DNA from: Rickettsiales bacterium | GTDB taxonomy: Bacteria; Pseudomonadota; Alphaproteobacteria; Rickettsiales; JAJNBL01 | Reading direction: 5' to 3' | DNA length: 64,000 nucleotides | NCBI GenBank assembly: GCA_021156175.1 | Contig: JAJNBL010000003.1 | Coordinates: forward strand, 115,897-179,896 | Shown: positions 1-64,000 of the stretch, in pieces | Layout of the letters: each line of letters opens with the position of its first letter | Position numbering within the stretch: position 1 is the first letter of the stretch | Made by a program: the position numbers and the translations under genes | The notes under the pieces: generated by a model | Database searches by the model: none | Told to the model about the DNA's origin: nothing | Seen by the model: the letters and a program-made list of their open reading frames with translations, nothing else

Positions 1-357
1 AGCGGGGATTTGGAGGACATCAACGGCTTCAGCCACTTGTCCGCATTGTTCTTCGGTATGAACATCTGTCAGGGTGGGGCAGCCGTAAGTGTTTCTAATT
101 TCAGAGAAAATAGGCAAAGCATTCTCTAGGCCAATGCCGCGCTTGCTGTTTAAACTGGTGCGGTTGGCTTTATCAAAAGAGCTTTTATAGATGAAGCCGA
201 TTTTCAATTTCTGAGTAAGTTTTACTAGCGATTCCGCCATTTTTAAGGCATGGTCGCGCGATTCCATCTGGCAAGGGCCAGCAATTAGGACGAAGGGGAG
301 GTCATTGCCGAGCGTGACGTTATTGCCTATACGGATATGCTGTTGTGGAGTAGCCAT
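1..357 (-). CDS. kdsA: 3-deoxy-8-phosphooctulonate synthase (KDO8P synthase), 5' part only; gene continues past the left edge
   Basis: Hand translation of the minus strand from ATG at 357-355 gives [119 protein letters not shown]. The blocks [21 protein letters not shown] and TDVH...VDVLQIPA are the conserved KdsA N-terminal blocks. The ORF is missing from the track because it is open at the edge. Confidence 0.85.
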
Positions 358-532
358 GGGAAAAAGGACCTTTCATCTATAGATTAAGGCTTGTGATTCT
401 AAGGAGAGAAAGGCTGCTTGGCAATGTGTTTCTTGGTAGAAATAAAATAGTATAATTATTTAACTTTATGCTTGCTTTCTTAACCATTTATTAATAATAT
501 GATGCTGTCACGTAATGAGACAGAGGTGTGAA

Positions 533-1393
533 ATGTCTAAGAAGAAGAAAGTACGCCAAGTAAATGAAGCGCTTTGGGATGCCGCATTCCAGGGAAATTT
601 ACAGGAAGTAAAAGATCTTATTGAGAATAAAAAGGCCAATGTGGATGCGATTGTCACCACGGGTACTTTTCTGGGATGTACTTCATTACATCTGGCTGCC
701 ATGAGTGGAAAAGTTAGCGTATTCCAATACCTTATTGGAAAAATAGAGCCAGATACTTTAAAAATTCAAGCCACCTGGGATACTTGGAACAATGCTACTC
801 CGCTGCATATAGCCACAAAGTCGGGTTATGCAGACATCGTATTTGTTGCTTTGAATTATGCAAAAGAGAAGGTGCCGAGCCTTCCTGGCTTGTGTGATGG
901 CAATGGGAAAACGGCTATAAAGCTTGCGAAAGAGCAAAAAGAAGAAATTACTAGGCAATATAATGTCGCGGAAGATAATTTGAAAAATTATGATATGCAG
1001 ACCTATTATAAAGACCGCTCTGTCGTAGTTCCAGACGGAATGGTAAGGTTGTATGAAGTCACGCGCTGTATCTCTCTGATCGAAGAGTTTTTTAAACCCC
1101 GCCCTTCCTCTCAGCCGCTGCTTTCGCCTGAAGCCCTAAAACAAGTACAAAAAGAGAATTCTACTGCATCGAACGATCGTCTAACGACGAGCCATTCCTA
1201 TGTGGAGAAGAAGAAATTTACTTCTGAGCTAAGAAAAAGTAGCCAAGGAAGCGGCATTCTCCCAAGAAACAAATCGATTTCGTGGGAAGAATCTGTTACG
1301 GCTATTACTCCTCCTGGTTCGCCCTCGTCTCCTTCACATTCTCGTTCTTCAGAAAGCTCTTCGCCAAGCTCTGCGGGACAGAGGAAATTCTAA
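533..1393 (+). CDS. ankyrin-repeat protein with Ser/Pro-rich C-terminal tail
   Basis: ANK signatures are present: ALWDAAFQGNLQEVKDLIENKKANVDA, GCTSLHLAAMSGKVSVFQYLI and ATPLHIATKSGYADIVFVAL. The tail reads PPGSPSSPSHSRSSESSSPSS. I prefer the ATG at 533 (GAGG 6 nt upstream) over the track start at 515. Confidence 0.8.
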   Translation: MSKKKKVRQVNEALWDAAFQGNLQEVKDLIENKKANVDAIVTTGTFLGCTSLHLAAMSGKVSVFQYLIGKIEPDTLKIQATWDTWNNATPLHIATKSGYADIVFVALNYAKEKVPSLPGLCDGNGKTAIKLAKEQKEEITRQYNVAEDNLKNYDMQTYYKDRSVVVPDGMVRLYEVTRCISLIEEFFKPRPSSQPLLSPEALKQVQKENSTASNDRLTTSHSYVEKKKFTSELRKSSQGSGILPRNKSISWEESVTAITPPGSPSSPSHSRSSESSSPSSAGQRKF

Positions 1394-1503
1394 TTGAAGA
1401 GGAAAGGGTGGCCGATCTTTTATATAAGATAACCCTTTGCCAAACTCCCTCAATTATTGTATAGCTTCCGGGTTCAGAGCATTCTTTAGTATGTTGAGAG
1501 ATA

Positions 1504-2769
1504 ATGAGCCCGAAACTCCAGCCCGCCCGTGGTACGCGGGATATTCTGCCCGATGAATACCGGCTTCACCGCCATGTGGTGGAGACTGCGCGCCACGCTT
1601 CAGAGGTTTTTGGGTTTGCCGAAATTGCTACTCCAATATTTGAATTTACTGAGGTATTTCAAAGAACTCTTGGCGATACCTCAGATATTGTCTCAAAAGA
1701 AATGTACACATTCGAAGACCGAGGAGGGGAGAGCATTACCCTTCGTCCGGAATTCACCGCGGGTATCGCTAGATGCTTTATTGCCAATGGGTTATCCCAA
1801 TCGACGCCCTGCCGTTTCTTCTCGCATGGGCCGATTTTCCGTTATGAGCGTCCACAGAAAGGCCGCTATCGCCAGTTCCATCAGATCAATATGGAGATCA
1901 TGGGCTTATCTGAGCCGGAAGCGGATGTGGAAGCTATATCGCTTGCAGTTTTGATTCTGGAGCGCTTAGGCATTCTTGATAAAACAACATTGGAAATCAA
2001 CTCCTTAGGTGATACTGAAAGCCGGAACCGTTACCGCGATGCGTTGGTGAAATATTTTGAGCAGCATAAAGCTAAGCTTTCGGAAGATAGCTTGACTCGG
2101 TTGGTTAAAAATCCGATGCGAATCCTTGATTCTAAAGATGAAAATGACCGCGCTATTGTGGCGGGTGCACCATCGTTGCAAGATTATTATACGGATGAGG
2201 CGAAAGCGTTTTTCGCACGTGTCACGGAAGGTTTGAAGCGTTTAGGCATTCGTTATAAGATAAATTCTCGTCTTGTCAGAGGGTTAGACTATTATTGCCA
2301 TACAGCGTTCGAATTTACGACCGACCTCTTGGGCAGCCAGGGAACGGTGCTTGCGGGCGGGCGTTATGATAATCTGATTAGCACCATGGGTGGCCCGGAA
2401 ACTCCAGCGGTTGGCTTTGGCGGTGGTATTGAACGTCTTGGTATGCTGATGGAAGCCGTCGCAGGGCAGGGCATTGCGGCACCGCGCCCGATTGCACTTA
2501 TTCCGATTGGCGAGCGCGCAGAACAAGAAGCGTTGGGGCTTGCTTATACGCTTCGCAAAGAAGGGTTTACTATCGATATGGCCTATAGCGGCAATCCGGG
2601 CAAGCGCATGAAGAAGGCGAATAAAGCAAATGCCGTTGCGGCACTAATGCTCGGGGATGATGAGATTAATCAGGGCGTTATTACACTTCGTGATATGGAT
2701 AAAGGAACCGAGAATAAGGTTTCTGCAGAAGGGTTAATCGACGCGTTGACGGAATATAAAGGGGCATAA
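1504..2769 (+). CDS. hisS: histidine--tRNA ligase
   Basis: 421 aa. Class II aaRS/HisRS blocks are present: [35 protein letters not shown] and GGGRYD.L. Confidence 0.95.
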
Positions 2770-2770
2770 A

Positions 2771-3853
2771 TTGGCTATGAATTTCGCAGGACGTTTGGAC
2801 AGCATTGTCGTTAAACATAAGCAGCTCGGGGATAAGCTTTCCAGCGGGGAAAAAATTGCTGGAGGTGATTTTGCGAAGCTGAATAAGGAATATTCCGATC
2901 TTTCGCCGATTGTGGAGAAAATCAACGAGCTTCGCGCGGTAGAGCGTGCTTATAAAGATTCCGAAGAGATGATGAATGATCCTTCAATCGATGGAGAAAT
3001 GCGGGCGCTTGCGGAAGAAGAATTCCACGAAGCAAAGCATAAAATTGAAGCACTGACCTATGACGTGCAGATTTCGCTTCTGCCCAAAGATGAAGCGGAT
3101 GAGAAGAATGCAATTTTGGAAGTGCGCGCAGGTACGGGAGGGGATGAGGCGGCGCTGTTTGCTTCGGATCTGTTCCAGATGTATCAACGTTATGCGGATC
3201 GCCGCCGCTGGAAATTTGAAGTGCTTTCTATTACCGAAACGGGAATTGGCGGTTACAAAGAAGCATCTGCTACGATTTCCGGAAAAGATGTATTTGCGCG
3301 ATTGAAATTTGAATCGGGCGTGCATCGTGTGCAGCGGGTTCCGACAACCGAAACACAAGGACGCGTGCATACTTCTGCGGCGACCGTTGCGGTGTTGCCG
3401 GAAGCGGAAGAAATCGATGTGCATATCGAAGAAAAAGATTTGCGGGTAGATATTTTCCGTTCCTCAGGACCGGGTGGTCAGTCGGTGAACACGACCGATA
3501 GCGCCGTTCGGATTACGCATATTCCAACGGGAATTGTGGTATCGCAGCAGGATGAAAAATCCCAGCATAAAAACCGTGCGAAAGCGATGAAAGTCCTTCG
3601 TGCACGGATTTATGATAAGCAACGGGAAGAAGCGGATTCCGCGCGTGCGGCACAACGTAAAGGACAAATTGGTTCAGGCGATCGTTCTGAGCGGATTCGT
3701 ACCTACAATTTCCCGCAAAGTCGTGTGAGTGATCATCGGATTAACTTAACGCTGTATAAGATCGATGCGGTCGTGCGGGAAGGGGATTTGGACGAGTTTA
3801 TGGATGCGCTGATTGCGGAAGATCAAGCGATGAAGCTTGCGGCGGAAGAGTAG
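2771..3853 (+). CDS. prfA: peptide chain release factor 1
   Basis: GGQ motif ([24 protein letters not shown]) and the RF1-type PxT tripeptide region ([17 protein letters not shown]). The TTG at 2771 lies 1 nt after the hisS stop, with AAGGGG 6 nt upstream. An ATG at 2777 is the alternative start. Confidence 0.95.
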
Positions 3854-3871
3854 CCAATAAGAAAAGTTTTT

Positions 3872-4597
3872 ATGCGTAATACTGTACCTTCATTAAAAGA
3901 ATTGGCTCAAAGACAATATTCCAAACAGGCTTTCTCGGCTTGCTATGCGGGACGCATTCCGAGGGACTTAAACCCTTTGCCTCGCTTTCGTGAGCAACTC
4001 CAGACTCTGCTGGATGCCTGTAAAGGTTTGGGGTATGACGGCAATAGTGATGCATTTGCCTATGACTGGATGGAGGATGGGTTAAGTATTCTTAAAAACA
4101 GTGCTGATCCTGTCGAGTCTGCTGCATATACGGCATTCCATCTTTTATGTTCGCCAGGGACTCCAAGAGATAACCCTATCGCGGTATTAAATGGTTATAT
4201 TAGCTCCATCTGCCCACGCCTAACCAAATTGTCCGAAGAACTTCCAAAGCAATTAGAAAAGCTTCTTACCATTGATAAAATTTTGTTTGAAAATGGGAAT
4301 GTGAAGGAGCTTCCAGAATTATGGCGCGCCTTACAAGAAGCGCATAGCACTATCCATTCCCCCGAAACACGCCTGCCGCTTCAGGGCTGTGTGTCATTCA
4401 ATACCGCTGCACCTAACGTTTTGCCTAATGCCTCACACATTGTAAGTCTCGCTCAGCTACCATTGCAAACAATACACGATATGACGGAAACTTTTATGGG
4501 TAGTGCGTTGGTGCAAGCAAAACTGCGCGAGAAACTGCCCAATGTTGCGCCGTTCCTATTAAGCCCAAGCCGGGAGAAAGAAACCCTGGAAAGATAG
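3872..4597 (+). CDS. hypothetical protein
   Basis: 241-aa ORF with coding-like composition. I recognise no motif. It sits where prmC often follows prfA but has no methyltransferase motifs. Confidence 0.5.
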   Translation: MRNTVPSLKELAQRQYSKQAFSACYAGRIPRDLNPLPRFREQLQTLLDACKGLGYDGNSDAFAYDWMEDGLSILKNSADPVESAAYTAFHLLCSPGTPRDNPIAVLNGYISSICPRLTKLSEELPKQLEKLLTIDKILFENGNVKELPELWRALQEAHSTIHSPETRLPLQGCVSFNTAAPNVLPNASHIVSLAQLPLQTIHDMTETFMGSALVQAKLREKLPNVAPFLLSPSREKETLER

Positions 4598-4620
4598 GGC
4601 TATAGGCTTGCATTCGGCTC

Positions 4621-6357
4621 TTATGGCCCACCAAACACCACATACACCGAACCTCCATTTGGGAAGGGGCTAGTCGCATAGGGTGCTCCTAAAATGGTAT
4701 CGGTGTAACCGTCGCCATTTACATCGCCGTAGCTGGTGGCAAAGATATATTCACTGATAGTGGTGGAGTTATTAAAGCTCATACCTCCATCGATTGCTTG
4801 GTAATCAATAATGGATAAAGAGCTCGGCCATGCCTGTCGTCCAAAGACAATGCGGGCTTTACCGGGTACAGGGACACCGCTTCCTAGATCTTCAAAGAAG
4901 ATATCATCGAAGCCATCTTTGTTGAAATCGATTTTGTCTTTAGATGTTTTAGCCAGTCCTCCAAATGAGCCAAGCGTTGGGCCTGAGAGGGTGAATCCAT
5001 TTTGCCCGGTTAATGTTGCAGCGGAAATAGCTTCCCCACCTGAGGTGAAACCTGATGCTGTCCCGAAGAAAACATAGACATATTGGGTGTTAATGCCTTT
5101 GCCAATTTGGAGATCATCATAACCATCAGTATTGACGTCTGCCTTGAGTTCAAGCTGATTCCCTAGCCCTACGTTTATGTTTGGGCTGGTGAATTTAATA
5201 CATTTTATACCGTTGCAGTAAGTAGAGAGGCTGGTGATACTCGTCCAAGCATCTTTACTTCCGAGTATGAGATATACTTCTCCGTTCTTATTTCCGTTGC
5301 CTGGGTAATCGGGAGCGCCGATGACGAAATCATCGATGCTATCTCCGTTAAAATCTCCCCCCATAGCGATGCCTTGGCCAGTGAGTGAGTTATCATTAAT
5401 GCCATCGATATAGAATCCACCATTGCTTCCGTTTAACGAATCCAGTGTAATGGCAGTATCCCAGCCAGATGTTTTTCCAAAAATAACATAGATTCTTCCT
5501 CTGTTGGCGCCTAGACCACTGTAATTAGGTGCGCCGATTACAAGATCGTCAAAGCCATCGCCGTTGATATCCCCACCGCCGGCTACCTTAAGGGTAGAAA
5601 CGCCAGTGCTGATTTGTGCCATGTCATTTATAGAGGTAAGGCTTGAAAGATTTATTCTACCACTGCTGCCTGTCCAATATTGCCGTGCTTTTCCAAAGAC
5701 AATGTAGATTTTATTGGCGGCCGGAGTGGTTGTATTACGTGTTACCAGTACGATATCATTAAAACCATCATTGTTTAAATCGCTGGAGGTATCGATTGCG
5801 CCTGAGACATAGCTGGAATCTGCGGCACCTAAACTATCACCGGCGGTAACGCCTTGTAGTGCGATTCCATCCGTTCCATCTATAGAAGATAGGGCAAGTG
5901 GTGTGGCCCAAGCGCCAGATTTTCCAAAAACAATATAGACGGTTCCGGCATCAGTCCGACCTTCAGGGTCGGCTTTGGGGGTGCCCATGATGATATCACT
6001 AAAACCATCTCCGTCGATATCTCCCGTTGCGGACAGTTCGGTGCCAGTTTCATCATATCCTGTTGCACCATTGATCCGAAAACCATTTGTTCCATTTACC
6101 GAAGGGTATTCAAAATCATCGGCACGTGTTGTGCGCTCGGCTGCACACGTTCCGATGTTGGTTTTACTCCCTGTGAGCTTCATAAATAATACGGATGATT
6201 TGCTTTTACAAACGCATTTTCCTACCGGATCGTTTTCTGTAATTTTATAGACCATTCCCGGAGCGCAGACAGTGCCTGTATTTGTATATTCCAAATCAAT
6301 GGCAAATGCGGGATGCGCAAGGAGTGATGCCAACAAAAACATAGATAACCGTTTCAT
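4621..6357 (-). CDS. secreted FG-GAP (integrin-alpha-like) repeat protein, predicted 7-blade beta-propeller
   Basis: Signal peptide MKRLSMFLLASLLAHPAFA. There are seven Ca-binding-type FG-GAP cores: DIDGDGFSDII, DLNNDGFNDIV, DINGDGFDDLV, DFNGDSIDDFV, DVNTDGYDDLQ, DFNKDGFDDIF and DVNGDGYTDTI, each followed by a YV.FG-type strand. I prefer the ATG at 6357 (GGAG 5 nt upstream) over the track start at 6393. Confidence 0.8.
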   Translation of the reverse strand: MKRLSMFLLASLLAHPAFAIDLEYTNTGTVCAPGMVYKITENDPVGKCVCKSKSSVLFMKLTGSKTNIGTCAAERTTRADDFEYPSVNGTNGFRINGATGYDETGTELSATGDIDGDGFSDIIMGTPKADPEGRTDAGTVYIVFGKSGAWATPLALSSIDGTDGIALQGVTAGDSLGAADSSYVSGAIDTSSDLNNDGFNDIVLVTRNTTTPAANKIYIVFGKARQYWTGSSGRINLSSLTSINDMAQISTGVSTLKVAGGGDINGDGFDDLVIGAPNYSGLGANRGRIYVIFGKTSGWDTAITLDSLNGSNGGFYIDGINDNSLTGQGIAMGGDFNGDSIDDFVIGAPDYPGNGNKNGEVYLILGSKDAWTSITSLSTYCNGIKCIKFTSPNINVGLGNQLELKADVNTDGYDDLQIGKGINTQYVYVFFGTASGFTSGGEAISAATLTGQNGFTLSGPTLGSFGGLAKTSKDKIDFNKDGFDDIFFEDLGSGVPVPGKARIVFGRQAWPSSLSIIDYQAIDGGMSFNNSTTISEYIFATSYGDVNGDGYTDTILGAPYATSPFPNGGSVYVVFGGP

Positions 6358-6371
6358 AAAAACTCCTTTTA

Positions 6372-8084
6372 CTACTGTACTGTAATGCCCCATTTACTGC
6401 TTAGATAGCCTTCCACTTTTTTCTGCTCTGGAGTGCTAAGCAGTCGATTATAGATAAGGATTTCGCCGATTTGGCCTCTGAAAAAATAACCTAAGTATAA
6501 ATCATCTGCCGCATTATATGATTGTCCTGCTCCCGTTCCTCCTCCCCATGAAGCCCCATTTTTGTAAAATGTCATCGTTGAGTTTGTTGTTCCATCCCAT
6601 GAGTTTGTTTGACCTATAATAGTTGGAACATTGGCAACGATTAGAGCGTCATTTGAGATGGATTTTGTTCCGCCTCCTCCGTTTCCTCCATGGTATCCGT
6701 ACATTTTTCCATTCGTCGTGACGAGATCATGTTCTCCTAGCTGATACTGCACTTGAAGAGGGTAGTCGCTCTTAAGGAGAATATGTCCAATAGCCACAGG
6801 GGTTGTTATTTTAACTACAGCAAATATCGAGTAACTACCGCTATGATCAAGAAATGGGCTGGAAGTTATTGCTAGCACGTGTCCCGCTGCTCCATTTACT
6901 GTCACGACATCTCTTCCGTTGATCCCTCCTGTTGTGAGCGTAGGAACAGCAGCTAGTGTATTGCTATCGCGCTTCATTCGAAGCACATTCGGCGATTTGC
7001 TGACCCACTGCGTGATGAGAGAAGTGTTGGCGGGGTTATCGCTTGTATCCCCATTACCATCAATATCGGTAGCATCCAGCCATAAAACGTTGCCGTTAAT
7101 ATCCGTTGGAATAAACGGTTTTTCCCGTGCCTGGCAGAAGGTATAAAGATACTTCGCGGTTTCGAATGCCTGGTTTGCAATAGCAGGGTAAGCCGCGTTG
7201 GCGTTAGCAAAATTGCCTAAATCATTCGTGCCCGCGGTGGGAATGCCATCTTTAATGATACTTTGCGCATTGTGGCATACTAAGTCATCAATGAGAAAAG
7301 GCGCTTCTGCTTTGCGAGGGGGGGAAAGGTCATTCTTCCGTTTATAGGCAACAATGTCATTAAACATCGAGTTTCCGTTATCCTGGATATAGATTCGGTT
7401 GGTTGTGTGGTTGGTATTTTCGAGTTCCCGTCCTGCTGTGGCGGTCGGAGTGGAGGCATTATTCCTAAACCATGCACCATTTCCGTCTGGGCCGTAGCTG
7501 ATAATCACATAAGCAGCACCTTGGCGATATTTTCTATCCCCCACCAGCGCAGTGGTTTTCTCGCGTCCAGCAAGGTCAGTGACAGCTAAATCCCCATCGT
7601 AGCGCGGATCACGGAAATCCTGTGCCCGCCCCATACCTGTTGCGAGTCGGTAGGTGAATTTTCTTCCCCAGGCATCATAGGCATAAGTTGCCGGAAGGCC
7701 GATGCTTCGTAACGGTAACATGCCAGGATCCTCTGCACAGAGCCCGGTGGAGGTTGTATAGGCGGAGGCTACGCCAAAGGTCGTAGCGGTTTCAAGGGAC
7801 GTTCCAATTCCAGGGCAGGGGAGATAGCCATTTTTATCCACAAAGAGTTTCAAGGCTTCTTCGATTACTGCAAGTTTTGTCATGGTATCGCGGACGCGAG
7901 TTCCCTGGTTTTGGGTATTGAGGATAGAGAGAGCTCCTGTTGCAAGAAGTGCAAGAATACTTAGCGAAATCGAAAGCTCGACCATGCTAAAGCCTTTTTG
8001 GCGCGCGAGTGCACGTGAGTACTGGAAGTCAGAAAATCTGACATTCGCAGCAAGTGAGAGTAGAATTTTATAACACCCTCGCAT
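6372..8084 (-). CDS. prepilin-type (GspG/type IV pilin-like) protein with C-terminal LamG/concanavalin-like domain
   Basis: N-methylation motif QKG|FSMVELSISLSILALLATGAL (Glu at +5). Pilin-fold motifs are YLPCP, DAWGRKFTYR and ISYGPDGNG. The C-terminus LWLDATDIDGNG...FRGQIGEILIYNRLLSTPEQKKVEGYLSSKWGI is typical of Laminin_G_3-type domains. The ATG at 8084 overlaps the upstream stop as TGATG. Alternative starts are ATG 8090 and TTG 8102. Confidence 0.75.
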   Translation of the reverse strand: MRGCYKILLSLAANVRFSDFQYSRALARQKGFSMVELSISLSILALLATGALSILNTQNQGTRVRDTMTKLAVIEEALKLFVDKNGYLPCPGIGTSLETATTFGVASAYTTSTGLCAEDPGMLPLRSIGLPATYAYDAWGRKFTYRLATGMGRAQDFRDPRYDGDLAVTDLAGREKTTALVGDRKYRQGAAYVIISYGPDGNGAWFRNNASTPTATAGRELENTNHTTNRIYIQDNGNSMFNDIVAYKRKNDLSPPRKAEAPFLIDDLVCHNAQSIIKDGIPTAGTNDLGNFANANAAYPAIANQAFETAKYLYTFCQAREKPFIPTDINGNVLWLDATDIDGNGDTSDNPANTSLITQWVSKSPNVLRMKRDSNTLAAVPTLTTGGINGRDVVTVNGAAGHVLAITSSPFLDHSGSYSIFAVVKITTPVAIGHILLKSDYPLQVQYQLGEHDLVTTNGKMYGYHGGNGGGGTKSISNDALIVANVPTIIGQTNSWDGTTNSTMTFYKNGASWGGGTGAGQSYNAADDLYLGYFFRGQIGEILIYNRLLSTPEQKKVEGYLSSKWGITVQ

Positions 8085-9205
8085 CAGCATGCCCCATCCC
8101 AACTACCATCCGCACAAATGCATATGCTTTGTGTTGTATCGTAGGTTCCACCGCCAGGGCATTTTTTCCCCTGCCATGCCCCGTTTGCTGCGGCGCCATA
8201 ATAATTACTGTGTCCGCAAATTTCTTGCATCGTCCAAAGAAGACCAATGATGGCTTCTTCACCCTCATTGTAATACACACCGCCATTGTTAATCCGGTAA
8301 TCGTCAATATTGGTTGTCATTGACGTACCGATGGTGGCTGTTAGTTTTGCGAGTTCCGTGCTGTTGTTGGAGCATTCGCCTTCCGTTACTAGACGTTTAG
8401 ATTTAAGGGTGGCAAGCGCTTTGAGATCGGATTTATTCCGGTAAACAACAATATCATCAAAGGTGCCATCGTAGGCTTTTTGAATGAAGGTGGTATCGGC
8501 ATCCGAATTTTCTTCTTCGTGCGTAGTGCCGGTGCCTGAAAGTAATACGCCACTTTCTGCGTAAATATCTTTCGCATTTGGCCCAGCACTCATCAACACA
8601 AACGCTCCTTTAGTGGTGAGGTTTGTGCTGCCGTTGGATACGGTAATATTGCCATCTGGTGTTGCGCCTGAACCGGCTACGCCTTCACGGAAATCGCGGG
8701 TAGTACAGCCTATTTCGTTGTTGGCTACGCCATCAGTTCCGCAAAGATTCGTACTGACACGGTAGCGAAATTCATTTCCCCATCCATCAAGACGTGCTTC
8801 CGGCCCTAGGTTTAGAGAGCGTACCGGAACGGCGCCTTCTGCCAGGGTGCAATCCCGGCTGGTTAAAGCTTCTTCTCCAAATTCATAAGTGACGGAGCTG
8901 GCGGATCGGGTGTTATCAATTCTCATTAAGGGATCGGCAGGGCAGGGTAAGCGGCCATACGTTGCGATAAATCCTGTAACGGCATCGGTAATCTTTAGCA
9001 TTTTTTTCTGTGTTTCTATTGCGCGCTTGGCGTGGGTGGTTACGGGAGGGGAAATCCAGCGCATTGAGCCGACTGCCAGGGTGGCGGCAATACCGATAAT
9101 AATCGAAAGTTCAATCAAGCTGAATCCACGCACGGCATAGGGAGCGGCTATGCGCTTGCTATAATAGGTTCTAGAGACGGAAAATGACATACCGTTCCTT
9201 CTCAT
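8084..9205 (-). CDS. prepilin-type (GspG/type IV pilin-like) protein with Cys-rich C-terminal extension
   Basis: N-methylation motif VRG|FSLIELSIIIGIAATLAVG. It shares motifs with the next gene: RLPCP, DGWGNEFRYR and MSAGPNAKD. The C-terminal 100 aa contain 7 Cys. An alternative start is the ATG at 9190. Confidence 0.75.
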   Translation of the reverse strand: MRRNGMSFSVSRTYYSKRIAAPYAVRGFSLIELSIIIGIAATLAVGSMRWISPPVTTHAKRAIETQKKMLKITDAVTGFIATYGRLPCPADPLMRIDNTRSASSVTYEFGEEALTSRDCTLAEGAVPVRSLNLGPEARLDGWGNEFRYRVSTNLCGTDGVANNEIGCTTRDFREGVAGSGATPDGNITVSNGSTNLTTKGAFVLMSAGPNAKDIYAESGVLLSGTGTTHEEENSDADTTFIQKAYDGTFDDIVVYRNKSDLKALATLKSKRLVTEGECSNNSTELAKLTATIGTSMTTNIDDYRINNGGVYYNEGEEAIIGLLWTMQEICGHSNYYGAAANGAWQGKKCPGGGTYDTTQSICICADGSWDGAC

Positions 9206-9375
9206 CGTTAAAGCCCTTTCTACCCTCCATATATTATATAATGAGAGGCTTTAAGATCTGGTTAACTAATAAATTATGCTGGAAGGGGGGTGTTTAATGT
9301 ATATTTTAATTCAATAGGTTACATTTATTTGAAAAAGGGCAACCCTTTAATAAAGTGAAGAAATCCACAAAAAAA

Positions 9376-9403
9376 TTGACAAATTAATGGATTTTAATAG
9401 GAT
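9376..9403 (+). promoter_or_regulatory. candidate sigma70-type promoter for the ankyrin gene at 9436
   Basis: TTGACA at 9376-9381, a 16-nt spacer, then TAGGAT. The background is AT-rich, so a chance match is possible. Confidence 0.35.
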
Positions 9404-9435
9404 ACGTTTCTTCGTAAATTATTATAGGCTCCCGT

Positions 9436-10644
9436 ATGAGTAAAGACTCCTTAGGTCAACGACTATTGTCTCTTATTGGACAGCGTGATTGCAATAAAGA
9501 AGCGGTATATGACCTACTTTTGGCGGGTGCCAATCCTAATGTAATAGATGAAAAGGGTCGTACGCCTTTGTTTTGGGCTACTGGTAACAACCGGTTTGAC
9601 CTCACCTATGCTCTTTTGTTATACGGGGCAAAGACCTTTGAGACAGTGAATTGGTATGCCTTAAAAGACCATTTCAATGATACGAAGAATCCGAAAAATT
9701 TAGAAAATGCCAAAAGGCTGACGATTCTTCTGTTTGCAGCTGGAGCTGTGAAAGAATCCTCAGTTCCTTCTTTTATCCCTAAAGAAATGTTTGTTTGTGC
9801 CCGCTTTCTAGAGCGAGATGGAGAAATGTTCCCTATCCAGGATAAAGATGGGCAGTCTTTCCTTATTGCTACGGATGAGGAAGGAAAAGAAAAAGCGGAA
9901 CTTATCTCAATAGAATCGCTTCCCATTAAAAAATATTATCAACTCAAAGGTGCTCTCAATCTTGAGGAAGAAACGGTTCGCGAAGGCGATGGGTTTGCTG
10001 CCCGCGCTGCGCGGATTAAAGAGAAGGTGAGGGAAGTCTATGATGCACTTAACTCTCATAAAACATCCGCAGTGGATATTGCTCCTACAGTGAAGGTTGT
10101 GCCTGCTATCGAGAAAAAGAAATCCTTTCGGAAAATGGAGTCCGAGGAGAAATCTCTTTCTCCTAAACCATCCCGTCGTGATATAAAACAATTGGATTTA
10201 AGCCACGTATCCCGGGCTTCTGAAAAACAAGCGCCTGAGCTAAAAATAGCCTCTTCTGTAACAAAAACTCCCCAGTTGGAAGTTCCTAAAACACGTCAAC
10301 GCTCATTCTCTGGTGAGAATAAAAGGCAACTTTTTGCCAAGTCTAGCCAAAGGGCGCTACTTTCTCCCATTAAAGAATCGCCAGGAAATACTCCTCAGAA
10401 GCTTGATACTGCGGCTACCAATCCGGTAAAAGTTCCAGAAGGGACATTCCTTGCTGTGGAACGTAGTTCTTCTCGTGAAAGGGCGTTATCCGAGGGGGCG
10501 CTTCCTAGTAAAAGAATGGGGGACTTATTGTCGAAGCCTAGTAAACGAACACTTCAAATGCAAAGAAATGGCAGTAAATTCACAGACGTAGTATTGACGG
10601 ATTCTGAAAATCCTTCAACGGAGCCGTTAAATCTGTACATTTAA
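9436..10644 (+). CDS. ankyrin-repeat protein with long disordered Ser/Pro/Lys-rich C-terminal half
   Basis: N-terminal ANK signature LLLAGANPNVIDEKGRTPLFWATGNNRFDLTYALLLYGA. The C-terminal ~180 aa are low complexity (SPKPSRRD, SPIKESPGNTPQK). Confidence 0.7.
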   Translation: MSKDSLGQRLLSLIGQRDCNKEAVYDLLLAGANPNVIDEKGRTPLFWATGNNRFDLTYALLLYGAKTFETVNWYALKDHFNDTKNPKNLENAKRLTILLFAAGAVKESSVPSFIPKEMFVCARFLERDGEMFPIQDKDGQSFLIATDEEGKEKAELISIESLPIKKYYQLKGALNLEEETVREGDGFAARAARIKEKVREVYDALNSHKTSAVDIAPTVKVVPAIEKKKSFRKMESEEKSLSPKPSRRDIKQLDLSHVSRASEKQAPELKIASSVTKTPQLEVPKTRQRSFSGENKRQLFAKSSQRALLSPIKESPGNTPQKLDTAATNPVKVPEGTFLAVERSSSRERALSEGALPSKRMGDLLSKPSKRTLQMQRNGSKFTDVVLTDSENPSTEPLNLYI

Positions 10645-10695
10645 GCCGTGGCATTATAGATTCAAGGGACAATGATCATATCCAGGGAGATAGCC

Positions 10696-11256
10696 ATGTT
10701 TATCCAAACTGAAACCACGCCGAATCCTGATGCGCTTAAATTTATTCCGGGGGTGGAAGTATTGCCCGGTGCTTCCCAAAATTTGCCGAAAGGGGATGCA
10801 AGCATCACGAATTATCCGCTTGCGGAGGCGCTACTCTCTTTAAAAGGTGTCGAGGGTGTATTCCTGGCCAGTGATTTTCTGACCGTTACCAAGGCTCCCG
10901 ATGCAGGTTGGGATGGTCTGAAAGCGCCAATTTTGACCACGATTATGGAACATTTCGTTGCGGGAAAACCGATGCTTTTGGAAGCCGGGCAGAAGTCAAA
11001 ATCCGCTGTTTCGGAAGACGACACGCCACTGGTTAAGCAGCTGAAAGAATTGATAGAAACGCGAGTTAGGCCTGCCGTTGCACAAGATGGGGGCGATATC
11101 GTATTCCATGGTTTTGATGAGAAAACTGGCGTCGTGCAGCTTGAAATGCACGGTTCCTGTTCGGGTTGCCCAAGCTCTACCGTGACCCTCAAGCATGGCA
11201 TTGAGAACCTGCTCAAGCATTATGTGCCAGAGGTGACGGCAGTAGAATCTGTTTAA
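10696..11256 (+). CDS. NifU/Nfu-family Fe-S cluster assembly protein (Nfu_N + NifU C-terminal domain)
   Basis: MFIQTETTPNPDALKFIPG is the canonical Nfu N-terminus. The C-terminal block is VRPAVAQDGGDIVFHGFD...LEMHGSCSGCPSS (CxxC). The ATG at 10696 has AGGGAG 6 nt upstream. Confidence 0.9.
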   Translation: MFIQTETTPNPDALKFIPGVEVLPGASQNLPKGDASITNYPLAEALLSLKGVEGVFLASDFLTVTKAPDAGWDGLKAPILTTIMEHFVAGKPMLLEAGQKSKSAVSEDDTPLVKQLKELIETRVRPAVAQDGGDIVFHGFDEKTGVVQLEMHGSCSGCPSSTVTLKHGIENLLKHYVPEVTAVESV

Positions 11257-11359
11257 GGCATTTCTCAAAAACGCGTTAGGGACGCATTTTAGGCTTGCCA
11301 GAAGCAGCCAAGTTGATTATGTTCCACTCCCTACCACCATTTAGGTGTTTTTAGACCGT

Positions 11360-11436
11360 GCACCCGTAGCTCAGCTGGATAGAGCATCTGACTACGAATC
11401 AGAAGGCCGGGCGTTCGAATCGCTCCGGGTGCACCA
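11360..11436 (+). tRNA. tRNA-Arg (anticodon ACG)
   Basis: Hand-folded cloverleaf: acceptor GCACCCG/CGGGTGC, D-arm GCTC-AGCTGGATA-GAGC, anticodon arm TCTGA-CTACGAA-TCAGA, T-arm with TTCGAAT loop, encoded CCA. Confidence 0.9.
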
Positions 11437-12038
11437 TTTTTGTCAAGAAACCCAATAGCGCTACAGCGCGGGTTTATTTATAAAAATAATGTAGTTGCGA
11501 TGAGAACTTGTTCGATCACGAGGCGAGCACGCCGAGAGACGGCGAAGCCAATCGCTCTCGCTGCACCATTGTTGATCTTTCAGGAATACGCCCAGCGGGG
11601 CGCCTGAAAAGTGAAAATAATCGCTTTCGCTCCACCTGTTTCTCCCCTTTAAGTTATGCTTACCACCCCAGTTTTTTAGAATTTTTCTATTATGTGTAAC
11701 TTACCCAAGGCAAAAAGCCTGTCCGGCAAGCTGAAAGTGCCGACGGACGCGTATTTTAAAATCTTTTTTATCTATCATGAAAATTCATTCGGCATTCATA
11801 TCTATATATTTCATAATGTAGGTATGTATATATTACAGTGGGTTGTGGTATTTCTGGTTATAAGCCTAATAGCTTGTCGCGCGCGATATCACTTTCAATT
11901 TTATTGTCAATAAAATTCTCTTATTCCAGAAAAAATAATTCTATTGCAGTTGGTTACGGCAATGTAATAATGACCCTCGGTTCAGCCATAGCGGGTGCTA
12001 TGGATGGAGTAACCAAGATATTCTTTTAGGAGTCTACA

Positions 12039-12335
12039 ATGAAAAAAGTTTTGACCGTTGCGTCTTTGGCACTTGCTGCTGTTGTTTCTACCTCTGCTAT
12101 CGCTGCTACCCCAGCTAAAGAAGCTGCTAAACCAGAAGCTGCTAAAGCTGCTGCTCCTGCTGCTTCTGCTGCTGCTCGCGTTATCGAACTTCAAAATGGT
12201 TCTAAAGCGAAAGTTGAAGGCGAGAACGTTTCTATCGAACAAGCTGATGGCTCTGCTAAACCAGCTCCAGATGGCGTTCACACTGCGAAAGATGGTCAAA
12301 CCATCACCACCAAAGGTGGCAAAATCGTTCAGTAG
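12039..12335 (+). CDS. small secreted Ala/Lys/Pro-rich protein
   Basis: AGGAG lies 6 nt upstream of the ATG. Signal peptide MKKVLTVASLALAAVVSTSAIA|A. The mature part reads TPAKEAAKPEAAKAAAPAASAAA followed by a short Gly/Lys-rich domain. A strong terminator follows. Confidence 0.75.
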   Translation: MKKVLTVASLALAAVVSTSAIAATPAKEAAKPEAAKAAAPAASAAARVIELQNGSKAKVEGENVSIEQADGSAKPAPDGVHTAKDGQTITTKGGKIVQ

Positions 12336-12380
12336 TTCATCTATGCCAAGCGGCATTTAAATGAATAAATGAATAAAAAA

Positions 12381-12416
12381 AGCGTTCCAGTCTTCGGACT
12401 GGGGCGCTTTTTCTTT
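12381..12416 (+). terminator. rho-independent terminator
   Basis: AGCGTTCCAGTC-TTCG-GACTGGGGCGCT forms a 12-bp stem with two G-U pairs and a TTCG loop, followed by TTTTTC. Confidence 0.8.
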
Positions 12417-12541
12417 GGCATATACATTATGATTAAGCGCGTAATAATGCACGCCCACTCAAGCGCAATGCGCGGGCGTAATACCTATAGAAATCCCGAT
12501 GGGGTTTGTGTGATAAAAAGGGTTCAAAGAAACGATTGCGT

Positions 12542-13171
12542 CTAGTGGTGCATCATCTTTTCTTTTAAATACCATGCGAGGAATGTCACAAGGGTAAGCG
12601 CGATGATGATAATTTCCAGCGTGCTGACGGTGCTGTTTCCGCGTTCGTAATTACGCTCGGCCATAAAGCCGATTTGAAGCAATATCCAGGTCCAAATAAT
12701 CCCGCCCAATCCCGTATACAGAATGAAAGGGCGCATTTTCATACGCGCAATCCCCGCGACAAAGGCAATATAATGCTTCACGCCTGGGAGTAATCGTCCA
12801 ATAAATACGGCAAGTTTTCCGTAGCGGGTGAAGAATCCTTCCGTTTTTGCAAGAAATTCGGGCTTAATGAAGACATATTTGCCAAAACGTAAAAGCAGCG
12901 TTCGTCCCAGATGCAGGCCAATCCAATAATTGATCCAAGAGCCAAGCAAGATGCCCAAGACGCCGCTTGCCAGCACTCCCCAATAATTCATGACTCCTTG
13001 CGCGGCCAGCATTCCTGCTGGGATCATAGTGATTTCAGCGGGAAGGGGGAGAAACATGCTCTCAACGGTAGTGGCAAGAAAGATGCCGATATACCCAAAG
13101 CGTTCAACAATTTGAAGGAGGTAGTCTGCCATGCACACATCATTCCAATATTTACGCCAATAATAAACCAT
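12542..13171 (-). CDS. DedA-family inner membrane protein
   Basis: FGYIGIFLATTVESMFLPLPAEITMIPAGMLAAQG and ARMKMRPFILYTGLGGIIW are typical DedA/SNARE-associated blocks. The start may be the internal ATG at 13132 (MADYLL...). Confidence 0.85.
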   Translation of the reverse strand: MVYYWRKYWNDVCMADYLLQIVERFGYIGIFLATTVESMFLPLPAEITMIPAGMLAAQGVMNYWGVLASGVLGILLGSWINYWIGLHLGRTLLLRFGKYVFIKPEFLAKTEGFFTRYGKLAVFIGRLLPGVKHYIAFVAGIARMKMRPFILYTGLGGIIWTWILLQIGFMAERNYERGNSTVSTLEIIIIALTLVTFLAWYLKEKMMHH

Positions 13172-13212
13172 AGCGGGTTTTATATTAAATTCCTATAAGA
13201 TTATCGGGGAAG

Positions 13213-14046
13213 CTAAAACAGTTGAAGGGTGTCGCCTTCTTTGGCGATGATGCCGTTTGGGAAAATGGATTTTAACGCTTCCGCGCGTGCATGGAGCGCC
13301 GCGTCGTCCATATGTGGGTCGTGGTGGAAATCGACAAGCTGTTTTACGCCGGCTTCCTTTGCCAGGCGGACGGCCTGTTGCCAGGTGGAATGACCCCAGC
13401 CTTGGAAGCGGGAAAAATTTTGATCGTCAAATGTGCAGTCATAAATGAACAGATCGGCGCCTTTAATAAAGGAGAGTATGGCAGGATCAAGTATCCCTTC
13501 CTGATGCTCTACATCGGTAATATAGCAAATTGATTTACCTTTATAATCAATTCGGTATCCGGTTGATCTGCCGGGATGGTTTAAGAGAAGGGTCGTGATT
13601 TTGATGCCGTGATTTTCGAATGCAGGATGCTGCAATGCTTCGCCCGCATGGAAATCATGGAAATGCAAATCCGCCTGAAGTTGCTCAAGCGTGATTGGAA
13701 AGAGGGGCAAGTGCATTAGGTTCCGGATGACGTCCTCCAGCCTATAATCGGGCAGTAGATTTCCGGCCCAAACGCGTACCGTGCGTCCCGATTTATAGAG
13801 TGGCCCAAAAAACGGAAAACCTTGAATGTGGTCGATGTGTAAGTGACTGAGAAGAATGTCGATTTCTTGGACATCGTTCAATTGTTCGCCTAACGGAAAA
13901 ATGCCAGTGCCGGCATCGAGGATGATCTGCTTTTCTCCGCAACGGACAGAAATACAGGAGGTGTTTCCTCCATAATGCCGGAAATCCTGCGATATCACCG
14001 GTACAGTGCCGCGTACGCCCCAAAAACTTATGTCACATTGGCTCAT
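13213..14046 (-). CDS. MBL-fold metallo-hydrolase (PhnP/class II phosphodiesterase-like)
   Basis: HxHxDH motif LSHLHIDHIQGFPFFGP, an N-terminal FWGVRGT...GGNTSC block and downstream His/Asp ligands (LLNHPGRSTGYR, DFHHDP). Confidence 0.8.
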   Translation of the reverse strand: MSQCDISFWGVRGTVPVISQDFRHYGGNTSCISVRCGEKQIILDAGTGIFPLGEQLNDVQEIDILLSHLHIDHIQGFPFFGPLYKSGRTVRVWAGNLLPDYRLEDVIRNLMHLPLFPITLEQLQADLHFHDFHAGEALQHPAFENHGIKITTLLLNHPGRSTGYRIDYKGKSICYITDVEHQEGILDPAILSFIKGADLFIYDCTFDDQNFSRFQGWGHSTWQQAVRLAKEAGVKQLVDFHHDPHMDDAALHARAEALKSIFPNGIIAKEGDTLQLF

Positions 14047-14134
14047 TTCGAGTTTATCCTACTGTTAAATGGTATTTTAAGGGTTGTGCGGTATAAATAG
14101 TATTAAGATTAGCAGAAAATTTAGCCAGGGTTCC

Positions 14135-14626
14135 ATGGCAAGCATTGAAACAAAACAATTTAAGGCAGGCGACGTTATCTTCAAAGAAGGAGATAAGGCG
14201 GATTGCATCTATTTTATGTTAAGCGGAAAAGTCAGTATTACGCGGAACCAGGGTGGGAAAACGGTGACGCTTGCGACGCTTGAAAAAGATGCAGTTTTTG
14301 GTGAAATGGCGCTGATTGATAATAAACCCCGTTCGGCGAATGTTATTGCGTTAGAAGATTCTGAGTGCCTGAAAGCAACCGAGTCGAATTTTACCGGAGT
14401 GCTTAGTAAATCAAATGCTGCGATTAAAACAGCGCTCAAAGAACTTTCGACAATTATTCGCGAAAAAAATGTGCTGAGCGGCGGCGATCTTCCGCCGGGA
14501 TTGCAGCAAAAAATCTCAATTTTTAAGAAAAATAGCCAAGGGAATATCGCGCTAGAAAAAAGTTTGCGTGAGGCAGAGCCATTGATTAGTAACGTTTATA
14601 GCTCATTATTTTCGTATCTGGGATAA
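14135..14626 (+). CDS. stand-alone cyclic-nucleotide-binding (CAP-effector) domain protein
   Basis: The cNMP-binding cassette is FKAGDVIFKEGDKADCIYFMLSGKVSITRN...LEKDAVFGEMALIDNKPRSANVIALEDSECL. I see no recognisable C-terminal HTH. I prefer the ATG at 14135 over the TTG at 14084. Confidence 0.75.
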   Translation: MASIETKQFKAGDVIFKEGDKADCIYFMLSGKVSITRNQGGKTVTLATLEKDAVFGEMALIDNKPRSANVIALEDSECLKATESNFTGVLSKSNAAIKTALKELSTIIREKNVLSGGDLPPGLQQKISIFKKNSQGNIALEKSLREAEPLISNVYSSLFSYLG

Positions 14627-14679
14627 CGTGTTTAAGCTCTGCTTGGCTATAAAACTATATTTTGTTGCCCCAGAAAATG

Positions 14680-15765
14680 TTAGCTCTTCATCCAATGCCG
14701 CTTATAGCGATTTCCTAGTCGGGTGAGCACTTCATAGCCAATGGTTCCGGCATCGGTCGCAAGGTCATCAACGGTGATATGTTGTCCCAGCAATTCCACT
14801 TCCGCCCCTTCATGACGAAGATTTTCAGGCACATTTGTAACATCGAGTGTGATGAGATCCATCGACACGCGACCAATCAAGGGGATGCGCGTTTTCCCGA
14901 GCAAGGCATAACCTTTATTACTTAAGGAACGGAAATAGCCGTCGGCATAACCTACAGGAATGGTTGCCACAACGCAACCAGGCTCCAAAATATGCGTTGC
15001 GCTGTATCCGATGCTCGTGCGCTTTGTGATGGTGCGCAGTTGTAAAATCCGCGATGTCAATGTCACCACGGGATGCATCGGGTTTAATTCTTCTGGCGTT
15101 GGGTTCACTCCATAAAGCGCAGAGCCGGGGCGGGTGAGGGCATGGTGGTACTCTTTTCCCAGATAAATCCCGGAAGAATTTGCAAGAGTTGCCTTTGTAT
15201 TTTTGAATAACTTACAGGCGGTTGCGAAGTGATCCTTCTGTTCTACATTAAGTGAATGTTTTGGCGTATCGGCGCACGCCAAGTGGCTCATGATGTAACG
15301 AATGTCGAGACCGGAGAGATCAAGATTCGTCAGTACGTCGTGTGAAAACCCAAGGCGCGACATGCCCGTATCCACATGCAAAATTGCCGGAAGTGCTTGC
15401 TCTTTATCTAGGGAAAAACGCCGCCACGCAGTTAATTGCGTTGCTGTATTGAGTACAGGGATCAGCCGATGTTCAAAAAATTCAGATTCTTGTCCGGGAT
15501 GCACTCCGTGGAAAACATAAAGCTCGCTATCGTTTGGCAAAGAAGGCCGAAGCTCTAATGCTTCATCCAGATGTGCGACGAAAAAATGGCGGCATCCCGC
15601 GTCATACAGTGTTTTTGCAACGGGTTGAGCACCGAGTCCGTAGGCATTCGCTTTGACGACAGCGCCGGTCGTAGCGCTTGGCGCTTTTGTGGCCAAAGCG
15701 CGATAATTTCCCTCAAGCGCGCTGAGGTTGATCGTCAATGTGGAATCAGAAAAATTCTGGGGCAT
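14680..15765 (-). CDS. alr: alanine racemase
   Basis: PLP-lysine motif AVVKANAYGLG, plus later blocks HVDTGMSRLG and GYADGY.R. Confidence 0.9.
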   Translation of the reverse strand: MPQNFSDSTLTINLSALEGNYRALATKAPSATTGAVVKANAYGLGAQPVAKTLYDAGCRHFFVAHLDEALELRPSLPNDSELYVFHGVHPGQESEFFEHRLIPVLNTATQLTAWRRFSLDKEQALPAILHVDTGMSRLGFSHDVLTNLDLSGLDIRYIMSHLACADTPKHSLNVEQKDHFATACKLFKNTKATLANSSGIYLGKEYHHALTRPGSALYGVNPTPEELNPMHPVVTLTSRILQLRTITKRTSIGYSATHILEPGCVVATIPVGYADGYFRSLSNKGYALLGKTRIPLIGRVSMDLITLDVTNVPENLRHEGAEVELLGQHITVDDLATDAGTIGYEVLTRLGNRYKRHWMKS

Positions 15766-15850
15766 AGCGTGTGGTCATCGGCTGTCAGGTTACCGCCGTT
15801 ACTCTATAAGGAAAAGCAGGAAACAGCAATGGGTTTGGTTTTGCTTTTTT

Positions 15851-16582
15851 TTAGGGCTTATTGATAATGACATTCCAGAGGCCATTAAGATATAAACCGC
15901 GTGCGAGGAGTTTACGCGCAACCATGAGTGTGATCATGAAGGTATCCCAAGCGGGGCGATAATAGCTTCGGCGTTGGATAACTTCTTTATAAAGTGCGCG
16001 AATTGGAATATTGACGACGCGGACTCCTTTCTTCGCTGCTTCAATCAGGATTTCACTTTCAAATACAAAGCCTTCATGTGGTTTTGCTGTGAGGTGAATT
16101 TGGCGCATCAATGTTGCTGGATAAAGTCGGAAGCCGCATTGGCTATCTTTAATGCGATAACCCGACGCCCAGGAGATCCAGAAATTCGCCATACGGTTCG
16201 CAAAGAGCCTGAGCGGTGGAATTTTTGTTACATCGTGAAGGCGTGAGCCAATAATGATATGATTCGGGTAGGTTTTTGCTTTTTCAAGGAAAAGTGGAAT
16301 ATCTTCTGGCCGGTGTTGTCCGTCAGCATCAAGCGTAATGATCGCTTCCGCTCCTTCGCGAAGTGCGTAATCTATGCCTTTGAGTAAGCTCGCGGCTTTG
16401 CCTTGATTCGGATGGTTATGCAGGACTTTTACATGCAAATCAACGAGCAATTGGGCCGTGTTATCCGTTGATCCATCATCTACGATAATGGTTTTAAGTG
16501 ATTGTTTTAATGCTGATTCAACAATTTCTCGGATGGTCGCTTCTTCATTGTAAGCAGGGATGACAACAATAACGCGTTCCAT
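15851..16582 (-). CDS. family 2 glycosyltransferase (polyprenyl-phosphate GT-like)
   Basis: VVIPAYNEEATI, DDGSTDNT, LDADGQH (DxD) and QCGFRLY. The start overlaps the upstream radical SAM stop. Confidence 0.85.
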   Translation of the reverse strand: MERVIVVIPAYNEEATIREIVESALKQSLKTIIVDDGSTDNTAQLLVDLHVKVLHNHPNQGKAASLLKGIDYALREGAEAIITLDADGQHRPEDIPLFLEKAKTYPNHIIIGSRLHDVTKIPPLRLFANRMANFWISWASGYRIKDSQCGFRLYPATLMRQIHLTAKPHEGFVFESEILIEAAKKGVRVVNIPIRALYKEVIQRRSYYRPAWDTFMITLMVARKLLARGLYLNGLWNVIINKP

Positions 16583-17556
16583 TATTTCGCTTCCATTTGT
16601 GCATGGGCAATCATCGCCCTTGTTTGTTCTAATTTTACAATATGACGCTCAGCATCGTAAATAACATAATCATGTGTATGGACTTCCGGGGTGTAATTCA
16701 CTGTCATAATATTCGCGCCTGCTTGCAAGCCCAAATATTGTCCGTAATTGAGGAAGGGCGATGCGGTTTGATCGACGAGGAGATTCAGCGCGCTAACGGA
16801 AGGCATTAGAAGATCGGGATACCTTAGTCGAATCTGTGCCATAATTCTTAATGTATCCACTAGTTCCGCTTTCCGCTCAGCCTTGAGTGGTGCTTGGGTA
16901 TTGGGGATAAAGGGGCTCACACTTGCGGCAAAAAGTGGGAGTTCTCCTAGCAAGGCAATGTCACGTTCGGTATCGGATTCATCCGTTCCCGGTAATCCAT
17001 AAATGAAGCCGGAACTAACTTCGTAACCGATTGCATCCAATTCTTCGATAAGTTTCAGGCGGTCAGCAAGCGTATTGTGCGGACGAAGGTTTTTATAGAG
17101 ATCCGCGTTGCTTGTTTCAAATTTTACAATGGCTTGGGTGGCGCCTGCGTTATAAAGATCGCGGTAGTGTTCAAGCGGGATGTCACCGATCACCAGTAAT
17201 ACGGTTCGGTCTAATTTTTCCCTTATAATTGAGACACTTTTACATAGATCATTAAAGTCATACTTTAAGTGATCCGCGGCTTGTAAGGAGACGACCGGAA
17301 TGTCATCTTTGGTAATGGTTTCGGAGATGCTTACAATTGCATCAGAATTAAGTTCGTAACGCGTTAACTCGTGGTTCAGCGCACGGATGCCGCAATAAGT
17401 ACAATTTCGATAACAGCGATTGGTATACTCAATCACTCCGCGCATATGGACGTGCTTCCCTAATCGCCGGTCGCGCAAACTCGCGGCTTCAGCAAAGAGC
17501 TTCGTATCCTCCGCAGAGAAAAGCGGAGCGTTAACGGGGAAGGGTGATGAAGTCAT
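16582..17556 (-). CDS. radical SAM protein, HydE/BioB/PylB-like subgroup
   Basis: CxxxCxxC cluster motif TNRCYRNCTYCGIR, very close to the HydE-type pattern (N.C.NNC.YCG.R). The TIM-barrel length is 324 aa. Confidence 0.8.
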   Translation of the reverse strand: MTSSPFPVNAPLFSAEDTKLFAEAASLRDRRLGKHVHMRGVIEYTNRCYRNCTYCGIRALNHELTRYELNSDAIVSISETITKDDIPVVSLQAADHLKYDFNDLCKSVSIIREKLDRTVLLVIGDIPLEHYRDLYNAGATQAIVKFETSNADLYKNLRPHNTLADRLKLIEELDAIGYEVSSGFIYGLPGTDESDTERDIALLGELPLFAASVSPFIPNTQAPLKAERKAELVDTLRIMAQIRLRYPDLLMPSVSALNLLVDQTASPFLNYGQYLGLQAGANIMTVNYTPEVHTHDYVIYDAERHIVKLEQTRAMIAHAQMEAK

Positions 17557-17564
17557 GGAACGCC

Positions 17565-18299
17565 TTACCGGACGCCTTCATATTCACTGAAAATGCCAAG
17601 CTGGACGCGGAGCTTAACATTTGTAAAACCTACCTTTTCCAGAAGCGCTGTCACGGTCTCAGATGGTACCATATTATCCATTGTTTCCCAATAATAGGCC
17701 ATCAGATAGCGCGCAGGTTCGCTGCCGGTAAAGATTTTTGTGAAGAAGGGGAGAATATGTTTAAAGTAGAGTTTCATGAAGATGTAGCCGACTTTACTTT
17801 TTGGCGTAGTTACATCTAATATCAATACTTTACCGCCTGATTTTAATGCGCGGTGATATTCACGGAACGCACCTTCTAAATCCTCCACATGGCGGAGCGC
17901 AAAGCCCATCGTGAGAAAATCATAGGCGTTGCTTTCCACGGGCATATCATTCGCAGTGGCTTGTATGTGCTTGCACTTTAATAGTTTTTCGGATTCCGCG
18001 ATCATCCCAGCACTTGGCTCTAAGCAGGTGATGAGTGAGGTATCTTGCACGATATCATGAATCGCGCGCGCGGTCGGGCCCGTGCCGGAAGCGACATCCA
18101 GCACCTTCATGCCAGGCGTTAGGCCGGCACGTTTCAGCGCTTCTTTCCGGTACCATTGGCCAGAACCAAACCAACCCCATTTCGCAATCCCTTCATAGTA
18201 AGGAGCGGCTTCGTCGAAAACTTTGCGCAAAAATGGCTGTTTTGCATCTTTTTCAGCGTAATGGGCAGCGAGTACGGGATGTGGTTCCATGTCCTTCAA
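17565..18299 (-). CDS. class I SAM-dependent methyltransferase, UbiE/COQ5-like
   Basis: SAM motif I VLDVASGTGPTA, a post-I acidic residue, and motif II/III region GGKVLILD. The N-terminal YY..IAKW.. region resembles the UbiE family. Confidence 0.8.
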   Translation of the reverse strand: MKDMEPHPVLAAHYAEKDAKQPFLRKVFDEAAPYYEGIAKWGWFGSGQWYRKEALKRAGLTPGMKVLDVASGTGPTARAIHDIVQDTSLITCLEPSAGMIAESEKLLKCKHIQATANDMPVESNAYDFLTMGFALRHVEDLEGAFREYHRALKSGGKVLILDVTTPKSKVGYIFMKLYFKHILPFFTKIFTGSEPARYLMAYYWETMDNMVPSETVTALLEKVGFTNVKLRVQLGIFSEYEGVR

Positions 18300-18452
18300 A
18301 TCCTTTCATTTTTGGGTGAAATTCAGGCGGGCACTTTAGCATATTGAGGTATAGAGTGAAAGGGGAATATGCGCGGATTTTCCTTGTGGCGCTTGACCGT
18401 GAGAATATTTGGTACTACAACAGGTTACCTTGACTTTAATCAATAGGCAATT

Positions 18453-18911
18453 ATGGGACACGAAACACATATCACACAATTAGGCCAACAGACGCCACTG
18501 CCGAATTCTCCAGAGGAAGCGGTGTTGGAGGCGATCCCGAATCCGCATCCAGGGACGAATTATGTGGTGCGTTTTACCTGCCCGGAATTTACCTCGATTT
18601 GTCCTGTCACCGGCCAGCCGGATTTTGCGCATATCGTGATTGATTATATTCCGAATAAATTTTTGGTCGAAAGTAAGTCATTAAAGCTGTATCTTGGTTC
18701 TTTCAGAAATCACGGGGCGTTCCATGAAACCTGTACGGTGGATATTGCTAAGCGATTGGAAAAAGAGCTAAAACCGACCTGGTTAAGAATTGCGGGCTAT
18801 TGGTATCCGCGCGGCGGAATCCCGATTGATATTTTCTATCAAACGGGTGCGGCGCCGACAAGTGTTTGGATTCCTGAGACAGGCGTGGCGCCATATCGGG
18901 GCAGGGGATGA
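18453..18911 (+). CDS. queF: NADPH-dependent 7-cyano-7-deazaguanine (preQ0) reductase
   Basis: [27 protein letters not shown] and [20 protein letters not shown] are QueF signature blocks (catalytic Cys and the QueF motif). Confidence 0.92.
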
Positions 18912-18914
18912 GGC

Positions 18915-19343
18915 ATGAAACGCGAGCGCACCTATTTGGGTAAAAGTGAATTTTCGGCGGTCACGCGGGATATTGAAGTTTTTGTATTTTCAGAGTTTTT
19001 ATCCGCGAAGTCGGTGCCAGAAGAACATTATTATGTCTGGAGTTACCATATCGAGATTAAAAATCTCGGGAATCATACCGTTCAACTTCTTAATCGCTAT
19101 TGGAAGATCATTGATGCCAAGGGGCGGGTTCAAGAGGTTGTGGGGGCAGGGGTTGTTGGAAAACAGCCGCTAATTGCTCCCGGTGCGAAATTTGAATATC
19201 AAAGCGGAACGCAGCTCAATACACCGTCGGGCGTGATGCTCGGATGTTATGAAATGGGAATGAAAGGAAGTGCGGAGACATTTGGCGTCTCGATTCCAGC
19301 ATTTTCGTTGGATAGTCCGCATGAGAAGGGTGTGTTGAATTAA
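18915..19343 (+). CDS. apaG: ApaG (DUF525) protein
   Basis: YVWSYHIEIKNLGNHTVQLLNRYWKIIDAKGRVQEVVGAGVVGKQPLIAPGAKFEYQSG...G.M.G.Y.M matches the ApaG fold sequence pattern. Confidence 0.9.
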   Translation: MKRERTYLGKSEFSAVTRDIEVFVFSEFLSAKSVPEEHYYVWSYHIEIKNLGNHTVQLLNRYWKIIDAKGRVQEVVGAGVVGKQPLIAPGAKFEYQSGTQLNTPSGVMLGCYEMGMKGSAETFGVSIPAFSLDSPHEKGVLN

Positions 19344-19453
19344 TTCTTTTACTACTTAAAATTCCAAATAAATCATTTAATTACAGTTTGTTATTTCTTT
19401 TTCTGGTGCTTTATGATAGGTTAATCTTCTAAATTTTTAAAGAAGATATATTT

Positions 19454-20212
19454 ATGAAGCAAGGTTCAGAGAATAAAAAGGAATTACCCAAAAGACTAGG
19501 TGGCGATAGTAGCAAAGGTCGCGTAACGTGGTATAAGGCTCGTCAGGAAGATCAAGAATTTGATTATTTAGGGCTTAGCACATGGGACAGGTTGGCACTT
19601 GCTTTTGTGTTCGATAAAAGCTGCTCGGCTAAACATAAAAAGGCTTTAAGTAACGCTTTTAAGGAACTCTATCAAATTCCTGCGAACCGCCCAATAATGG
19701 ATATCGCTTCTCAACTGATTTTAGATAAAAAAGTCCCTCTTCTTTTGCAAGCAACGGCAGGCACTAACCTTGCTTTATTGGGGGAGGCTGACGCAGTAGG
19801 AGACGCTGCTCATGACCGAGTAATTCGGGTTGCTATAAATCTAAAAGATGTTAAACAGCTAAAGGGGACGCTTATCCACGAACTAACGCATATTGTATCG
19901 AATGAACTGTATGGTAATGAATACAAGCCTTACAAAGAGGGAAAGAAAAGAGAATACAAGAAAGCTGTAAAAGCCTCTATTCCTGGTGAAGTTTCTGCAC
20001 TAACGAAACAAGAGCCGTACGCAGTCATGGAAATGCTTCAGCCTCATTGCCATGAAATATATACCAAGCATTGGGAAAACGCCTGGAAATTCGAACGGGT
20101 CGTAAGAATTCCCCAACTTTTTTCAACTACTGACCCACACGGGCAAGTGCTTCACCGCCTTTACCCGGAAGATACCATCAAAAATTCCTTGATAAATGCC
20201 GTGATTATTTAG
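19454..20212 (+). CDS. hypothetical protein with HExxH zinc-metallopeptidase motif (5' portion of a probably frameshifted gene)
   Basis: 252-aa ORF containing GTLIHELTHIVSNELYG (HExxH). The adjacent reading frame is open from 20134 onward (see next feature). Confidence 0.6.
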   Translation: MKQGSENKKELPKRLGGDSSKGRVTWYKARQEDQEFDYLGLSTWDRLALAFVFDKSCSAKHKKALSNAFKELYQIPANRPIMDIASQLILDKKVPLLLQATAGTNLALLGEADAVGDAAHDRVIRVAINLKDVKQLKGTLIHELTHIVSNELYGNEYKPYKEGKKREYKKAVKASIPGEVSALTKQEPYAVMEMLQPHCHEIYTKHWENAWKFERVVRIPQLFSTTDPHGQVLHRLYPEDTIKNSLINAVII

Positions 20213-20733
20213 GGCAAGATCCTAAAGAATATAAATATTTTGGTCCAAAAGATAGTAAGCCTATTCACGAAACGGTAACCGTTGAAACGTTAGCGCAATC
20301 TATCCTGTGGCGAGCAGAGTATCAGGCTTTAGGTAGTCTCCGGATTGCTTTTAAGAAGGAGGATGAGGATAATTTAAAAGTTGAAAAAGATACGCTCCAA
20401 AATCTTTTGAAAACTCGTGGGTTAAGCGATCAAAAAGTTCAAAAACTTTTTGATCGAGGGGAGCGGGGACGAAAAAACCTTGAAAATTTCTGCAATAAAT
20501 GGGGTAGTAAGTACTACGTAAATAATTTTGAGCGGTATAAAGAAGGGGGGCGCACTTTATTCCGTTATGCCCCTAGCAAATTAGCGCAGATGGAGATAGA
20601 TTCAAAGAAAGCTGCTGATGACAATTTCGTATTGAAAATCTTGGCAGAGCGTGCTCGGGCTTCGGAGTCTTCTGAGTCTTCTCACCTTTCGAGGGCAGAG
20701 GAATCTTCTTCTAGTTCTAGGGAGCGATATTAA
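20134..20733 (+). pseudogene. 3' portion of the HExxH gene in a different frame (frameshift or split gene)
   Basis: This frame is stop-free from 20134 to the TAA at 20731-20733. It overlaps the last 79 nt of the 19454 ORF. It has no ATG, and its only possible start is a TTG at 20407 (the track ORF). Hand translation reads ...YHQKFLDKCRDYLGQDPKEYKYFGPKDSKPIHETV... and continues into the 108-aa track ORF. Confidence 0.5.
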
Positions 20734-21451
20734 AACTGTCTGCGTGTTTTTGTTCCTAATTTTCGATTATTTCCGATAAAAATCTGCTGTAGGAGTCTAT
20801 ATATAACGTACGGCACAAGAAAAATCGGGCTTATCACGATACAAATCAAGCCAAAAAGATAGTTCATAGCAGTGGAGCCTCCTGCTGTTTTCAAAGTGGA
20901 GATAGGAATTCTTCACCGTAGAATCCCTATCCCAAAAGAAATACTACCATAACGATAGTATAAATCAATATACAAAAAACTATTGGTTGTGTTGCTTCTG
21001 ATAAATTACCATGTTAGTTCATCTTGAGATAGGGAGGGGCTGGTCGGATGGCGCGGTTAGGTAATCTAAAGGCATTGGGAATATTGCCAGAATAATGGGC
21101 GTGTTTGTGACTAGTACGACGCATCAAGGGGAGCGTGACTCGGTTTATGCTCTTTAGAGGTTTCCGCAATATGTTTATGAAGTAAAGCAAGGAGTCAGGC
21201 CCTACAGAAAGAAGGTTGGTGTATCCTTCCCTCGTGATTCAAATAACTATAATAATAATTATGGAAAATACTTTATAAGGATGCCGGAATTGACGGGAAT
21301 TTGATGCCGCACATCATGATTCCACTCCTAATCGATGTTTGGGACGCCTTTATGCGCTGGGATTCATTGGATTATGGAATTGGCGCTTAACGCTTCCCGC
21401 CTGATGGAAAACGTTACTCTGTACATTCTTCTCTCACAAGATTTTGTTTTA

Positions 21452-23083
21452 TTAAGAGGTCTCGCGGGATTTTCTCACCTCACATACCATTTTCGCGCAA
21501 ATTTCTCCGTTTACAAGGATTTCTGCGCTGATGGTATGTGTGTTTAGATCAGAAAATGTGATCTGAAATGGCTGCTCTGGCTTCAAAACAGAGAGGAATT
21601 TTGCAGAAATAATCCGTGTAAGCGTGTGTCCGTGCTGTGCGAGGCTATCCTCTAACTTTGCCAGCAAAAGCACGCCTGGGACAATTGGATTTCCCGGGAA
21701 ATGGCCAGAAAAAGCTGGGTGATCTTTTGGGAAAGCATATTCGGACTTATCGGATACAAGGAGCTCGTTCAGTGCGTCTTTGGAGATTTTTCCTGTGGGT
21801 AAGCGCGGAAGTTCGGTGACCGCAAGAATTTTGCGTGGAAGGAAAACCGGGTCAATATACTGCGCAAGATTTTTTAGGAATTCCTCTTTATCAAAGGCTT
21901 CTATGTTTTTATCCCTGGGTACGACAATCGCCGTCAGCCGTTCTACGTGGGCAGAGCTCTCAGGGATAAACAGTGCACCGTCTTCGATTCCGGGCATTTT
22001 CCTGAGGATAGTTTGCAGGCCTTGGAGTGATGCGCGTTTGCCGGCGACATTCAGCATGTCGCTTTGCCGGCCTTCTAGCGTAAATGTGCCGTCACTTGCT
22101 AGATTTAGCACATCTCCAAGCGTAATCGCTTCAGGAAGATGCGGAGCAGAAATGTAAGATTCTTCATTCGTTTGCGAAAAAGAAAAGCTTTCATAGGGGC
22201 GCCAACGGTCCCTCCCCCCTTCCCCGGTTGTTCGCCGTGAAGCCATGGAGCCAGCTTCTGTGCATCCATATATCTCAAAGACTTGTGTATTATACTTCAT
22301 CTCGAATGCGAGAGCTGTTTCCGGTGAAAGTGGGGCGGTTGCGGAGATCACTTGCTTGAGTGGTGGGAGTGCAATATTGCTTTTCAGGAAATTTTCCAAA
22401 TGGAGCGGTGTCGTCACCAATGTAAGTCTTGATTCAGGATTACTTTCAAGCGCTTTTCGGAACGCTTCTTCAAGATCGGCGGGATAAAATGGCATTGTGT
22501 TATAGCAGGAAGCAAAGCCCATCATGGGAAGCATAATGGTGGTCTCTAGCCCATACATATGCTGGTGTGGCACGGTTGCAACAATCACATCGTTGTGAGA
22601 GGTAAAACCGAAACGTTTGGCGGCAAGCTCCGCGCCAATTCTCAGCATTCCATAGGTCTTTGTATGGGGAGTAGGATTTCCGGTGCTGCCCGAAGTAAAG
22701 GCAATGACGGCGGGATGTGCATCATCAATTGGGGCGATAGTATGAGAGAGGTTATGTTTAAAATTATACGGCAAAAGGCAGTGACAATAAATTGAATTAT
22801 AATGAGAATCTTCGTTATCGGTGAGGATGTAGCTATCGGGATAGTTCTTGTATATTTGCTCTAATGTTTTTGGGCTGCTATTGGGTGGCAAAAGATGTGT
22901 CTGTCCCTTCTGCCATGCGGCTTCCAGGGCCAGCATAAAATTATAACGGTGGGTGCAGAGATTGATCACAAAGCGCGCATTTGGAAGGTGGGCTGCCTGA
23001 AATTCCATGTCTTCTAGATAATCATCGCGGGTACGTATCCCCTCTTTCGTAATGCAGAGCGTGTCAGATGACGCGGTAATCAT
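21452..23083 (-). CDS. acyl/aryl-AMP ligase (adenylate-forming enzyme) fused to a C-terminal FabZ/FabA-like hot-dog dehydratase domain
   Basis: ANL core motifs are FTSGSTGNPTPHTKTY, EIYGCTEAG and LPRLPTGKISK. The C-terminal ~110 aa carry HPAFSGHFPGNPIVPGVLLL (FabZ-type catalytic His motif). I prefer the ATG at 23083 (GGGGAG 7 nt upstream) over the track start at 23164. Confidence 0.8.
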   Translation of the reverse strand: MITASSDTLCITKEGIRTRDDYLEDMEFQAAHLPNARFVINLCTHRYNFMLALEAAWQKGQTHLLPPNSSPKTLEQIYKNYPDSYILTDNEDSHYNSIYCHCLLPYNFKHNLSHTIAPIDDAHPAVIAFTSGSTGNPTPHTKTYGMLRIGAELAAKRFGFTSHNDVIVATVPHQHMYGLETTIMLPMMGFASCYNTMPFYPADLEEAFRKALESNPESRLTLVTTPLHLENFLKSNIALPPLKQVISATAPLSPETALAFEMKYNTQVFEIYGCTEAGSMASRRTTGEGGRDRWRPYESFSFSQTNEESYISAPHLPEAITLGDVLNLASDGTFTLEGRQSDMLNVAGKRASLQGLQTILRKMPGIEDGALFIPESSAHVERLTAIVVPRDKNIEAFDKEEFLKNLAQYIDPVFLPRKILAVTELPRLPTGKISKDALNELLVSDKSEYAFPKDHPAFSGHFPGNPIVPGVLLLAKLEDSLAQHGHTLTRIISAKFLSVLKPEQPFQITFSDLNTHTISAEILVNGEICAKMVCEVRKSRETS

Positions 23084-23699
23084 ACGGCACCTCCCCGATT
23101 TTCGTGTTAAGCCAAATGCCCGGATGGGTGCAAAGAATGCGCAACGTTTTTCCTGGAGATTCATTCACTTTATAGCATAATGCACTGAAAAAATGAGAAA
23201 TAATAAAGACAGAAATCAGAATGCTCGGGGCAATGATATTTGAGAAGGTTGACCACCCTGCTATGTCGTCGCGTGCTGCCAAATAAATCGAGCCGATTGC
23301 ACATCCAGAGCACAAAAACGTCCATAAAATTGTTTGATAACGGGTGTAGCGCAAAAACGGCGGCTGTAATGGGGATGAGGTATGGACGAGATAGGAAAAA
23401 TGCGTCACAAGTGGCACATGGCCTGGAAGTAAGGTCCGGAAAAATAATCCGGCGGTTACCAAATTAATCGCAATCGGCGGGAAATAGATAACGTAATGGG
23501 TTATGCGTGGCCAGGTGGATGCGACTATTTCTCCGGCGGTAATGGTTAGGAGTGCGATTGCAGAAAATGCGAGTACCTTAGGAGCGATCATTTTGATTTT
23601 ACGACATATTATAGGAGTCGCGGCTGTTCCGACTAAGATATAAAGAATCGCTCGGAAAGCAAGATTAGGATAACCCTCGATGATTGCCACATGGAGCAA
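23064..23699 (-). CDS. integral membrane protein (about 6 TM), unknown function
   Basis: Hydrophobic throughout (IALLTITAGEIVASTW, YVIYFPPIAINLVTAGLFF, ILWTFLCSGCAIGSIYL, IIAPSILISVFIISHFF). It overlaps the ligase start by 20 nt. The start is uncertain, with an internal ATG at 23591. Confidence 0.6.
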   Translation of the reverse strand: MLHVAIIEGYPNLAFRAILYILVGTAATPIICRKIKMIAPKVLAFSAIALLTITAGEIVASTWPRITHYVIYFPPIAINLVTAGLFFRTLLPGHVPLVTHFSYLVHTSSPLQPPFLRYTRYQTILWTFLCSGCAIGSIYLAARDDIAGWSTFSNIIAPSILISVFIISHFFSALCYKVNESPGKTLRILCTHPGIWLNTKIGEVPYDYRVI

Positions 23700-23747
23700 T
23701 ATAAAAGACGCAATGAAGAGAGTGACCCGAAAAAGTAGTATTTTTTG

Positions 23748-24014
23748 CTACTCCTGATGCTCTTCGATATAAGCTGCCAATGCGCCAAGGGATGCAAAAA
23801 TTTCTTTTGTTTTTTCGTCATCGGAACGGATTTTAATGCCATATTTTTTGGAAATGGCAAGCGCAAGCTCCAGCGCATCAATCGAATCAAGCCCTACCCC
23901 ATCGTAAAATAACGCCATATCGGAGGTAATGTCCTCGGGCGCAATATCTTCCAGAAACAGTGTTTCGGTGATCAGTGTTGCGATTTCTAATTCAAATGCG
24001 GTTTGTTCAGTCAT
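23748..24014 (-). CDS. acyl carrier protein
   Basis: 88 aa and acidic, with the phosphopantetheine attachment motif GLDSIDALELALAI. Confidence 0.85.
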   Translation of the reverse strand: MTEQTAFELEIATLITETLFLEDIAPEDITSDMALFYDGVGLDSIDALELALAISKKYGIKIRSDDEKTKEIFASLGALAAYIEEHQE

Positions 24015-24058
24015 GTGTTTTAGAATGCTCCTTTCTTATTACTATTATGTTTTTTGCT

Positions 24059-24192
24059 GTCATCATCGCGAGGAACGAAGCGCGATCCAGCCCAAAAACA
24101 AAAAATTATCCTTATTTAAGTAAAGGGATCTGGATTGCTTCGTTAGGCTATCGCCTTCCTCGCAATAACGACCTCTCGTGAGTGTTCTACCT
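24059..24192. repeat. palindromic MITE/REP-like element, family 1 (GTCAT..GCGAGG...GCAATCCAG arms) with shared tail
   Basis: The left arm is GTCATCATCGCGAGGAACGAAGCGCGATCCAGC (24059-24091). The right arm is CTGGATTGCTTCG...CCTCGCAATAACGAC (24130-24172). The tail is CTCTCGTGAGTGTTCTACCT. Related copies lie at 42262-42366. The same tail recurs at 42295-42315 and 55875-55899. Confidence 0.7.
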
Positions 24193-24198
24193 TTTTCC

Positions 24199-25443
24199 TT
24201 AAACGCCAAGCCGCTTTTTCATAGTATAAATGCCCTTAAATAGCAACAACGGCCAAGAGAGCGAAAATTTTTCACGGAAATCACCTGCGAGCAATGAAAT
24301 CACGGCATTTTCGAGTTTGAGGATATTACGCGGATGGACCATCATATCGCGGAAAACCGGGCAGTTGATGTGGTAAATAAACCAGGAAACCCGTTTCATT
24401 GTGCGGTCAGTTTCGTTTCGGAAAGCGGCAAAGACCCGTTCGCGCTTTTGGGGATGCTGTAACGCAGTATGGATAAGCTCGGAAGCTTTGGTTCCGGAGG
24501 TCATCGCAAAGAGCACGCCGGTCGAGAAAACGGGGTCAATAAACCCAAAGGCATCGCCGATCATCATGTAATTCTTGCCGTACATCTCTTTGGAAAAGTA
24601 GGAAAAATTGCCGGTTGCTTGCACCTCACCAACGCCTTTGGCATGCTCCATCCGTTCCCAGACTTTTGCGTGGCGCTTGCAGTGATCCCAGAAAAATTCT
24701 TCAAGCGAACCTTTGCGTTCTTTTAAATATTCGGGCGTGGCGACGATCCCGACACTCGTAATGCCGTGCTGCAGCGGGATCATCCACATCCAGCCCTGAT
24801 CGGCCAAATGGACGCGGATATTGCCTTCATCATCGTCTGGCATTTCTTTTAAGCCCGAAAAATGGCCAAAAATTGCTGCGGAATTATTATGCGGATTGCG
24901 AAGTTTGAGTTGCAGTGCACTGGAAAATAACGTATCGCGTCCGGTTGCATCCACGACAAAGCGCGGGGTAAAGTGGTATTTCTCCCCCTGCTCCGATTCG
25001 GCTTCTACCGATTCTACCTGTTGTTTATCCTGGCTAAATTGCACGCGTGTGACTTTCACGCCTTCTAATGTTGTAGCGCCTTGTTTTTGGGCGTGCTTAA
25101 AAAGAAGGTGATCGAATTCAGAGCGTTTGACCTGGTACGCATATCCGTGGTTTTTCTCGAGTGAGCGGTCGAAATAAAAGGTATGGGTTTTTTGGTACTC
25201 TTCGGAGATAAAGCTCGCCCCTTTTTTGAGTACACCGATTGCGTGAACATCGTCCAGCACGCCCAGTTTCTCAAAAATTTTGAGGTTCATCGGGAGCAGC
25301 GATTCGCCAATATGGAAGCGCGGATGATGGTCTTTTTCTAGCAAGGTGACGCTGTATCCTTGCTTTACGAGGAGTGCCGCAGCGGTTGAGCCCGCGGGAC
25401 CGCCGCCGATGATGAGGATGTCTGGGGTTAGATGCATAGACAA
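24199..25443 (-). CDS. FAD-dependent halogenase-like oxidoreductase
   Basis: GxGxxG (IIGGGPAGS), HIGESLLP, the WxWxIP motif (GWMWMIPL) and the FxxPxxSxG motif (GFIDPVFSTGV) are all present. This is the signature set of flavin-dependent halogenases. Confidence 0.75.
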   Translation of the reverse strand: MSMHLTPDILIIGGGPAGSTAAALLVKQGYSVTLLEKDHHPRFHIGESLLPMNLKIFEKLGVLDDVHAIGVLKKGASFISEEYQKTHTFYFDRSLEKNHGYAYQVKRSEFDHLLFKHAQKQGATTLEGVKVTRVQFSQDKQQVESVEAESEQGEKYHFTPRFVVDATGRDTLFSSALQLKLRNPHNNSAAIFGHFSGLKEMPDDDEGNIRVHLADQGWMWMIPLQHGITSVGIVATPEYLKERKGSLEEFFWDHCKRHAKVWERMEHAKGVGEVQATGNFSYFSKEMYGKNYMMIGDAFGFIDPVFSTGVLFAMTSGTKASELIHTALQHPQKRERVFAAFRNETDRTMKRVSWFIYHINCPVFRDMMVHPRNILKLENAVISLLAGDFREKFSLSWPLLLFKGIYTMKKRLGV

Positions 25444-25506
25444 AGATCCTAAGAGAATTGGTACTCTATAGTATCTTCCAAAGTTGCCTTAGCAAGTTAT
25501 TTCTCT

Positions 25507-26226
25507 TTAATCCGTCAGGTAAAATATGATGGTGGTAACGACGCGTACGTTTTTTTCGATTTTGTTGGTGTCACCATATTCTTCACCGGCATCAAGGACA
25601 ATGAATCCTCCTTGGGTGGCGCTTCTAATACTGCCGACACGCACCCCTGCATTTTCTGCGAATTCATTCGCTGCAAGACGTGCATTCTGGGTTGCTTCTT
25701 TCAGCATATCGGGCTTGATTTCATTAAGCTTGGTGAAAAAGTAGCGTGGTGGCGCATTTTCTATGTCGATGCCTTCGGCGATCAGCTTATTAATACGCGA
25801 TCTTACTTGGGAAACCAACTCCACTTTATTGGTTTCTACCTCGATGGAGCCCATAAGTTGGTATTTCTCATCTACTAACCTCTGACTTTCGTCACGAAAC
25901 TCTATGTAATTATAATTTATAACACCGGTCGTGATTTCGCTGTCTTCAAAACCGTTTTCTTTTAAGAGATCGATGATGGTTTTTTGGTTTTCTTCGGATT
26001 TTTTATAAAGTGCTGGAATATCTTCGTTTTTTGTCCCGGAAACTCTAAAGATAAGTGTCCAATTGGTGCGGTCAGCCTTTACGCGTCGTTCTGCCAGGCC
26101 TTTTACTTCTGCTGTATTAAGCGCCACTTTGGCGTTATAGAGTGTTTGGCTGACGAAATATCCTCCCAGCGCTAATCCTAATGCTAACACGATACTGGAA
26201 CAGAATAGCCAATTTATTTTGTTCAT
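25507..26226 (-). CDS. SIMPL-domain (DUF541/YggE-like) periplasmic protein
   Basis: N-terminal anchor or signal (MNKINWLFCSSIVLALGLALGG). Its size and the blocks ...VKGLAERRVKAD... and ARLAANEFAENAGVRVGSIRSATQG resemble SIMPL family members. Confidence 0.6.
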   Translation of the reverse strand: MNKINWLFCSSIVLALGLALGGYFVSQTLYNAKVALNTAEVKGLAERRVKADRTNWTLIFRVSGTKNEDIPALYKKSEENQKTIIDLLKENGFEDSEITTGVINYNYIEFRDESQRLVDEKYQLMGSIEVETNKVELVSQVRSRINKLIAEGIDIENAPPRYFFTKLNEIKPDMLKEATQNARLAANEFAENAGVRVGSIRSATQGGFIVLDAGEEYGDTNKIEKNVRVVTTIIFYLTD

Positions 26227-26346
26227 AGAGTACTCCTTATTTTTGCGATAGCGCGCGGACTGGAACTAGGATGGATAAGGAGAGAACAAATGTCAATTGT
26301 TGAATAAGAAGAGGGTTTTAGTTTGTCGTTGCCTTAACTATCATAT

Positions 26347-26382
26347 GCTGGCGTGCAAGGCGTAGCCCGTAAGGACGAAGCC
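26347..26382 (-). repeat. tRNA-3'-flanking repeat (family 3), half copy
   Basis: Read on the minus strand directly after the CCA of tRNA-Leu: GGCTTCGTCCTTACGGGCTACGCCTTGCACGCCAGC. It is near-identical to the sequence following tRNA-Arg(CCG) at 32683-32717. Confidence 0.65.
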
Positions 26383-26469
26383 TGGTGCTCTGGAGAAGAC
26401 TCGAACTTCCACGGGATTGCTCCCACTAGCACCTGAAGCTAGCGCGTCTACCAATTCCGCCACCAGAGC
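26383..26469 (-). tRNA. tRNA-Leu (anticodon CAG)
   Basis: The reverse complement folds as acceptor GCTCTGG/CCAGAGC, anticodon arm CTAGC-TTCAGGT-GCTAG, a long variable arm, T-loop TTCGAGT and encoded CCA. Confidence 0.88.
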
Positions 26470-26475
26470 ATAGTA

Positions 26476-26504
26476 GAGCATTTTCCATTTCAGCGAAAAC
26501 ACTC
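26476..26504. repeat. short palindromic element, family 4 (GAGCATTTTCCATTT...GCGAAAACACTC), minimal copy
   Basis: GAGCATTTTC/GAAAACACTC form an imperfect stem. It shares its ends with the copies at 30859-30913 and 61353-61473. Confidence 0.5.
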
Positions 26505-26548
26505 CAAGGTAGACTGAGGGTTATAGCAAGTTTTCAGGAATGCGCTAC

Positions 26549-29350
26549 TTATTTTTTCTTGTTTAACGTCGCATCCCGTTCAGAAATATAGCGCATGATA
26601 GAGCGGTAGTCCGTTTGGCGTTGAAGCCCATCGAAACGTCCTGATATTTTGACTCCAACGGTGAGTTTCGGGCGTAAGTTCGTTGCCCGATCTTCGATTA
26701 AGAAATCAAACTGTCCAACGGTATTAACGACCTTTTGGCGCAAATCCACGGCTCCACCGAAGCTGCCTGAGGACATCGAAGTGGTAATAATCAGCTGAGG
26801 AATTTCCAGAACGCCTTGCTTGATCATAATCGTACCGTCCATGGAATGCACGTCGGTCGTACCTTGGCTTAAGGTCTGGGTGATGAAGTTATTTGCCTCA
26901 GAAGAAGGAACGGAAAGAAATTTTTGGATAAGGGTGTGGAGGTCAAAATTCTCGATTTTTACTCCGCGTGCGGCAAATGCCATGGAACCGTTAAGCTGGT
27001 TGATCCAATCATTCATACTGTTGCCCGATGTCCCGATACTGCCGCTAACGCTCATATAGCCACTCAAATGTTTAAAGAGTGGAGAGTTGGCAACGATTTT
27101 TGGGGTGATGTGTAAGTTGTTCGCACTGAACGTGATACCAAACACCGGGAAACCGGCGGTGCGAAGTGGGCCCGCGAGGGTAAATTCGCCGTCAAATACC
27201 TTACCCTTCCCTTCTTTAATTTGCAGCACGGTATCGGTGATATCGCCCGACAAGGAGAGATCGTTAATCAGGATATCGCCATGTTTGAGTGCATCGATTT
27301 TAACAGTAAACAGGCCTTCATATTGCCCAAGCCAGGATAGATCCATTTTCTCGGTTGGCCATAAAGCCGGGGGAGCAGGAGGCTCGCCTTCTTTCGCCAC
27401 GACCAAAGTCGCGTCAGCGGGTTTTTCAGCGGCTTCTGTTGCGGCGCCAGCTTCATGTTCAAATTTAAAGAAGTCCGTGTTGAGATAACGTGCGTTAAAG
27501 GCCGCGTTGATATGTGGTTCGTTCTCGGTGACATCCAGAATGATATTGCCATCAAAATCCGCAAGATCCGAATGGATACTGATGCGCTCAAGTGCGATGG
27601 TATCATCTGTTGCGGTTCCGATAAATTCCAGATCGCGAATCCGGTTGCCTTCAAACACCAGGAGGTTTGAAGAGATATCGAGGGTAATATCAAAAGGAAG
27701 TGTGCGTAATTTTCTCAGCCATTGATGCGGATCTTCATCGTCTTTTTTCTCTTCTTTATCAGAAGGTTTGATGTATTGATCAAGGTTAAGGTAATCCACA
27801 TCGAGCGCCGCATAAGCAACCGTACGACGGCCAAAGCCGTAGCGTATATCCATATCGCCTTGGACATAAGAGCGATCCACGCGCAGCACGGCATCATAAA
27901 ATTCCACCCGTTGCGGTGCGATTCGCATTTTACCGTCTGCGGAGAAGGTGCCCAATGTTCCTTCGGGAAGTGTTGTGGTGTTAATGTCAAACCAGCGCAA
28001 AAGCTCGCGTGCTTGCTTGCCTTGCACAGTAATTTTCCCATTAAATTCTGGGATGGGGAAACGTTGCGCGGTGGAGCTTGGGTGATACGCCCATTGCTGG
28101 GTCGGTTCATCGCCGGTGCTGATGGTAACATCGCCATCGGGTTGCTGGCGTTGCTGCGAGAATATCCCGGAAAGAGAAATTGTGCTTTCCCCAGGGATTG
28201 TTGCGGTCAGCTGTTCGATTTCCAGTGCTCCTCCCAAGATCTGTCCATCGGCGTGGATATTGCGCGCGTAATCCAAGTTATAGCGCATTTCTTTAATCGC
28301 GAGCTTAAAGGAGATAGAGCTATCAAAAAACGGTACGTCAAACAAGGTGACGGTTTGAGTGACCCCTCTGCGCATCAGCTGATCGAGATCGAGGAAATCC
28401 ACATTGATATCGGCATCGCCCATGAGCTTATGATCGAAGACAAAATTTCCGGTGATAACCGCATTAGCGACTTCCGATTGCAGCGCGACTTTATCAAGCA
28501 CGAGCGTCTTTCCATCGGATTTTAAGCCACCCTGGAAGGTGAATTTCCCTTCTTCTGCGCTTGCATCGGTGGGCTCAGAAGAATAATCCGAGAGCACGGA
28601 GGCGATATCATTTCCTTGTGCGTTGAAACGTATGTCCATAACGGGAAGTTTACCTTCGACGATCCCGCTGACATTGCCTTTGAATGCGAGTTCAAATGCT
28701 TTCGTGCCGATTGTTCCGTCTGCCTTATAAGCGCCCTCACCTTCTTGCTCTAAACGACTTTTGAGGAAATATGTCCGGCTTCCCAAATTAAACTGGCCCT
28801 TAAATGCAAATGGGCCGGTGAGTGAGCTTGCCGAGAAATGTCCTGTGACGTGTTCAAAGCGCCGTACTTTGCCCGAACGCATATCATCATAGGTGATGAT
28901 CGCATGAGCGAGATCCACTTCCGTCCCGCCAAAAGAGCCACCGATGCCCGATCCGTCCGCTTTTTTGAGTGCAGCCCAGTTTTTGGTACCATCTTCCAAC
29001 ACTTCAATATTGATTGACGGGTTATGCAACGTCACTGAAGAAATTGCAACTTTTCCCATCAAAAATGGAATCAGGCTTGCTTTGATTTCGACTGTTGGTG
29101 CGACAATGAGGTCTTGGGTGAAACGATCATCCGGCGCGTGTAAAATGATGTCATGGATAATGATTTTCGGCGTGAAAAACATCGAAGTGGTGACATCGCC
29201 TTGCACCTCAGGCTCTAACCCTGTGGTGTTGCGAATTTCTTCGATGAAACGTGCTTTATAGCCTTCTGCATCGCCAAACATCGGGGCGATATAAATAAAT
29301 CCCCCGGCAGCGAAGCCAAGTACGAGCAGTAGGACGAAAAGTTTTTTCAC
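26549..29350 (-). CDS. AsmA-family protein (large envelope/outer-membrane biogenesis protein)
   Basis: 933 aa. It has a single N-terminal TM (MKKLFVLLLVLGFAAGGFIYIAPMF) followed by a long beta-rich periplasmic region, which is the typical AsmA architecture and N-terminus. Confidence 0.75.
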   Translation of the reverse strand: MKKLFVLLLVLGFAAGGFIYIAPMFGDAEGYKARFIEEIRNTTGLEPEVQGDVTTSMFFTPKIIIHDIILHAPDDRFTQDLIVAPTVEIKASLIPFLMGKVAISSVTLHNPSINIEVLEDGTKNWAALKKADGSGIGGSFGGTEVDLAHAIITYDDMRSGKVRRFEHVTGHFSASSLTGPFAFKGQFNLGSRTYFLKSRLEQEGEGAYKADGTIGTKAFELAFKGNVSGIVEGKLPVMDIRFNAQGNDIASVLSDYSSEPTDASAEEGKFTFQGGLKSDGKTLVLDKVALQSEVANAVITGNFVFDHKLMGDADINVDFLDLDQLMRRGVTQTVTLFDVPFFDSSISFKLAIKEMRYNLDYARNIHADGQILGGALEIEQLTATIPGESTISLSGIFSQQRQQPDGDVTISTGDEPTQQWAYHPSSTAQRFPIPEFNGKITVQGKQARELLRWFDINTTTLPEGTLGTFSADGKMRIAPQRVEFYDAVLRVDRSYVQGDMDIRYGFGRRTVAYAALDVDYLNLDQYIKPSDKEEKKDDEDPHQWLRKLRTLPFDITLDISSNLLVFEGNRIRDLEFIGTATDDTIALERISIHSDLADFDGNIILDVTENEPHINAAFNARYLNTDFFKFEHEAGAATEAAEKPADATLVVAKEGEPPAPPALWPTEKMDLSWLGQYEGLFTVKIDALKHGDILINDLSLSGDITDTVLQIKEGKGKVFDGEFTLAGPLRTAGFPVFGITFSANNLHITPKIVANSPLFKHLSGYMSVSGSIGTSGNSMNDWINQLNGSMAFAARGVKIENFDLHTLIQKFLSVPSSEANNFITQTLSQGTTDVHSMDGTIMIKQGVLEIPQLIITTSMSSGSFGGAVDLRQKVVNTVGQFDFLIEDRATNLRPKLTVGVKISGRFDGLQRQTDYRSIMRYISERDATLNKKK

Positions 29351-29659
29351 TTACACCAAGGCCTTATGCGGTTATCCGTAGAACTAAGACACTACCATAA
29401 AGCGCTTTCGGAAAAAAGCAATGAGTTGGGGGCGGAGTAAAATGAACAATTTTCGCAGGAAATTATCGTCACCCCTAGCAGGGAATTTCTTACCCTTTTT
29501 TACTATACTCAAGCCCATTATTCCTCCGATATTCTTTCAAAAATTTCCATTTCATTAATATTTATCCTCTAATAACAGCATATTACTTATGGTTTTTTAT
29601 TTCGGCATGATATTTGCGTCTTAAATACCTATAGGCATCTGTTTTATGAGGATACGTGC

Positions 29660-30217
29660 ATGATTACTATCAATAACCCATTGCTTTCAAATCAATACTA
29701 TCAACTTCCCAGCGACTCCCTGCTGTCGAATAAGAAGGTAGCGAAGGGAACCCAAGGCGCAGATACGCATAATGCGTTGCAGCTTGGCGGTCTGGATGTT
29801 CTGGATTTAAGTCCCGAAGCACAAAGTTATTTGGAAGGACTTACCCTTACGAGTGCCTCGGATGAGAGCGCTACGACAGGCGATAATTTTATGCTGACCA
29901 ATGCACAGCGGCAGAAGATAAGCGAGATCCTGGCAAAATATAAAGATGCGCCGTTTACGGAAGATACCTATCATCAGATTCAAAATGATTTGAAGATGGC
30001 AGGGCTTGCTCCTGACCAGTTGGCGCTTCAAGAAAAAGTTCGCTCCTTTAATCCTACCCAAGTGCTGATTGATGCCTTGAGTGGGAAGGAGGATACCCAG
30101 AAAATTAGCAATCCTCTCGATACTTCGGATCAGCAATCCAAGATGAATGGCTATATGGACGAGATATTTTCTGAGTGGAAAGGCATCTCTACGACACTCG
30201 GTGCGCTCGACGTATAA
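29660..30217 (+). CDS. hypothetical protein
   Basis: 185-aa ORF with no recognisable motif and no signal peptide. Confidence 0.5.
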   Translation: MITINNPLLSNQYYQLPSDSLLSNKKVAKGTQGADTHNALQLGGLDVLDLSPEAQSYLEGLTLTSASDESATTGDNFMLTNAQRQKISEILAKYKDAPFTEDTYHQIQNDLKMAGLAPDQLALQEKVRSFNPTQVLIDALSGKEDTQKISNPLDTSDQQSKMNGYMDEIFSEWKGISTTLGALDV

Positions 30218-30286
30218 TTGCTTTCATGTGACTTATCCCATTCTCTTTGCTATGTTCCTGTAATTCTAAAAATTACAGGTAATCAT

Positions 30287-30859
30287 GTGAAAGAACTTCT
30301 TGGCACTCTGGCGGTTATTATATCCATTGCAGCATTCGTGCCGTATATACGCTCGATTTTGCAAGGAACGACGAAGCCGCACGTATTTTCCTGGATCATT
30401 TGGGGATCGACGACATTTATCGTATTTCTCGCGCAGTTTGCAGACAAAGGCGGTGCTGGGACGTGGTCCATCGGCATCTCCGGGCTGATTACGTTTTATG
30501 TTGCCTGGCTTGCCTATCAGAAGAAATCCGATAGCAGCGCGACGCGATCCGATTGGTTTTTCTTTACTATGGCGATGTTGGCGATTCCGTTTTGGTATCT
30601 CACGTCGAATCCGTTATCCGCGGTGCTATTGCTGACGGCGATTGATATTATCGGCTATCTCCCAACCCTTCGGAAAGCTTACGCCAAACCGTTCGAAGAG
30701 CAGACATTGTTATATAATGTGATAAGTGTCCGGAACCTGATTGCTATTACTGCGCTTGAGCATTATTCCCTTGCCACCGTGCTATTCCCCGCGCTGACAA
30801 CGTTTGCGAATCTGGTGCTGGTGGGGATTGTGTATGCGAGGCGGCGAAGAATAGCTTAG
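30287..30859 (+). CDS. integral membrane protein (about 6 TM), unknown function
   Basis: VKELLGTLAVIISIAAFVPYIRSILQGTTKPHVFSWIIWGSTTFIVFLAQF... is hydrophobic throughout. I prefer the GTG at 30287 over the TTG at 30218, which sits directly at the upstream stop. Confidence 0.6.
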   Translation: MKELLGTLAVIISIAAFVPYIRSILQGTTKPHVFSWIIWGSTTFIVFLAQFADKGGAGTWSIGISGLITFYVAWLAYQKKSDSSATRSDWFFFTMAMLAIPFWYLTSNPLSAVLLLTAIDIIGYLPTLRKAYAKPFEEQTLLYNVISVRNLIAITALEHYSLATVLFPALTTFANLVLVGIVYARRRRIA

Positions 30860-30913
30860 AGTGTTTTCGCTTTAATTGGTGCAACGCCGCATACGGTTAA
30901 ATGGAAAATACTC
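30859..30913. repeat. short palindromic element, family 4; probable bidirectional terminator-like hairpin
   Basis: GAGTGTTTTCGCTTTAATTGGTGCAACGCCGCATACGGTTAAATGGAAAATACTC. The ends AGTGTTTTCGCTTTA and TAAATGGAAAATACT are inverted repeats. The element exactly fills the gap between two convergent stop codons. Confidence 0.6.
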
Positions 30914-30914
30914 T

Positions 30915-31448
30915 TTAGTGCGAGCAACTCGCTGTATGCACATGCGGCGGGTGCATCTTGATATGTTTTTCCATTTTTTTCAGCAGCATATCCCGTTTCA
31001 TTTTTGATAAATAATCGAGGAACACTTTCCCATCCAGATAATCCATTTCGTGCTGAATGACGGTCGCTAAAAAGCCGTCTGCTGCAAGTGTCTGCGGGTT
31101 GCCATCGTAATCCAGGTAGCGGACTGTGATGGATTTCGGACGGGTGATATTCGCCGCGATGCCGGGGAAACTCAAGGAAGCTTCCTCAATGGTTTGTGTC
31201 TCTTTTGAGGATTCAAGAATTTCGGGATTAACCATGGCGTAAGAAACCAGCCCGGTTTCTTGTTGCATTTTTACAACAATAATCCGCTTTAAGACTCCCA
31301 CCATATTCGCGCCCAGGCCAATGCCGTGTTCGATGCGTAAGGTTTCAAACATTTGGTCGATGAGCGCGCGGATGGAATCATCCACAGCCGCGACAGGCTC
31401 TGCTTTCTTTTTGAAGATCGGGTTGGGGGCGAAGAGGAGTTGGAGCAT
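30915..31448 (-). CDS. peptide deformylase-like protein lacking the canonical metal ligands (probable pseudoenzyme)
   Basis: It aligns along its length with Def, but motif 1 GIGLAATQ is GIGLGANM, motif 2 EGCLS is EASLS, and motif 3 QHEMDHL is QHEMDYL. Confidence 0.8.
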   Translation of the reverse strand: MLQLLFAPNPIFKKKAEPVAAVDDSIRALIDQMFETLRIEHGIGLGANMVGVLKRIIVVKMQQETGLVSYAMVNPEILESSKETQTIEEASLSFPGIAANITRPKSITVRYLDYDGNPQTLAADGFLATVIQHEMDYLDGKVFLDYLSKMKRDMLLKKMEKHIKMHPPHVHTASCSH

Positions 31449-31499
31449 GGTAATTCTTTCTATGGTGTTGTAGATCAGTCTAGCATTTAAAAATGCGCT

Positions 31500-31919
31500 C
31501 TAAATATCTTTTTTGAAATGGAAATTAGAGATAACATATCCCTTACCAAAATAAAATTTATGCGCTGCGCTATTGGTAACATAGGAGTCAAGTACTACAG
31601 CCTTACAATTAAGCCGTTTTGCTTCTGCTTCCAGCCATTGCATTACCTGCGATCCGGTACCTTTTCCGCGTTGTGCCTTATCGACAACAAAATTATTTAT
31701 ATACATATATTTGCCACAATAAAACCGTACTCCTATCCAAAAACCGACAGTTGCTACAAGCTTCGCGCCTTCAAAGGCTGCGATGCATTGATAGCCAGTA
31801 CCCTGCATTTCCTCAATGAATAGTGCAAAATCATCATCAGCCATAGAGGTGTGGTGCTGCAGGATGAGTGGGCGGATGGAAAGCAGCTCATCGCGAGTTG
31901 TTAGATATTTAATTTCCAT
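31500..31919 (-). CDS. GNAT-family N-acetyltransferase
   Basis: Acetyl-CoA binding motif A: VVDKAQRGKGTGSQVMQWLEAEAKRLNCKAVVLDS...AHKFY. Confidence 0.8.
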   Translation of the reverse strand: MEIKYLTTRDELLSIRPLILQHHTSMADDDFALFIEEMQGTGYQCIAAFEGAKLVATVGFWIGVRFYCGKYMYINNFVVDKAQRGKGTGSQVMQWLEAEAKRLNCKAVVLDSYVTNSAAHKFYFGKGYVISNFHFKKDI

Positions 31920-31934
31920 CAGTGGCGATCCTTC

Positions 31935-32318
31935 TTAAATTCCCTTGCCAAGAGTCGATGGTTCTTTCTCTCGATCCGTTCCTATGCCTAATTTCGTCAT
32001 GAGTTCTTTCAATCCAGGTTTGAGGTCGTTTCTACCTTTGAGATCTAAATCTAGATACAAAGCTCCGAGTGTTTTGGCGACGCGTGCTTCGGTGATTGGT
32101 TCACATGCATCATATAACGCTTGTGCAGCCGGACCTGTAGGACCCATAGGATTAAACATTTTATCCATCTCAACGCCAACATCTTGCTGGAGTTTAACCG
32201 ATGCAGTTTTCAGTGTTGGATTTACGATTGCCTCAATTTCTCCCAGGATTTTTCCTGCTTTTGCTAAAGCCATCAATCCATCGTCATTTAATGGAGTGTT
32301 ATCATCTTTTGTTTTCAC
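31935..32318 (-). CDS. hypothetical protein
   Basis: 127-aa ORF with no recognisable motif. It overlaps the GIY-YIG gene end by 17 nt. Confidence 0.45.
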   Translation of the reverse strand: MKTKDDNTPLNDDGLMALAKAGKILGEIEAIVNPTLKTASVKLQQDVGVEMDKMFNPMGPTGPAAQALYDACEPITEARVAKTLGALYLDLDLKGRNDLKPGLKELMTKLGIGTDREKEPSTLGKGI

Positions 32319-32592
32319 GGGAAGCTCCTATTTGTCTTGTTTCAATATCTTGCAACAACCGCTTATGGGTAAACGCTCTACCAGAATGAGATTTAAGATA
32401 TTTCTCGAAGTCATACGCTTTTTCTTTCTCAAGGAAACCCATGTAACATTCAAGTGTCCAAGGTCTAAACTTTGAGGTATGTACGGATCTTCCTGCGTTA
32501 TGATCCGCAAAGCGTTGTTTTAGGTCAGCAGTAGCTCCTATATAAATTTCAGCAGGAAATGTGATACTACGTATTACATAGACGTAGTACAT
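32302..32592 (-). CDS. GIY-YIG nuclease-domain protein (small stand-alone type)
   Basis: MYYVYVIRS...EIYIGATADLKQRFADHN.G...HTSKFRPW carries the GIY-(x10)-YIG motif plus the conserved R..H/N core. GGGAGAG RBS. Confidence 0.8.
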   Translation of the reverse strand: MYYVYVIRSITFPAEIYIGATADLKQRFADHNAGRSVHTSKFRPWTLECYMGFLEKEKAYDFEKYLKSHSGRAFTHKRLLQDIETRQIGASRENKR

Positions 32593-32653
32593 GATGAACT
32601 CTCCCTTAGTTCAGTCCGTCGTCGCTTCTCGCTTCGCTCAAGCTATGCCGGAC

Positions 32654-32718
32654 AGTCTTCTCCCTAAGGGGCCATGCTGTCACTGGCGTGCCAGGCGTAG
32701 CCCCTAAGGGCGAAGACT
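32654..32718. repeat. tRNA-3'-flanking palindromic repeat (family 3), full hairpin copy
   Basis: The arms AGTCTTCTCCCTAAGGGGC (32654-32672) and GCCCCTAAGGGCGAAGACT (32700-32718) are inverted repeats with 17 of 19 pairs. The 27-nt loop contains CACTGGCGTGCCAGGCGTA. The element abuts the CCA end of tRNA-Arg(CCG). Confidence 0.7.
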
Positions 32719-32793
32719 GGTGCACCCGGCGAGAGTCGAACTCACGGCCTCTGCCTTCGGAGGGCAGCGCTCTATCCACTGAGCTACGGGTGC
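32718..32793 (-). tRNA. tRNA-Arg (anticodon CCG)
   Basis: The reverse complement folds as acceptor GCACCCG/CGGGTGC, anticodon arm CTGCC-CTCCGAA-GGCAG, T-loop TTCGACT and encoded CCA. Confidence 0.9.
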
Positions 32794-32822
32794 GGGTATT
32801 AAAGCAGAAACGCTCTGCTACT

Positions 32823-33218
32823 TTACTGCAACTGGCACGAACCACTGACACAGGTCGGTGTTCCTTCCTGTGGTATAGCTCCATCGCAACTATCCACGCA
32901 ATAGCCGCATTCCTTATGGTATACGGCCAAACGGTCATGGACTGCTCGCTTGGTTTGGGTGTTTACCACATTTGCGTAGTTTCCGCAACCAAATGGACAA
33001 GGAAAATCCGCTCGTGCGCAATCAGTGTCTTTCTTGCAGGCTCTCCCCTCAATGATTGATTTCCCCAATTCTTCTTGCATAGCGGTGCAGGAAGCAGGAA
33101 CCGCTTCGGAGTGATCCATCACAAACTCGATGATATCATTTCGCCAGAGCATCATGAGGGGAGAAAAGAGCAGAAGCGCAACAAAGAAGAATTTAACGCT
33201 GCGCGGATAGTTTTGCAT
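32823..33218 (-). CDS. secreted/anchored Cys-rich hypothetical protein
   Basis: N-terminal hydrophobic segment FFFVALLLFSPLMMLW. The remaining ~100 aa contain 12 Cys. Confidence 0.5.
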   Translation of the reverse strand: MQNYPRSVKFFFVALLLFSPLMMLWRNDIIEFVMDHSEAVPASCTAMQEELGKSIIEGRACKKDTDCARADFPCPFGCGNYANVVNTQTKRAVHDRLAVYHKECGYCVDSCDGAIPQEGTPTCVSGSCQLQ

Positions 33219-33241
33219 AGCGTAAGCCTCAGATTCTTCAG

Positions 33242-33715
33242 TTATTTTCCATATTTAATGGAAAGCACTTCATAACCTTTTCCGCCGCCGGGAGTAGTAA
33301 CATCAACATAATCCCCGACCACTTTCCCGATCAATGCGCGGGCAATCGGAGAGGTGATCGAAATTTTCTTCTGATTGATGTCGGCTTCGTATTCGCCAAC
33401 GATCTGATACGTCGCTTCTTTATCATCATCATCCACCAGCGTGATCTTCGCGCCGAATTTTACGGTATCGCCTGATATTTTTGAGATATCAATGACTTCT
33501 GCGCGAGCGAGTTTATCTTCAAGATCGCTGATACGCCCTTCGGCGAAGCTTTGCTTCTCCCGTGCAGCGTGGTATTCCGCATTCTCAGACAAATCGCCAT
33601 GCGCACGCGCTTCCGCAATTGCCTGGGTGATTGCAGGACGCTCAATGGTTTTTAAATGTTTCAGTTCCGCTTCAAGTTTTATAAAGCCTTCCTGGGTAAT
33701 TGGTAGTCTTTCCAT
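33242..33715 (-). CDS. greA: transcription elongation factor GreA
   Basis: [22 protein letters not shown]...[20 protein letters not shown]...VKFGAKITL. An alternative upstream ATG lies at 33727. Confidence 0.93.
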
Positions 33716-33915
33716 GATAATACTCATTTTCTGACTCGTTTATTTATACAGCACAACCTTCTCCTGCCTGATGGCAGAAGATCTTTCAAACAAGGAATAT
33801 CACCCACGAGTTGATTGGCCTACCAAAGCTTGTGCTAAGGCGACCCTCGAGGGGCTGTAATAAAGCATGGCTGTGTCACTGTTGTTCTAGCTTTACGCTA
33901 GAATCTACCTTCATT

Positions 33916-36900
33916 TTAACTAAAATACGCCTGGATGGATTTTACCTCCAGGCCCTTATCTTCACGTATACGTTTAATTGACATCACCAATGCCCGAGCG
34001 CCGGAAATGGTGGTGCAATAAGGTATTTTACCTAAAAGCGCGGTCCTGCGGATATCAAAGCTATCCGCGATGGCTTGGGCACCTTCGGTGGTATTGATAA
34101 CGAAGTCTATACCGCCATCCTTCATCATGTCAACAATATGCGGACGTCCTTCGAGTACTTTATTCACCTGCCCCACTTCAACCCCTTCTTTCTTCATAAA
34201 GGAGGCGGTGCCGCGGGTGGCGACCACTTTAAATCCTAGCTCAAGCAACTCTTTCGCAAGGCCGGCAGCAATCGGTTTATCAGCTTCTTTAACCGAAATG
34301 AATACCGTGCCTTTTTGCGGGATTGGGTTGTTGCTCGCGATTTGTGCTTTCGCAAATGCGCGGTCAAACGTCGTATCGATGCCCATGACTTCGCCGGTCG
34401 ATTTCATTTCTGGGCCCAAAAGCACATCAACGCCGGGGAAGCGTGCGAACGGGAATACCGCTTCTTTTACAGCCACATGCTTCAAGATTGGTTCGGTCAG
34501 GTTAAAGGATTTGATTTTCTCGCCGGCCATCACGCGCGCTGCGATTTTGGCAACAGGAATTCCGATGGTTTTAGCAACGAAAGGAACCGTGCGGCTGGCG
34601 CGTGGGTTGACTTCCAAGATATAAATGTCTGTTCCTTGAATTGCGAACTGGACATTCATCAAACCTTTTACATGAAGAGCAATTGCTAACACTTTGGTTT
34701 GCTTCCGAATTTCCTCAATCAGCTCTGGCGATAAAGAGTATGGAGGAAGCGAGCATGCGGAGTCTCCGGAGTGGATTCCTGCCTCTTCGATATGCTCCAT
34801 AATTCCTGCAATAAACACATCTTCGCCATCGCAAATGGCATCGACATCGACTTCAATCGCGTTGGTGAGGAAACTATCGACGAGCAATGGGCCATCTTTA
34901 AAGAATTCTGTGGCATTTTTGAGGTAATTTTTAAGCCCATCTTGGTCATACACGATTTCCATCGCGCGGCCGCCTAAAACATACGAAGGACGCACTACTA
35001 ATGGGAAGCCCATCTTTTCCGCTTTCTTCTCTAATTCTTCCGCAGAGCGCCCCGTATCATTCGCAGGCTGACGGAGTTTTACTTTATCTAACAACGCTTT
35101 GAAGCGCTCACGGTCTTCGGATAAGTCAATCGCATCAGGAGAGGTTCCGATAATCGGAATGCCTGCTTTTTCCAGCGCCGCCGCGAGTTTCAAAGGAGTC
35201 TGTCCGCCAAATTGCACAACAACGCCTTTCACTTTGCCGTTTTTCTGTTCAGTGGTGATCAATTCGATCACATCTTCTGCCGTTAAAGGCTCAAAATACA
35301 AGCGATCCGAGGTATCGTAGTCGGTGGAAACGGTTTCCGGGTTGCAGTTGACCATCACGGTCTCGTAGCCCGCTTCTTTCAGTGCATACGCGGCTTGTAC
35401 GCAGCAATAATCGAACTCAATCCCCTGCCCGATCCGGTTTGGACCGCCGCCAAGGATAAAGATTTTTTCATTTGCGGTAGGTTGCGATTCGCATTCGGCA
35501 TCGGTCACGCCGTCGCCTTCATAGCAGCTATACATATAAGGTGTGGCGGAAGCAAATTCTGCCGCGCAGGTATCAACGCGTTTATAAACAGGGCGGACCC
35601 CCAATTGTCTGCGGTGCGTGCGCACGGTATCTTGTGATCTTCCGGTGAGTTCCGCGAGTCGTGCGTCCGAAAATCCGAGTTTCTTAAGCGCCAGCATGCC
35701 ATGTTTATCCGTCGGCAAACCGTTTTTACGAATGGTCGCTTCCACGTCAACTAGGTGCTTAAGTTGCTCCAAGAACCATGGATCGAATTTGGTGACTTCA
35801 TGGATGCGGGCAAGTGGGAAACCAAGACGGATCGCTTGTGCGGCGATCAATATACGGTTCGGCGATAATGGCGCTAATGCGGCGATAATCGCATTTTCGT
35901 CCTCGCCGTTGCCTTCGATATGGACTTCATTCAAGCCGGTTAATCCCGTTTCCATTGAGCGAAGCGCTTTTTGTAAGGATTCCGGGAAGGAGCGACCAAT
36001 CGCCATTGCCTCGCCCACCGATTTCATGGAGCTAGAAAGTTCCTGCTTCGTGCCTTTGAATTTTTCAAAGGTAAAGCGTGGTATTTTTGTCACAACATAG
36101 TCAATCACTGGCTCGAACGAAGCCGGTGTGGTTTTGGTGCAATCGTTCCGGATTTCATCCAGCGTATAGCCGACCGCCAATTTCGCGGCAACTTTCGCAA
36201 TTGGGAATCCGGTGGCTTTCGAGGCGAGCGCAGAAGAACGTGATACGCGCGGGTTCATTTCAATCACAACCAAGCGGCCATCCGCGGGGTTCACGGCGAA
36301 CTGTACGTTCGACCCGCCGGTATCCACGCCGATTTCGCGAAGCACGGCGATGGAGGCATTGCGCATGATTTGGTATTCTTTATCGGTAAGCGTCAGTGCG
36401 GGTGCAACGGTGATGCTGTCGCCGGTATGTACGCCCATCGGGTCGATATTTTCAATCGAACAAATGATAATGCAGTTATCCGCGTGGTCGCGCACCACTT
36501 CCATTTCATATTCTTTCCAGCCGAGCAAGGATTCATCAACCTGTACTTCACGGGTTGGAGAGGCCTCTAAGCCGCTTTCGATGATTTGTTCGAATTCTTC
36601 GCGGTTATAGGCAACGCCTCCGCCTGCTCCGCCGAGCGTGAAGGAGGGGCGGATGATGGCGGGAAGTCCTACATATTCCAACGCTTTCCAGGCTTCTTCT
36701 TTAGAATGCACCACGAGATTTTTTGGGCACTCTAAGCCGATACGTTCCATGGCTTCTTTAAATAACTGGCGGTTTTCCGCCATTTCAATTGCGTCGCGCG
36801 ATGCGCCGATCATAGTTACGTTGTATTTCTTTAAAATCCCAAGATCCGCCAGTGCCAGTGCGCAGTTAAGCGCCGTTTGGCCGCCAACAGTCGGGAGCAG

Positions 36901-37155
36901 CGCATCCGGCATTTCTTTAGCGATGATACGTTCAACGAATTCTGGAGTGATAGGTTCAATATAAGTAGCATCAGCGAGATTCGGATCCGTCATGATGGTC
37001 GCTGGATTCGAGTTCACCAGGATCACCCGATACCCTTCTTCTTTCAATGCCTTACATGCTTGTGCGCCGGAATAATCAAACTCGCATGCCTGACCGATCA
37101 CGATAGGACCTGCGCCGATAATCAGGATGGATTTGATGTCGGTACGTTTTGGCAT
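33916..37155 (-). CDS. carB: carbamoyl-phosphate synthase large subunit
   Basis: 1079 aa with duplicated ATP-grasp halves ([21 protein letters not shown] and [19 protein letters not shown]) and a C-terminal MGS-like domain. Confidence 0.97.
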
Positions 37156-37203
37156 GGTCTCAAGTTCCTGAACTATTTGAATTATAATGCAATAGGAAAA
37201 GGG

Positions 37204-38409
37204 TCATCCTCTTCCGGTTGCCCGTGCTTTTCCCTGGCTTCCCTGGTGTTGTTCCATCAATTCAACGAACTGCTGGAATAAGTAGATACTGTCATGCGGG
37301 CCGGGTGAAGCTTCCGGATGCCCCTGCACTGAAAATGCAGGGAATGTTTTTGATTGTATGCCTTGAATTGTTTTATCAAACAAGGAGATATGGGTGACTT
37401 CTACGTCTTTAGGTAAAGTCTCTTGGCTAACCACAAATCCATGATTTTGGCTTGTGATGATCACCTTATTATCCCGTAAATCCTGTACCGGATGGTTTGC
37501 ACCGCGATGCCCTTGGAACATTTTCTCTGTGGTGCATCCAAGTGCTAGCGCAAGCAGTTGATGTCCAAGGCAAATTCCAAAAAGTGGAAGGCCCGTTTTT
37601 AGCAGTTCTTTAATGATAGAAAGCGCATATAGGCCAGTTTCTGCAGGATCGCCTGGACCATTTGAGAGGAAAATTCCGTCTGGATTATAGGAAAGGATTT
37701 TTTCCGCTGACGTGTCTGCGGGCACCACTGTAACATCACATCCTACATCGGAAAGGCTTCGTAAGATATTGAATTTCGTGCCGTAATCTACGGCCACGAC
37801 TTTAAATTTAGGAGTCGTTTGGTTTGGATATCCTTTGCCGAAAACCCATGCGGATTGATTCCAGCTGTAAGGTTTTTCGACCGTGACGACTTTCGCCAGC
37901 TCCGTCCCTTTAAGTGAGGGAATGGCTTTCGCTTTTTGTAGTAATTTCTGAACGTCGAGTTCCTGTGCGTTTTTTACATGCGCGACAATAACGTTTTGTG
38001 CGCCCTGGAGGCGAATTTTCTTGGTGATGGCGCGCGTATCAACACCACAAATCCCTACAAAACCATGAGATTTTAGCCAATCATTGAGATGGCCCTGGTT
38101 GCGGTAATTCGAGGGGGCGGTGATATCTTCGCGAATCACCAGGCCACGCGCAGCGGGTTCACGCGCTTCAACATCTTCTTCGTTGGTGCCGACATTCCCA
38201 ATATGAGGGAAAGTGAAAGTGATGATTTGGCCGGCATAGGAAGGATCAGTCAGGATTTCTTGGTAACCGGTGAGCGAGGTATTGAAGCAAATTTCGCCTT
38301 CTGCGTCCCCTAAAATTCCAATTCCTTTACCAAAAAATACGGTGCCATCCGAAAACACTAATGCTCCGGTGTGGGAGGAATGGGGAATCTGGTTGCTCTG
38401 TGTGCTCAT
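37204..38409 (-). CDS. carA: carbamoyl-phosphate synthase small (glutaminase) subunit
   Basis: Class I GATase triad region PLFGICLGHQLL and QGHPE. The N-terminal CPSase small-chain domain reads GALVFSDGTVFFGKGIG. Confidence 0.95.
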   Translation of the reverse strand: MSTQSNQIPHSSHTGALVFSDGTVFFGKGIGILGDAEGEICFNTSLTGYQEILTDPSYAGQIITFTFPHIGNVGTNEEDVEAREPAARGLVIREDITAPSNYRNQGHLNDWLKSHGFVGICGVDTRAITKKIRLQGAQNVIVAHVKNAQELDVQKLLQKAKAIPSLKGTELAKVVTVEKPYSWNQSAWVFGKGYPNQTTPKFKVVAVDYGTKFNILRSLSDVGCDVTVVPADTSAEKILSYNPDGIFLSNGPGDPAETGLYALSIIKELLKTGLPLFGICLGHQLLALALGCTTEKMFQGHRGANHPVQDLRDNKVIITSQNHGFVVSQETLPKDVEVTHISLFDKTIQGIQSKTFPAFSVQGHPEASPGPHDSIYLFQQFVELMEQHQGSQGKARATGRG

Positions 38410-38578
38410 ATCCTGCCAGTATTTTTGCCCGAGAAAACCCGCCCCTTGAACTTACGCCAGGGGAAGGAGGAATCGGGATTTATAGCTAAATTGGGTCGGA
38501 TTTTATGGTGATTCCCCTACCCTGTCAAGCAGGAAAAACCCTTTTTTATAAAGAAAATTAAGGATAGGGCAGGATCGG

Positions 38579-39691
38579 CTAATTATCGCCGCGAGATTCA
38601 GCATTTATATTGTAGCTAGACTCGGAAGCCAACAATTCCACGGGTTTAAATTGCGGCATGGGAATTAAGTTTTTAGCAAAAACAGAGCCGTCTTTTCCCG
38701 TAATTCGAGGTTTAAGTGATGGAATTATAAACCTTTCCCGCCCCGCGTCATTTTGAAGCTTTTTTTTGGTGCGTGAGGCTGGTGCTGGTTTGGGCACGTT
38801 ATTCGTAAAACGCTTTCCGCTGCGATCCAAATCGGCCACTTTCCGGAAGGAACGGTTCAGCAACTCTTTCATTTGTGAATCACGGCTTTGAGAACTTCTT
38901 CCGCCCAAGACTACCCCAACTAAACGGTAACCATAGCGCTCTGCGGAGGTAACGAGATTATAGCCAGAAGCATTAACATAACCGGTTTTTAAGCCATCTG
39001 CGCCTTGGTAAGAGCTGAGCAGTCGGTTATGTCCACGTACAGTAGAGCCTTTGAATTTAAACTCTGTACGAGAAAAGAGGTGGTAATATTTACGGTGATC
39101 ACGGTAAAGCGCAGTCGCCAGGCGAGCAAGATCATAGGCTGTGGTTACTTGGCGTGCATCATGGAGCCCTGAAGCATTGATAAATTGGGTGTGATTCATA
39201 CCAAGTTGTCGGGATTTTTCTGTCATCATACGGGCAAACTGCCATTCACTTCCCGCGATTCCTTCTGCTAACACGACAGCGGCATCATTCGCAGATTTAA
39301 TGATAACAGCCATGAGGGCATCACGGACGCTGATGCGTTCGTTCTTCTTTAAGCTTAGGTTTGTGCGTGGTTGACTGGCTGCAAATGCCGACACCAAAAG
39401 GCGTTGGTCAAGCGAAATCTTCCCTTTATCTAATGCTTCAAAGGTCAGGTAAACGGTCATCATTTTGGTTAAAGAGGCCGGATAACGTTGCATTCCTGCG
39501 TTTTCTTGATAAAGGATTGTGCCGCTGCTGGCATCGATCACAAGCCCTGCATATTTTTTATTTGGAGCCGGAGGTGCTGACTTTCTTTTAGAAGCCGCGA
39601 CGGCTGAAGACGCAAGAAAAAGCGTGGCAACAAGGGTAAGCGCGAAGGCTAGGAGGAAAAAGCGAGAATGTTGCGTTGTATGATGCCGCAT
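38579..39691 (-). CDS. D-alanyl-D-alanine carboxypeptidase (PBP5/6-type, peptidase S11)
   Basis: Signal peptide. SxxK (ASLTKMMT), SxN (SANDAA) and KTG (LKTGY) motifs occur in the correct order and spacing. Confidence 0.88.
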   Translation of the reverse strand: MRHHTTQHSRFFLLAFALTLVATLFLASSAVAASKRKSAPPAPNKKYAGLVIDASSGTILYQENAGMQRYPASLTKMMTVYLTFEALDKGKISLDQRLLVSAFAASQPRTNLSLKKNERISVRDALMAVIIKSANDAAVVLAEGIAGSEWQFARMMTEKSRQLGMNHTQFINASGLHDARQVTTAYDLARLATALYRDHRKYYHLFSRTEFKFKGSTVRGHNRLLSSYQGADGLKTGYVNASGYNLVTSAERYGYRLVGVVLGGRSSQSRDSQMKELLNRSFRKVADLDRSGKRFTNNVPKPAPASRTKKKLQNDAGRERFIIPSLKPRITGKDGSVFAKNLIPMPQFKPVELLASESSYNINAESRGDN

Positions 39692-39960
39692 GGTGCCTAA
39701 ATTCTGCTATTCTTATATAACCCTTACACCCTGTGCATTACAATACTGTTACAGTATGCACCTGCATGTGGTGGGCTTTGTAAGTTAATGCCTAGATACC
39801 CATATTGCAAGAGAGTTTTTCCCTCTGTCCCTGCTTCTCGTTGACTTTTTTCTCAAGAAGCTGATTCTTAAAGAGATTCCTTTCCATTGGGAGAAAGAAT
39901 GTATTTTTTCTATTGAGACCCCTTATTTTATAAGGATAAAGCCCTTCCCTTAAATAAACT

Positions 39961-40011
39961 TTAAGCTGCCGGAAGTCGTGCCTGTAAGGCTGTTCCCAAT
40001 GTGCCTTCGTC
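39961..40011 (-). repeat. duplicated fragment of the recR 3' end (last 16 codons plus stop)
   Basis: By hand alignment, 39961-40011 matches 41294-41344 at 43 of 51 positions. It encodes DEGTLGTALQARLPAA*, versus the RecR C-terminus DEGTLGTAFQARLPAA*. Confidence 0.8.
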
Positions 40012-40139
40012 GGCCAAAAGTGATAGTTTAGGGTAATGAAGATGAGTTAATTGATGTTTGTTGTTATGTTTACTTTTACGCTTTCTTATATTATAGTTTT
40101 TCCAGTTTTTTCTATATATTACAGGTAAGAAGGTAAAGC

Positions 40140-41297
40140 ATGAGCAAGCATACAGGATATTTTCAAGAATTATTGACTGTAAGGGGAAAAGAATTATTAG
40201 CCGCAATAAAAACACAATTATTAGCTGCAATAGAATCCGATAATCTTGGAAAAGTGAGTGAGATCCTGGGCAGTTCAAAGCTTACTATGGCCGAGAGAAT
40301 GGAGTTGCTCGTTGAAGATAAGCATTCAGTCTTGCGAACTGCCATATCGAGTAAGAAGCTTATGATCGGGCGGTACCTTCTATCATTTTATGATAATACT
40401 CATCTTAAGAGTGGAATAAGTCGTATTGCAGAAACATTGTACTCCACTTTGCAAGACGCTGTATCGACAGGGGATATTCTTACGGTGCAAGATCTAATCG
40501 ATAATTTTTACAGTAAGAAGGAATTAAAGCTTTCCCTCACAGGGGTTTTGGAAGCATATGACCACTCCGTTCTGCAAAAAGCTATCTCGACAGGCAATCT
40601 TGCTGTGGTGCAATATCTGCTAGGTTTCTACAGTAAGAAGGAATTGGGGCTTTCTGTTACAGAAGCTTTGAAGGCAGATCAGCACTCCGCCTTGCGAGGA
40701 GCTATTGCGACAGGCGACCTTCGTATGGTGCAATATCTGCTGGATAATTTCTACAGTAAGCCAGAACTTGGGCTTTCTATCTCAGAGGCTTTGAAGATAA
40801 AGGACCATGAGGTTTTGAAGGCAGAAGGGCATGAAATCCTGGAAAATCTTATCTACAAAGGTCTTCTTCCTTTGGTGCAGCATGTGGTGGCTAATTTCTA
40901 CAATAAGCCGGAATTTGGACTTTCCCTCTCAGAGGCTTTGAAAGCACGTGACCATTATGCCCTGCGCGGAGTTATCTCGACAGGTAATTTTTCTATGGTG
41001 CACTATCTGGTGGATAATTTCTATAATAAGTCGGAAATGGGGCTCTCTATCGCAGAGGCTTTGAAAGCAGATAAGCATGAAGCTCTACGAGATGTTATTC
41101 GCAGAGGCGACCTTCGTATGCAGGAATATCTGGTGGATAATTTTTACAGTAAGCCGGAATTTGATCTTTCTATTCCAGAGGATTTGAAAGAAAAGCTTAC
41201 AAGCCTTGTTAAACAGAATGTGCGAACATGGGGAGAGACAGTAAAGGAAAAACGGCAAGTAGGAAATCTCTCACTTCAGGCAGGTCCGGTAATCTAA
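40140..41297 (+). CDS. tandem-repeat protein: about seven copies of a 40-41-residue ANK-like helical repeat
   Basis: The repeat unit is H.ALRGAI.TGDLRMVQYLLDNFYSKPELGLSISEALKAxD (aa 61-350). GAAGG RBS. Its stop overlaps the convergent recR stop. Confidence 0.8.
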   Translation: MSKHTGYFQELLTVRGKELLAAIKTQLLAAIESDNLGKVSEILGSSKLTMAERMELLVEDKHSVLRTAISSKKLMIGRYLLSFYDNTHLKSGISRIAETLYSTLQDAVSTGDILTVQDLIDNFYSKKELKLSLTGVLEAYDHSVLQKAISTGNLAVVQYLLGFYSKKELGLSVTEALKADQHSALRGAIATGDLRMVQYLLDNFYSKPELGLSISEALKIKDHEVLKAEGHEILENLIYKGLLPLVQHVVANFYNKPEFGLSLSEALKARDHYALRGVISTGNFSMVHYLVDNFYNKSEMGLSIAEALKADKHEALRDVIRRGDLRMQEYLVDNFYSKPEFDLSIPEDLKEKLTSLVKQNVRTWGETVKEKRQVGNLSLQAGPVI

Positions 41298-41899
41298 GCG
41301 GCCGGAAGCCGTGCCTGGAAGGCTGTTCCCAGTGTTCCCTCATCAAGATAATCCAACTCTCCCCCCATCGGAATGCCGTGGGCAAGCCGGGAGATGCGGA
41401 CGGATACGGATTTCAAACACTCCGATATATAATGTGCGGTGGTTTGACCTTCGACAGTGGCATTAGTAGCAAGGATTACTTCCGTAACTTCGCCAGCGCT
41501 GGTGCGCTCGGTAAGCAAATGGATGCGTAATTGGCCTGGGCCCCTGCCCTCAATCGCAGACAAGGTGCCGCCCAAGACGTGATAAAGTCCTTTATACATT
41601 CCGCTGCGCTCAATCGCCCAAAGATCCGCCACTTCTTCGACCACGCAGATTATGCTCTTATCGCGTTTGTGGCTGGTGCAGATATTGCAAGGAGTGGAGG
41701 TATCAAGATTGCCACAGGTCTCACAGGTTTTGATGGTTTCTGCGACCGTACGTAAGCTCTCAGAAAGCGGAAGCATCAAGGCTTCCCGGTTTTTAAGCAA
41801 GTGCAATACGGAGCGTCTCGCCGAGCGTTGGCCAAAGCCAGGAAGCCGGCTTACCAGTTTAATCAGTTGTTCGAGTGAGGTGTTGAGTGGCTCATGCAT
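41294..41899 (-). CDS. recR: recombination protein RecR
   Basis: HhH N-terminus (LPGFGQRSARR), C4 zinc finger (CETCGNLDTSTPCNIC) and Toprim block (ICVVEEVADLWAIE). Confidence 0.95.
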   Translation of the reverse strand: MHEPLNTSLEQLIKLVSRLPGFGQRSARRSVLHLLKNREALMLPLSESLRTVAETIKTCETCGNLDTSTPCNICTSHKRDKSIICVVEEVADLWAIERSGMYKGLYHVLGGTLSAIEGRGPGQLRIHLLTERTSAGEVTEVILATNATVEGQTTAHYISECLKSVSVRISRLAHGIPMGGELDYLDEGTLGTAFQARLPAA

Positions 41900-41910
41900 G
41901 GGGATAGGCC

Positions 41911-42231
41911 TTAGAACGGCATCTTGAATCCAGGTGGCAGCCCCATCCCACCGGTGACGCCCGACATCGCATCGTTCGCAGCATCGTCAGCTTTTTTCTT
42001 CCCATCATTAAAGGCGGCAATGACCAAATCGCTCAGCAGTTCGGTATCGTTTGGATCAACAACGCTTTTATCGAAAGTCAGTTTGGTCAATTCACCTTTT
42101 CCATTGACGGTAGCGGTGACTAACCCGCCGCCTGCTTTGCCCTCAAAACTCTGGCTGCCGAGTTCTTCTTGCATTTGGGTGATTTTTTTCTGCATGGCTT
42201 GCGCCTGCTTCATGATTTGTTGGATATTCAT
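41911..42231 (-). CDS. ybaB: YbaB/EbfC-family nucleoid-associated protein
   Basis: MNIQQIMKQAQAMQKKITQMQEEL...ATVNGKGELTKLTFD matches the family. It occupies the conserved dnaX-ybaB-recR position. Confidence 0.92.
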   Translation of the reverse strand: MNIQQIMKQAQAMQKKITQMQEELGSQSFEGKAGGGLVTATVNGKGELTKLTFDKSVVDPNDTELLSDLVIAAFNDGKKKADDAANDAMSGVTGGMGLPPGFKMPF

Positions 42232-42261
42232 GTTGGCTCCTAAGTTTTTGTTTTTTCTGTG

Positions 42262-42366
42262 GCTGGATTGCTTCGCTCCGCTCGCAATGACGACCTCTTA
42301 TGGTATGTCTACCTCTGTTTTTCCGTAGTCGTCATTGCGAGGAGTGAAACGACAAAGCAATCCAGC
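42262..42366. repeat. palindromic MITE/REP-like element, family 1 (permuted arrangement)
   Basis: GCTGGATTGCTTCGCTCCGCTCGCAATGACGAC (42262-42294) and GTCGTCATTGCGAGGAGTGAAACGACAAAGCAATCCAGC (42328-42366) are inverted repeats. Between them lies the shared tail CTCTTATGGTATGTCTACCT. Confidence 0.7.
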
Positions 42367-42368
42367 TT

Positions 42369-44156
42369 TTATTTTTTATATTTTTCAAACGAAATAATTT
42401 TCGCTCCAGGGAATGCTTCTAATAACGGACGGATCGTGGCATGACGCGCGACTTCGTCCTTCTGTTTGCGTTTTAGTTCTTCTTCCTGCTCGGCAAGGGT
42501 TGGCTCGCCCGGTTGCTTTGAAATTACAACGCCCCAACGACGTCCTGTCCATTGATGGAGATATTGGGAAACGCGGCCCGCTAACTCCGGAGAGGCCGAG
42601 GGCGCAGGGCGGAACTCGATTTTCCCATCCGCAAAATGCACCAAATGCACTTCTTCGCGCAGTGTGTGGTAGAGCAGCGGCTCATTATAATGTGCAAAGA
42701 GGGCAACGAGTTGCGAGAATGTCTCAATCGGAATCGGGGTGAGAGCCGTATTTTTTACCGGAGCGGGTTCTTCTAATACCGCGAATTCCCGCGCAGTGTT
42801 GCCGTCTGCGATCGGAGTATAAGAAACCGCTTCAAAGGTCTGTTCTTGCGAAGCTTTGACCAAAGGCGCCGGCGATGCCGTGGCTACCGAAACACTTCCC
42901 CCCTGCCCCGTTGTTCCTTGTTTTTTAAGCGTTTTGATCAGATCGCCTGGTGAAGGTAAGTCACTCACATAGGCAAGCCGGACAATCACCATTTCCGCTG
43001 CCATTAGGGCATTTGGGGCTTGTTGGGTTTCTTGCAAGCCTTTGAGGACAATTTGCCAGCTACGCGAAAGGAAGGGTACGGAAAGGGTTTCTGCAAATTT
43101 CTTTCCTTCCTTGCGCTCCATTTCAGTGAGCAGCGCTGATGCGGCCAATTCAGGTGTGACGCGCATACGGGTAATCAGGTTCACAAGCTCCAGCAGATCC
43201 TGCATAATAAGGATAGGATCCCCGCCGGATTGGTACATATTCCGCAGCTGCGCGAGCGCATCCTGGATACGTCCTTCAACGACCGCGCCAAAAAGCGTGA
43301 AAATCGCGCCTTTATCCGCAACGCCCAGCATTTCCCGGACGATATTTGCTGTGATGGTTTTGCCATCGCCTTCCGTATTACTATAAGCAATTGCCTGATC
43401 GAGCAGCGACAACCCATCGCGGACGGAGCCTTCCGCCGCTTGAGTAACCAGCGCCAGCGCTTCATCGTCAATCGCATGGTTTTCTTTTTCGGTAATTTTC
43501 TTTAAATGTGCCGAGAGCACATCGCCAACAATCCGTGGTAAATCAAAGCGTTGGCAACGGGAAAGGATTGTCACGGGAATTTTGCGGATCTCAGTGGTCG
43601 CGAAAATGAATTTCACGTGGGCTGGCGGTTCTTCCAAGGTCTTTAAAAGCGCATTAAATGCGCTGTTGGAGAGCATGTGGACTTCATCGATGATATAGAT
43701 TTTATAGCGCGCGGAAGTTGGAAGATAACGCGTGTTTTCAATGATTTCGCGGATGTCGTTGATCCCGGTTCGGCTCGCCGCGTCCATTTCCAGGACGTCC
43801 TGATGGCGATCTTCCCGAATGCTGGTGCAATGGGTACATACACCGCAAGGTTCTGTTGTTGGGCCACTTTTTCCATCCGCTCCTATGCAGTTGAGCGCGC
43901 GGGCGATGATCCGGGCGGTCGTCGTTTTCCCTACCCCACGGATACCGGTGAGCAGGAATGCATGGGCAATACGTTGTTTCTGGATGGCGTTCGATAATGT
44001 GCGGACAAGGGCATCCTGACCAATCAAATCGCTAAAGGATACGGGACGGTATTTTCTTGCAAGCACCTGATAAACAGATGATTTTGCTTCCGCTTCTGGC
44101 GAGGAGGGGAATAGGCTTTCTTCGGCATCAGAAGGTGATGTTAAGATACTGTCCAT
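42369..44156 (-). CDS. dnaX: DNA polymerase III subunits gamma/tau
   Basis: YRP..F.DLIGQ, Walker A GIRGVGKTTTARI, a Zn module (C..C..C), and IYIIDEVHMLS. I prefer the start at ATG 44156 (MDSILTS...), because the track N-terminus MDSHFRGNDDDGIFLN is encoded by a repeat element. Confidence 0.93.
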   Translation of the reverse strand: MDSILTSPSDAEESLFPSSPEAEAKSSVYQVLARKYRPVSFSDLIGQDALVRTLSNAIQKQRIAHAFLLTGIRGVGKTTTARIIARALNCIGADGKSGPTTEPCGVCTHCTSIREDRHQDVLEMDAASRTGINDIREIIENTRYLPTSARYKIYIIDEVHMLSNSAFNALLKTLEEPPAHVKFIFATTEIRKIPVTILSRCQRFDLPRIVGDVLSAHLKKITEKENHAIDDEALALVTQAAEGSVRDGLSLLDQAIAYSNTEGDGKTITANIVREMLGVADKGAIFTLFGAVVEGRIQDALAQLRNMYQSGGDPILIMQDLLELVNLITRMRVTPELAASALLTEMERKEGKKFAETLSVPFLSRSWQIVLKGLQETQQAPNALMAAEMVIVRLAYVSDLPSPGDLIKTLKKQGTTGQGGSVSVATASPAPLVKASQEQTFEAVSYTPIADGNTAREFAVLEEPAPVKNTALTPIPIETFSQLVALFAHYNEPLLYHTLREEVHLVHFADGKIEFRPAPSASPELAGRVSQYLHQWTGRRWGVVISKQPGEPTLAEQEEELKRKQKDEVARHATIRPLLEAFPGAKIISFEKYKK

Positions 44157-44177
44157 ATTTAAAAATATTCCGTCATC

Positions 44178-44272
44178 GTCATTCCCACGAAAGTGGGAAT
44201 CCATTGTTTAGTAAATGATTATTACTATCGATAATTTGTTAGGCAGTGGATCCCCGTCTTCACGGGGATGAC
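44178..44272. repeat. palindromic MITE/REP-like element, family 2 (GTCATTCCC...GGGAATCCA arms)
   Basis: The left arm is GTCATTCCCACGAAAGTGGGAATCCA (44178-44203). The right arm is TGGATCCCCGTCTTCACGGGGATGAC (44247-44272). Each arm is itself a hairpin. A second copy lies at 55804-55874. Confidence 0.75.
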
Positions 44273-44288
44273 AAGCGAACACGCTTGC

Positions 44289-44385
44289 GGAAGGCCGGAC
44301 AGCAACCCGCCACTCTCCTGCTTACGGCTGCTTCCTTTCGGACCTGACCGGATTTAGCAGGCGTGTCGCCTACCGCCAACCTTCC
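44289..44385 (-). ncRNA. ffs: signal recognition particle RNA (4.5S-type)
   Basis: The minus strand contains GGTCAGGTCCGAAAGGAAGCAGCC, the conserved SRP domain IV motif with a GNRA loop. The flanking GGAAGGTTGGCGG... / ...CCGGCCTTCC closes the long helix. Its position upstream of dnaX is conserved. The ends are approximate. Confidence 0.8.
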
Positions 44386-44456
44386 AGTCCATAAGTCTAC
44401 GGATATTAATGGCTAGTGCAAGATTTTTTCTAAAGGTTCGCGCGAAGGTGTTAACG

Positions 44457-44485
44457 TTGACTTTTTTATTAATTTATTGTAGTAT
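44457..44485 (+). promoter_or_regulatory. candidate sigma70-type promoter for the 44521 gene
   Basis: TTGACT (44457-44462), a 17-nt spacer, then TAGTAT (44480-44485). Confidence 0.4.
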
Positions 44486-44520
44486 TCGCCCCGATATTAA
44501 CTTAAATCAATGGAAAAACA

Positions 44521-45525
44521 ATGAAAGCTACCGATCGCCCAACTTATACGTCGGAAATACATACCCAATTTGTTGCTTATATCCGCGACTTGCTCGATCA
44601 GGCTTTATCGGCAGGAGTGTCGGATACCGCGCGTGTTTATAATGAAAAAACCTATGATGTGGCTAAAGGACAGCTCCGTGCTAAAGCAAATGGTGGCATT
44701 AAACAGTTTGGTAATAACGAAATCCTTAAAATGATCACAGAAGGTATTGATAACTATATTAAAGGTTATACTATTGAATTGCCAGTTCCTGTTCTTACCA
44801 AACTTTCAGCATTCAAAGATTTGTTTAACGACCCTAAACACACCCTTCCGAAAGAGACAGATGCGGGTTATTTTGATAAATTACAGGAGCTTCGTCAGGC
44901 GGCCGATACGCGAGTTACCGCTATTGCAAATGCCTTCGGTAAAGGGGAAGTAACCCATCTTCCGAAAGCGTTGAGCACTTCTTCTGTTGGAGTTCGTCCT
45001 GTAACGCCGAAGCCAGCACCAGCACCAGTAGCGATAGCTGCGCCAGTGCCTGTGATGTCTTCAAGCCAGTCTTCGCCCTCTCTCATTTCATCGACATCAT
45101 CGTGGGGATCCCATGTAAGCCCATCGGTTTCCTCCTCTTCTTATTCCTCTCCGATTGCTCCGAAAAGAAGAAGCCCAAGCCCTGTTGCTGTACAAGAGGG
45201 AGAAAGTCTTCTTGGCCCGATGGTCCTTGGCATGATGGTCAGCGAGCTTTATCAGCAATTGCAAAAAGCGCTTCCTTATAAAAAAGAAGATGCGCTTGCT
45301 GTATTGGTCAATACGCTGAGCTTAGGAGATTCACTCGAAGACCCTGATCTCAAACCAATTATCTCTCGGATTCCTGCAGCCCAACTGAATTCGATTAAAG
45401 CACAGATAGATTCCATTTTCGAGACGGTTCAAGATCTCGGGAATGAAGGGAAAAAAGAACTTAATCAGTTGGCGGAACGTTATAGTCTGGAGCAACTCCA
45501 GCTTATGAATGGTCGCGGTTTCTAA
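44521..45525 (+). CDS. hypothetical protein; Ser/Pro-rich linker plus one copy of a ~90-aa helical module shared with the next gene
   Basis: 334 aa. The linker is SSSQSSPSLISSTSSWGSHVSPSVSSSSYSSPIAPKRRSPSPVAV. The module is ESLLGPMVLGMMVSELYQQLQKALP...RIPAAQLNSIKAQIDSIFETVQDLGNEGKKELNQLAERY. Confidence 0.7.
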   Translation: MKATDRPTYTSEIHTQFVAYIRDLLDQALSAGVSDTARVYNEKTYDVAKGQLRAKANGGIKQFGNNEILKMITEGIDNYIKGYTIELPVPVLTKLSAFKDLFNDPKHTLPKETDAGYFDKLQELRQAADTRVTAIANAFGKGEVTHLPKALSTSSVGVRPVTPKPAPAPVAIAAPVPVMSSSQSSPSLISSTSSWGSHVSPSVSSSSYSSPIAPKRRSPSPVAVQEGESLLGPMVLGMMVSELYQQLQKALPYKKEDALAVLVNTLSLGDSLEDPDLKPIISRIPAAQLNSIKAQIDSIFETVQDLGNEGKKELNQLAERYSLEQLQLMNGRGF

Positions 45526-45673
45526 TAAAGTATACACTAGGTAGAGGAGATGTTTTTCCTCTACCCTTGCTACCCCTCACTCCAGTTTTTGTTTGTATCA
45601 AGCACGGTTTACGCTCTTCCCCCTATTCCTCATCCCATTTGCGGTTCTAAAGCATTTTTTTTGGCTAATTTTC

Positions 45674-45702
45674 TTGATAATTTATTTAATTTATTATATA
45701 AA
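45674..45702 (+). promoter_or_regulatory. candidate sigma70-type promoter for the 45738 gene
   Basis: TTGATA (45674-45679), a 17-nt spacer, then TATAAA. The background is AT-rich. Confidence 0.35.
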
Positions 45703-45737
45703 TAGATCAAATTACAACTCTAGCGACTAGAAAAATT

Positions 45738-47204
45738 ATGAAAAGATCAGAGCGTCCCACCGGAGATCAAGCCACTGAAGATCTAGAAGTGCTATCGAAA
45801 AAAAGGAGGCTCAGTGACTCCTCACCCGGCATAGACACTAAGGAAGAAACCTTTCTTGGTTCTATAGTAGGCGCACTTCACAAACAACTTCAAGAAGCAT
45901 CTCCTTCTGAGGAAGAGGCACTGGAAACGCTGCTAGACTTACTAAACGTACTAAAAGATCCCCCAAAAATTGATAGGCTGTTACAGCAATCAGTTCACTC
46001 ATTGCCCGCTTTTGCAATCAAAAAACAGATAGATCTCTTACTCATGATTCTGAACGATATGGGAGAAGCGGGAGAGCGCGAGCTTAAGGATTTGAAAGAA
46101 AAGTATGCGTCTCTTATTGTTCCGGCTTCCGTTTCAGGGCCATCTTCTGTTGTCCCCTCAGTTTCCGTGCCTTCAAGCCTAACCCCTTTTACTGTCACGA
46201 GTTCTTCGCTTTTGCAAGATATGGACTTCACTTTTACTTTTTCCGAACCCTCTAGAAAAAAGAGCCCAAGCCCAACAGCGGTAGCGGATGATATGGACGA
46301 AAAGAAAGAGAAAAAACAGGATGAGTTGGGGGATGTATATGCGTCTGTAGCTCGTGCTCCGGTATCTTCTTTCTCCGATATCCCTTCATTCTTGGTTGAT
46401 TTCATGAATCCTCCTGGAAAATCAGTTTCTCCTACTCCTATTGTTCAGAAGAAAAGCCCTGCCAGCCCAACAGCGAAAGAAACTCAAGAAGAAAGCGTAC
46501 TCAGTATTGTCGTAAATCAGCTTTACAACCATATTTCAAAAGTGGTGCCTTCTGAAAGGGAAGCATTCGATTTATTAGAAGATATAATATTTAATAACTT
46601 GGATCCTGTTGATGATAGCCGTATTAGCAGCATTCCTTTGATTTCAGAACAGAGAAAGCTTTTATTTTCCGTTGTGGATACGATGGGAGGGGAAGGAATG
46701 GAAGAGCTGGAGGATTTAGTAGCTAAATATATTCCAGAAGGGATTCCTGCTGTCATTCCAGATCCGTATTCCTCTTTACCAACTTCTTCCTCTTCATTTA
46801 TAAATTTAGTTAATCCTCGCGGTAATAAGATTTCTCCTGCTTCCCTTTCCCCGAAAAAAAGGAGCCCTAGTCTACCAGCTGTAAGAAATGATCCCGAAGA
46901 TAGCGTGATTGCTTCAATGGTAGACGAGCTTTATAATCAATTCAACGATGCACTGGATTCTGACGAAAAGGCATTGGAGATAGTAGTAAATCTTCTTACT
47001 TTCGGTGAAGCAACTTTTACCGACCCTTATTTCAAGCTGTCGTTAAGTCGAATTCCTGAAGCGAAGCTGGATTTGATTAAAGAACATTTTGAAATATTAA
47101 CCTTTGCTGTTGATGAACAGGGAAACAAAGGAAAGCAGGAACTAAAACATTTAGCGGATGACTATACCAAGCAACAATTACTGATGTTTAGCCGTAGTAT
47201 CTAA
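45738..47204 (+). CDS. hypothetical protein with three copies of the ~90-aa helical module, each preceded by a K(K/R)xSPSP-type motif
   Basis: 488 aa. The modules start at ETFLGSIVGALHKQLQEASP, ESVLSIVVNQLYNHISKVVP and DSVIASMVDELYNQFNDAL. Each ends with a G.EG..EL..L...Y block. Confidence 0.7.
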   Translation: MKRSERPTGDQATEDLEVLSKKRRLSDSSPGIDTKEETFLGSIVGALHKQLQEASPSEEEALETLLDLLNVLKDPPKIDRLLQQSVHSLPAFAIKKQIDLLLMILNDMGEAGERELKDLKEKYASLIVPASVSGPSSVVPSVSVPSSLTPFTVTSSSLLQDMDFTFTFSEPSRKKSPSPTAVADDMDEKKEKKQDELGDVYASVARAPVSSFSDIPSFLVDFMNPPGKSVSPTPIVQKKSPASPTAKETQEESVLSIVVNQLYNHISKVVPSEREAFDLLEDIIFNNLDPVDDSRISSIPLISEQRKLLFSVVDTMGGEGMEELEDLVAKYIPEGIPAVIPDPYSSLPTSSSSFINLVNPRGNKISPASLSPKKRSPSLPAVRNDPEDSVIASMVDELYNQFNDALDSDEKALEIVVNLLTFGEATFTDPYFKLSLSRIPEAKLDLIKEHFEILTFAVDEQGNKGKQELKHLADDYTKQQLLMFSRSI

Positions 47205-47361
47205 AAAAACCTCATTTATATGAAGGGGGATAGGCGTAACTTTCCCCTTTTTCTTTCTAAATTCCCGAATTCTTTAAATCTTTGTCAATCCTCCCTGTGG
47301 TATTATTGACTATCGGGCAGCCGTTCTCGCCTGGATATTAGGATAGTTAAGGAGAATTCTT

Positions 47362-47943
47362 ATGCGCCTGTTCCTCATGCCACTTGCTCTGGTATTGCTT
47401 GCCACTCCCGCGTTTTCTCAGGAAATTGGGACAATGGGGCAAGGAGGAATGCGGCCTCAGGGGCAAATGGGGCAGCCAGGTATTTCTCCTCACGATATGA
47501 GACAGAAAATGCCTATAAATCAGCCACAAGGCGGCCAAGGGGAAATCGGTCATGCCGAAGGAATGATGGCAGAGCCGACTCAAGCGACTCCTCCACAAGA
47601 GCAGCCGATGCAGGCGCCTACTGAAGCAGCAGGAAAACAGGAATTATCTCAAGCGCTTCGTCAGGAATTAGAGCAGTTTAAGGAAGCGAATAAGGCCCTC
47701 AATGAGCAACGCAAAGTGCTTTATGAGAAGCTTTCTCCGGAGGCGAAACAGATAGTGCAGCAACATATGGGAGCGCGCCAAGAACAGCGCCAAGATAAGA
47801 TGCAAGGCGAGGACATGAAGAATACGGGAGGCATGCCGCAAGGTATGGTGGCTCCCAAAAGAATGCCTGGCATGGGAGGGGGAGCGCAGGGAGGCGGTCA
47901 ACCTCAGGGCGGTATGCAAGGTGGAATACCCCAACGTCAGTAA
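47362..47943 (+). CDS. secreted Met/Gln/Gly/Pro-rich protein, possibly Spy/CpxP-like periplasmic protein
   Basis: Signal peptide MRLFLMPLALVLLATPAFS|Q. The termini are low complexity and M/Q/G-rich. The central helical segment is LSQALRQELEQFKEANKALNEQRKVLYEKLSPEAKQIVQQH. The family assignment is tentative. Confidence 0.6.
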   Translation: MRLFLMPLALVLLATPAFSQEIGTMGQGGMRPQGQMGQPGISPHDMRQKMPINQPQGGQGEIGHAEGMMAEPTQATPPQEQPMQAPTEAAGKQELSQALRQELEQFKEANKALNEQRKVLYEKLSPEAKQIVQQHMGARQEQRQDKMQGEDMKNTGGMPQGMVAPKRMPGMGGGAQGGGQPQGGMQGGIPQRQ

Positions 47944-47963
47944 TTTTTACAATCGCGGCATTT

Positions 47964-47993
47964 AAAAAAGAGCGCTAAACAGCGCTCTTTTTT
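47964..47993. terminator. bidirectional rho-independent terminator between convergent genes
   Basis: AAAAAAGAGCGCT-AAAC-AGCGCTCTTTTTT is a perfect GC-rich stem flanked by an A-run and a T-run. The T-run overlaps the ppiD stop codon. Confidence 0.8.
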
Positions 47994-49917
47994 ATTCGAC
48001 CAACGCCAGAAGTTTCTCGTTGATTTCCACTTTATAACGATCGCCTAATGCTTTGGTGAAGCTTTGCATCATCTCGTCAAACATCATTGTTTTTACGGCT
48101 TCTTCGAGTTGCGCACGGCGCATTTGAACGATGGGATCCTCTTTCTTTGCTTGTGGGTGGGCAATATTTTTAACCACGGCAAACACGAAGGCATTATTGT
48201 CATCGGATGGATGAACCCCGGTCGCTTTACCGAGCTCTAACCGGAAGACTTCGCTTTGAAGTGCTTGCGGAAGCCCTTCATTGTCCATTTGGCGATTATA
48301 CGGTGATGGGCGATGGATGGTTTTGGAAACAACAGAAACACCGAGTCCATTTGCAATCTCTCGGATGTCTTTGCCTTCTGCAACTTCTTTCGCTGCCGTT
48401 TTTGCAAGGTTCTGGCTTTGTTCGCGCGTCTGTTCTTTATTCCATGCGCTTAATACCAATCCTTTCACTTCGTCCAGCGCTCTTTCGCGTGGCGGTGTGG
48501 AAGAGGTTACTTGAAGCGCGACATATACGCCTTCCGCAGGGCCATAACTGGTTGGGTCTTCCCCGAGTCCTGCCCGGAAAAATTGGCTAAGGAAATGGGT
48601 TTTCGCTTTATCGCCTTCGATGCGGTAATCCGGTAGTTCAGCCGTTGCGCTGCCATTTTGCGCGAGTCCTTCCGCTGAGATACCTTGAAGTGTAACGACT
48701 TTTAAAAATGGATACTTCGATGCCGCTTGCGTAAGCGAAGTACCGCCTGCAAATTCATCTTCCATCGCAATGAAGGCTTCTTGAACAGTTTTGCACGTGC
48801 CTTGCTTCGCAAGTTCTTCGGTCAGCTCCGCTTTCACATCGTCAAAGGTGCGGGTTGCATCCTCGGCGATGGAGGTGGCTTTAAAGATATGCCAGCCGAG
48901 CGGGCCTTCCACCGGTTTGCTGATTTCTCCTTGCTTCAAAGCGAATACGGGCGCTTGTAATGTATCCGGGAGAGAATCTTTGGTAATCGCGTCGAATGTG
49001 GAAACTTTTGCTCCTTCGGCCGTATCGTTGCTATGCTCTTTTGCAAATTGATCAAAACTTTCGCTGGACGATACGGAAGCGTAAGCGGCATCAGCAGCTT
49101 CTTTTGTTGGGAAGAATAATTGCGTGACGGTGCGTGTTTCAGGGCGTTCATAAACACCTTGCGCACGGCGGGTTTCATAGGCTTCTTTAACGGCGTTCTC
49201 ATCGAATGTGGTGATAGGAGCCATCGCGCGGCAATCCGCAACGACATAATTTCCGCTGCGATATTCCGGCGCAGAGAATCGTGCTTTCTCTTTTTCGTAA
49301 AACTCTTGAAGTTCTTGCTCGGATGGATCGGGAATGTTGTTCGCATGGTCTGCAGACAATGTCACGATATCAATCGTGCGCTCTTCGTTATAAAGATTAT
49401 AAAGCGTATCAAGCATGACAGGCGGCACGGTAACGGTATCCGAGAGTGTGCCGAGCACCAATTCCATGATCATATTTTCGCGCATGTCTTCCAAGAAATA
49501 GGCTTCATTCATGCCCGCAGCGCGCAGACGATTTTTGAAGAGTTCGTAATCAAACACGCCTTCGTTATTCAAAAAAGATGGATGATGGCGCACTTGACCG
49601 GTGACGGCTTCCATCCCTAGGCCCATGTTATTATCTTCAGCGTAAGAGAGGAGTAATTCGCGATTGATCATCTGGTTAAGGATCGCAGGTTTAATCATCG
49701 CTGCGGAAAGCCCAGGCGTGCGGTTTACTTGATCGCGCACGACTTTATCGAGTTCCTGAATTGGAATTTTACGTGAGCCCACGGAAGCAACCACGGAAGC
49801 GTTTCCACCACCTCGAAGGACGTCCCCCACTCCCCAGAAGACAAACGATAGAACTATAAGGAAGAGAATCGCACGAACAACAAGATGTTGTGCCGCTTTG
49901 CGGAATACTGCAAGCAT
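47992..49917 (-). CDS. ppiD: periplasmic chaperone / peptidyl-prolyl isomerase PpiD-like
   Basis: N-terminal TM anchor (VRAILFLIVLSFVFWGVGDV), a SurA-N-like region and a parvulin block GEISKPVEGPLGWHIFK. 641 aa. Confidence 0.85.
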   Translation of the reverse strand: MLAVFRKAAQHLVVRAILFLIVLSFVFWGVGDVLRGGGNASVVASVGSRKIPIQELDKVVRDQVNRTPGLSAAMIKPAILNQMINRELLLSYAEDNNMGLGMEAVTGQVRHHPSFLNNEGVFDYELFKNRLRAAGMNEAYFLEDMRENMIMELVLGTLSDTVTVPPVMLDTLYNLYNEERTIDIVTLSADHANNIPDPSEQELQEFYEKEKARFSAPEYRSGNYVVADCRAMAPITTFDENAVKEAYETRRAQGVYERPETRTVTQLFFPTKEAADAAYASVSSSESFDQFAKEHSNDTAEGAKVSTFDAITKDSLPDTLQAPVFALKQGEISKPVEGPLGWHIFKATSIAEDATRTFDDVKAELTEELAKQGTCKTVQEAFIAMEDEFAGGTSLTQAASKYPFLKVVTLQGISAEGLAQNGSATAELPDYRIEGDKAKTHFLSQFFRAGLGEDPTSYGPAEGVYVALQVTSSTPPRERALDEVKGLVLSAWNKEQTREQSQNLAKTAAKEVAEGKDIREIANGLGVSVVSKTIHRPSPYNRQMDNEGLPQALQSEVFRLELGKATGVHPSDDNNAFVFAVVKNIAHPQAKKEDPIVQMRRAQLEEAVKTMMFDEMMQSFTKALGDRYKVEINEKLLALVE

Positions 49918-50074
49918 AGCTTAAAACCTACCTGAGACAAAAATCGTTAGCAAAAAACCAAACTGCACGATAAAGCGCAAAGTGTCTTCCTGCAAGAACG
50001 AATTGCATGGGAGAATATTTCAGGGTAAGGTGTCCGGTTTTGTATGGTGGTGCATATACACGTAAGAGGATTTT

Positions 50075-50845
50075 ATGAAACGAACAATGGCTCCGATCCC
50101 TCTCATTGTCGGCAATTGGAAAATGTATGGATTGCGGGAAGCGGGTATTGCGCTTGTTGAGGAAATCATTGCGTATATGAAACAGCATGCAAGCACCTGC
50201 GAGGTAGTTGTCTGCCCGCCAGCGACGTTGACGAGTATTATCTATGATGTGTTGAAATCCTCTCCCATTGTGCTCGGAGGGCAGGATTGCCATGAGCTTG
50301 CGCATGGCCCGTATACAGGGAATATCAGCCCAGAAGCATTGCGGGAACTTGGGTGTCGGTATGTGATTGTGGGGCATTCGGAGCGCCGGAAATTCCATGC
50401 GGAAGATAACGAAATGGTCTCCTTTAAAGCCAAAGGAGCCATTAAACACGGGCTGATTCCGATTATATGTATTGGGGAATCGCTCCAGGAGCGTGAGGCG
50501 GGAGAAGAAGAGGCGGTGATTGAAAAACAATTGCGTGAGTCGCTTCCGAAAGATGCAAATCCTACGCAATATGTCTTGGCGTATGAGCCCGTATGGGCGA
50601 TTGGGACAGGAAAAAATGCGGATATGCAGCAAATTAGTGCGATGCATCATTATATAAAGTCGAAATGGCGAGATGGTGCTGCGCCGCGGTTGCTTTATGG
50701 AGGGTCAGTAAAGGCCTCCAATGCGACGAATATATTGACGGTAGATGGGGTCGATGGGCTTCTTGTGGGAGGGGCAAGTCTTCAGGCGGATGATTTCTGT
50801 GCGATTATTCAGGCGGCTTCCGATAGAGTCGTGAAAGCGGCTTAG
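50075..50845 (+). CDS. tpiA: triose-phosphate isomerase
   Basis: GNWKM, VIVGHSERR and AYEPVWAIGTG motifs. Confidence 0.95.
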   Translation: MKRTMAPIPLIVGNWKMYGLREAGIALVEEIIAYMKQHASTCEVVVCPPATLTSIIYDVLKSSPIVLGGQDCHELAHGPYTGNISPEALRELGCRYVIVGHSERRKFHAEDNEMVSFKAKGAIKHGLIPIICIGESLQEREAGEEEAVIEKQLRESLPKDANPTQYVLAYEPVWAIGTGKNADMQQISAMHHYIKSKWRDGAAPRLLYGGSVKASNATNILTVDGVDGLLVGGASLQADDFCAIIQAASDRVVKAA

Positions 50846-50952
50846 CTTCTCTAAAACAGTCGGATTCTCAAGGCGTTTTTGGCGCTATTCCAACCCAGAG
50901 TTTAAAAATCATTAATAATCCATTAATAGAATAAAATTTTTTGACTTTTATA

Positions 50953-50981
50953 TTGACGGCACAAAAAATTTTTAGTATATA
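50953..50981 (+). promoter_or_regulatory. candidate sigma70-type promoter driving the structured RNA/leader at ~50988-51119
   Basis: TTGACG (50953-50958), a 17-nt spacer, then TATATA (50976-50981). Confidence 0.45.
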
Positions 50982-50987
50982 TATACT

Positions 50988-51119
50988 ATTCGTTAATGAA
51001 TAGTTAATGGATAACGGCTACCCATCGGGTATATACCCTCCTCCCGGTGGATTACGTGGCCAAAAATACCCGATCAACCCTCCTCCACCCCGGGCAGTCT
51101 CGACTGTTCGGGGTTTTTT
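50988..51119 (+). ncRNA. candidate small RNA or cis-acting leader with two CCCTCCTCC (anti-SD) motifs and an intrinsic terminator
   Basis: One hairpin is CCATCGGG(51022-51029)/CCCGGTGG(51043-51050), with CCCTCCTCCC at 51036-51045 spanning the loop and 3' stem. A second CCCTCCTCC lies at 51078-51086. The terminator is CCCCGGGCAG-TCTCGA-CTGTTCGGGG (51088-51113) plus TTTTTT (51114-51119). The 5' end is inferred from the promoter. Confidence 0.45.
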
Positions 51120-51130
51120 CTAAAGATAAT

Positions 51131-51787
51131 ATGAAAACCTCTCCAAAAAAACCCAAGATACACTCTCCCAAGAAATCGCAGACTTATTCAATTTTAACTT
51201 CGATATCAGAAGGTTCAGAAACTTCCGTGCAAGAGGATGGGTCCAATCCGGGCTATTGGGGATTTTTAAAGGATAGCACCTCCTCTTCAAATGAATTTCA
51301 ACGTCTCTCTTATTATATAGACGCAGAACGTTATGTACTTCTTGAAGAAGAGCTTCAGAAAGATAAAGACATCATTAATCAAGCGGTTGATAAAAAAGGA
51401 AACACTCTCCTGCATTATGCTGTAAGATATGGGAAAATTGCTGCGGTTCGTCTGCTGCTCAAGAATGGTGCGCTTTGTACAATGTCCAATTTAGCGCTCG
51501 AAACCCCGGAAGATATAACGCATGATAGTGCAATTAAAAATCTTTTCTTAAAAGCGCAAGGCTTACCTTTATCGGATTCTCCTACGAAGGCAGAAATTTT
51601 TACTCCGTCTGTTAAGGCTTCGCATGTGGCTGCAATCTCGTGGACAAAAAAGAATGTGGCGAATATTCCTAAGGAATGGGACGAGCCGGATAATGCTCTC
51701 AGTGATGATGAGAGAGCGGCGCCTCACTCAACAAAAATATCGCACCAGAAGCAGGGAAAGCACAGACGTTCCCATTTTATTCAATAA
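51131..51787 (+). CDS. ankyrin-repeat protein with basic N-terminus
   Basis: ANK signature KGNTLLHYAVRYGKIAAVRLLLKNGA. The N-terminus reads MKTSPKKPKIHSPKKS. I prefer the ATG at 51131, because the track GTG start at 51047 would lie inside the structured RNA. No SD precedes either start. Confidence 0.65.
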   Translation: MKTSPKKPKIHSPKKSQTYSILTSISEGSETSVQEDGSNPGYWGFLKDSTSSSNEFQRLSYYIDAERYVLLEEELQKDKDIINQAVDKKGNTLLHYAVRYGKIAAVRLLLKNGALCTMSNLALETPEDITHDSAIKNLFLKAQGLPLSDSPTKAEIFTPSVKASHVAAISWTKKNVANIPKEWDEPDNALSDDERAAPHSTKISHQKQGKHRRSHFIQ

Positions 51788-51990
51788 AGTTTTCCTTTCC
51801 GATATACGAAGGTAACTCTTTATTTCGCTCAAAAGTAGGAAATATACATTAACGAATAAATCTTCAATAATGGCCTTTCGGATATATCCCGCAATTCCGC
51901 CATATTTCTCTTACAAACTGTAATAATTCCTACAAATTTCTTTTTTATCGTCATCCTGGTGTTTATTAAAAAAACTCATGGAGTTTACCG

Positions 51991-53229
51991 ATGGCTAAGA
52001 AAAAAATTTTCACTGCTCCCACGTCAAAACAACAGGAGATTTTTAATCATATTGAAAAAAATTGGGGCAAGGAAAGCAATGCTTCTGAGGGACAAAAGGC
52101 TTTAGCCGCGGAAATAGCAAAGCAACTTACTCCTGGTGTGGGCAGAAATTTAGGACGGCTTTCGGGAATTTTTGTATCCAAAGAAAATTGTGAAGCAGAT
52201 TGCCAGAAGGGTATAAACACGCTCGCACCACTTCTCTATTTGATAAGAAATGATGATCTTGAGAATCCGCTGCTGTTGAATCTTCAACGTCTTGGCGGTT
52301 ACCTCGCTTCTACAGCTTTGCAAAACATCGCGGGAGCATTACAACATAATTGTACCTTACATACTCTTAGCATTAATAACGATACGGATATTGAATTATT
52401 AGATATTGCCTGCTTCCGGGATGTATTAAAGACAAACTTTACGCTGAAGCATTTTTCATTAGAGCAGCTTTCTGGTAACGGTTTTAGCAGCCGTTTTAAG
52501 GTACCACATCAAAACAACCTAATCTGGGGTGAGATTAACAACGCAATCGACGCTAATAATACTATCGACAAAAGAAGCTGTGGTAAACCAACGGTTCTTA
52601 TTATTGCAGGCAGTTTGAAAGGATTGGTTAGAAGGAAAAATATTGAAACTCTCGAAGAGGCGTATGCATCAACATTCAAAGCGGCTGTAAAAGAGATTAA
52701 GCCTGACGCAGATGACCAAGTGCTTGGAACTTTGATAACCAAAGCCATTTCGCACCCTGAGGCATTTCTTGCATTCAAACAACAAGTGATGCAACAAATG
52801 GAAAAAAGAGAAGCAAAAAGATCGCACTCACGCACCCCTACCTCTACTCCGGTTGGGTCTTTCGAACCTTCGAGTAGTACCCCAACATTGTGGACATCAC
52901 GTGTTCAGGAAGCAGGGGTCTCTTCTTCTGCACCCAATCTTCAAACGTCACGAAGTGAACCGATTAGCAGAATACGAACATCTTCCATTTCTTCGAACGA
53001 TGATTCCCCCCCTCTCTCAGCCGCTCCTATTCAAGGGAGGAACGCCGTAAGTTCGGGATCTTTTACCCCGACTTCTAGCCCGGTTGCGGTTCCTCCTAGG
53101 AAAACGTTTACTGATCAAAAAAGACGAATCCCTCCCGGTAGCAGTTCAGAAAAGATAAGTTATCGTGACAGCGAAACAGAAAGACGTAACAGCCCTGCAT
53201 CAAGTCACTCGCAAAGTCCTGATAAATAA
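51991..53229 (+). CDS. leucine-rich-repeat (RI/RNI-like) protein with Ser/Pro/Thr-rich C-terminal tail
   Basis: GGAG RBS. The LRR-like segment is LQNIAGALQHNCTLHTLSINNDTDIELLDIACFRDVLKTNFTLKHFSLEQLSGNG. The C-terminal ~140 aa are rich in S/P/T. Confidence 0.6.
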   Translation: MAKKKIFTAPTSKQQEIFNHIEKNWGKESNASEGQKALAAEIAKQLTPGVGRNLGRLSGIFVSKENCEADCQKGINTLAPLLYLIRNDDLENPLLLNLQRLGGYLASTALQNIAGALQHNCTLHTLSINNDTDIELLDIACFRDVLKTNFTLKHFSLEQLSGNGFSSRFKVPHQNNLIWGEINNAIDANNTIDKRSCGKPTVLIIAGSLKGLVRRKNIETLEEAYASTFKAAVKEIKPDADDQVLGTLITKAISHPEAFLAFKQQVMQQMEKREAKRSHSRTPTSTPVGSFEPSSSTPTLWTSRVQEAGVSSSAPNLQTSRSEPISRIRTSSISSNDDSPPLSAAPIQGRNAVSSGSFTPTSSPVAVPPRKTFTDQKRRIPPGSSSEKISYRDSETERRNSPASSHSQSPDK

Positions 53230-53255
53230 GACAAACGAAAATAAGGAGTATTCCG

Positions 53256-54329
53256 ATGGCAAAAAGCTCTCTTTCTTCTTCTTCCGAAGCAATTAATCGT
53301 ATCAACGCGATAAAATGGGAGCGGTTGAATTTCTTCTTTGGGGATAGTCGGTGGTATAAGAACCAATCACAACCGATAGATTGGGAAGCTACATTCAAAG
53401 ATGAGCATTTCGTAACGAAATTTCTTCCAACCCAGTTTCATTCATCACATCAATACTATGATAATTCTAAGTATTGTGCCGGACTTAGTATTCAAGAGGT
53501 GGCCAAAGTCCTCTCTAAACGTGATACCTCCGGCAGGACATTGCTTCACTGGTCGGCCGAGTTCAATAATCAAAGATTAGGTGAAGCACTAATCATGCTT
53601 CATAAAGTATCGCCTTCTATTATCGATGTTTACAGAAAAACTCCTGCCGATTATGCAAGTAACGAACTGAAACAATTTATTGAACACGAGAAAACATTAG
53701 AAAAACGTGCACTGGAGAATCCATCGGCCAAAGCGATCAGCAATTTAGTGAGGGATATGTGTAAACAATATCCACAAACGAAAGAGTCCAAATCACAAAT
53801 GCCGTTGCAGGATATTACGGCACTTGTCTCTTGTGACCAAACATTAGGTGATAACCAGAGATCCTTACTGATACAGCAACTAAAGAATGCGAATTTATGG
53901 ATATCCCAAAGCCCAACCTTTGGGAAAAAGAAGAGTCCCAGCCAACCAAACAGCCAACCCGGCAGCTTGCGCAGTTCGGATGCGGTAACGTTGGAAGCTG
54001 GTTCAAATGTGTCCTCACCTGCTCCTTCGCCGATTGTTACTCCGAAATCCGAAGTGCTTTTAGAAACGGCATCAACTCCACCGGCTTCTAAGCCGATGAA
54101 TATTCCATCGCGAAGGAACAGTGATAATGCTGGCGAATGGCTTCAGTTTGCCATGGAATCGGGTTCCCCTTCGCCTTCAGCAGGAAGCCAAAAGAGCACC
54201 CCGTTACGTACTTCTGAAGAGCCAAGTGTTGCTTCGGCTTCTGTTCCAGATGAAGAAAATACGGCTGATTTCTGGTTTAAGGTTGCAACGGGTGCTTCCA
54301 AATCGCTTAGCTCAAGCCAATCATTATAG
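53256..54329 (+). CDS. ankyrin-repeat protein with Ser/Pro-rich C-terminal tail
   Basis: ANK signature SGRTLLHWSAEFNNQRLGEALIML. The tail reads KKSPSQPNSQPGSLRSS...SSPAPSPIVTPKS. Confidence 0.65.
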   Translation: MAKSSLSSSSEAINRINAIKWERLNFFFGDSRWYKNQSQPIDWEATFKDEHFVTKFLPTQFHSSHQYYDNSKYCAGLSIQEVAKVLSKRDTSGRTLLHWSAEFNNQRLGEALIMLHKVSPSIIDVYRKTPADYASNELKQFIEHEKTLEKRALENPSAKAISNLVRDMCKQYPQTKESKSQMPLQDITALVSCDQTLGDNQRSLLIQQLKNANLWISQSPTFGKKKSPSQPNSQPGSLRSSDAVTLEAGSNVSSPAPSPIVTPKSEVLLETASTPPASKPMNIPSRRNSDNAGEWLQFAMESGSPSPSAGSQKSTPLRTSEEPSVASASVPDEENTADFWFKVATGASKSLSSSQSL

Positions 54330-54719
54330 CTAAAGATTCCGACTCCCGGCATCTAGGAGTTCTGTCAGCTCGGCGGCTTTTTGTCCCACACTTGGGATAA
54401 AGCCGCCGGTGTTGGGGCTCGTTTTGATTCCAATCGTTTGTTGAAAGACGCGCTCGAACATACCGCCGATATTGTGTTCTGTATTCGTCATTAGTTTTAG
54501 CAACTCCCCTTCGAGTGCGCGCACTTGTTCCAGTGCGATCCGCTCGAGCTGTTGTGTCAGGCTTTTTCCTAAACTCCCGCTGAATTCTTCAAACACGGCC
54601 TCGATGGCTTTTGATAAAGCGCTTGCATGCGCGGATTGTTTCCCTAGAATCGACTCGAGGGTTTTACGTTCAAATGCGCTTGCGTTGGAGCCGAGTAGGT
54701 TGTCGATGTCGGTTGGCAT
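54330..54719 (-). CDS. hypothetical protein
   Basis: 129-aa helical-looking ORF with no recognisable motif. Its stop directly abuts the convergent 53256 gene stop. Confidence 0.45.
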   Translation of the reverse strand: MPTDIDNLLGSNASAFERKTLESILGKQSAHASALSKAIEAVFEEFSGSLGKSLTQQLERIALEQVRALEGELLKLMTNTEHNIGGMFERVFQQTIGIKTSPNTGGFIPSVGQKAAELTELLDAGSRNL

Positions 54720-54748
54720 ATATGTCTCCGTATAAAAGGTTATAGTTT

Positions 54749-55792
54749 ATGAAGAAAGTGGTGCGCGATCATTCCATTGATATTTTACGGGGGCTTGCGA
54801 TTCTCCTGATGGTGCCGGCGAATCTCGCGCCACTCATGGTGGAACCACACGGATTTTGGCTTCGCTTCTTAAGTTCGCTTCCTGCGCCGATATTTGTCAC
54901 GCTTTCCGGTATGATGATTGCCTTCATGATTAATCGCGATCCTAAACGGCATGACCTTAAACATTTTATCCAGCGCGGACTTTTCTTGGTTGGCATTGGA
55001 GCATTGATTGATATTGCCGCGTGGGGACTGCTGCCTTTCACAACAGTTGATGTGTTGTATCTGATTGGTATCACGACGCCGCTTGCTTATTTAGCAAATC
55101 GCTTGGAAACGCGCTGGCTGCTTGGGGGTATGGGAGTGCTGATTGTGGCTTCGGTGTTGTTGCAGAAATTTGTGGGCTATACCTTCTATCCTAGCGAATT
55201 TGCGCTCAATGGTCATTTGACACAAGATCTCCCCGATCAAACCTCAATTCCGTATCACTGGATTGCGGATGGGTGGTTCCCGCTTGTGCCGTGGTTTGGA
55301 TTTATGTTATGCGGATTACTGCTTGCGCGCCTTCGGTTTGAGAAGAAAAAGATCGCTTTTGATCAAAAGACATCCGTGATTGCTGCGATAATTTGTGCGG
55401 TAGGAGCACTCGGCTGGTATTTCTATCCTGGCCAGCATTACAGTCGCGAGGGTTTTAGCGAATTATTTTATCCTCCGGTTCCAGGTTTTATCCTCTTTAT
55501 GATGGGTTCTATTCCGTTGCTCTTATCCGCGATCGACCGCACCGCATCCTTTAAAGGTTGGCAATTCTTGATGCCGTTTGGGAAGGCGTCACTGTTCTTT
55601 TATATTGTGCATTTGTTGGTGATTGGGCGGATTATATTGGAGCTTTGGGAAGGCGTGGGGATAGTAAATTATCTGATAGTTCTTACCGGCCTTTACGCGT
55701 TCTTGTGCATTATTAATTGGTGCTTGGTGGAAGTGAAAGAACGTTTCGGGAAAAAGATGCCCCTGGCCGTTAGGTTTGTGGTAGGGGGATAA
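54749..55792 (+). CDS. membrane acyltransferase, DUF1624/heparan-alpha-glucosaminide N-acetyltransferase-like
   Basis: About 10 TM. The N-terminal signature SIDILRGLAILLMVPANL is typical of this family. Confidence 0.6.
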   Translation: MKKVVRDHSIDILRGLAILLMVPANLAPLMVEPHGFWLRFLSSLPAPIFVTLSGMMIAFMINRDPKRHDLKHFIQRGLFLVGIGALIDIAAWGLLPFTTVDVLYLIGITTPLAYLANRLETRWLLGGMGVLIVASVLLQKFVGYTFYPSEFALNGHLTQDLPDQTSIPYHWIADGWFPLVPWFGFMLCGLLLARLRFEKKKIAFDQKTSVIAAIICAVGALGWYFYPGQHYSREGFSELFYPPVPGFILFMMGSIPLLLSAIDRTASFKGWQFLMPFGKASLFFYIVHLLVIGRIILELWEGVGIVNYLIVLTGLYAFLCIINWCLVEVKERFGKKMPLAVRFVVGG

Positions 55793-55803
55793 TTCCCTGC
55801 TTT

Positions 55804-55899
55804 GTCATTCCCGTGTGGACGGGAATCCATTGCCAAATGTATGTACATTGGATCCCCGCCTTCGCGGAGATGACGACCTCTTTTAGTCGTTCTATACCT
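55804..55899. repeat. palindromic MITE/REP-like element, family 2, with the tail shared with family 1
   Basis: The left arm is GTCATTCCCGTGTGGACGGGAATCCA (55804-55829). The right arm is TGGATCCCCGCCTTCGCGGAGATGAC (55849-55874). The tail is GACCTCTTTTAGTCGTTCTATACCT (55875-55899). The tail overlaps the stop and last codons of the g15-like gene. Confidence 0.75.
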
Positions 55900-58800
55900 C
55901 CCCCTCTCCCGCTGTTCCCCGTCCGACTTTCTCCGAAAGTTGGTAGACTCTAATGCTTAACACACTCTGCGGAGCACCGAAGTCTGCCGTTTGCTCAAGC
56001 GCACTATAGGTCGCCGTGGGTGACGTTAAGCCTTCGATGGTACGTACGACCGTATCGCCATCCAGAATATCGACCTCATACGCTTCAGAGTTTTCGATGA
56101 GGGGAACATCCACCCCATCCCGCCATTCACCACCTACCCTTGTGCGGCGAATCCAGTGGAAAGTCAGGTTATCACTTCCATCACGCGTTCCTCTAATATG
56201 CACCGGCGCGTAGGGTTTCAAGCAATTGGCTGCCCAAGTGAAACTTTCCGCCTCCGTGGAGCCCAACGTATTCCCCACACTCACGGGTTTATAATCGCGC
56301 GGCAGTCCGATTACGGCTTCCGGCAATTGCATTTTGAGCAAATGGTTATTAAGCATAATAAAACGCTCGCCAGAGATATGAGTAGTCGTGGCGGATTCGG
56401 TATCGCAACGCCCACGAAGCAAGCCGCTCAATTCATATTTCCCCGGAGCAAGCAAGTTGGCCGTGGTGAATTGGATGATTTCATCACCCAACAGCGCCAC
56501 GTTTGCACCGTTAAGTACGCCAAGTTCCGAAGCGCTTGTCAGTTCTCCTGTAATCAAGCTCACTGTTACGGAATTGAGATGATCAAACACGGTAAGCGGC
56601 CCATCCGCCAATACTGTTAGGCTTGCGCCAGCGGTGGCAGCGTTTGGAAGCGATGCGACGATATCATAACCTTCTCCGCCATCGTTGGAACGATAGAGTA
56701 CCGCACCTTTCCATCCTGCTTCAAGCCCGCTTGCGCCTACACGCAATGTGCCATCCACATCATCATTGGGAAGCGAAGGTAGATCGAGGAAATGCAGCAA
56801 TGTTTCTCCAGGAGATAGGAGAATTTCTGTGCCATTGCTGATGCCCTCGCCTGCTGGATTATAGAAATCGTAATTGCTTGCGGCATGTGCAACACCACGG
56901 ATCCGCAAACGGTTGCTGGCCGTCATATAGATTCCGGTGATGCGGATCGTATGCGAAGCGCCCTCAATCGTGGTGAGTGTAACAACATCCGAAGGTTCTA
57001 GATGCGCATAGGAAAGTGGGAGTTCAAACTGATAGCGCGTGCGCTCCAACCAGGTGTTATAGAGTGTTCTATCGGCAATATTTTTTGCTTCCTGATCGCT
57101 CATCACGATGGGAAGCAGAAGCGATTCCGTGCCCAAACTTGCTGCCGTGAGACGCGCAGAATGTTGATTGCCGGGCTGGTAATCTTTCAGGCGGTTGATG
57201 TAATTGACGTTAATGTGATTTGGCAGCATCAATTCCTGCTCGCGCGCGATGCCCAGCACCTCTCCTTTATTCGCACCTTCGCGCGTATCGGGGAGAAGGT
57301 CAGATTCAGGAATTTCGATAATCGCCTCGCCCGCGCGCGGCAAGCAGGTGATTTTCCCCGCCGATTCCACCGCATCGAAGAAATAGGCCTGTTGCAGTGC
57401 TTCAATCGCATCGCGTGCGGTGATCTGTCCTGCGAGTACAAAACCTTCGACGAGATTATAAAGAGCATGCGTGTTGAAATCGTCCTCCGATAAACCGGAA
57501 CGCCGCATTAAATCTGCAACAATGGCTCCCAGGTTTGATAAGCCGATTTTCCCTTGAATCCAATGACCTGTTGCCCAAAGTGCGGTATCGCCCCAAACGG
57601 AAGTCAGCGCTGGCCAAAACGGATAAGGCCGCGCATCCCATGTCCAAATGAACATACGCTCGACCATGTCCGAATTTTCCCATTTTTTAAGCGTGGCATT
57701 CAGCGCCTGACGCTGCGCGAAGAAATCCACGCGGCCTTGTGAATGGCGCGGGAAAGAACTTTCCGAGCTGTTTGGGTCGTAAAATACGTTTGGCTGATTG
57801 CTTGCCCCATCAACACTTGGGAAACCAAATTCGGTGAACCAAATTTTCTTCGATTCCGGTTCCCAGTCGGTGGTGCTGCTATCGGGATTGGTATGGGTAT
57901 GGCTCCACCAATAACTGATATTTTTCCATGCATAGGCGGGTGCGAGTGGCGTTTGGACGGTGCGTTCTTCATCAGAATAATACCAGTTATAGCCCTCGCC
58001 CGACGTCCAGCCATCCATGATTTTTTGTTCCGTGATGCCGGATTGTGGCTCATCGGTGAGCGGGAAATAGGCATCAATGCCGATCACATCAATGTTCGGG
58101 GAAGCCCAAAGCGGATCGAGGTTATACCAGCCGCCTGTGGTGTGATGGTATTCCGACCAGTCAGCGGCGTAAGTCACTTTCACGGATCCGCCTAAGGTGG
58201 ATTTAACGGATGCAGCGAGGCTTACGAGTTGATCGACAGCCGGGAAGCTATCATCGACTGCTTGAACGCTTGTGAGGCCGATGAGTTCAGAGCCGATCAC
58301 AAACGCATCGACTTTTCCCTCTACCAAGTTCGCGTAATGAGTGATGAATGCGTTATAGCCATTTGTTTTTGTAAAGAAGTTGGAGACTTCGGATGACGTT
58401 CCCGTCACCCTTCCCCGCCACGGTTTATTTGTCGTGTCCATAAAGAACATGGGGTAGAACATGATGTTGTAGCCACGTGTCCGGAGTTCGTCGAGATAGC
58501 GCAACAAGCTTTCATCCGATGGCGTACCGCCATAGACGGGATTGCCATCATCATCCAGGCTGATCGTATGTGCGTTTACGCGGGTGAAGCTGCCGACTTC
58601 CCAAAGCTCGGGCGCAGTGATGGCGCCGCTGGTATATTCGACGCCGGGTTTGATGATGCAGTCGCCCGCGTCAATAGAGTTGCCAAACCAGGTAACGACG
58701 ACGGCGATCCACTGGGCGTTTGGAAGATTGGCTTGCAACTGATCAAGTGCGACAAGCGTATCAGCTTTCGCACTGCGGTTATTCTGGTTGATTCTGAATT

Positions 58801-59593
58801 GCTGCCCGGTTTGGACGAACTCGCCGCCACCTAAATCCTCAACGATGATCTTGTTTTGGATTTGCGTATCATACACGAACTCGCCGGAGCCTGGGATCAT
58901 GACGATATCGGTGATGCGTTCTTCGAGCGGAGTTTCATCCTCGCGCACTTGATTCACCGTCCGGCGAACTTCGAAGGTGAAGTTCGGAATGCGATTGCCA
59001 AAATCGCCCAGCGGAAAATCTTCGATGACGACATAAGCGAGTCCACGGAAGGCAGGCGTCTGGCCAACTCCTTCGATACTTTCAATCAACGGATCAGGGA
59101 GTTGCGCTTCGCCGCCGCGATGGATGCGGTAAGTCCCCTGGGTGGGATCGACGGTTTTCGCATCCGCCCAGACGCGCAAGATTTCATCGATCCGTCCTTC
59201 GCAAATTGCAATAGCGAGCGAGACGGTATACCGATAGGAGACATTGCCATCGGTTTGACGTGCGGTGAGGCCGCCTTTTCCTCCGCCGCCTTGGGGTACA
59301 GCGATTTCTTGGATTGCTTGCGACCAGATGATATTTCCTGCCATTCGGACAGTTCCGTATAAAATCGGAATCATCCTACCATAGACGGAGCTTTGCACTT
59401 CCAGGTTATCGAGCCGTGGGCCTCGGCCGGATGCACCTCCCCGCCCGCGATTGCTGATAGCAGAAAAGAGTGCAGCATCGGCAGCTTTTCCGACGATACT
59501 TGCGCCTAATTGAATCGCGGCGGCAGTCGTTGCGCTTGCGCCAACGGAAGAGCTCACGGCATTGGCTGCCGCGGTAAATACGATTTGTGCCAT
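55892..59593 (-). CDS. gene transfer agent (RcGTA) ORFg15-like host-specificity / baseplate 'megatron' protein
   Basis: 1233 aa. The N-terminus MAQIVFTAAANAVSS...RGPRLDNLEVQSSVYGRMIPILYGTVRMAGNIIWSQ matches the conserved g15 start. A central GTA TIM-barrel-like region follows (WFGNSIDAGDCIIKPGVE), then a C-terminal phage-tail-like region. Confidence 0.8.
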   Translation of the reverse strand: MAQIVFTAAANAVSSSVGASATTAAAIQLGASIVGKAADAALFSAISNRGRGGASGRGPRLDNLEVQSSVYGRMIPILYGTVRMAGNIIWSQAIQEIAVPQGGGGKGGLTARQTDGNVSYRYTVSLAIAICEGRIDEILRVWADAKTVDPTQGTYRIHRGGEAQLPDPLIESIEGVGQTPAFRGLAYVVIEDFPLGDFGNRIPNFTFEVRRTVNQVREDETPLEERITDIVMIPGSGEFVYDTQIQNKIIVEDLGGGEFVQTGQQFRINQNNRSAKADTLVALDQLQANLPNAQWIAVVVTWFGNSIDAGDCIIKPGVEYTSGAITAPELWEVGSFTRVNAHTISLDDDGNPVYGGTPSDESLLRYLDELRTRGYNIMFYPMFFMDTTNKPWRGRVTGTSSEVSNFFTKTNGYNAFITHYANLVEGKVDAFVIGSELIGLTSVQAVDDSFPAVDQLVSLAASVKSTLGGSVKVTYAADWSEYHHTTGGWYNLDPLWASPNIDVIGIDAYFPLTDEPQSGITEQKIMDGWTSGEGYNWYYSDEERTVQTPLAPAYAWKNISYWWSHTHTNPDSSTTDWEPESKKIWFTEFGFPSVDGASNQPNVFYDPNSSESSFPRHSQGRVDFFAQRQALNATLKKWENSDMVERMFIWTWDARPYPFWPALTSVWGDTALWATGHWIQGKIGLSNLGAIVADLMRRSGLSEDDFNTHALYNLVEGFVLAGQITARDAIEALQQAYFFDAVESAGKITCLPRAGEAIIEIPESDLLPDTREGANKGEVLGIAREQELMLPNHINVNYINRLKDYQPGNQHSARLTAASLGTESLLLPIVMSDQEAKNIADRTLYNTWLERTRYQFELPLSYAHLEPSDVVTLTTIEGASHTIRITGIYMTASNRLRIRGVAHAASNYDFYNPAGEGISNGTEILLSPGETLLHFLDLPSLPNDDVDGTLRVGASGLEAGWKGAVLYRSNDGGEGYDIVASLPNAATAGASLTVLADGPLTVFDHLNSVTVSLITGELTSASELGVLNGANVALLGDEIIQFTTANLLAPGKYELSGLLRGRCDTESATTTHISGERFIMLNNHLLKMQLPEAVIGLPRDYKPVSVGNTLGSTEAESFTWAANCLKPYAPVHIRGTRDGSDNLTFHWIRRTRVGGEWRDGVDVPLIENSEAYEVDILDGDTVVRTIEGLTSPTATYSALEQTADFGAPQSVLSIRVYQLSEKVGRGTAGEGEV

Positions 59594-59735
59594 GAGGGAA
59601 CCTGTTGATGGTTGGAGAATAAAATATCTTAAGAAGAAAGGGGGTATGGGTTTCTAATTGCAAAAAACTCTGGATTTGTTAATCTTCCTCGTACCACGCT
59701 ATAGAGAGCAACGTTAATTTACACAGGATAAAGCC

Positions 59736-60875
59736 ATGAAACGTAGACGCGAAACGCCCCCAACAGTATCCCATAGTCAAACGTCGGAAACAGCACCGAC
59801 TACCCCTCCCCTGAATTGGTCGCAAGACCTGTCGCCTGATCTGCGCGCAGAATCATTGCCAGATTCGGAGGAAGGCGTGCAAACCAAAAGACCTCGACTT
59901 TTACGGGAGAATGCTCGTACTAGAGAGGATGCAACGTTTGAAGCACGTGTTATTTTTCAGCAACTTTTCCAAAAACTTTTACGTGAGAGTAAGCGCAATG
60001 GTGAAAACTGGGATGAGAACGTGATCCAGGCCATTACCGATTTTTGTGATAATTCTCCCCTTGATCCTCTTGTTTTAAGTGGGCTTGATTTTTCAGAAGC
60101 CCACAGCATTTTGCCGATTTGCAGGCTGCTTGAAGCGAATAGTCCGCATTTTTCTTCCCTTGTCTTAAAAGATTGTAGCATCAGTTCAGCAAGCATGCTC
60201 GCGTTGGCAGAATCGCTCAAGAAGAATACGATGCTTCTGACGATTGATCTTACGGGTACGCATTTGGGTAATGTGGGGATAGCGACTCTTTTGGGAGCGT
60301 TAAAAGCACAACCAGAGAACAGTCTGCATAGTCTTATTCTTGTGAATACTGATATTACAGATGAATTAATGAATTTAGTTAAAGCGTTTCTCATGGATAA
60401 TAGAACCCTCGCTGAATTACGCTTAGAGAACAATTCGATTTCTGAGAAATTTTTAGACCAGATTCAGGAAATAATTATACACAATATCACGGGGGAGCCA
60501 AAACATGTCGATGTTGAATCTCCTTCGTCGGAAGAATCGATTGAACCTCCTGTTCCTCCAGCATATTCAGGGCGTAGTTCATCTAGGGATACTCCACCAT
60601 TTAATATTTATTCCTCGGATGAATCTCCGTCTTCTTCGCCTACGCGAATAAAACCTGCGCCACTTTTTTCTTCTTATGATCCTTCTTCTTATCGGAGTCG
60701 AGTACAACCTGCTCTTTCTAGGGAAAAAACGCTACTCTCTTCTGCTGCTTACGCGGAAAAGAAGCATTCTTCCGATGAGCAATCTCCTAATTTATGGACG
60801 GGGCGAACACGCTCTTCTTCAAAGAAAGAAGAGGATGAAAAAGGCACTGGTTCACCATCGTTTGGTAGACAGTAA
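59736..60875 (+). CDS. leucine-rich-repeat (RI/RNI-type) protein with Ser/Pro-rich N- and C-terminal regions
   Basis: 28-29-aa RI-type LRRs: FSSLVLKDCSISSASMLALAESLKKNTMLLTIDLTGTHLGNVGIATLLGALKAQPENSLHSLILVNTDITDELMNLVKAFLMDNRTLAELRLENNSIS. The N-terminus contains KRPR. Confidence 0.7.
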   Translation: MKRRRETPPTVSHSQTSETAPTTPPLNWSQDLSPDLRAESLPDSEEGVQTKRPRLLRENARTREDATFEARVIFQQLFQKLLRESKRNGENWDENVIQAITDFCDNSPLDPLVLSGLDFSEAHSILPICRLLEANSPHFSSLVLKDCSISSASMLALAESLKKNTMLLTIDLTGTHLGNVGIATLLGALKAQPENSLHSLILVNTDITDELMNLVKAFLMDNRTLAELRLENNSISEKFLDQIQEIIIHNITGEPKHVDVESPSSEESIEPPVPPAYSGRSSSRDTPPFNIYSSDESPSSSPTRIKPAPLFSSYDPSSYRSRVQPALSREKTLLSSAAYAEKKHSSDEQSPNLWTGRTRSSSKKEEDEKGTGSPSFGRQ

Positions 60876-60881
60876 CCCTCT

Positions 60882-61352
60882 ATGCAACGCTTTTTCGTAA
60901 TTCTTCCACTCCTTCTTAGCCTTACCGGATGTAGTTTCTTTGCGTTTGGGAAAGGTGAGAAGGTGTGGGTGAATTCGAATCCTTCCCATGCGCTTGTGCG
61001 CTTCTCGACCGGTGAAATGTGTTATACGCCGTGTGAAATGCTCTATGGCAATCGGGAAGAATTTTCAATCACGGTGGCGAAACCCGGCTATAAACCCGTG
61101 ACTGTGCCAATCTCTACCCGTTTCTCCGGAAAGCGTTCGCTGACGATGCTCGGCGATATTCCCGGAGGCCCTGTTGCAGGAGTGGGAGATCTTGCCTCCG
61201 GTGGCACACGGATGTTCTCTCCGAATCCGATTGATGTCTGGCTAGAACCCATTACCCCTTGGAATAGTGAAGGCCTGCGCAATATTACCGAAGAACCGAT
61301 GCCAAATACTCGGCTGCTTCCGTTCCGTCCGGTTGATCCTGTAGAGCGTTAA
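60882..61352 (+). CDS. lipoprotein with PEGA-like domain
   Basis: Lipobox LLLSLTG|C. The PEGA-like core is SNPSHALVRFSTGEMCYTPCEM...FSITVAKPGYKPVTVPI. Confidence 0.7.
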   Translation: MQRFFVILPLLLSLTGCSFFAFGKGEKVWVNSNPSHALVRFSTGEMCYTPCEMLYGNREEFSITVAKPGYKPVTVPISTRFSGKRSLTMLGDIPGGPVAGVGDLASGGTRMFSPNPIDVWLEPITPWNSEGLRNITEEPMPNTRLLPFRPVDPVER

Positions 61353-61473
61353 AGCATTTTCCATTTAATCGTACGCGGTGTCGTGCATCGGATTCGTCGG
61401 TCCGCACGTAGGTCTACTACGCTTACGGCCCCCTCCCCTTGCACTCCTTGCGTACGATTAAAGCGAGAACGCT
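61353..61473. repeat. palindromic element, family 4, long copy
   Basis: The outer arms are AGCATTTTCCATTTA (61353-61367) and TAAAGCGAGAACGCT (61459-61473). The inner perfect inverted repeat is TTAATCGTACGC (61365-61376) / GCGTACGATTAA (61450-61461). It shares its ends with the copies at 30859-30913 and 26476-26504. Confidence 0.65.
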
Positions 61474-61567
61474 TTAGCCCTTTTCGGACGCTGCAACGGC
61501 ATAATCACATATATAATTTATACCCGCCCTTCTACCCTTTATTTTCAGCGAAAAAATGGAGGTAGTG

Positions 61568-62341
61568 ATGGGCAATATTTTGGCGCGTTTATTCAGAAAA
61601 GAATCGTATGCGGGGCTGCTTTCGGATAAAGCCAACCGACACCAAGAGCGTGGACAACGCATCATCGAAAAGCATCAGGAAGTGCAAGATATGCTTAATG
61701 ATGACTTATTCGCAGCAGTGCGACATCAAGATATTACTCAAATAAAATTAGTGCTCTTGCAGGGAGCGCAAATCAATGCCCGAAACGGGGAAAATTCCAC
61801 CCCCCTTCATGAAGCGGCACGGAGGGATTTTAATAATGTGATGGCCGCACTGATCCAATGGGGTGCGAATGTCAATGCCCGTAATAGTGAGGATCGCACG
61901 CCGCTGCAGGTGCTCTTACATCGTTATGATAATACGAATGTCGGAGGAATGGTTTTGCTTCTACTTTCCAGTGCGATTGTGGATAAACATGATGTGGAAT
62001 CCTTACAAAGCCGGTTGAATTTATCGCATAACGATTTTTCGCAGTTCTTTTTTTCTGTGAATGATGTTAGGGGCGTTACACAACATTACTTCCTTAATCA
62101 GCTGCGCAAGGAAGTCTTTGTTCATGCGGTACAGTCCCATCAAGCGCGAGGCTCTCTCGCGATACCGTTACAGAAATATGACGCAGAGAGTGAGGAGTTG
62201 ATGCTGCTGAATAAATCTTCAGGAAGATTGCGCAATTCTCCCCCCGCTCCTGTGATTTCCAGGAACAGTAAGCGCAAAAGTTTCGCGGAGAACTTGAAAT
62301 CCAGTGTGAAAAATTCTCAAAAACGTGCAGAACGCTATTAA
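61568..62341 (+). CDS. ankyrin-repeat protein (N-terminus MGNILARLF)
   Basis: ANK signatures are GENSTPLHEAARRDFNNVMAALIQWGANVNARN and EDRTPLQVLL. The ATG at 61568 has GGAGG 5 nt upstream and is preferred over 61556. Confidence 0.8.
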   Translation: MGNILARLFRKESYAGLLSDKANRHQERGQRIIEKHQEVQDMLNDDLFAAVRHQDITQIKLVLLQGAQINARNGENSTPLHEAARRDFNNVMAALIQWGANVNARNSEDRTPLQVLLHRYDNTNVGGMVLLLLSSAIVDKHDVESLQSRLNLSHNDFSQFFFSVNDVRGVTQHYFLNQLRKEVFVHAVQSHQARGSLAIPLQKYDAESEELMLLNKSSGRLRNSPPAPVISRNSKRKSFAENLKSSVKNSQKRAERY

Positions 62342-62363
62342 CAGGATTCTGGAACCTAAGGCA

Positions 62364-62396
62364 GCATATACGAATGTAAAACTTATATGCTTTTTT
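62364..62396 (+). terminator. rho-independent terminator
   Basis: GCATATA-(13 nt)-TATATGC followed by TTTTTT. Confidence 0.6.
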
Positions 62397-62435
62397 GTAA
62401 TACCTAAAGTACATCAATTGTAACCAGAGGTATTT

Positions 62436-63671
62436 ATGAGAATTATCAGAAGTATATTACAAAGTATTGGGTTGGGTCACTACTATACCGATCCCTCGTT
62501 AAATGAACCTCTTTTTGTTGCAACTCGAGAAGGGGATGTTGAGCAGATGCAAGCTCTTTTGCTTCAGGGAGCAGACGTGAACGCGCAAAAAACAGATAAA
62601 ATGACGCCCCTGCATGTTGCCGCATCCCGTAATAACCCTTATGCAACGGAATGCTTAATCGAATGGTATGGCGATATGAATGCGCGCAATAAATTAAATC
62701 AAACGCCGCTGGATCTTGCGATTGCTTATAGGGGCAGTGTATTTCGTCACGACTCAACTGCCGAAAGAATAGAGACCATTCACACCTTGATTGCGCACGG
62801 AGCAAATGTGGATACTATCGATATTGATTGCAACACCCCTTTATACACAGCCTCCTACCAAGGGGATATTCCTGTGATGTCGATGTTGCTTAATGCCGGC
62901 GCTCAAGTAAGAGGCTCATCGCTTAGAGATTCCCCCCTACATGCCGCCGCATTTAATGGTCATATCCTAGCAATCGACCTTCTGCTCGATCACGAAGAGG
63001 GGCTTATTCATCGTCGGGATAATAACGGCAATACAGTGCTGCATCAGGCAGTCCATTATAGCAAACCCGGTGTTATCGACTTTTTACTGACACGAGGCGC
63101 TGATATCGACGGGGTCAATAGCGAAGGACTCACACCATTAAACCGGGCTGCGCTTGCGGGCAGCATTGAGGCAATGAGCTGTTTGATTTGGCATGGGGCA
63201 GATATCAATGCAACCACTTTGGAGGGAAAAACCATCCTTCATCAGCTTCTCCATTCGGGAGCTATCAATCCGGAAGATAGCCATAATGCGATTACGTTGC
63301 TGATTGGATCCGGCGCAGTCATTGCGGGAGAAGAAATTGCGCTTATTCAGAAAAAATTGGAGCTTCAATCTCAGGATGTTCCCCTCTACTTCAAGGGCTC
63401 TGCCTGCCAACCGGTGAACTATATGCTAAAAGCGGAGTTGAAGGAAAAATGGTTGAAGGATTATACTAAAGAGAAAGGAAAAGAAGAATTGCTGGAGAAT
63501 CCCTTCCGGAAGGCAAAGCTTACTGTTAAGAAGAAAGATGATGCGCCACTTATGGACGTTACTATGGGGGAGAATCTTCCAAAAGAGCCTGGCCCTTTTG
63601 CCAAGAAAATTCTAGAAAAATTCACGGCTGGCACCGAGAAAAGCAAGGAGTCTTCTGTATTTTATGGGTAG
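62436..63671 (+). CDS. ankyrin-repeat protein (about 8 ANK repeats)
   Basis: Repeated canonical units are present: MTPLHVAASRNNPYATECLIEWYGDMNARN, NTPLYTASYQGDIPVMSMLLNAGA, DSPLHAAAFNGHILAIDLLL, GNTVLHQAVHYSKPGVIDFLLTRGADIDGVN, LTPLNRAALAGSIEAMSCLIWHGADINA. Confidence 0.9.
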   Translation: MRIIRSILQSIGLGHYYTDPSLNEPLFVATREGDVEQMQALLLQGADVNAQKTDKMTPLHVAASRNNPYATECLIEWYGDMNARNKLNQTPLDLAIAYRGSVFRHDSTAERIETIHTLIAHGANVDTIDIDCNTPLYTASYQGDIPVMSMLLNAGAQVRGSSLRDSPLHAAAFNGHILAIDLLLDHEEGLIHRRDNNGNTVLHQAVHYSKPGVIDFLLTRGADIDGVNSEGLTPLNRAALAGSIEAMSCLIWHGADINATTLEGKTILHQLLHSGAINPEDSHNAITLLIGSGAVIAGEEIALIQKKLELQSQDVPLYFKGSACQPVNYMLKAELKEKWLKDYTKEKGKEELLENPFRKAKLTVKKKDDAPLMDVTMGENLPKEPGPFAKKILEKFTAGTEKSKESSVFYG

Positions 63672-63734
63672 GTGTCGATTAATACTCCGACAGCCTTCAG
63701 TAATTTCCACTACAAAATTCAAACCGAGGTAGTT

Positions 63735-64000
63735 ATGAGCAAAGACACTGTAATTAACAACTATTTGACTGGACAAAAGTTAGAAGATTTTAAATACCTT
63801 TTTTTAATGAGGGAAATTTCTAATCAAATCCAAAGAATGCACAGCACGAATCAGGAAGAAGTAGCAGATGCATCTAGTCTATTAAGGGGCGCGCTGACTA
63901 TGCTAAATGCTGAATTAACAACTATGCATACTCGCTTAACGCCTGTACTATCTAACGATCCGATAATGTCTACTATACAGAAGATTGCTGGACAGATTAT
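63735..64000 (+). CDS. hypothetical protein, 5' part; continues past the right edge
   Basis: ATG at 63735 with GAGG upstream. By hand translation the frame stays open to the window end (MSKDTVINNYLTGQKLEDFKYLFLMREISNQIQRMHSTNQEEVADASSLLRG...). It is missing from the track because it is open-ended. Confidence 0.5.
   Translation, partial: MSKDTVINNYLTGQKLEDFKYLFLMREISNQIQRMHSTNQEEVADASSLLRGALTMLNAELTTMHTRLTPVLSNDPIMSTIQKIAGQI

Follow-up and report, generated by a model that had tools for sequence, protein, structure and literature searches.

The closest described counterparts of the locus presented here are modular pilins, in which a pilin module is followed by a binding module, and minor pilins that are encoded together with a separately exported protein. 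Fusion of a pilin to LamG (PF13385) is the most frequent modular-pilin architecture, with 229 proteins catalogued, and pilin–FG-GAP (IPR013517) and FG-GAP–PilY1 combinations have been catalogued as well (Raynaud et al. 2021, PMC8179133 Dataset S1/S2). The modular pilins of Streptococcus sanguinis are PilC, a pilin with a concanavalin-A-like lectin module that has been placed at the filament tip by modelling (Shahin et al. 2023, PMC9934059), and PilB, a pilin with a vWA module. For the exported proteins CofJ and TcpF, it is the N-terminal segment that is recognised by the minor pilin (CofB and TcpB respectively). The minor-pilin locus fimU-pilVWXY1E of Pseudomonas aeruginosa is unlinked to the assembly machinery, which is common for such loci. 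In Rickettsiales, T4P are inferred to be ancestral and have been tied to attachment to eukaryotic hosts (PMC9352585, PMC10847448).

We analysed a window of 64,000 nucleotides (the whole stretch of DNA) from a Rickettsiales bacterium, a soil alphaproteobacterium, in which three adjacent genes, g1, g2 and g3, encode two prepilin-type proteins and an exported FG-GAP propeller. To our knowledge, the binding subunits of Rickettsiales T4P have not been described. The first-pass annotation of this DNA knew of no described system with such a combination of genes; that statement was too broad, as pilin–LamG, pilin–FG-GAP and FG-GAP–PilY1 proteins are all catalogued (PMC8179133). No publication linking FG-GAP with minor pilins emerged from a literature search.

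The operon and its two prepilin-type proteins

Genes g1 (8084..9205), g2 (6372..8090) and g3 (4621..6357) all lie on the minus strand, and their reported coupling was exact on checking. The TGA stop of g1 (8086-8084) overlaps an ATG of g2 (8084-8082) to give TGATG at 8082-8086, the g2 stop is a TAG at 6374-6372, and the g3 ATG at 6357 lies 14 nt past that stop with an AAGGAG Shine-Dalgarno sequence in front of it. Two starts are available for g1, ATG 9205 giving 373 amino acids and ATG 9190 giving 368 (the JGI call, with the better Shine-Dalgarno sequence), and two for g2, ATG 8084 giving 570 amino acids and an in-frame ATG at 8090, 6 nt upstream, giving 572 (the JGI call); g3 encodes 578 amino acids. 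The divergent intergenic region in front of g1 (9206..9435) is 230 bp long and AT-rich, and is presumed to contain the operon promoter. A promoter-like hexamer pair is present there on the minus strand (9418..9391), but such sites are no more numerous than expected from shuffled sequence, and the promoter is therefore assigned by position only. A weak terminator-like hairpin (4582..4601, minus strand), a consensus match only, lies 20 nt past the g3 stop, and the next gene (3872-4597) is convergent. The trio was also assembled, in identical or near-identical form, in three independent metagenome assemblies, and homologues occur in many lineages; g1, g2 and g3 are thus real genes. The sequencing runs matched when seeking RNA were two, both of soil DNA.

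Both g1 and g2 encode prepilin-type proteins, as had been proposed. Each has a basic leader followed by a hydrophobic stretch of about 20 amino acids with Glu at +5, ...YAVRG preceding FSLIELSIIIGIAATLAVG in g1 and ...ARQKG preceding FSMVELSISLSILALLATG in g2, and prepilin cleavage is predicted after the Gly that ends ...AVRG (before FSLIELS) and ...RQKG (before FSMVELS). The leaders of g1- and g2-type proteins are long, at 21-31 amino acids. The g2 protein, whose orthologues are P0002-P0007 (alignment A1), reaches 25.9 bits with N_methyl (PF07963), for which 21.2 are required, and 25.2 bits with TIGR02532, for which 16.3 are required. With g1 the Pfam N_methyl score is 12.7 bits, under the 21.2 cut-off, and its assignment follows from the G/FSLIE site and from paralogy with g2 (BLASTP E=1e-21); most of its 122 homologues are annotated as prepilin-type N-terminal domain proteins.

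The first-pass motifs LPCP, D.WG..F.YR and S.GP[DN] were located in both proteins, at residues 86 (LPCP), 140 (DGWGNEFRYR) and 206 (SAGPN) of g1, where GFSLIE is at 27, and at residues 88 (LPCP), 137 (DAWGRKFTYR) and 196 (SYGPD) of g2, where GFSMVE is at 31. The predicted mature pilin module of g1 (residues 27-257; 8435..9127, minus strand) consists of a hydrophobic alpha1 with Glu5 and a head with the family motifs LPCPA, DGWG..F.YR, SAGPN and FDDIV; that of g2 (residues 32-253; 7326..7991, minus strand) carries LPCP, DAWGRKFTYR, SYGPDG and NDIV. P-C-P, D140, S206 and G208 do not vary across a 69-sequence alignment (A3). Within the family, L34 and E36 show little or no variation, and the family motifs are invariant between lineages at 25-46% identity. 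The AF2 models of both proteins show lollipop-type secondary structure, with a long N-terminal helix (residues 30-83) and then a beta-rich head in g1 (pLDDT 84.9), and a helix (residues 34-85) followed by beta strands in g2 (pLDDT >90 across most of residues 40-170).

The large extensions ascribed to these proteins at first pass hold only in part, as much of each extension is the family's own head of about 290 amino acids plus a helical hairpin, and not an add-on. In g1 the hairpin or bundle (residues 258-330; 8216..8434, minus strand) has conserved Cys278 and Cys330, and AF2 places helices at residues 258-272, 275-286, 290-299 and 315-330. The Cys-rich C-terminal domain reported for g1 is present as a type-A four-Cys knot (CPGGGTYDTTQSICICADGSWDGAC; 8087..8161, minus strand), and this knot is found at the C-terminus of every g1-type protein examined (L004, L007, L009-L013, L036, L049-L052). 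The g2 protein instead ends in a LamG/concanavalin-A-like domain (about residues 325-570; 6375..7112, minus strand) that starts at ...LWLDATD and ends at GQIGEILIYNRLLSTPEQKKVEGYLSSKW. The LamG call is sound in relatives, with Laminin_G_3 (PF13385) passing its gathering cut-off of 27.6 bits in the orthologous domain of P0002 (29.5 bits) and L011 (51.7 bits) and in the LamG appended to the g1-type protein of L009 (30.8 bits), but g2 itself is below threshold (20.2 bits, E=7e-4). This part of g2 is poorly modelled by AF2 (pLDDT about 30 over residues 432-531), and a g2-family profile run against the PDB matched pilin N-termini only, the C-terminal domain yielding one non-significant S-layer match and no significant LamG. 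The g2 protein combines N_methyl with a LamG-like domain (sub-threshold in g2, passing in P0002 and L011), as in the modular-pilin definition of Raynaud et al. (2021).

A resemblance to GspG had also been claimed, and we find that it stands for the N-terminal helix and for three motifs in the same order, but not for comparisons of the head by profile or by Foldseek, which were not significant. Searched against the E. coli pseudopilins with hmmsearch, the family profile matches GspG best (E=2.6e-12), with significance for alpha1 only and a second co-linear segment scoring 0.4 bits, and hhalign with E. coli K-12 GspG (96%) covers columns 7-75, which is alpha1 only. Membership of the GspG family was considered and rejected, as the 17.7 bits obtained with TIGR01710 fall short of the 88.85 required and the alignment spans profile positions 1-61 only. 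Foldseek of the AF2 models of g1 and g2 against the PDB placed PilE (1ay2/2hi2), CofA and GspG (3g20) at the top, all at E>=0.3, and with no match below that value the search is unusable as proof of a pilin fold. These proteins and GspG share the prepilin leader and alpha1, and head motifs in the E. coli GspG order (DPWGNDY, YDLLSAGPDG and EDDI in GspG; DGWGNEF, FVLMSAGPNA and FDDI in g1), whereas the head here has double the length and contains insertions and additional disulphides, and there is no gsp operon. In contrast to GspHIJK-type sets, the pilins here are two paralogues. Four of these results, namely the long leaders, the g1 N_methyl score, the sub-threshold LamG of g2 and the non-significant fold searches, count against the reading that we favour below.

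The exported propeller and the third-gene slot

The g3 protein was described at first pass as a signal-peptide protein with seven FG-GAP blades, and this description is borne out. Its Sec signal peptide occupies residues 1-19 (MKRLSMFLLASLLAHPAFA, with Ile as the next residue), and near the mature N-terminus is a four-Cys connector, which we refer to as type B (residues 31-71, CAPGMVYKITENDPVGKCVCKSKSS...TNIGTC; 6145..6267, minus strand). A seven-bladed FG-GAP beta-propeller follows (about residues 88-578; 4624..6096, minus strand), identified by regex and by Pfam (PF01839, 131.6 bits, cut-off 22.1). Its seven calcium-binding-type DxDxDGxxD loops (regex D-x-[DN]-x-[DN]-G-x-x-D) lie at residues 113, 193, 263, 335, 407, 477 and 545, a spacing of about 70 amino acids, and a PDB search matches the protein to integrin alpha-V chains (E of about 1e-7). 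The PilY1-type domain (PF05567 Neisseria_PilC, IPR008707) is absent among the g3 Pfam matches at E<=0.1. The closest homologues of g3 are at most 37% identical, with no orthologue above that level.

The head of these pilins defines no existing Pfam or NCBIfam model but is shared by a large family, which has 6,259 representatives at E<=1e-30, or over 6,000 when counted as 50%-identity clusters. The family is found mainly in Rickettsiales-like MAGs, extends to Pirellulales, Gemmataceae and Terriglobia, and is represented by many paralogues in a single genome. In several relatives the head is fused in cis to a display module: to a seven-repeat FG-GAP propeller in L023, L045 and L035 (lowest BLAST E-value with g3, 4e-42), to LamG in L009 and L011, and to a WD40-like propeller in L018; fusions with five to six FG-GAP repeats are reported in L032 and L034. 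A g1-type gene paired with a g2-type gene recurs in at least ten lineages, and the pair is conserved and translationally coupled at the same loci in which we noted the g1 knot (L004, L007, L009-L013, L036, L049-L052). The g1-g2 pair is thus co-conserved but the exact trio is not, the third slot holding a swappable domain. The closest genome with the pair is UBA6187 (Athabascaceae), which is reported to encode T4P (PMC9352585, PMC10847448).

In L049 and L007 the third gene encodes a signal peptide, a type-B Cys connector at the mature N-terminus and LamG, not FG-GAP. Alignment of these third-gene products with long g2-type proteins is co-linear over the connector and second LamG of the latter (E=3e-9 to 4e-7), which suggests that the third gene arose by gene fission from a long g2-type protein. 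The type-B connector is also found between or before LamG domains in the g2-type proteins of P0002, L010 and L011. When 2,582 ORFs were searched with the Cys-module regex, 30 of the 32 matches were in the operon's own proteins, at g1-type C-termini, g2-type linkers and third-gene N-termini.

The separate export of g3 could be explained if g1 and g2 were pseudopilins of a T2SS-like machine or secreting T4P and g3 were its cargo, either free or host-bound; the N-terminal connector would be recognised and the exoprotein pushed out, as with TcpF or T2SS substrates. Such a role would fit a protein with a Sec signal peptide and without a pilin module, the T4b minor pilins that recognise the N-termini of the operon-encoded secreted proteins CofJ and TcpF, and the rank of GspG as the best E. 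coli pseudopilin for the family profile. We consider it rather unlikely, in that FG-GAP or LamG is covalently fused to the pilin in many relatives, so that no release is possible in those, GspG membership fails (17.7 versus 88.85 bits), and GspD, GspE and GspF are absent near every locus examined.

Assembly machinery and the role of the operon

The absence of an assembly ATPase, platform protein, secretin and prepilin peptidase from the window was confirmed with both Pfam and phmmer (E. coli GspC-O), neither of which identified T2SS or T4P machinery families among its ORFs. The parent contig is 393 kb long, and the 82 kb of it that were read (record positions 18,440-100,607) contain no pilus or T2SS genes; phmmer with E. 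coli GspC-O matched no machinery at any of the related loci. Scanning of the flanks of L001-L047 for motifs of GspE/PilB (Walker A), the secretin tail, GspF and PilD gave three PilD-like matches, of which that in L025 is a true short A24 peptidase, that in L026 is without Pfam support and that in L042 is a motif match only. Apart from the L025 peptidase, none of some 50 related loci has machinery at a distance of 10 kb or less. The operon is thus remote from any assembly machinery in the regions read, which counts against the reading that we favour.

This consistent remoteness would also be expected if g1 and g2 were not filament subunits at all, and the prepilin-like N-terminus were an inner-membrane anchor that kept large LamG or Cys-knot ectodomains in the periplasm or envelope, where g3 would be their periplasmic partner, perhaps in the handling of the envelope or of polysaccharides; large orphan pilin-like expansions in Planctomycetes and Verrucomicrobia offer a comparison. 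The presence of the family in Pirellulales, Gemmataceae and Terriglobia, its very large size and its many paralogues per genome point the same way. Set against this are the conserved Gly-1 and Glu5 with the leader, which are hallmarks of processed and assembled pilins, the frequency with which minor-pilin operons are unlinked to machinery, and the lectin-like and integrin-like modules, which are typical of surface display, and we judge an anchoring role to be improbable. It is far less probable still that the operon is a relict, orphaned by loss of the pilus machinery in a host-associated lineage and with no present function. T4P have been lost repeatedly in crown Rickettsiales and 82 kb are without machinery, but the ORFs are intact (373, 570 and 578 amino acids) and their starts coupled, three independent assemblies contain them with few or no differences, and the family motifs are invariant between lineages that are only 25-46% identical.

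On balance we lean towards g1 and g2 being low-abundance (minor) type IV filament subunits, with adhesive domains displayed partly in cis and partly in trans and the machinery encoded elsewhere in the genome. A fibre-tip adhesin module, as suggested at first pass, is still the best reading, and it is strengthened by relatives that fuse the pilin head to a seven-repeat FG-GAP propeller. Also in its favour are the class III signal peptide features, the match to GspG alpha1, the conserved and coupled g1-g2 pair, the connector-LamG third genes of L049 and L007, the near-exclusive Cys module, the T4P reported for UBA6187 and the catalogued modular pilins. The filament would be a type IV pilus or related pseudopilus, and genes at other sites would encode the ATPase, platform, secretin and prepilin peptidase. 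Prepilin peptidase would cut after Gly (...VRG/F in g1, ...QKG/F in g2), and the hydrophobic alpha1 with Glu5 would insert g1 and g2 in the filament, where their bulk makes a position at or close to the tip probable. Each would then consist of a pilin head of about 290 amino acids, a disulphide-stapled helical hairpin and a display module, the four-Cys knot in g1 and the LamG lectin-like domain in g2. The g3 protein would be a separate Sec-exported display unit, with its Cys connector and calcium-type integrin-like propeller, and may be presented alongside the pilins or released via the same machine. The assembly could be a multivalent adhesin whose ligands are glycans and proteins, with the surface of a eukaryotic (protist) host as the likely target because of the ankyrin-rich, Rickettsiales-like genomic context.

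A bolder version, which we regard as doubtful, is that of a plug-in adhesin in which the conserved pair of large-headed pilins forms a tip scaffold and a Sec-exported cassette protein docks onto it in trans, the cassette being a four-Cys connector with an exchangeable binding domain, FG-GAP here and LamG in two other lineages, so that binding units would be carried in cis or trans and swapped between lineages. If so, such swapping would determine host range in Rickettsiales-like bacteria associated with protists. A role of the g1 Cys knot as the docking site for g3 is speculation; the knot is present in lineages with or without the third gene, so that co-occurrence gives docking no support.

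This locus and its relatives point to a large pilin-head family, unmodelled in Pfam and NCBIfam, with lectin-like, integrin-like and WD40-like modules, some of which are encoded apart from the pilin and exported on their own. They offer concrete host-attachment candidates for early-branching and environmental Rickettsiales-like bacteria, and a natural cis/trans series for how type IV filaments present bulky adhesive modules.

Comparison with described systems

No new kind of machine is represented here, as modular pilins, PilY1-like proteins and CofJ/TcpF-like partners are already established. The PilY1/PilC proteins with FimU-PilVWXE (Pseudomonas, Neisseria, Myxococcus) are similar in that a large signal-peptide beta-propeller protein with calcium-type sites is encoded in an operon with minor pilins, unlinked to assembly genes, and PilY1 is presented at the tip. 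In contrast to PilY1, g3 is without the PilY1 domain and its propeller is of the integrin-type FG-GAP class, so the likeness is functional and architectural only. CofB-CofJ of ETEC and TcpB-TcpF of Vibrio cholerae likewise pair a minor pilin that has C-terminal beta or lectin domains with a Sec-exported operon partner, although a relation in sequence is not expected; the N-terminus of g3 differs in being a folded four-Cys module and not a flexible peptide, and binding to a pilin is suggested by analogy with these systems. Among bacterial FG-GAP 'integrin alpha' proteins, often RTX/T1SS-linked, hundreds are 33-37% identical to the g3 propeller, although g3 has a Sec signal peptide and Cys connector, is without RTX repeats, and occupies the third slot of a pilin operon.

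The S. sanguinis modular pilins PilC and PilB share with g1 and g2 a class III signal peptide and pilin module followed by a C-terminal binding module, and in both systems two modular pilins occur side by side, the S. sanguinis pair having been modelled at the tip. The proteins described here differ in having a distinct and much larger head of about 290 amino acids, in the hairpin and four-Cys modules that lie between head and binding module, and in belonging to diderm Rickettsiales-like hosts; furthermore, one of the display units is a separate Sec-dependent protein, and the genes are located outside a pil locus.

Organization and genomic setting of the three-gene unit

ORF calling and reading of the reverse complement place three long minus-strand ORFs in the region, g1 (9205-8084), g2 (8084/8090-6372) and g3 (6357-4621). 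The g1 stop TGA (8086-8084) overlaps the g2 ATG (8084-8082) as TGATG, and the g2 stop TAG (6374-6372) is separated by 14 nt from the g3 ATG (6357), which is preceded by an AAGGAG ribosome-binding site; this confirms the gene coupling described in the first-pass annotation, namely the TGATG overlap and the 14-nt gap to the third start. An alternative in-frame g2 ATG lies 6 nt upstream (8090, minus strand) and is the start that JGI annotates (572 aa); for g1 the candidate starts are 9205 (373 aa) and 9190 (368 aa), both on the minus strand, of which 9190 is the JGI call and has the better placed AAGGA. The trio forms a self-contained unit, since one neighbour (9436-10644) is transcribed divergently and the other (3872-4597) convergently. 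A promoter-like site is present upstream of the operon and a weak hairpin follows g3, at a frequency of such sites not above that in shuffled sequence. Three metagenome assemblies, two from JGI and one from Logan, contain the identical trio, and the DNA is present in two soil-metagenome runs.

The window corresponds to positions 26,937-90,936 of a 393,608-bp contig. It contains an SRP RNA (44287-44384, minus) and three tRNA genes (11360-11433, plus; 26386-26469 and 32721-32793, minus) but no rRNA, and thus no direct taxonomic marker. The context fits a protist-associated, Rickettsiales-like soil bacterium, since there are six or more genes for ankyrin-repeat proteins within the window (515-1393, 9436-10644, 40140-41297, 51047-51787, 61556-62341 and 62436-63671), more beyond it (11300-12520 and 15030-15998 of the contig extension, L053), and a gene-transfer-agent (GTA)-like tail gene. 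This ankyrin-repeat density is unusually high, and these proteins, together with an LRR_TMOD-like protein (59736-60875), are candidates for eukaryote-like effectors of the kind typical of intracellular or protist-associated bacteria. The GTA/phage distal-tail protein (1,233 aa; GTA_TIM, Phage-tail_3, Rcc01698_C; window 55892-59593, minus; L053 17257-20688), with DUF2793 and phage-lysozyme genes directly outside the window, seems to belong to a gene-transfer-agent cluster or the remnant of a prophage. A small locus for the biosynthesis of a halogenated metabolite may lie at 21452-25443 (minus), where an AMP-binding/FabA-like protein (570 aa) is encoded close to a tryptophan-halogenase-type flavin enzyme (414 aa), and a metallo-beta-lactamase-fold gene (13213-14046, minus; JGI Pfam label Anti-Pycsar_Apyc1/Lactamase_B_2) and its divergent partner encoding a cNMP-binding protein (14084-14626, plus) may form a pair of hydrolase and sensor for cyclic nucleotides. 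The 98-aa product of 12039-12335 (plus) has a signal peptide and a low-complexity stretch rich in Ala, Lys and Pro, and is assigned to no family.

A large pilin-like head shared by g1 and g2

The g2 product scores over the prepilin HMM cut-offs (25.9 bits for PF07963, 25.2 bits for TIGR02532), and g1 falls under the cut-off (12.7 bits) and carries G|FSLIELS; all four motifs quoted earlier for these proteins (i.e. the prepilin cleavage motif and three pseudopilin motifs) are found in both. The two are clear paralogues across their first ~290 residues (BLASTP E=1e-21), and an alignment of 69 family sequences defines a common ~290-aa module with a leader-G|FSLIELS, NGRLPCPA (P-C-P invariant), a conserved partner Cys, G.VP...LGL, DGWG..FTY, SHG.NG.GA, E.EN and FDDIV, followed by a helical hairpin in which two Cys are conserved. 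The size of the two proteins, put at three to four times that of ordinary pilins in the first-pass annotation, therefore reflects mostly the big head native to the family. AF2 models (pLDDT 84.9 for g1, 72.6 for g2) have a long N-terminal helix, then a beta-rich head and a helical bundle, with a terminal hairpin in g1. The prepilin leaders are unusually long (g1, 21-26 aa, 9128-9205; g2, 31-33 aa, 7992-8084; both minus) compared with ~8-12 aa in g2 orthologues, and no alternative start codon was found in g2 downstream, before the Gly-Phe site.

The description of these proteins as GspG-like stands for alpha1 only. NCBIfam GspG aligns to alpha1 alone (17.7 bits, cut-off 88.85), hhalign of the family with E. 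coli K-12 GspG covers only columns 7-75 (96%), and the co-linear GspG head segment AYDLLSAGPDG scores 0.4 bits with hmmsearch. GspG is the top E. coli pseudopilin for the family profile (hmmsearch, E=2.6e-12), and Foldseek ranked pilins first (PilE, CofA, GspG) with no significant match. Because g1 keeps the order of three GspG head motifs, it is a reasonable lead that the g1/g2 head arose from one like that of GspG by gaining insertions.

The family is large. A word-indexed search returned seven g2-type proteins and 122 relatives of g1, and an exhaustive profile search gave 6,259 representatives with a threshold of E<=1e-30 and 10,910 with E<=1e-10; of the 135 best, 59 consist of the head alone (<350 aa) and 52 are longer than 500 aa. 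No Pfam or NCBIfam model matched the pilin head in any of the representatives scanned. Matches among GTDB species genomes are chiefly in MAGs of Rickettsiales and of other Alphaproteobacteria, Ca. Arcanobacter lacustris and UBA6187 among them, with some in Pirellulales, Planctomycetaceae, Gemmataceae, Terriglobia and Rubrivivax. Some Rickettsiales MAGs have tandem arrays of three to four head-only paralogues (270-510 aa), or else several versions of ~1,000 aa (L019/L031 9962-12578; L043 250-5217; L033 5698-14911), which indicates lineage-specific expansions.

Candidate display modules in cis and in trans

Against Laminin_G_3 the C-terminal domain of g2 reaches 20.2 bits, under the cut-off of 27.6, although the orthologous domains of P0002 (29.5 bits) and L011 (51.7 bits), and the LamG added to the g1-type protein of L009 (30.8 bits), pass it; the earlier LamG call therefore holds at the level of the family. 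The g3 product has a classical Sec signal peptide, scores 131.6 bits against FG-GAP, contains seven DxDxDGxxD loops at regular spacing and matches integrin alpha-V propellers in a PDB search, in full agreement with its initial description as an exported protein with seven FG-GAP blades. There are two forms of a recurrent small 4-Cys module: type A (CPG..Y..CxC..W..C) closes every g1-type protein examined, and type B (CPxxM[VI]..CxC....C) begins mature g3 and, in g2-type proteins, precedes LamG domains or separates them. Across the 2,582 ORFs of all loci retrieved, a 4-Cys regular expression matched 32 times, with 30 of the matches in g1-type, g2-type or third-gene proteins.

The head and seven FG-GAP repeats occur in one polypeptide in three related loci (L023, L035, L045), and five or six repeats are reported in two others (L032, L034); these fusions match g3 down to E=4e-42 (BLAST). 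Other fusions join the head to LamG (L009, L011) or to a WD40-like propeller (L018). A g1-type and g2-type pair, adjacent and usually overlapping, is found in L004, L007, L009-L013, L036 and L049-L052, and adjoins NifU in three lineages. The FG-GAP gene shows no such conservation: no g3 homologue above 37% identity was found, the relatives being generic FG-GAP/RTX proteins, and the third gene is absent from L004, L050 and L051. In L049 and L007 the slot of g3 is taken by a gene whose product has a LamG-like domain behind a signal peptide and a type-B connector; these products are co-linear (E=3e-9 to 4e-7) with residues ~563-700 of long g2-type proteins (L009, L011, L036), i.e. a connector and second LamG unit; the g3 connector aligns weakly at the same connector site (E=0.001-0.015 in a 206-ORF set). 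Given this co-linearity, the third gene seems to have arisen as a display unit that separated from a multi-module pilin and, in the present lineage, probably exchanged its binding domain for FG-GAP.

The g2-type proteins of Athabascaceae-like and other Rickettsiales genomes (1,132-1,335 aa; L009 9866-13303, L011 10124-14131, L036 6197-9595) carry three to four tandem LamG-like units with Cys connectors between them, and in those genomes the g1-type protein acquires a LamG of its own.

Assembly machinery and known modular pilins

Pfam scans of 30 further window ORFs found no ATPase, platform protein, secretin or peptidase, and phmmer with E. coli GspC-O found no machinery in any ORF of the window or 47 related loci (L001-L047), in accord with the reported lack of assembly genes in the window. 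No machinery genes were found at record positions 18,440-100,607 of the parent contig, and the sole confirmed machinery-type gene in relatives encodes a short A24 peptidase (L025). Type IV pilus genes are reported in Athabascaceae (including UBA6187) and Mitibacteraceae, and these pili are inferred to be ancestral in Rickettsiales and tied to host attachment (PMC9352585, PMC10847448).

Reading g1-g3 as an adhesin module is plausible, but the suggestion that the combination lacks a described counterpart was overstated. Raynaud et al. 2021 defined modular pilins and catalogued 264 architectures, of which pilin-PF13385 is the commonest (229 proteins) and which include pilin-FG-GAP (IPR013517) and FG-GAP-PilY1 (PMC8179133). 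The S. sanguinis PilC, a lectin-module pilin, is modelled at the tip beside a second modular pilin (PMC9934059), and CofJ and TcpF are Sec-exported, operon-encoded proteins whose N-termini are bound by the minor pilins CofB and TcpB. The g1-g3 locus combines these themes and extends them with a distinct, large pilin head, connectors of the 4-Cys type and display units that form a cis/trans series, and is best filed as a variation on the modular-pilin theme.

Follow-up and report, generated by a model that had tools for sequence, protein, structure and literature searches.

The window covers 64 kb of a contig that is 394 kb or longer. Four of its genes encode an acyl carrier protein (ACP), a membrane protein, a halogenase-like flavoprotein and a ligase-hot-dog fusion. 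This raises the question of which pathway such genes serve when no chain-building enzyme is encoded beside them. Their host is an uncultured, poorly sampled alphaproteobacterium in which ankyrin-repeat proteins are abundant. The initial annotation proposed a reduced or novel pathway. We instead favor, at a probability of about 65%, a split cluster: the four genes would be one half of an aryl-polyene (APE) lipid pathway of xanthomonadin/arcuflavin type, the half responsible for priming and for tailoring the head group.

Gene content and organization of the locus

Four intact open reading frames (ORFs) run from 25443 to 21452 on the minus strand, exactly where four co-oriented genes had first been noted. 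Transcription proceeds from the flavoprotein through the ACP and membrane protein to the ligase-hot-dog fusion, which is the inverse of the original listing. All of the motifs quoted initially were found in the translations (GHFPGNPIVPGVLLL, GLDSID, GGGPAG, GWMWMIPL, FIDPVFSTG), and the ligase additionally carries FTSGSTG, YGCTEAG and LPTGK. The family calls held for all four proteins as well, namely the adenylating ligase with its fused hot-dog dehydratase, the membrane protein, the ACP and the halogenase-like, flavin-dependent enzyme. Judged by sequence comparison, the domain matches of the flavoprotein, ACP, ligase and hot-dog domain are far above chance level. The end of the membrane-protein gene does overlap the ligase start, with 20 nt shared as called. 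Two related genes 3-6 kb from the four, one for a methyltransferase and one for a GT2 glycosyltransferase, had been overlooked. The neighborhood is rich in ankyrin-repeat and LRR proteins, suggesting a host-associated lifestyle. The features are as follows:

15851..16582, minus strand: GT2 glycosyltransferase of polyprenyl-phosphate-sugar-synthase type, probable pathway member
16582..17556, minus strand: HydE-like radical-SAM enzyme, between the methyltransferase and GT2 genes
17565..18299, minus strand: UbiE/COQ5-fold SAM methyltransferase, called from 18290 (241 aa)
21452-23164, minus strand: ligase-hot-dog fusion ORF, called as 21452-23083 (543 aa), with a start possible as far upstream as 23164
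21452..21748, minus strand: ApeI-like hot-dog (FabA/FabZ-like dehydratase) domain, C-terminal ~98 aa of the fusion
21749..23083, minus strand: ApeH/XanA2/ArcT-type aryl-acid adenylating enzyme (aryl:ACP ligase), N-terminal ~445 aa of the fusion
23064..23699, minus strand: ApeG/ArcU-type small integral membrane protein, called gene 23064-23591 (175 aa)
23748..24014, minus strand: ApeE/XanC-type acyl carrier protein (88 aa), with the phosphopantetheine attachment Ser in GLDSID
24199..25443, minus strand: flavin-dependent halogenase (FDH) of xanthomonadin/arcuflavin-cluster type (ArcA-like), ORF opening with TTG at 25443, gene call from ATG at 25437 (412 aa)

Putative carrier-loading proteins and their membrane partner

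The N-terminal domain of the fusion matched Pfam AMP-binding (E 1e-17). Its identity to E. coli ApeH was 28% (E 5e-25), and to ligases within aryl-polyene loci 33-42%. The possibility of a housekeeping FadD had been raised initially, but the domain grouped with ApeH/ArcT-type ligases, not with FadD. With every FadD, 4-coumarate or benzoate ligase model it scored far under the cut-off. ApeH loads 4-hydroxybenzoate (4-HBA) onto its ACP without CoA (PMC8253772), XanA2 is a 3-HBA:ACP ligase with XanC as its ACP (PMC6859482), and ArcT adenylates 3-HBA. By analogy with these three enzymes, the substrate in the window would be a hydroxybenzoate.

The C-terminal domain is PF22818 (ApeI-like) in precomputed annotation, matched FabA at E 2e-4, and was 33% identical to E. 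coli ApeI. Dozens of metagenomic proteins share this fused architecture (PF00501 plus PF22818, ~525-560 aa). In an alignment of 34 family members, 68 residues of the fusion are invariant, and the window protein keeps all of them, including FTSGSTG, QHMYGLE, YG.TEAG and the A10 Lys in the ligase, as well as His461 of GHFPGNP in the ApeI domain (34/34 homologues). At His+14, the place of the catalytic acid in FabZ/FabA, 28 of the 34 homologues have an acidic residue and the window protein has Ala. This counts against the dehydratase step of the split-cluster reading.

The ACP matched Pfam PP-binding (E 1e-8) and NF006617 (115 bits, cut-off 70), with 49% identity to ApeE and 36% to ApeF of E. coli CFT073. 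ACPs 44-60% identical to it adjoin the halogenase or ligase in 31/83 and 69/80 comparison loci. The membrane protein had neither a Pfam nor an NCBIfam match. A profile built on 21 ORFs that separate the ACP gene from the ligase gene in related loci recognized it as ApeG-type with 77 bits (E 4e-25); the same profile gave 34 bits for E. coli ApeG and below 0 for the controls ApeI and ApeN. A simple hydropathy scan indicated about 4-5 hydrophobic segments, not the six or so transmembrane helices first described.

A flavoprotein of the halogenase family

The flavoprotein matched Pfam Trp_halogenase (E 2e-38) and FAD_binding_3, and its best solved relatives were the halogenases CndH, 8zop, Mpy16, ChlB4, CmlS and PltA. 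Profile comparison sided with the halogenase assignment initially suggested, placing solved halogenases at E 1e-86 to 1e-61. An identity of geranylgeranyl-reductase type, at E 1e-11, was rejected on this basis. The catalytic Lys, which remained to be located when the gene was first described, is kept as the invariant K71, aligning with CndH K76 and CmlS K71. In total, the halogenase family has 61 invariant residues, and the flavoprotein keeps every one. The nearest relatives (44-59% identity) lie mostly within xanthomonadin/arcuflavin-type aryl-polyene clusters. Among the 54 halogenase-anchored loci with at least 8 kb on both sides, other aryl-polyene genes adjoin 41 of the relatives (44-51% identity), and 37 loci carry a ketosynthase (KS), chain-length factor (CLF), ketoreductase (KR) or ApeP.

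Although fold and catalytic residues are those of a halogenase, the activity and its timing would have to follow from them, and it is unlikely, though the strongest of the alternatives, that the pathway is as proposed while the flavoprotein hydroxylates the aryl head group or is silent in vivo. It scored under the cut-off of every curated halogenase model in NCBIfam (197 bits against 900 for CmlS), nearly equaled by the monooxygenase model QhpG (168 bits, cut-off 240). Moreover, arcuflavin (C41H52O4) is halogen-free even though its cluster encodes the "halogenase" homologue ArcA (PMC3949708), so halogenation in vivo is not guaranteed. Against this, the catalytic Lys, WxWxIP and FxxPxxSxG are invariant across the family of the flavoprotein, and its ten best solved relatives are halogenases except 3nix, an uncharacterised flavoprotein. 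Xanthomonadins are brominated, and the halogenase gene present in Xanthomonas clusters is absent from the non-brominating Lysobacter enzymogenes (PMC3691225).

Probable tailoring genes nearby

Both the GT2 protein and the methyltransferase find their best relatives within aryl-polyene loci. The GT2 protein matched Pfam Glycos_transf_2 (E 1e-30) and shared 43-54% full-length identity with GT2 proteins encoded inside nine such loci (L070, L077, L011, L083, L062, L016, L087, L007 and L072). Together with 31% identity to the N-terminal portion of E. coli ApeJ, this makes it the probable counterpart of the aryl-polyene-cluster GT2. The methyltransferase aligned from end to end with methyltransferases in aryl-polyene loci at 33-41% identity (E 1e-46 to 1e-57). 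Such enzymes occur in 17/83 halogenase-anchored loci, often directly adjoining the halogenase or GT2, as in the KR-GT2-MT-FDH arrangement of L077. It scored 131 bits with the UbiE equivalog model, under the cut-off of 216. It is probably a further pathway member and a candidate aryl O-methyltransferase.

The intervening radical-SAM gene is separated from the methyltransferase gene by 8 nt and has one base in common with the GT2 gene. Its product scored 174 bits with TIGR03956 HydE, under the cut-off of 254.6, and matched solved HydE structures at E 1e-41. No homologue occurred in 163 aryl-polyene comparison loci, and relatives of at least 47% identity formed only four clusters among 1.84 billion representatives. 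One relative (37% identity) carries a methyltransferase domain in the same polypeptide. We consider this enzyme a possible pathway member.

Absence of chain-building genes from the inspected 82 kb

We inspected 82 kb of the contig, comprising the window and flanks of ~8.5 kb and ~9.7 kb, by tblastn with xanthomonadin-type and E. coli Ape proteins. As had been stated for the window, no KS, KR or thioesterase was detected in the 64 kb, nor in either flank; CLF, ApeP, LolA, MMPL, LPLAT/acyltransferase and XanB2 were likewise absent from the 82 kb. A polyketide synthase block lies within 10 kb in all 13 ligase-anchored loci having at least 8 kb on both sides, and the detachment in the window is therefore atypical.

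This absence could be taken to mean that the locus is a self-contained reduced pathway with no dedicated polyketide synthase, passing an aryl acid to the ACP and yielding a halogenated short aryl-acyl unit, which might be transferred onto a polyprenyl-phosphate sugar or lipid by the GT2 or extended by the housekeeping fatty-acid synthase. The gathering of FDH, methyltransferase, GT2 and a lineage-specific radical-SAM gene near the priming genes is consistent with this explanation, and an ApeI domain missing its usual acidic residue would fit a lost dehydratase role. However, the domain is otherwise fully conserved, which is hard to explain without elongation cycles, and an off-loading enzyme (LPLAT or thioesterase) is absent nearby. 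The search covered 82 kb of the contig of at least 394 kb, and split clusters are documented: the arc genes of Azoarcus sp. BH72 occupy two unlinked loci, both essential (PMC3949708). We regard the reduced or novel pathway first proposed as improbable.

Least probable of all is a decaying, productless remnant that lost its elongation and export genes, as the absent partners, the Ala in ApeI and a host-associated lifestyle, where gene loss is common, might suggest, given that all four reading frames are intact at full family length with every ligase-ApeI (68/68) and halogenase (61/61) invariant kept, no pseudogene fragments of KS or KR were detected by tblastn, and a related organism (CarB 83% identical) retains FDH (58%) and ACP (69%) in the same order.

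Comparison with known systems

The link initially drawn to xanthomonadin and aryl-polyene clusters is borne out by the relatives of these genes in such clusters, and the genes proved to be conserved together in many genomes. Two loci (L147 and L154) have the same co-directional order, KR-FDH-ACP-(ApeG)-ApeH. In the related organism, the FDH-ACP-membrane gene order recurs in another genomic neighborhood, which speaks for selection on these genes.

The pig/xan (xanthomonadin) genes of Xanthomonas and the arc (arcuflavin) genes of Azoarcus resemble the window in encoding an ACP of XanC/ArcV type, an aryl:ACP ligase (XanA2/ArcT), a dehydratase (ArcS), a flavoprotein of halogenase-like type (ArcA) and a small hypothetical membrane protein (ArcU), alongside GT2 and methyltransferase genes. 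They differ in that the ligase and ApeI-like dehydratase of the window form one polypeptide, and in that their XanB2 chorismatase, KS/CLF, KR, ApeP, LolA, MMPL and acyltransferase genes are absent from the 82 kb. Conversely, they lack the HydE-like radical-SAM gene. The halogenase gene of the window is co-directional with the ACP-ligase half, whereas that of Azoarcus sits with the KS half and that of Lysobacteraceae is usually divergent from the ACP.

In the ape cluster of E. coli CFT073 and Xenorhabdus doucetiae, the genes for the ACP, membrane protein, ligase and hot-dog protein (apeE/F-G-H-I) are ordered and overlap exactly as in the window. The window ACP most resembles ApeE, the ACP that receives 4-HBA, and the ligase, hot-dog domain and GT2 are homologous to ApeH, ApeI and ApeJ. 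In contrast to the ape cluster, the window has one ACP rather than two, a single ApeH-ApeI polypeptide and a halogenase, which the E. coli cluster lacks, and none of the remaining 11 ape genes is adjacent. Enzyme identities are low (28-33%), and those to characterised proteins in general range from 28% to 49%.

"Variant B" flavin-dependent halogenases work on carrier-bound substrates. The window protein shares with CndH, PltA, Mpy16, ChlB4 and CmlS the fold family, GxGxxG, WxWxIP, FxxPxxSxG and catalytic Lys, adjoins a carrier protein gene, and is short, with no large C-terminal substrate-binding module. Its identity to solved halogenases is low, and its substrate would differ, being hydroxybenzoyl- or aryl-polyenoyl-S-ACP. 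Our literature search found no halogenase characterised on either.

A probable split aryl-polyene pathway

Under the split-cluster reading, the ApeH-type domain would adenylate hydroxybenzoate (3-HBA or 4-HBA) and load the ApeE/XanC-type ACP directly, with no CoA intermediate. The halogenase, using FADH2, O2 and halide, would add bromine or chlorine to the aryl or polyene while it is bound to the carrier. The fused ApeI domain may act as one subunit of an ApeI:ApeP dehydratase in each elongation round, and its retention implies polyene elongation by partners encoded elsewhere. ApeG is a conserved membrane partner. The GT2 would probably help to attach the product to a lipid or sugar, and the methyltransferase to O-methylate the head group. 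We assume that the partners lie elsewhere in the genome, with KS, chain-length factor, ApeP, KR, LolA-like, MMPL and acyltransferase genes most likely at a second, unlinked locus.

Such genes had been thought unexpected in a host-associated alphaproteobacterium. However, aryl-polyene clusters have been described as the most widely distributed BGC family in bacteria and as frequent among host-associated Gram-negatives (PMC8253772), and many Alphaproteobacteria hold close relatives of the flavoprotein. This type of bacterial membrane-pigment pathway is well known rather than new, and the locus is a slightly unusual example of an ordinary system.

A divergent member of the xanthomonadin and aryl-polyene family

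The four genes at 21452-25443 belong to the xanthomonadin/aryl-polyene family as a new and divergent member, instead of forming the novel pathway that the initial annotation had proposed. The locus is mostly a known system, correctly annotated, and had been recognised correctly in outline. All four reading frames are intact, and transcription runs from 25443 down to 21452:

24199-25443, minus strand, flavoprotein of 412/414 aa (Pfam Trp_halogenase, E 2e-38, and FAD_binding_3)
23748-24014, minus strand, acyl carrier protein (ACP) of 88 aa (PP-binding; NF006617, 115 bits against a cut-off of 70)
23064-23699, minus strand, membrane protein of 175/211 aa, between the ACP and ligase genes
21452-23164, minus strand, ligase-hot-dog fusion of 543/570 aa (AMP-binding, E 1e-17, and a hot-dog domain), its start overlapping the end of the membrane-protein gene

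The families claimed for the four genes were borne out by the open reading frames (ORFs), by Pfam and NCBIfam domain calls, and by the quoted motifs in the translations, which together confirm the earlier observation. The genes had been listed in an order opposite to that of transcription, and the second product, described as having about six transmembrane segments, is a membrane protein for which hydropathy suggests 4-5. For the flavoprotein and for the ORF at 515-1393, the called genes begin at ATGs inside the maximal ORFs.

The window follows the apeE-to-apeI gene order of the experimentally studied E. coli CFT073 ape cluster, where overlapping frames (apeE-apeF-apeG-apeH-apeI) encode two ACPs, a membrane protein, an acyl-ACP synthetase and a hot-dog dehydratase. 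ApeH adenylates 4-hydroxybenzoate and loads it onto ACP without a CoA intermediate, with ApeE as the preferred acceptor (PMC8253772). XanA2 is a 3-hydroxybenzoate (3-HBA):ACP ligase with XanC as its ACP (PMC6859482), and Azoarcus ArcT adenylates 3-HBA (PMC3949708).

Two sets of loci were used for comparison. The flavoprotein anchored at least 80 loci at 44-49% identity in a scan of species-representative genomes, none of the matches listed exceeding 48-49%. A metagenome scan with the fusion protein gave 80 ligase-anchored loci at 33-42% identity, and no relative above 42%. Among the matches listed, 54 halogenase-anchored loci (three earlier look-ups included) had at least 8 kb on both sides; 37 carried a ketosynthase (KS), chain-length factor (CLF), ketoreductase (KR) or ApeP gene, and 41 carried some aryl-polyene gene. 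The closest named flavoprotein homologues (46-51% identity) are located in xanthomonadin-type clusters with KS, CLF, ApeP-like dehydratase, KR, XanB2 chorismatase, LolA, MMPL, GT2 glycosyltransferase and acyltransferase genes. Two comparison loci, L147 and L154, have the co-directional order KR-halogenase-ACP-(ApeG)-ApeH, as in the window. Given both surveys and the shared gene order, the four genes constitute one co-conserved sub-module within a known family of clusters, recurring in aryl-polyene loci. The oddities of the window copy are modest: its polyketide synthase (PKS) genes are physically apart, its halogenase gene is co-directional with that of the ACP, its fused ligase-ApeI protein does not have the usual acid, and a HydE-like gene lies nearby.

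Promoters and terminators predicted across 15500-26600 were no more numerous than in shuffled sequence and yielded no usable operon boundaries. Upstream, a SIMPL/DUF541 gene (25507-26226, minus strand) ends 63 nt from the halogenase ORF and 69 nt from its called ATG; together with a tRNA-Leu(CAG) it occupies 25507-26469 (minus strand), between the halogenase gene and a gene for a 933-aa AsmA-family protein. The SIMPL/DUF541 gene was rejected as a fifth member, since neither the 163 comparison loci nor the closest relative has a counterpart.

Flavoprotein

The motifs GGGPAG, GWMWMIP and FIDPVFSTG were found in the flavoprotein translation, and the residues of GxGxxG, WxWxIP and FxxPxxSxG are invariant, as is Lys71, in an alignment of the 39 closest homologues. 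The residues aligned to Lys71 are K76 in CndH (3e1t) and, in the tagged CmlS chain 3i3l, K91, equivalent to native K71. We take CndH Lys76 and CmlS Lys71 to be the catalytic lysines, situated after the first beta-alpha-beta unit. The best solved relatives were ChlB4, Mpy16, 8zop, CndH, PltA, CmlS, RadH, Bmp2 and the uncharacterised flavoprotein 3nix. A search with the single sequence matched them at E 2e-56 to 1e-37, and one with a family profile at about 7e-86 to 1e-60. In the same PDB searches, geranylgeranyl reductase 3oz2 reached only E 1e-11 and aromatic monooxygenases about 1e-6. The concern that the protein might group with geranylgeranyl reductases was thereby answered: halogenases are far closer, and the catalytic lysine is kept. 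Geranylgeranyl reductase, QhpG/LodB-type peptidyl-Trp monooxygenase and UbiH-type hydroxylase models all scored below their cut-offs, and these enzymes were well behind halogenases in the structure searches.

The flavoprotein passed none of the curated NCBIfam halogenase models (CmlS, 197 bits against a cut-off of 900), so it represents a distinct subfamily and not an orthologue of a named enzyme. In a rough neighbour-joining tree, it and its closest homologue branch off together and deeply, and no obvious donor group encloses them. Solitary copies of this subfamily are common, since 13 of the 54 full-flank halogenase-anchored loci (about a quarter, mostly Steroidobacteraceae and Rhodanobacteraceae) have no other aryl-polyene gene within 10 kb; they include L015, L018, L029, L032, L034, L035, L043, L057, L065, L071, L074 and L076.

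Halogenation would be the least certain step of the proposed pathway. Arcuflavin (C41H52O4) is halogen-free although its cluster encodes the homologue ArcA (PMC3949708). Brominating Xanthomonas clusters have a halogenase gene, and the non-brominating cluster of Lysobacter enzymogenes has none (PMC3691225).

Carrier protein, membrane protein and ligase fusion

A dedicated ACP of the ApeE/XanC type lies beside the ligase, with 49% identity to E. coli ApeE, 36% to ApeF, and its attachment serine within GLDSID. The membrane protein had no Pfam match. We therefore built a positional profile from 21 ORFs located between ACP and ligase genes in related loci; with this profile the window protein scored 77 bits, E. 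coli ApeG 34 bits and the controls below 0. An ApeG-type protein thus occupies the expected place between the ACP and ligase genes.

The ligase part is of the ApeH/XanA2 type of aryl-acid:ACP ligase and keeps all family invariants. Its identity is 28% to E. coli ApeH (E 5e-25) and 33-42% to the ligases of 80 aryl-polyene loci. A 34-member fusion alignment has 68 invariant residues, and the window protein keeps them all, among them His461 of GHFPGNP and those of the A3, A5 and A10 motifs. The fusion to an ApeI-like domain recurs at 36-41% identity in dozens of other proteins (PF00501 and PF22818, about 525-560 aa). A housekeeping FadD was dismissed, FadD-type models scoring 55-87 bits against cut-offs of 476-766, and MenE and benzoate-CoA ligase also fell below their NCBIfam cut-offs. 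The 4-coumarate ligase of photoactive yellow protein (TIGR02372) was the top NCBIfam match yet reached 104 bits against 334.7. No close solved structure was found for the ligase, the best being DhbE (E 2.5e-10). The highest-scoring ligase homologues, P0122 and P0123, are 880-889 aa long with AMP-binding domains alone annotated; their scores, about 1.5 times those of the next matches at equal identity, suggest tandem double-ligase proteins.

The hot-dog part is ApeI-like (PF22818 in the precomputed annotation) and 33% identical to E. coli ApeI. The position 14 residues after His461, corresponding to the catalytic acid of FabZ/FabA, is Ala in the window, Asp or Glu in 28 of 34 fusion homologues and Asp in E. 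coli ApeI. The window domain is therefore not a complete FabZ/FabA-type dehydratase, which has both the His and an acid 14 residues downstream. In FabA/FabZ hot-dog dimers, the active-site His and acid come from different subunits. With the His present and the acid absent, the window domain would need an acid-supplying partner such as ApeP.

Missing elongation genes

KS, KR and thioesterase genes had been reported missing from the window, and none was found when xanthomonadin-type and E. coli Ape proteins were searched by tblastn against 82 kb, comprising the window and about 8.5 kb and 9.7 kb of the same contig beyond its two ends. For the KS/CLF pair (ApeO/ApeC; PF00109 and PF13723), there was neither a tblastn match in the 82 kb nor such a Pfam in the precomputed annotation, a result that describes the locus and not the organism. 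At the same locus level, tblastn over the 82 kb found no ApeQ-type KR or ApeP-like second dehydratase; no LolA-like/MMPL export pair or lysophospholipid acyltransferase, with only an ApeJ-like GT2 nearby; no DUF3261, thioesterase or XanB2; and no detectable pseudogene fragments of the missing partners.

Detachment from the PKS block is atypical: the block was present in all 13 ligase-anchored loci having at least 8 kb on both sides, and detached in none. There is precedent for a cluster split between sites, as the arc genes of Azoarcus sp. BH72 lie in two physically unlinked loci that are both required for pigment (PMC3949708). The need for an ApeP-like partner mildly favours a split cluster here as well. 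The alternative is a truly KS-less pathway in this lineage, in which the ApeH-ApeI fusion, ACP, halogenase, ApeG and the nearby methyltransferase, HydE-like radical-SAM and GT2 proteins would make a halogenated, methylated aryl (glyco)lipid head group without a dedicated polyketide synthase. We consider this improbable.

Neighbouring methyltransferase, radical-SAM and glycosyltransferase genes

Three further genes form a tight minus-strand unit at 15851-18299, with queF, apaG and two opposite-strand ORFs between it and the ligase gene:

within 15851-18299, minus strand, UbiE-fold methyltransferase
16582-17556, minus strand, HydE-like radical-SAM protein, packed between the methyltransferase and GT2 genes
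within 15851-18299, minus strand, GT2 of the polyprenyl-phosphate-sugar-synthase type

The methyltransferase is 33-41% identical to methyltransferases in 17 of 83 halogenase-anchored loci, often adjoining the halogenase or GT2 gene. The GT2 protein shares 43-54% identity with GT2 proteins of nine aryl-polyene loci and 31% with the N-terminal part of ApeJ. One comparison locus, L077, has the order KS-CLF-ApeP-KR-GT2-methyltransferase-halogenase-XanB2. By homology, the GT2 and methyltransferase genes probably belong to the same pathway as the four genes.

The radical-SAM protein matches HydE structures at E 1e-41, yet falls below the HydE family cut-off. Its gene has no counterpart in the 163 comparison loci and no visible hydrogenase context, and relatives at 47% identity or above fall in only four clusters among 1.84 billion representatives. 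One relative (P0384, 37% identity) is a radical-SAM-methyltransferase fusion, and another (P0376, 48%) has an uncharacterised 500-aa N-terminal extension. An arsenosugar-type trio was rejected for these genes: GT2 reached only 37 bits on TIGR04283 (cut-off 182), and the HydE-like radical-SAM protein matched none of the arsenosugar radical-SAM models in NCBIfam.

The two ORFs at 19454-20733 (plus strand) point towards the ligase gene and encode 252 and 108 aa. The longer resembles the HEXXH metalloprotease family of Wolbachia WD_0702 only very weakly (E 0.008), and the shorter has a Ser/Glu-rich C-terminus.

Host and genomic context

The organism is uncultured and represented by metagenome sequence; the window takes up positions 26937-90936 of the 393,608-bp JGI contig 3300042904|Ga0456370_0000031. 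The window encodes an alphaproteobacterial-type DnaX, and its best named CarB relatives are metagenome-assembled genomes labelled 'Alphaproteobacteria bacterium' and 'Rickettsiales bacterium' (72-75% identity). The closest relative (CarB, 83%) shares its source sample with the closest flavoprotein homologue. The contig from that sample keeps the halogenase-ACP-membrane protein gene order (58% and 69% identity for halogenase and ACP) in a different neighbourhood, and this conservation speaks for purifying selection acting on the module. The gene neighbourhood of carB in two relatives (CarB 83% and 75%) contained no aryl-polyene genes, so the module is not at a conserved chromosomal position.

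The initial annotation considered such a pathway unexpected in a host-associated alphaproteobacterium. Aryl-polyene clusters have been described as the most widespread family of biosynthetic gene clusters and as frequent in host-associated Gram-negatives (PMC8253772), and relatives of the flavoprotein were found in many Alphaproteobacteria. The presence of the module is not surprising.

Other genes of the region stand out. At least seven ankyrin-repeat proteins are encoded in the 82 kb, in the window at 59736-63671 (plus strand) and in the same-contig stretches beyond the window ends (L169 and L170), along with one leucine-rich-repeat (LRR) protein; this set suggests a eukaryote-associated lifestyle. 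One ankyrin protein weakly matches the Legionella Dot/Icm effector AnkY/LegA9 model. A full-length gene transfer agent (GTA) baseplate 'megatron' gene (55892-59593, minus strand; NF048004, 1170 bits, cut-off 800) has acyltransferase_3, LRR and ankyrin genes as neighbours and no visible GTA head-tail cluster around it. Phage-lysozyme and DUF2793 genes occur 7-9 kb past the window end (L169). An operon-like unit at 4621-9205 (minus strand) encodes three large proteins: one of 590 aa with four FG-GAP repeats, one of 576 aa with an N-terminal prepilin-type methylation motif and a sub-threshold laminin-G-like lectin match, and one of 373 aa with no match. Judging from these features, they may form a pilus-tip or pseudopilin adhesin.

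Proposed pathway and implications

Homologues of these enzymes, whose families, conserved catalytic residues, gene order and co-occurrence we observed directly, suggest how the pathway may proceed. A hydroxybenzoate would be adenylated and loaded onto the ACP. The carrier-bound aryl group, or the later polyene, may be halogenated by the FADH2-dependent enzyme, and the nearby methyltransferase may O-methylate it. A KS/CLF-KR-ApeI:ApeP cycle would extend the chain, its missing members presumably encoded elsewhere, and GT2 would help to attach the product to a lipid or sugar anchor.

Such split loci would be overlooked or wrongly scored under genome-mining rules that demand a KS beside the ligase. 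If the pathway were truly KS-less, it would be a new minimal aryl-polyene offshoot in a probably intracellular alphaproteobacterium. True absence of the elongation genes would mean that the locus defines a minimal aryl-ACP halogenation and glycolipid pathway, and would give the HydE-like radical-SAM protein its first non-hydrogenase context. Aryl-polyene lipids shield Gram-negatives against both light and oxidative stress and influence the formation of biofilms, and the locus described here extends the known range of the pathway to a deep-branching, ankyrin-rich, probably host-associated alphaproteobacterium.
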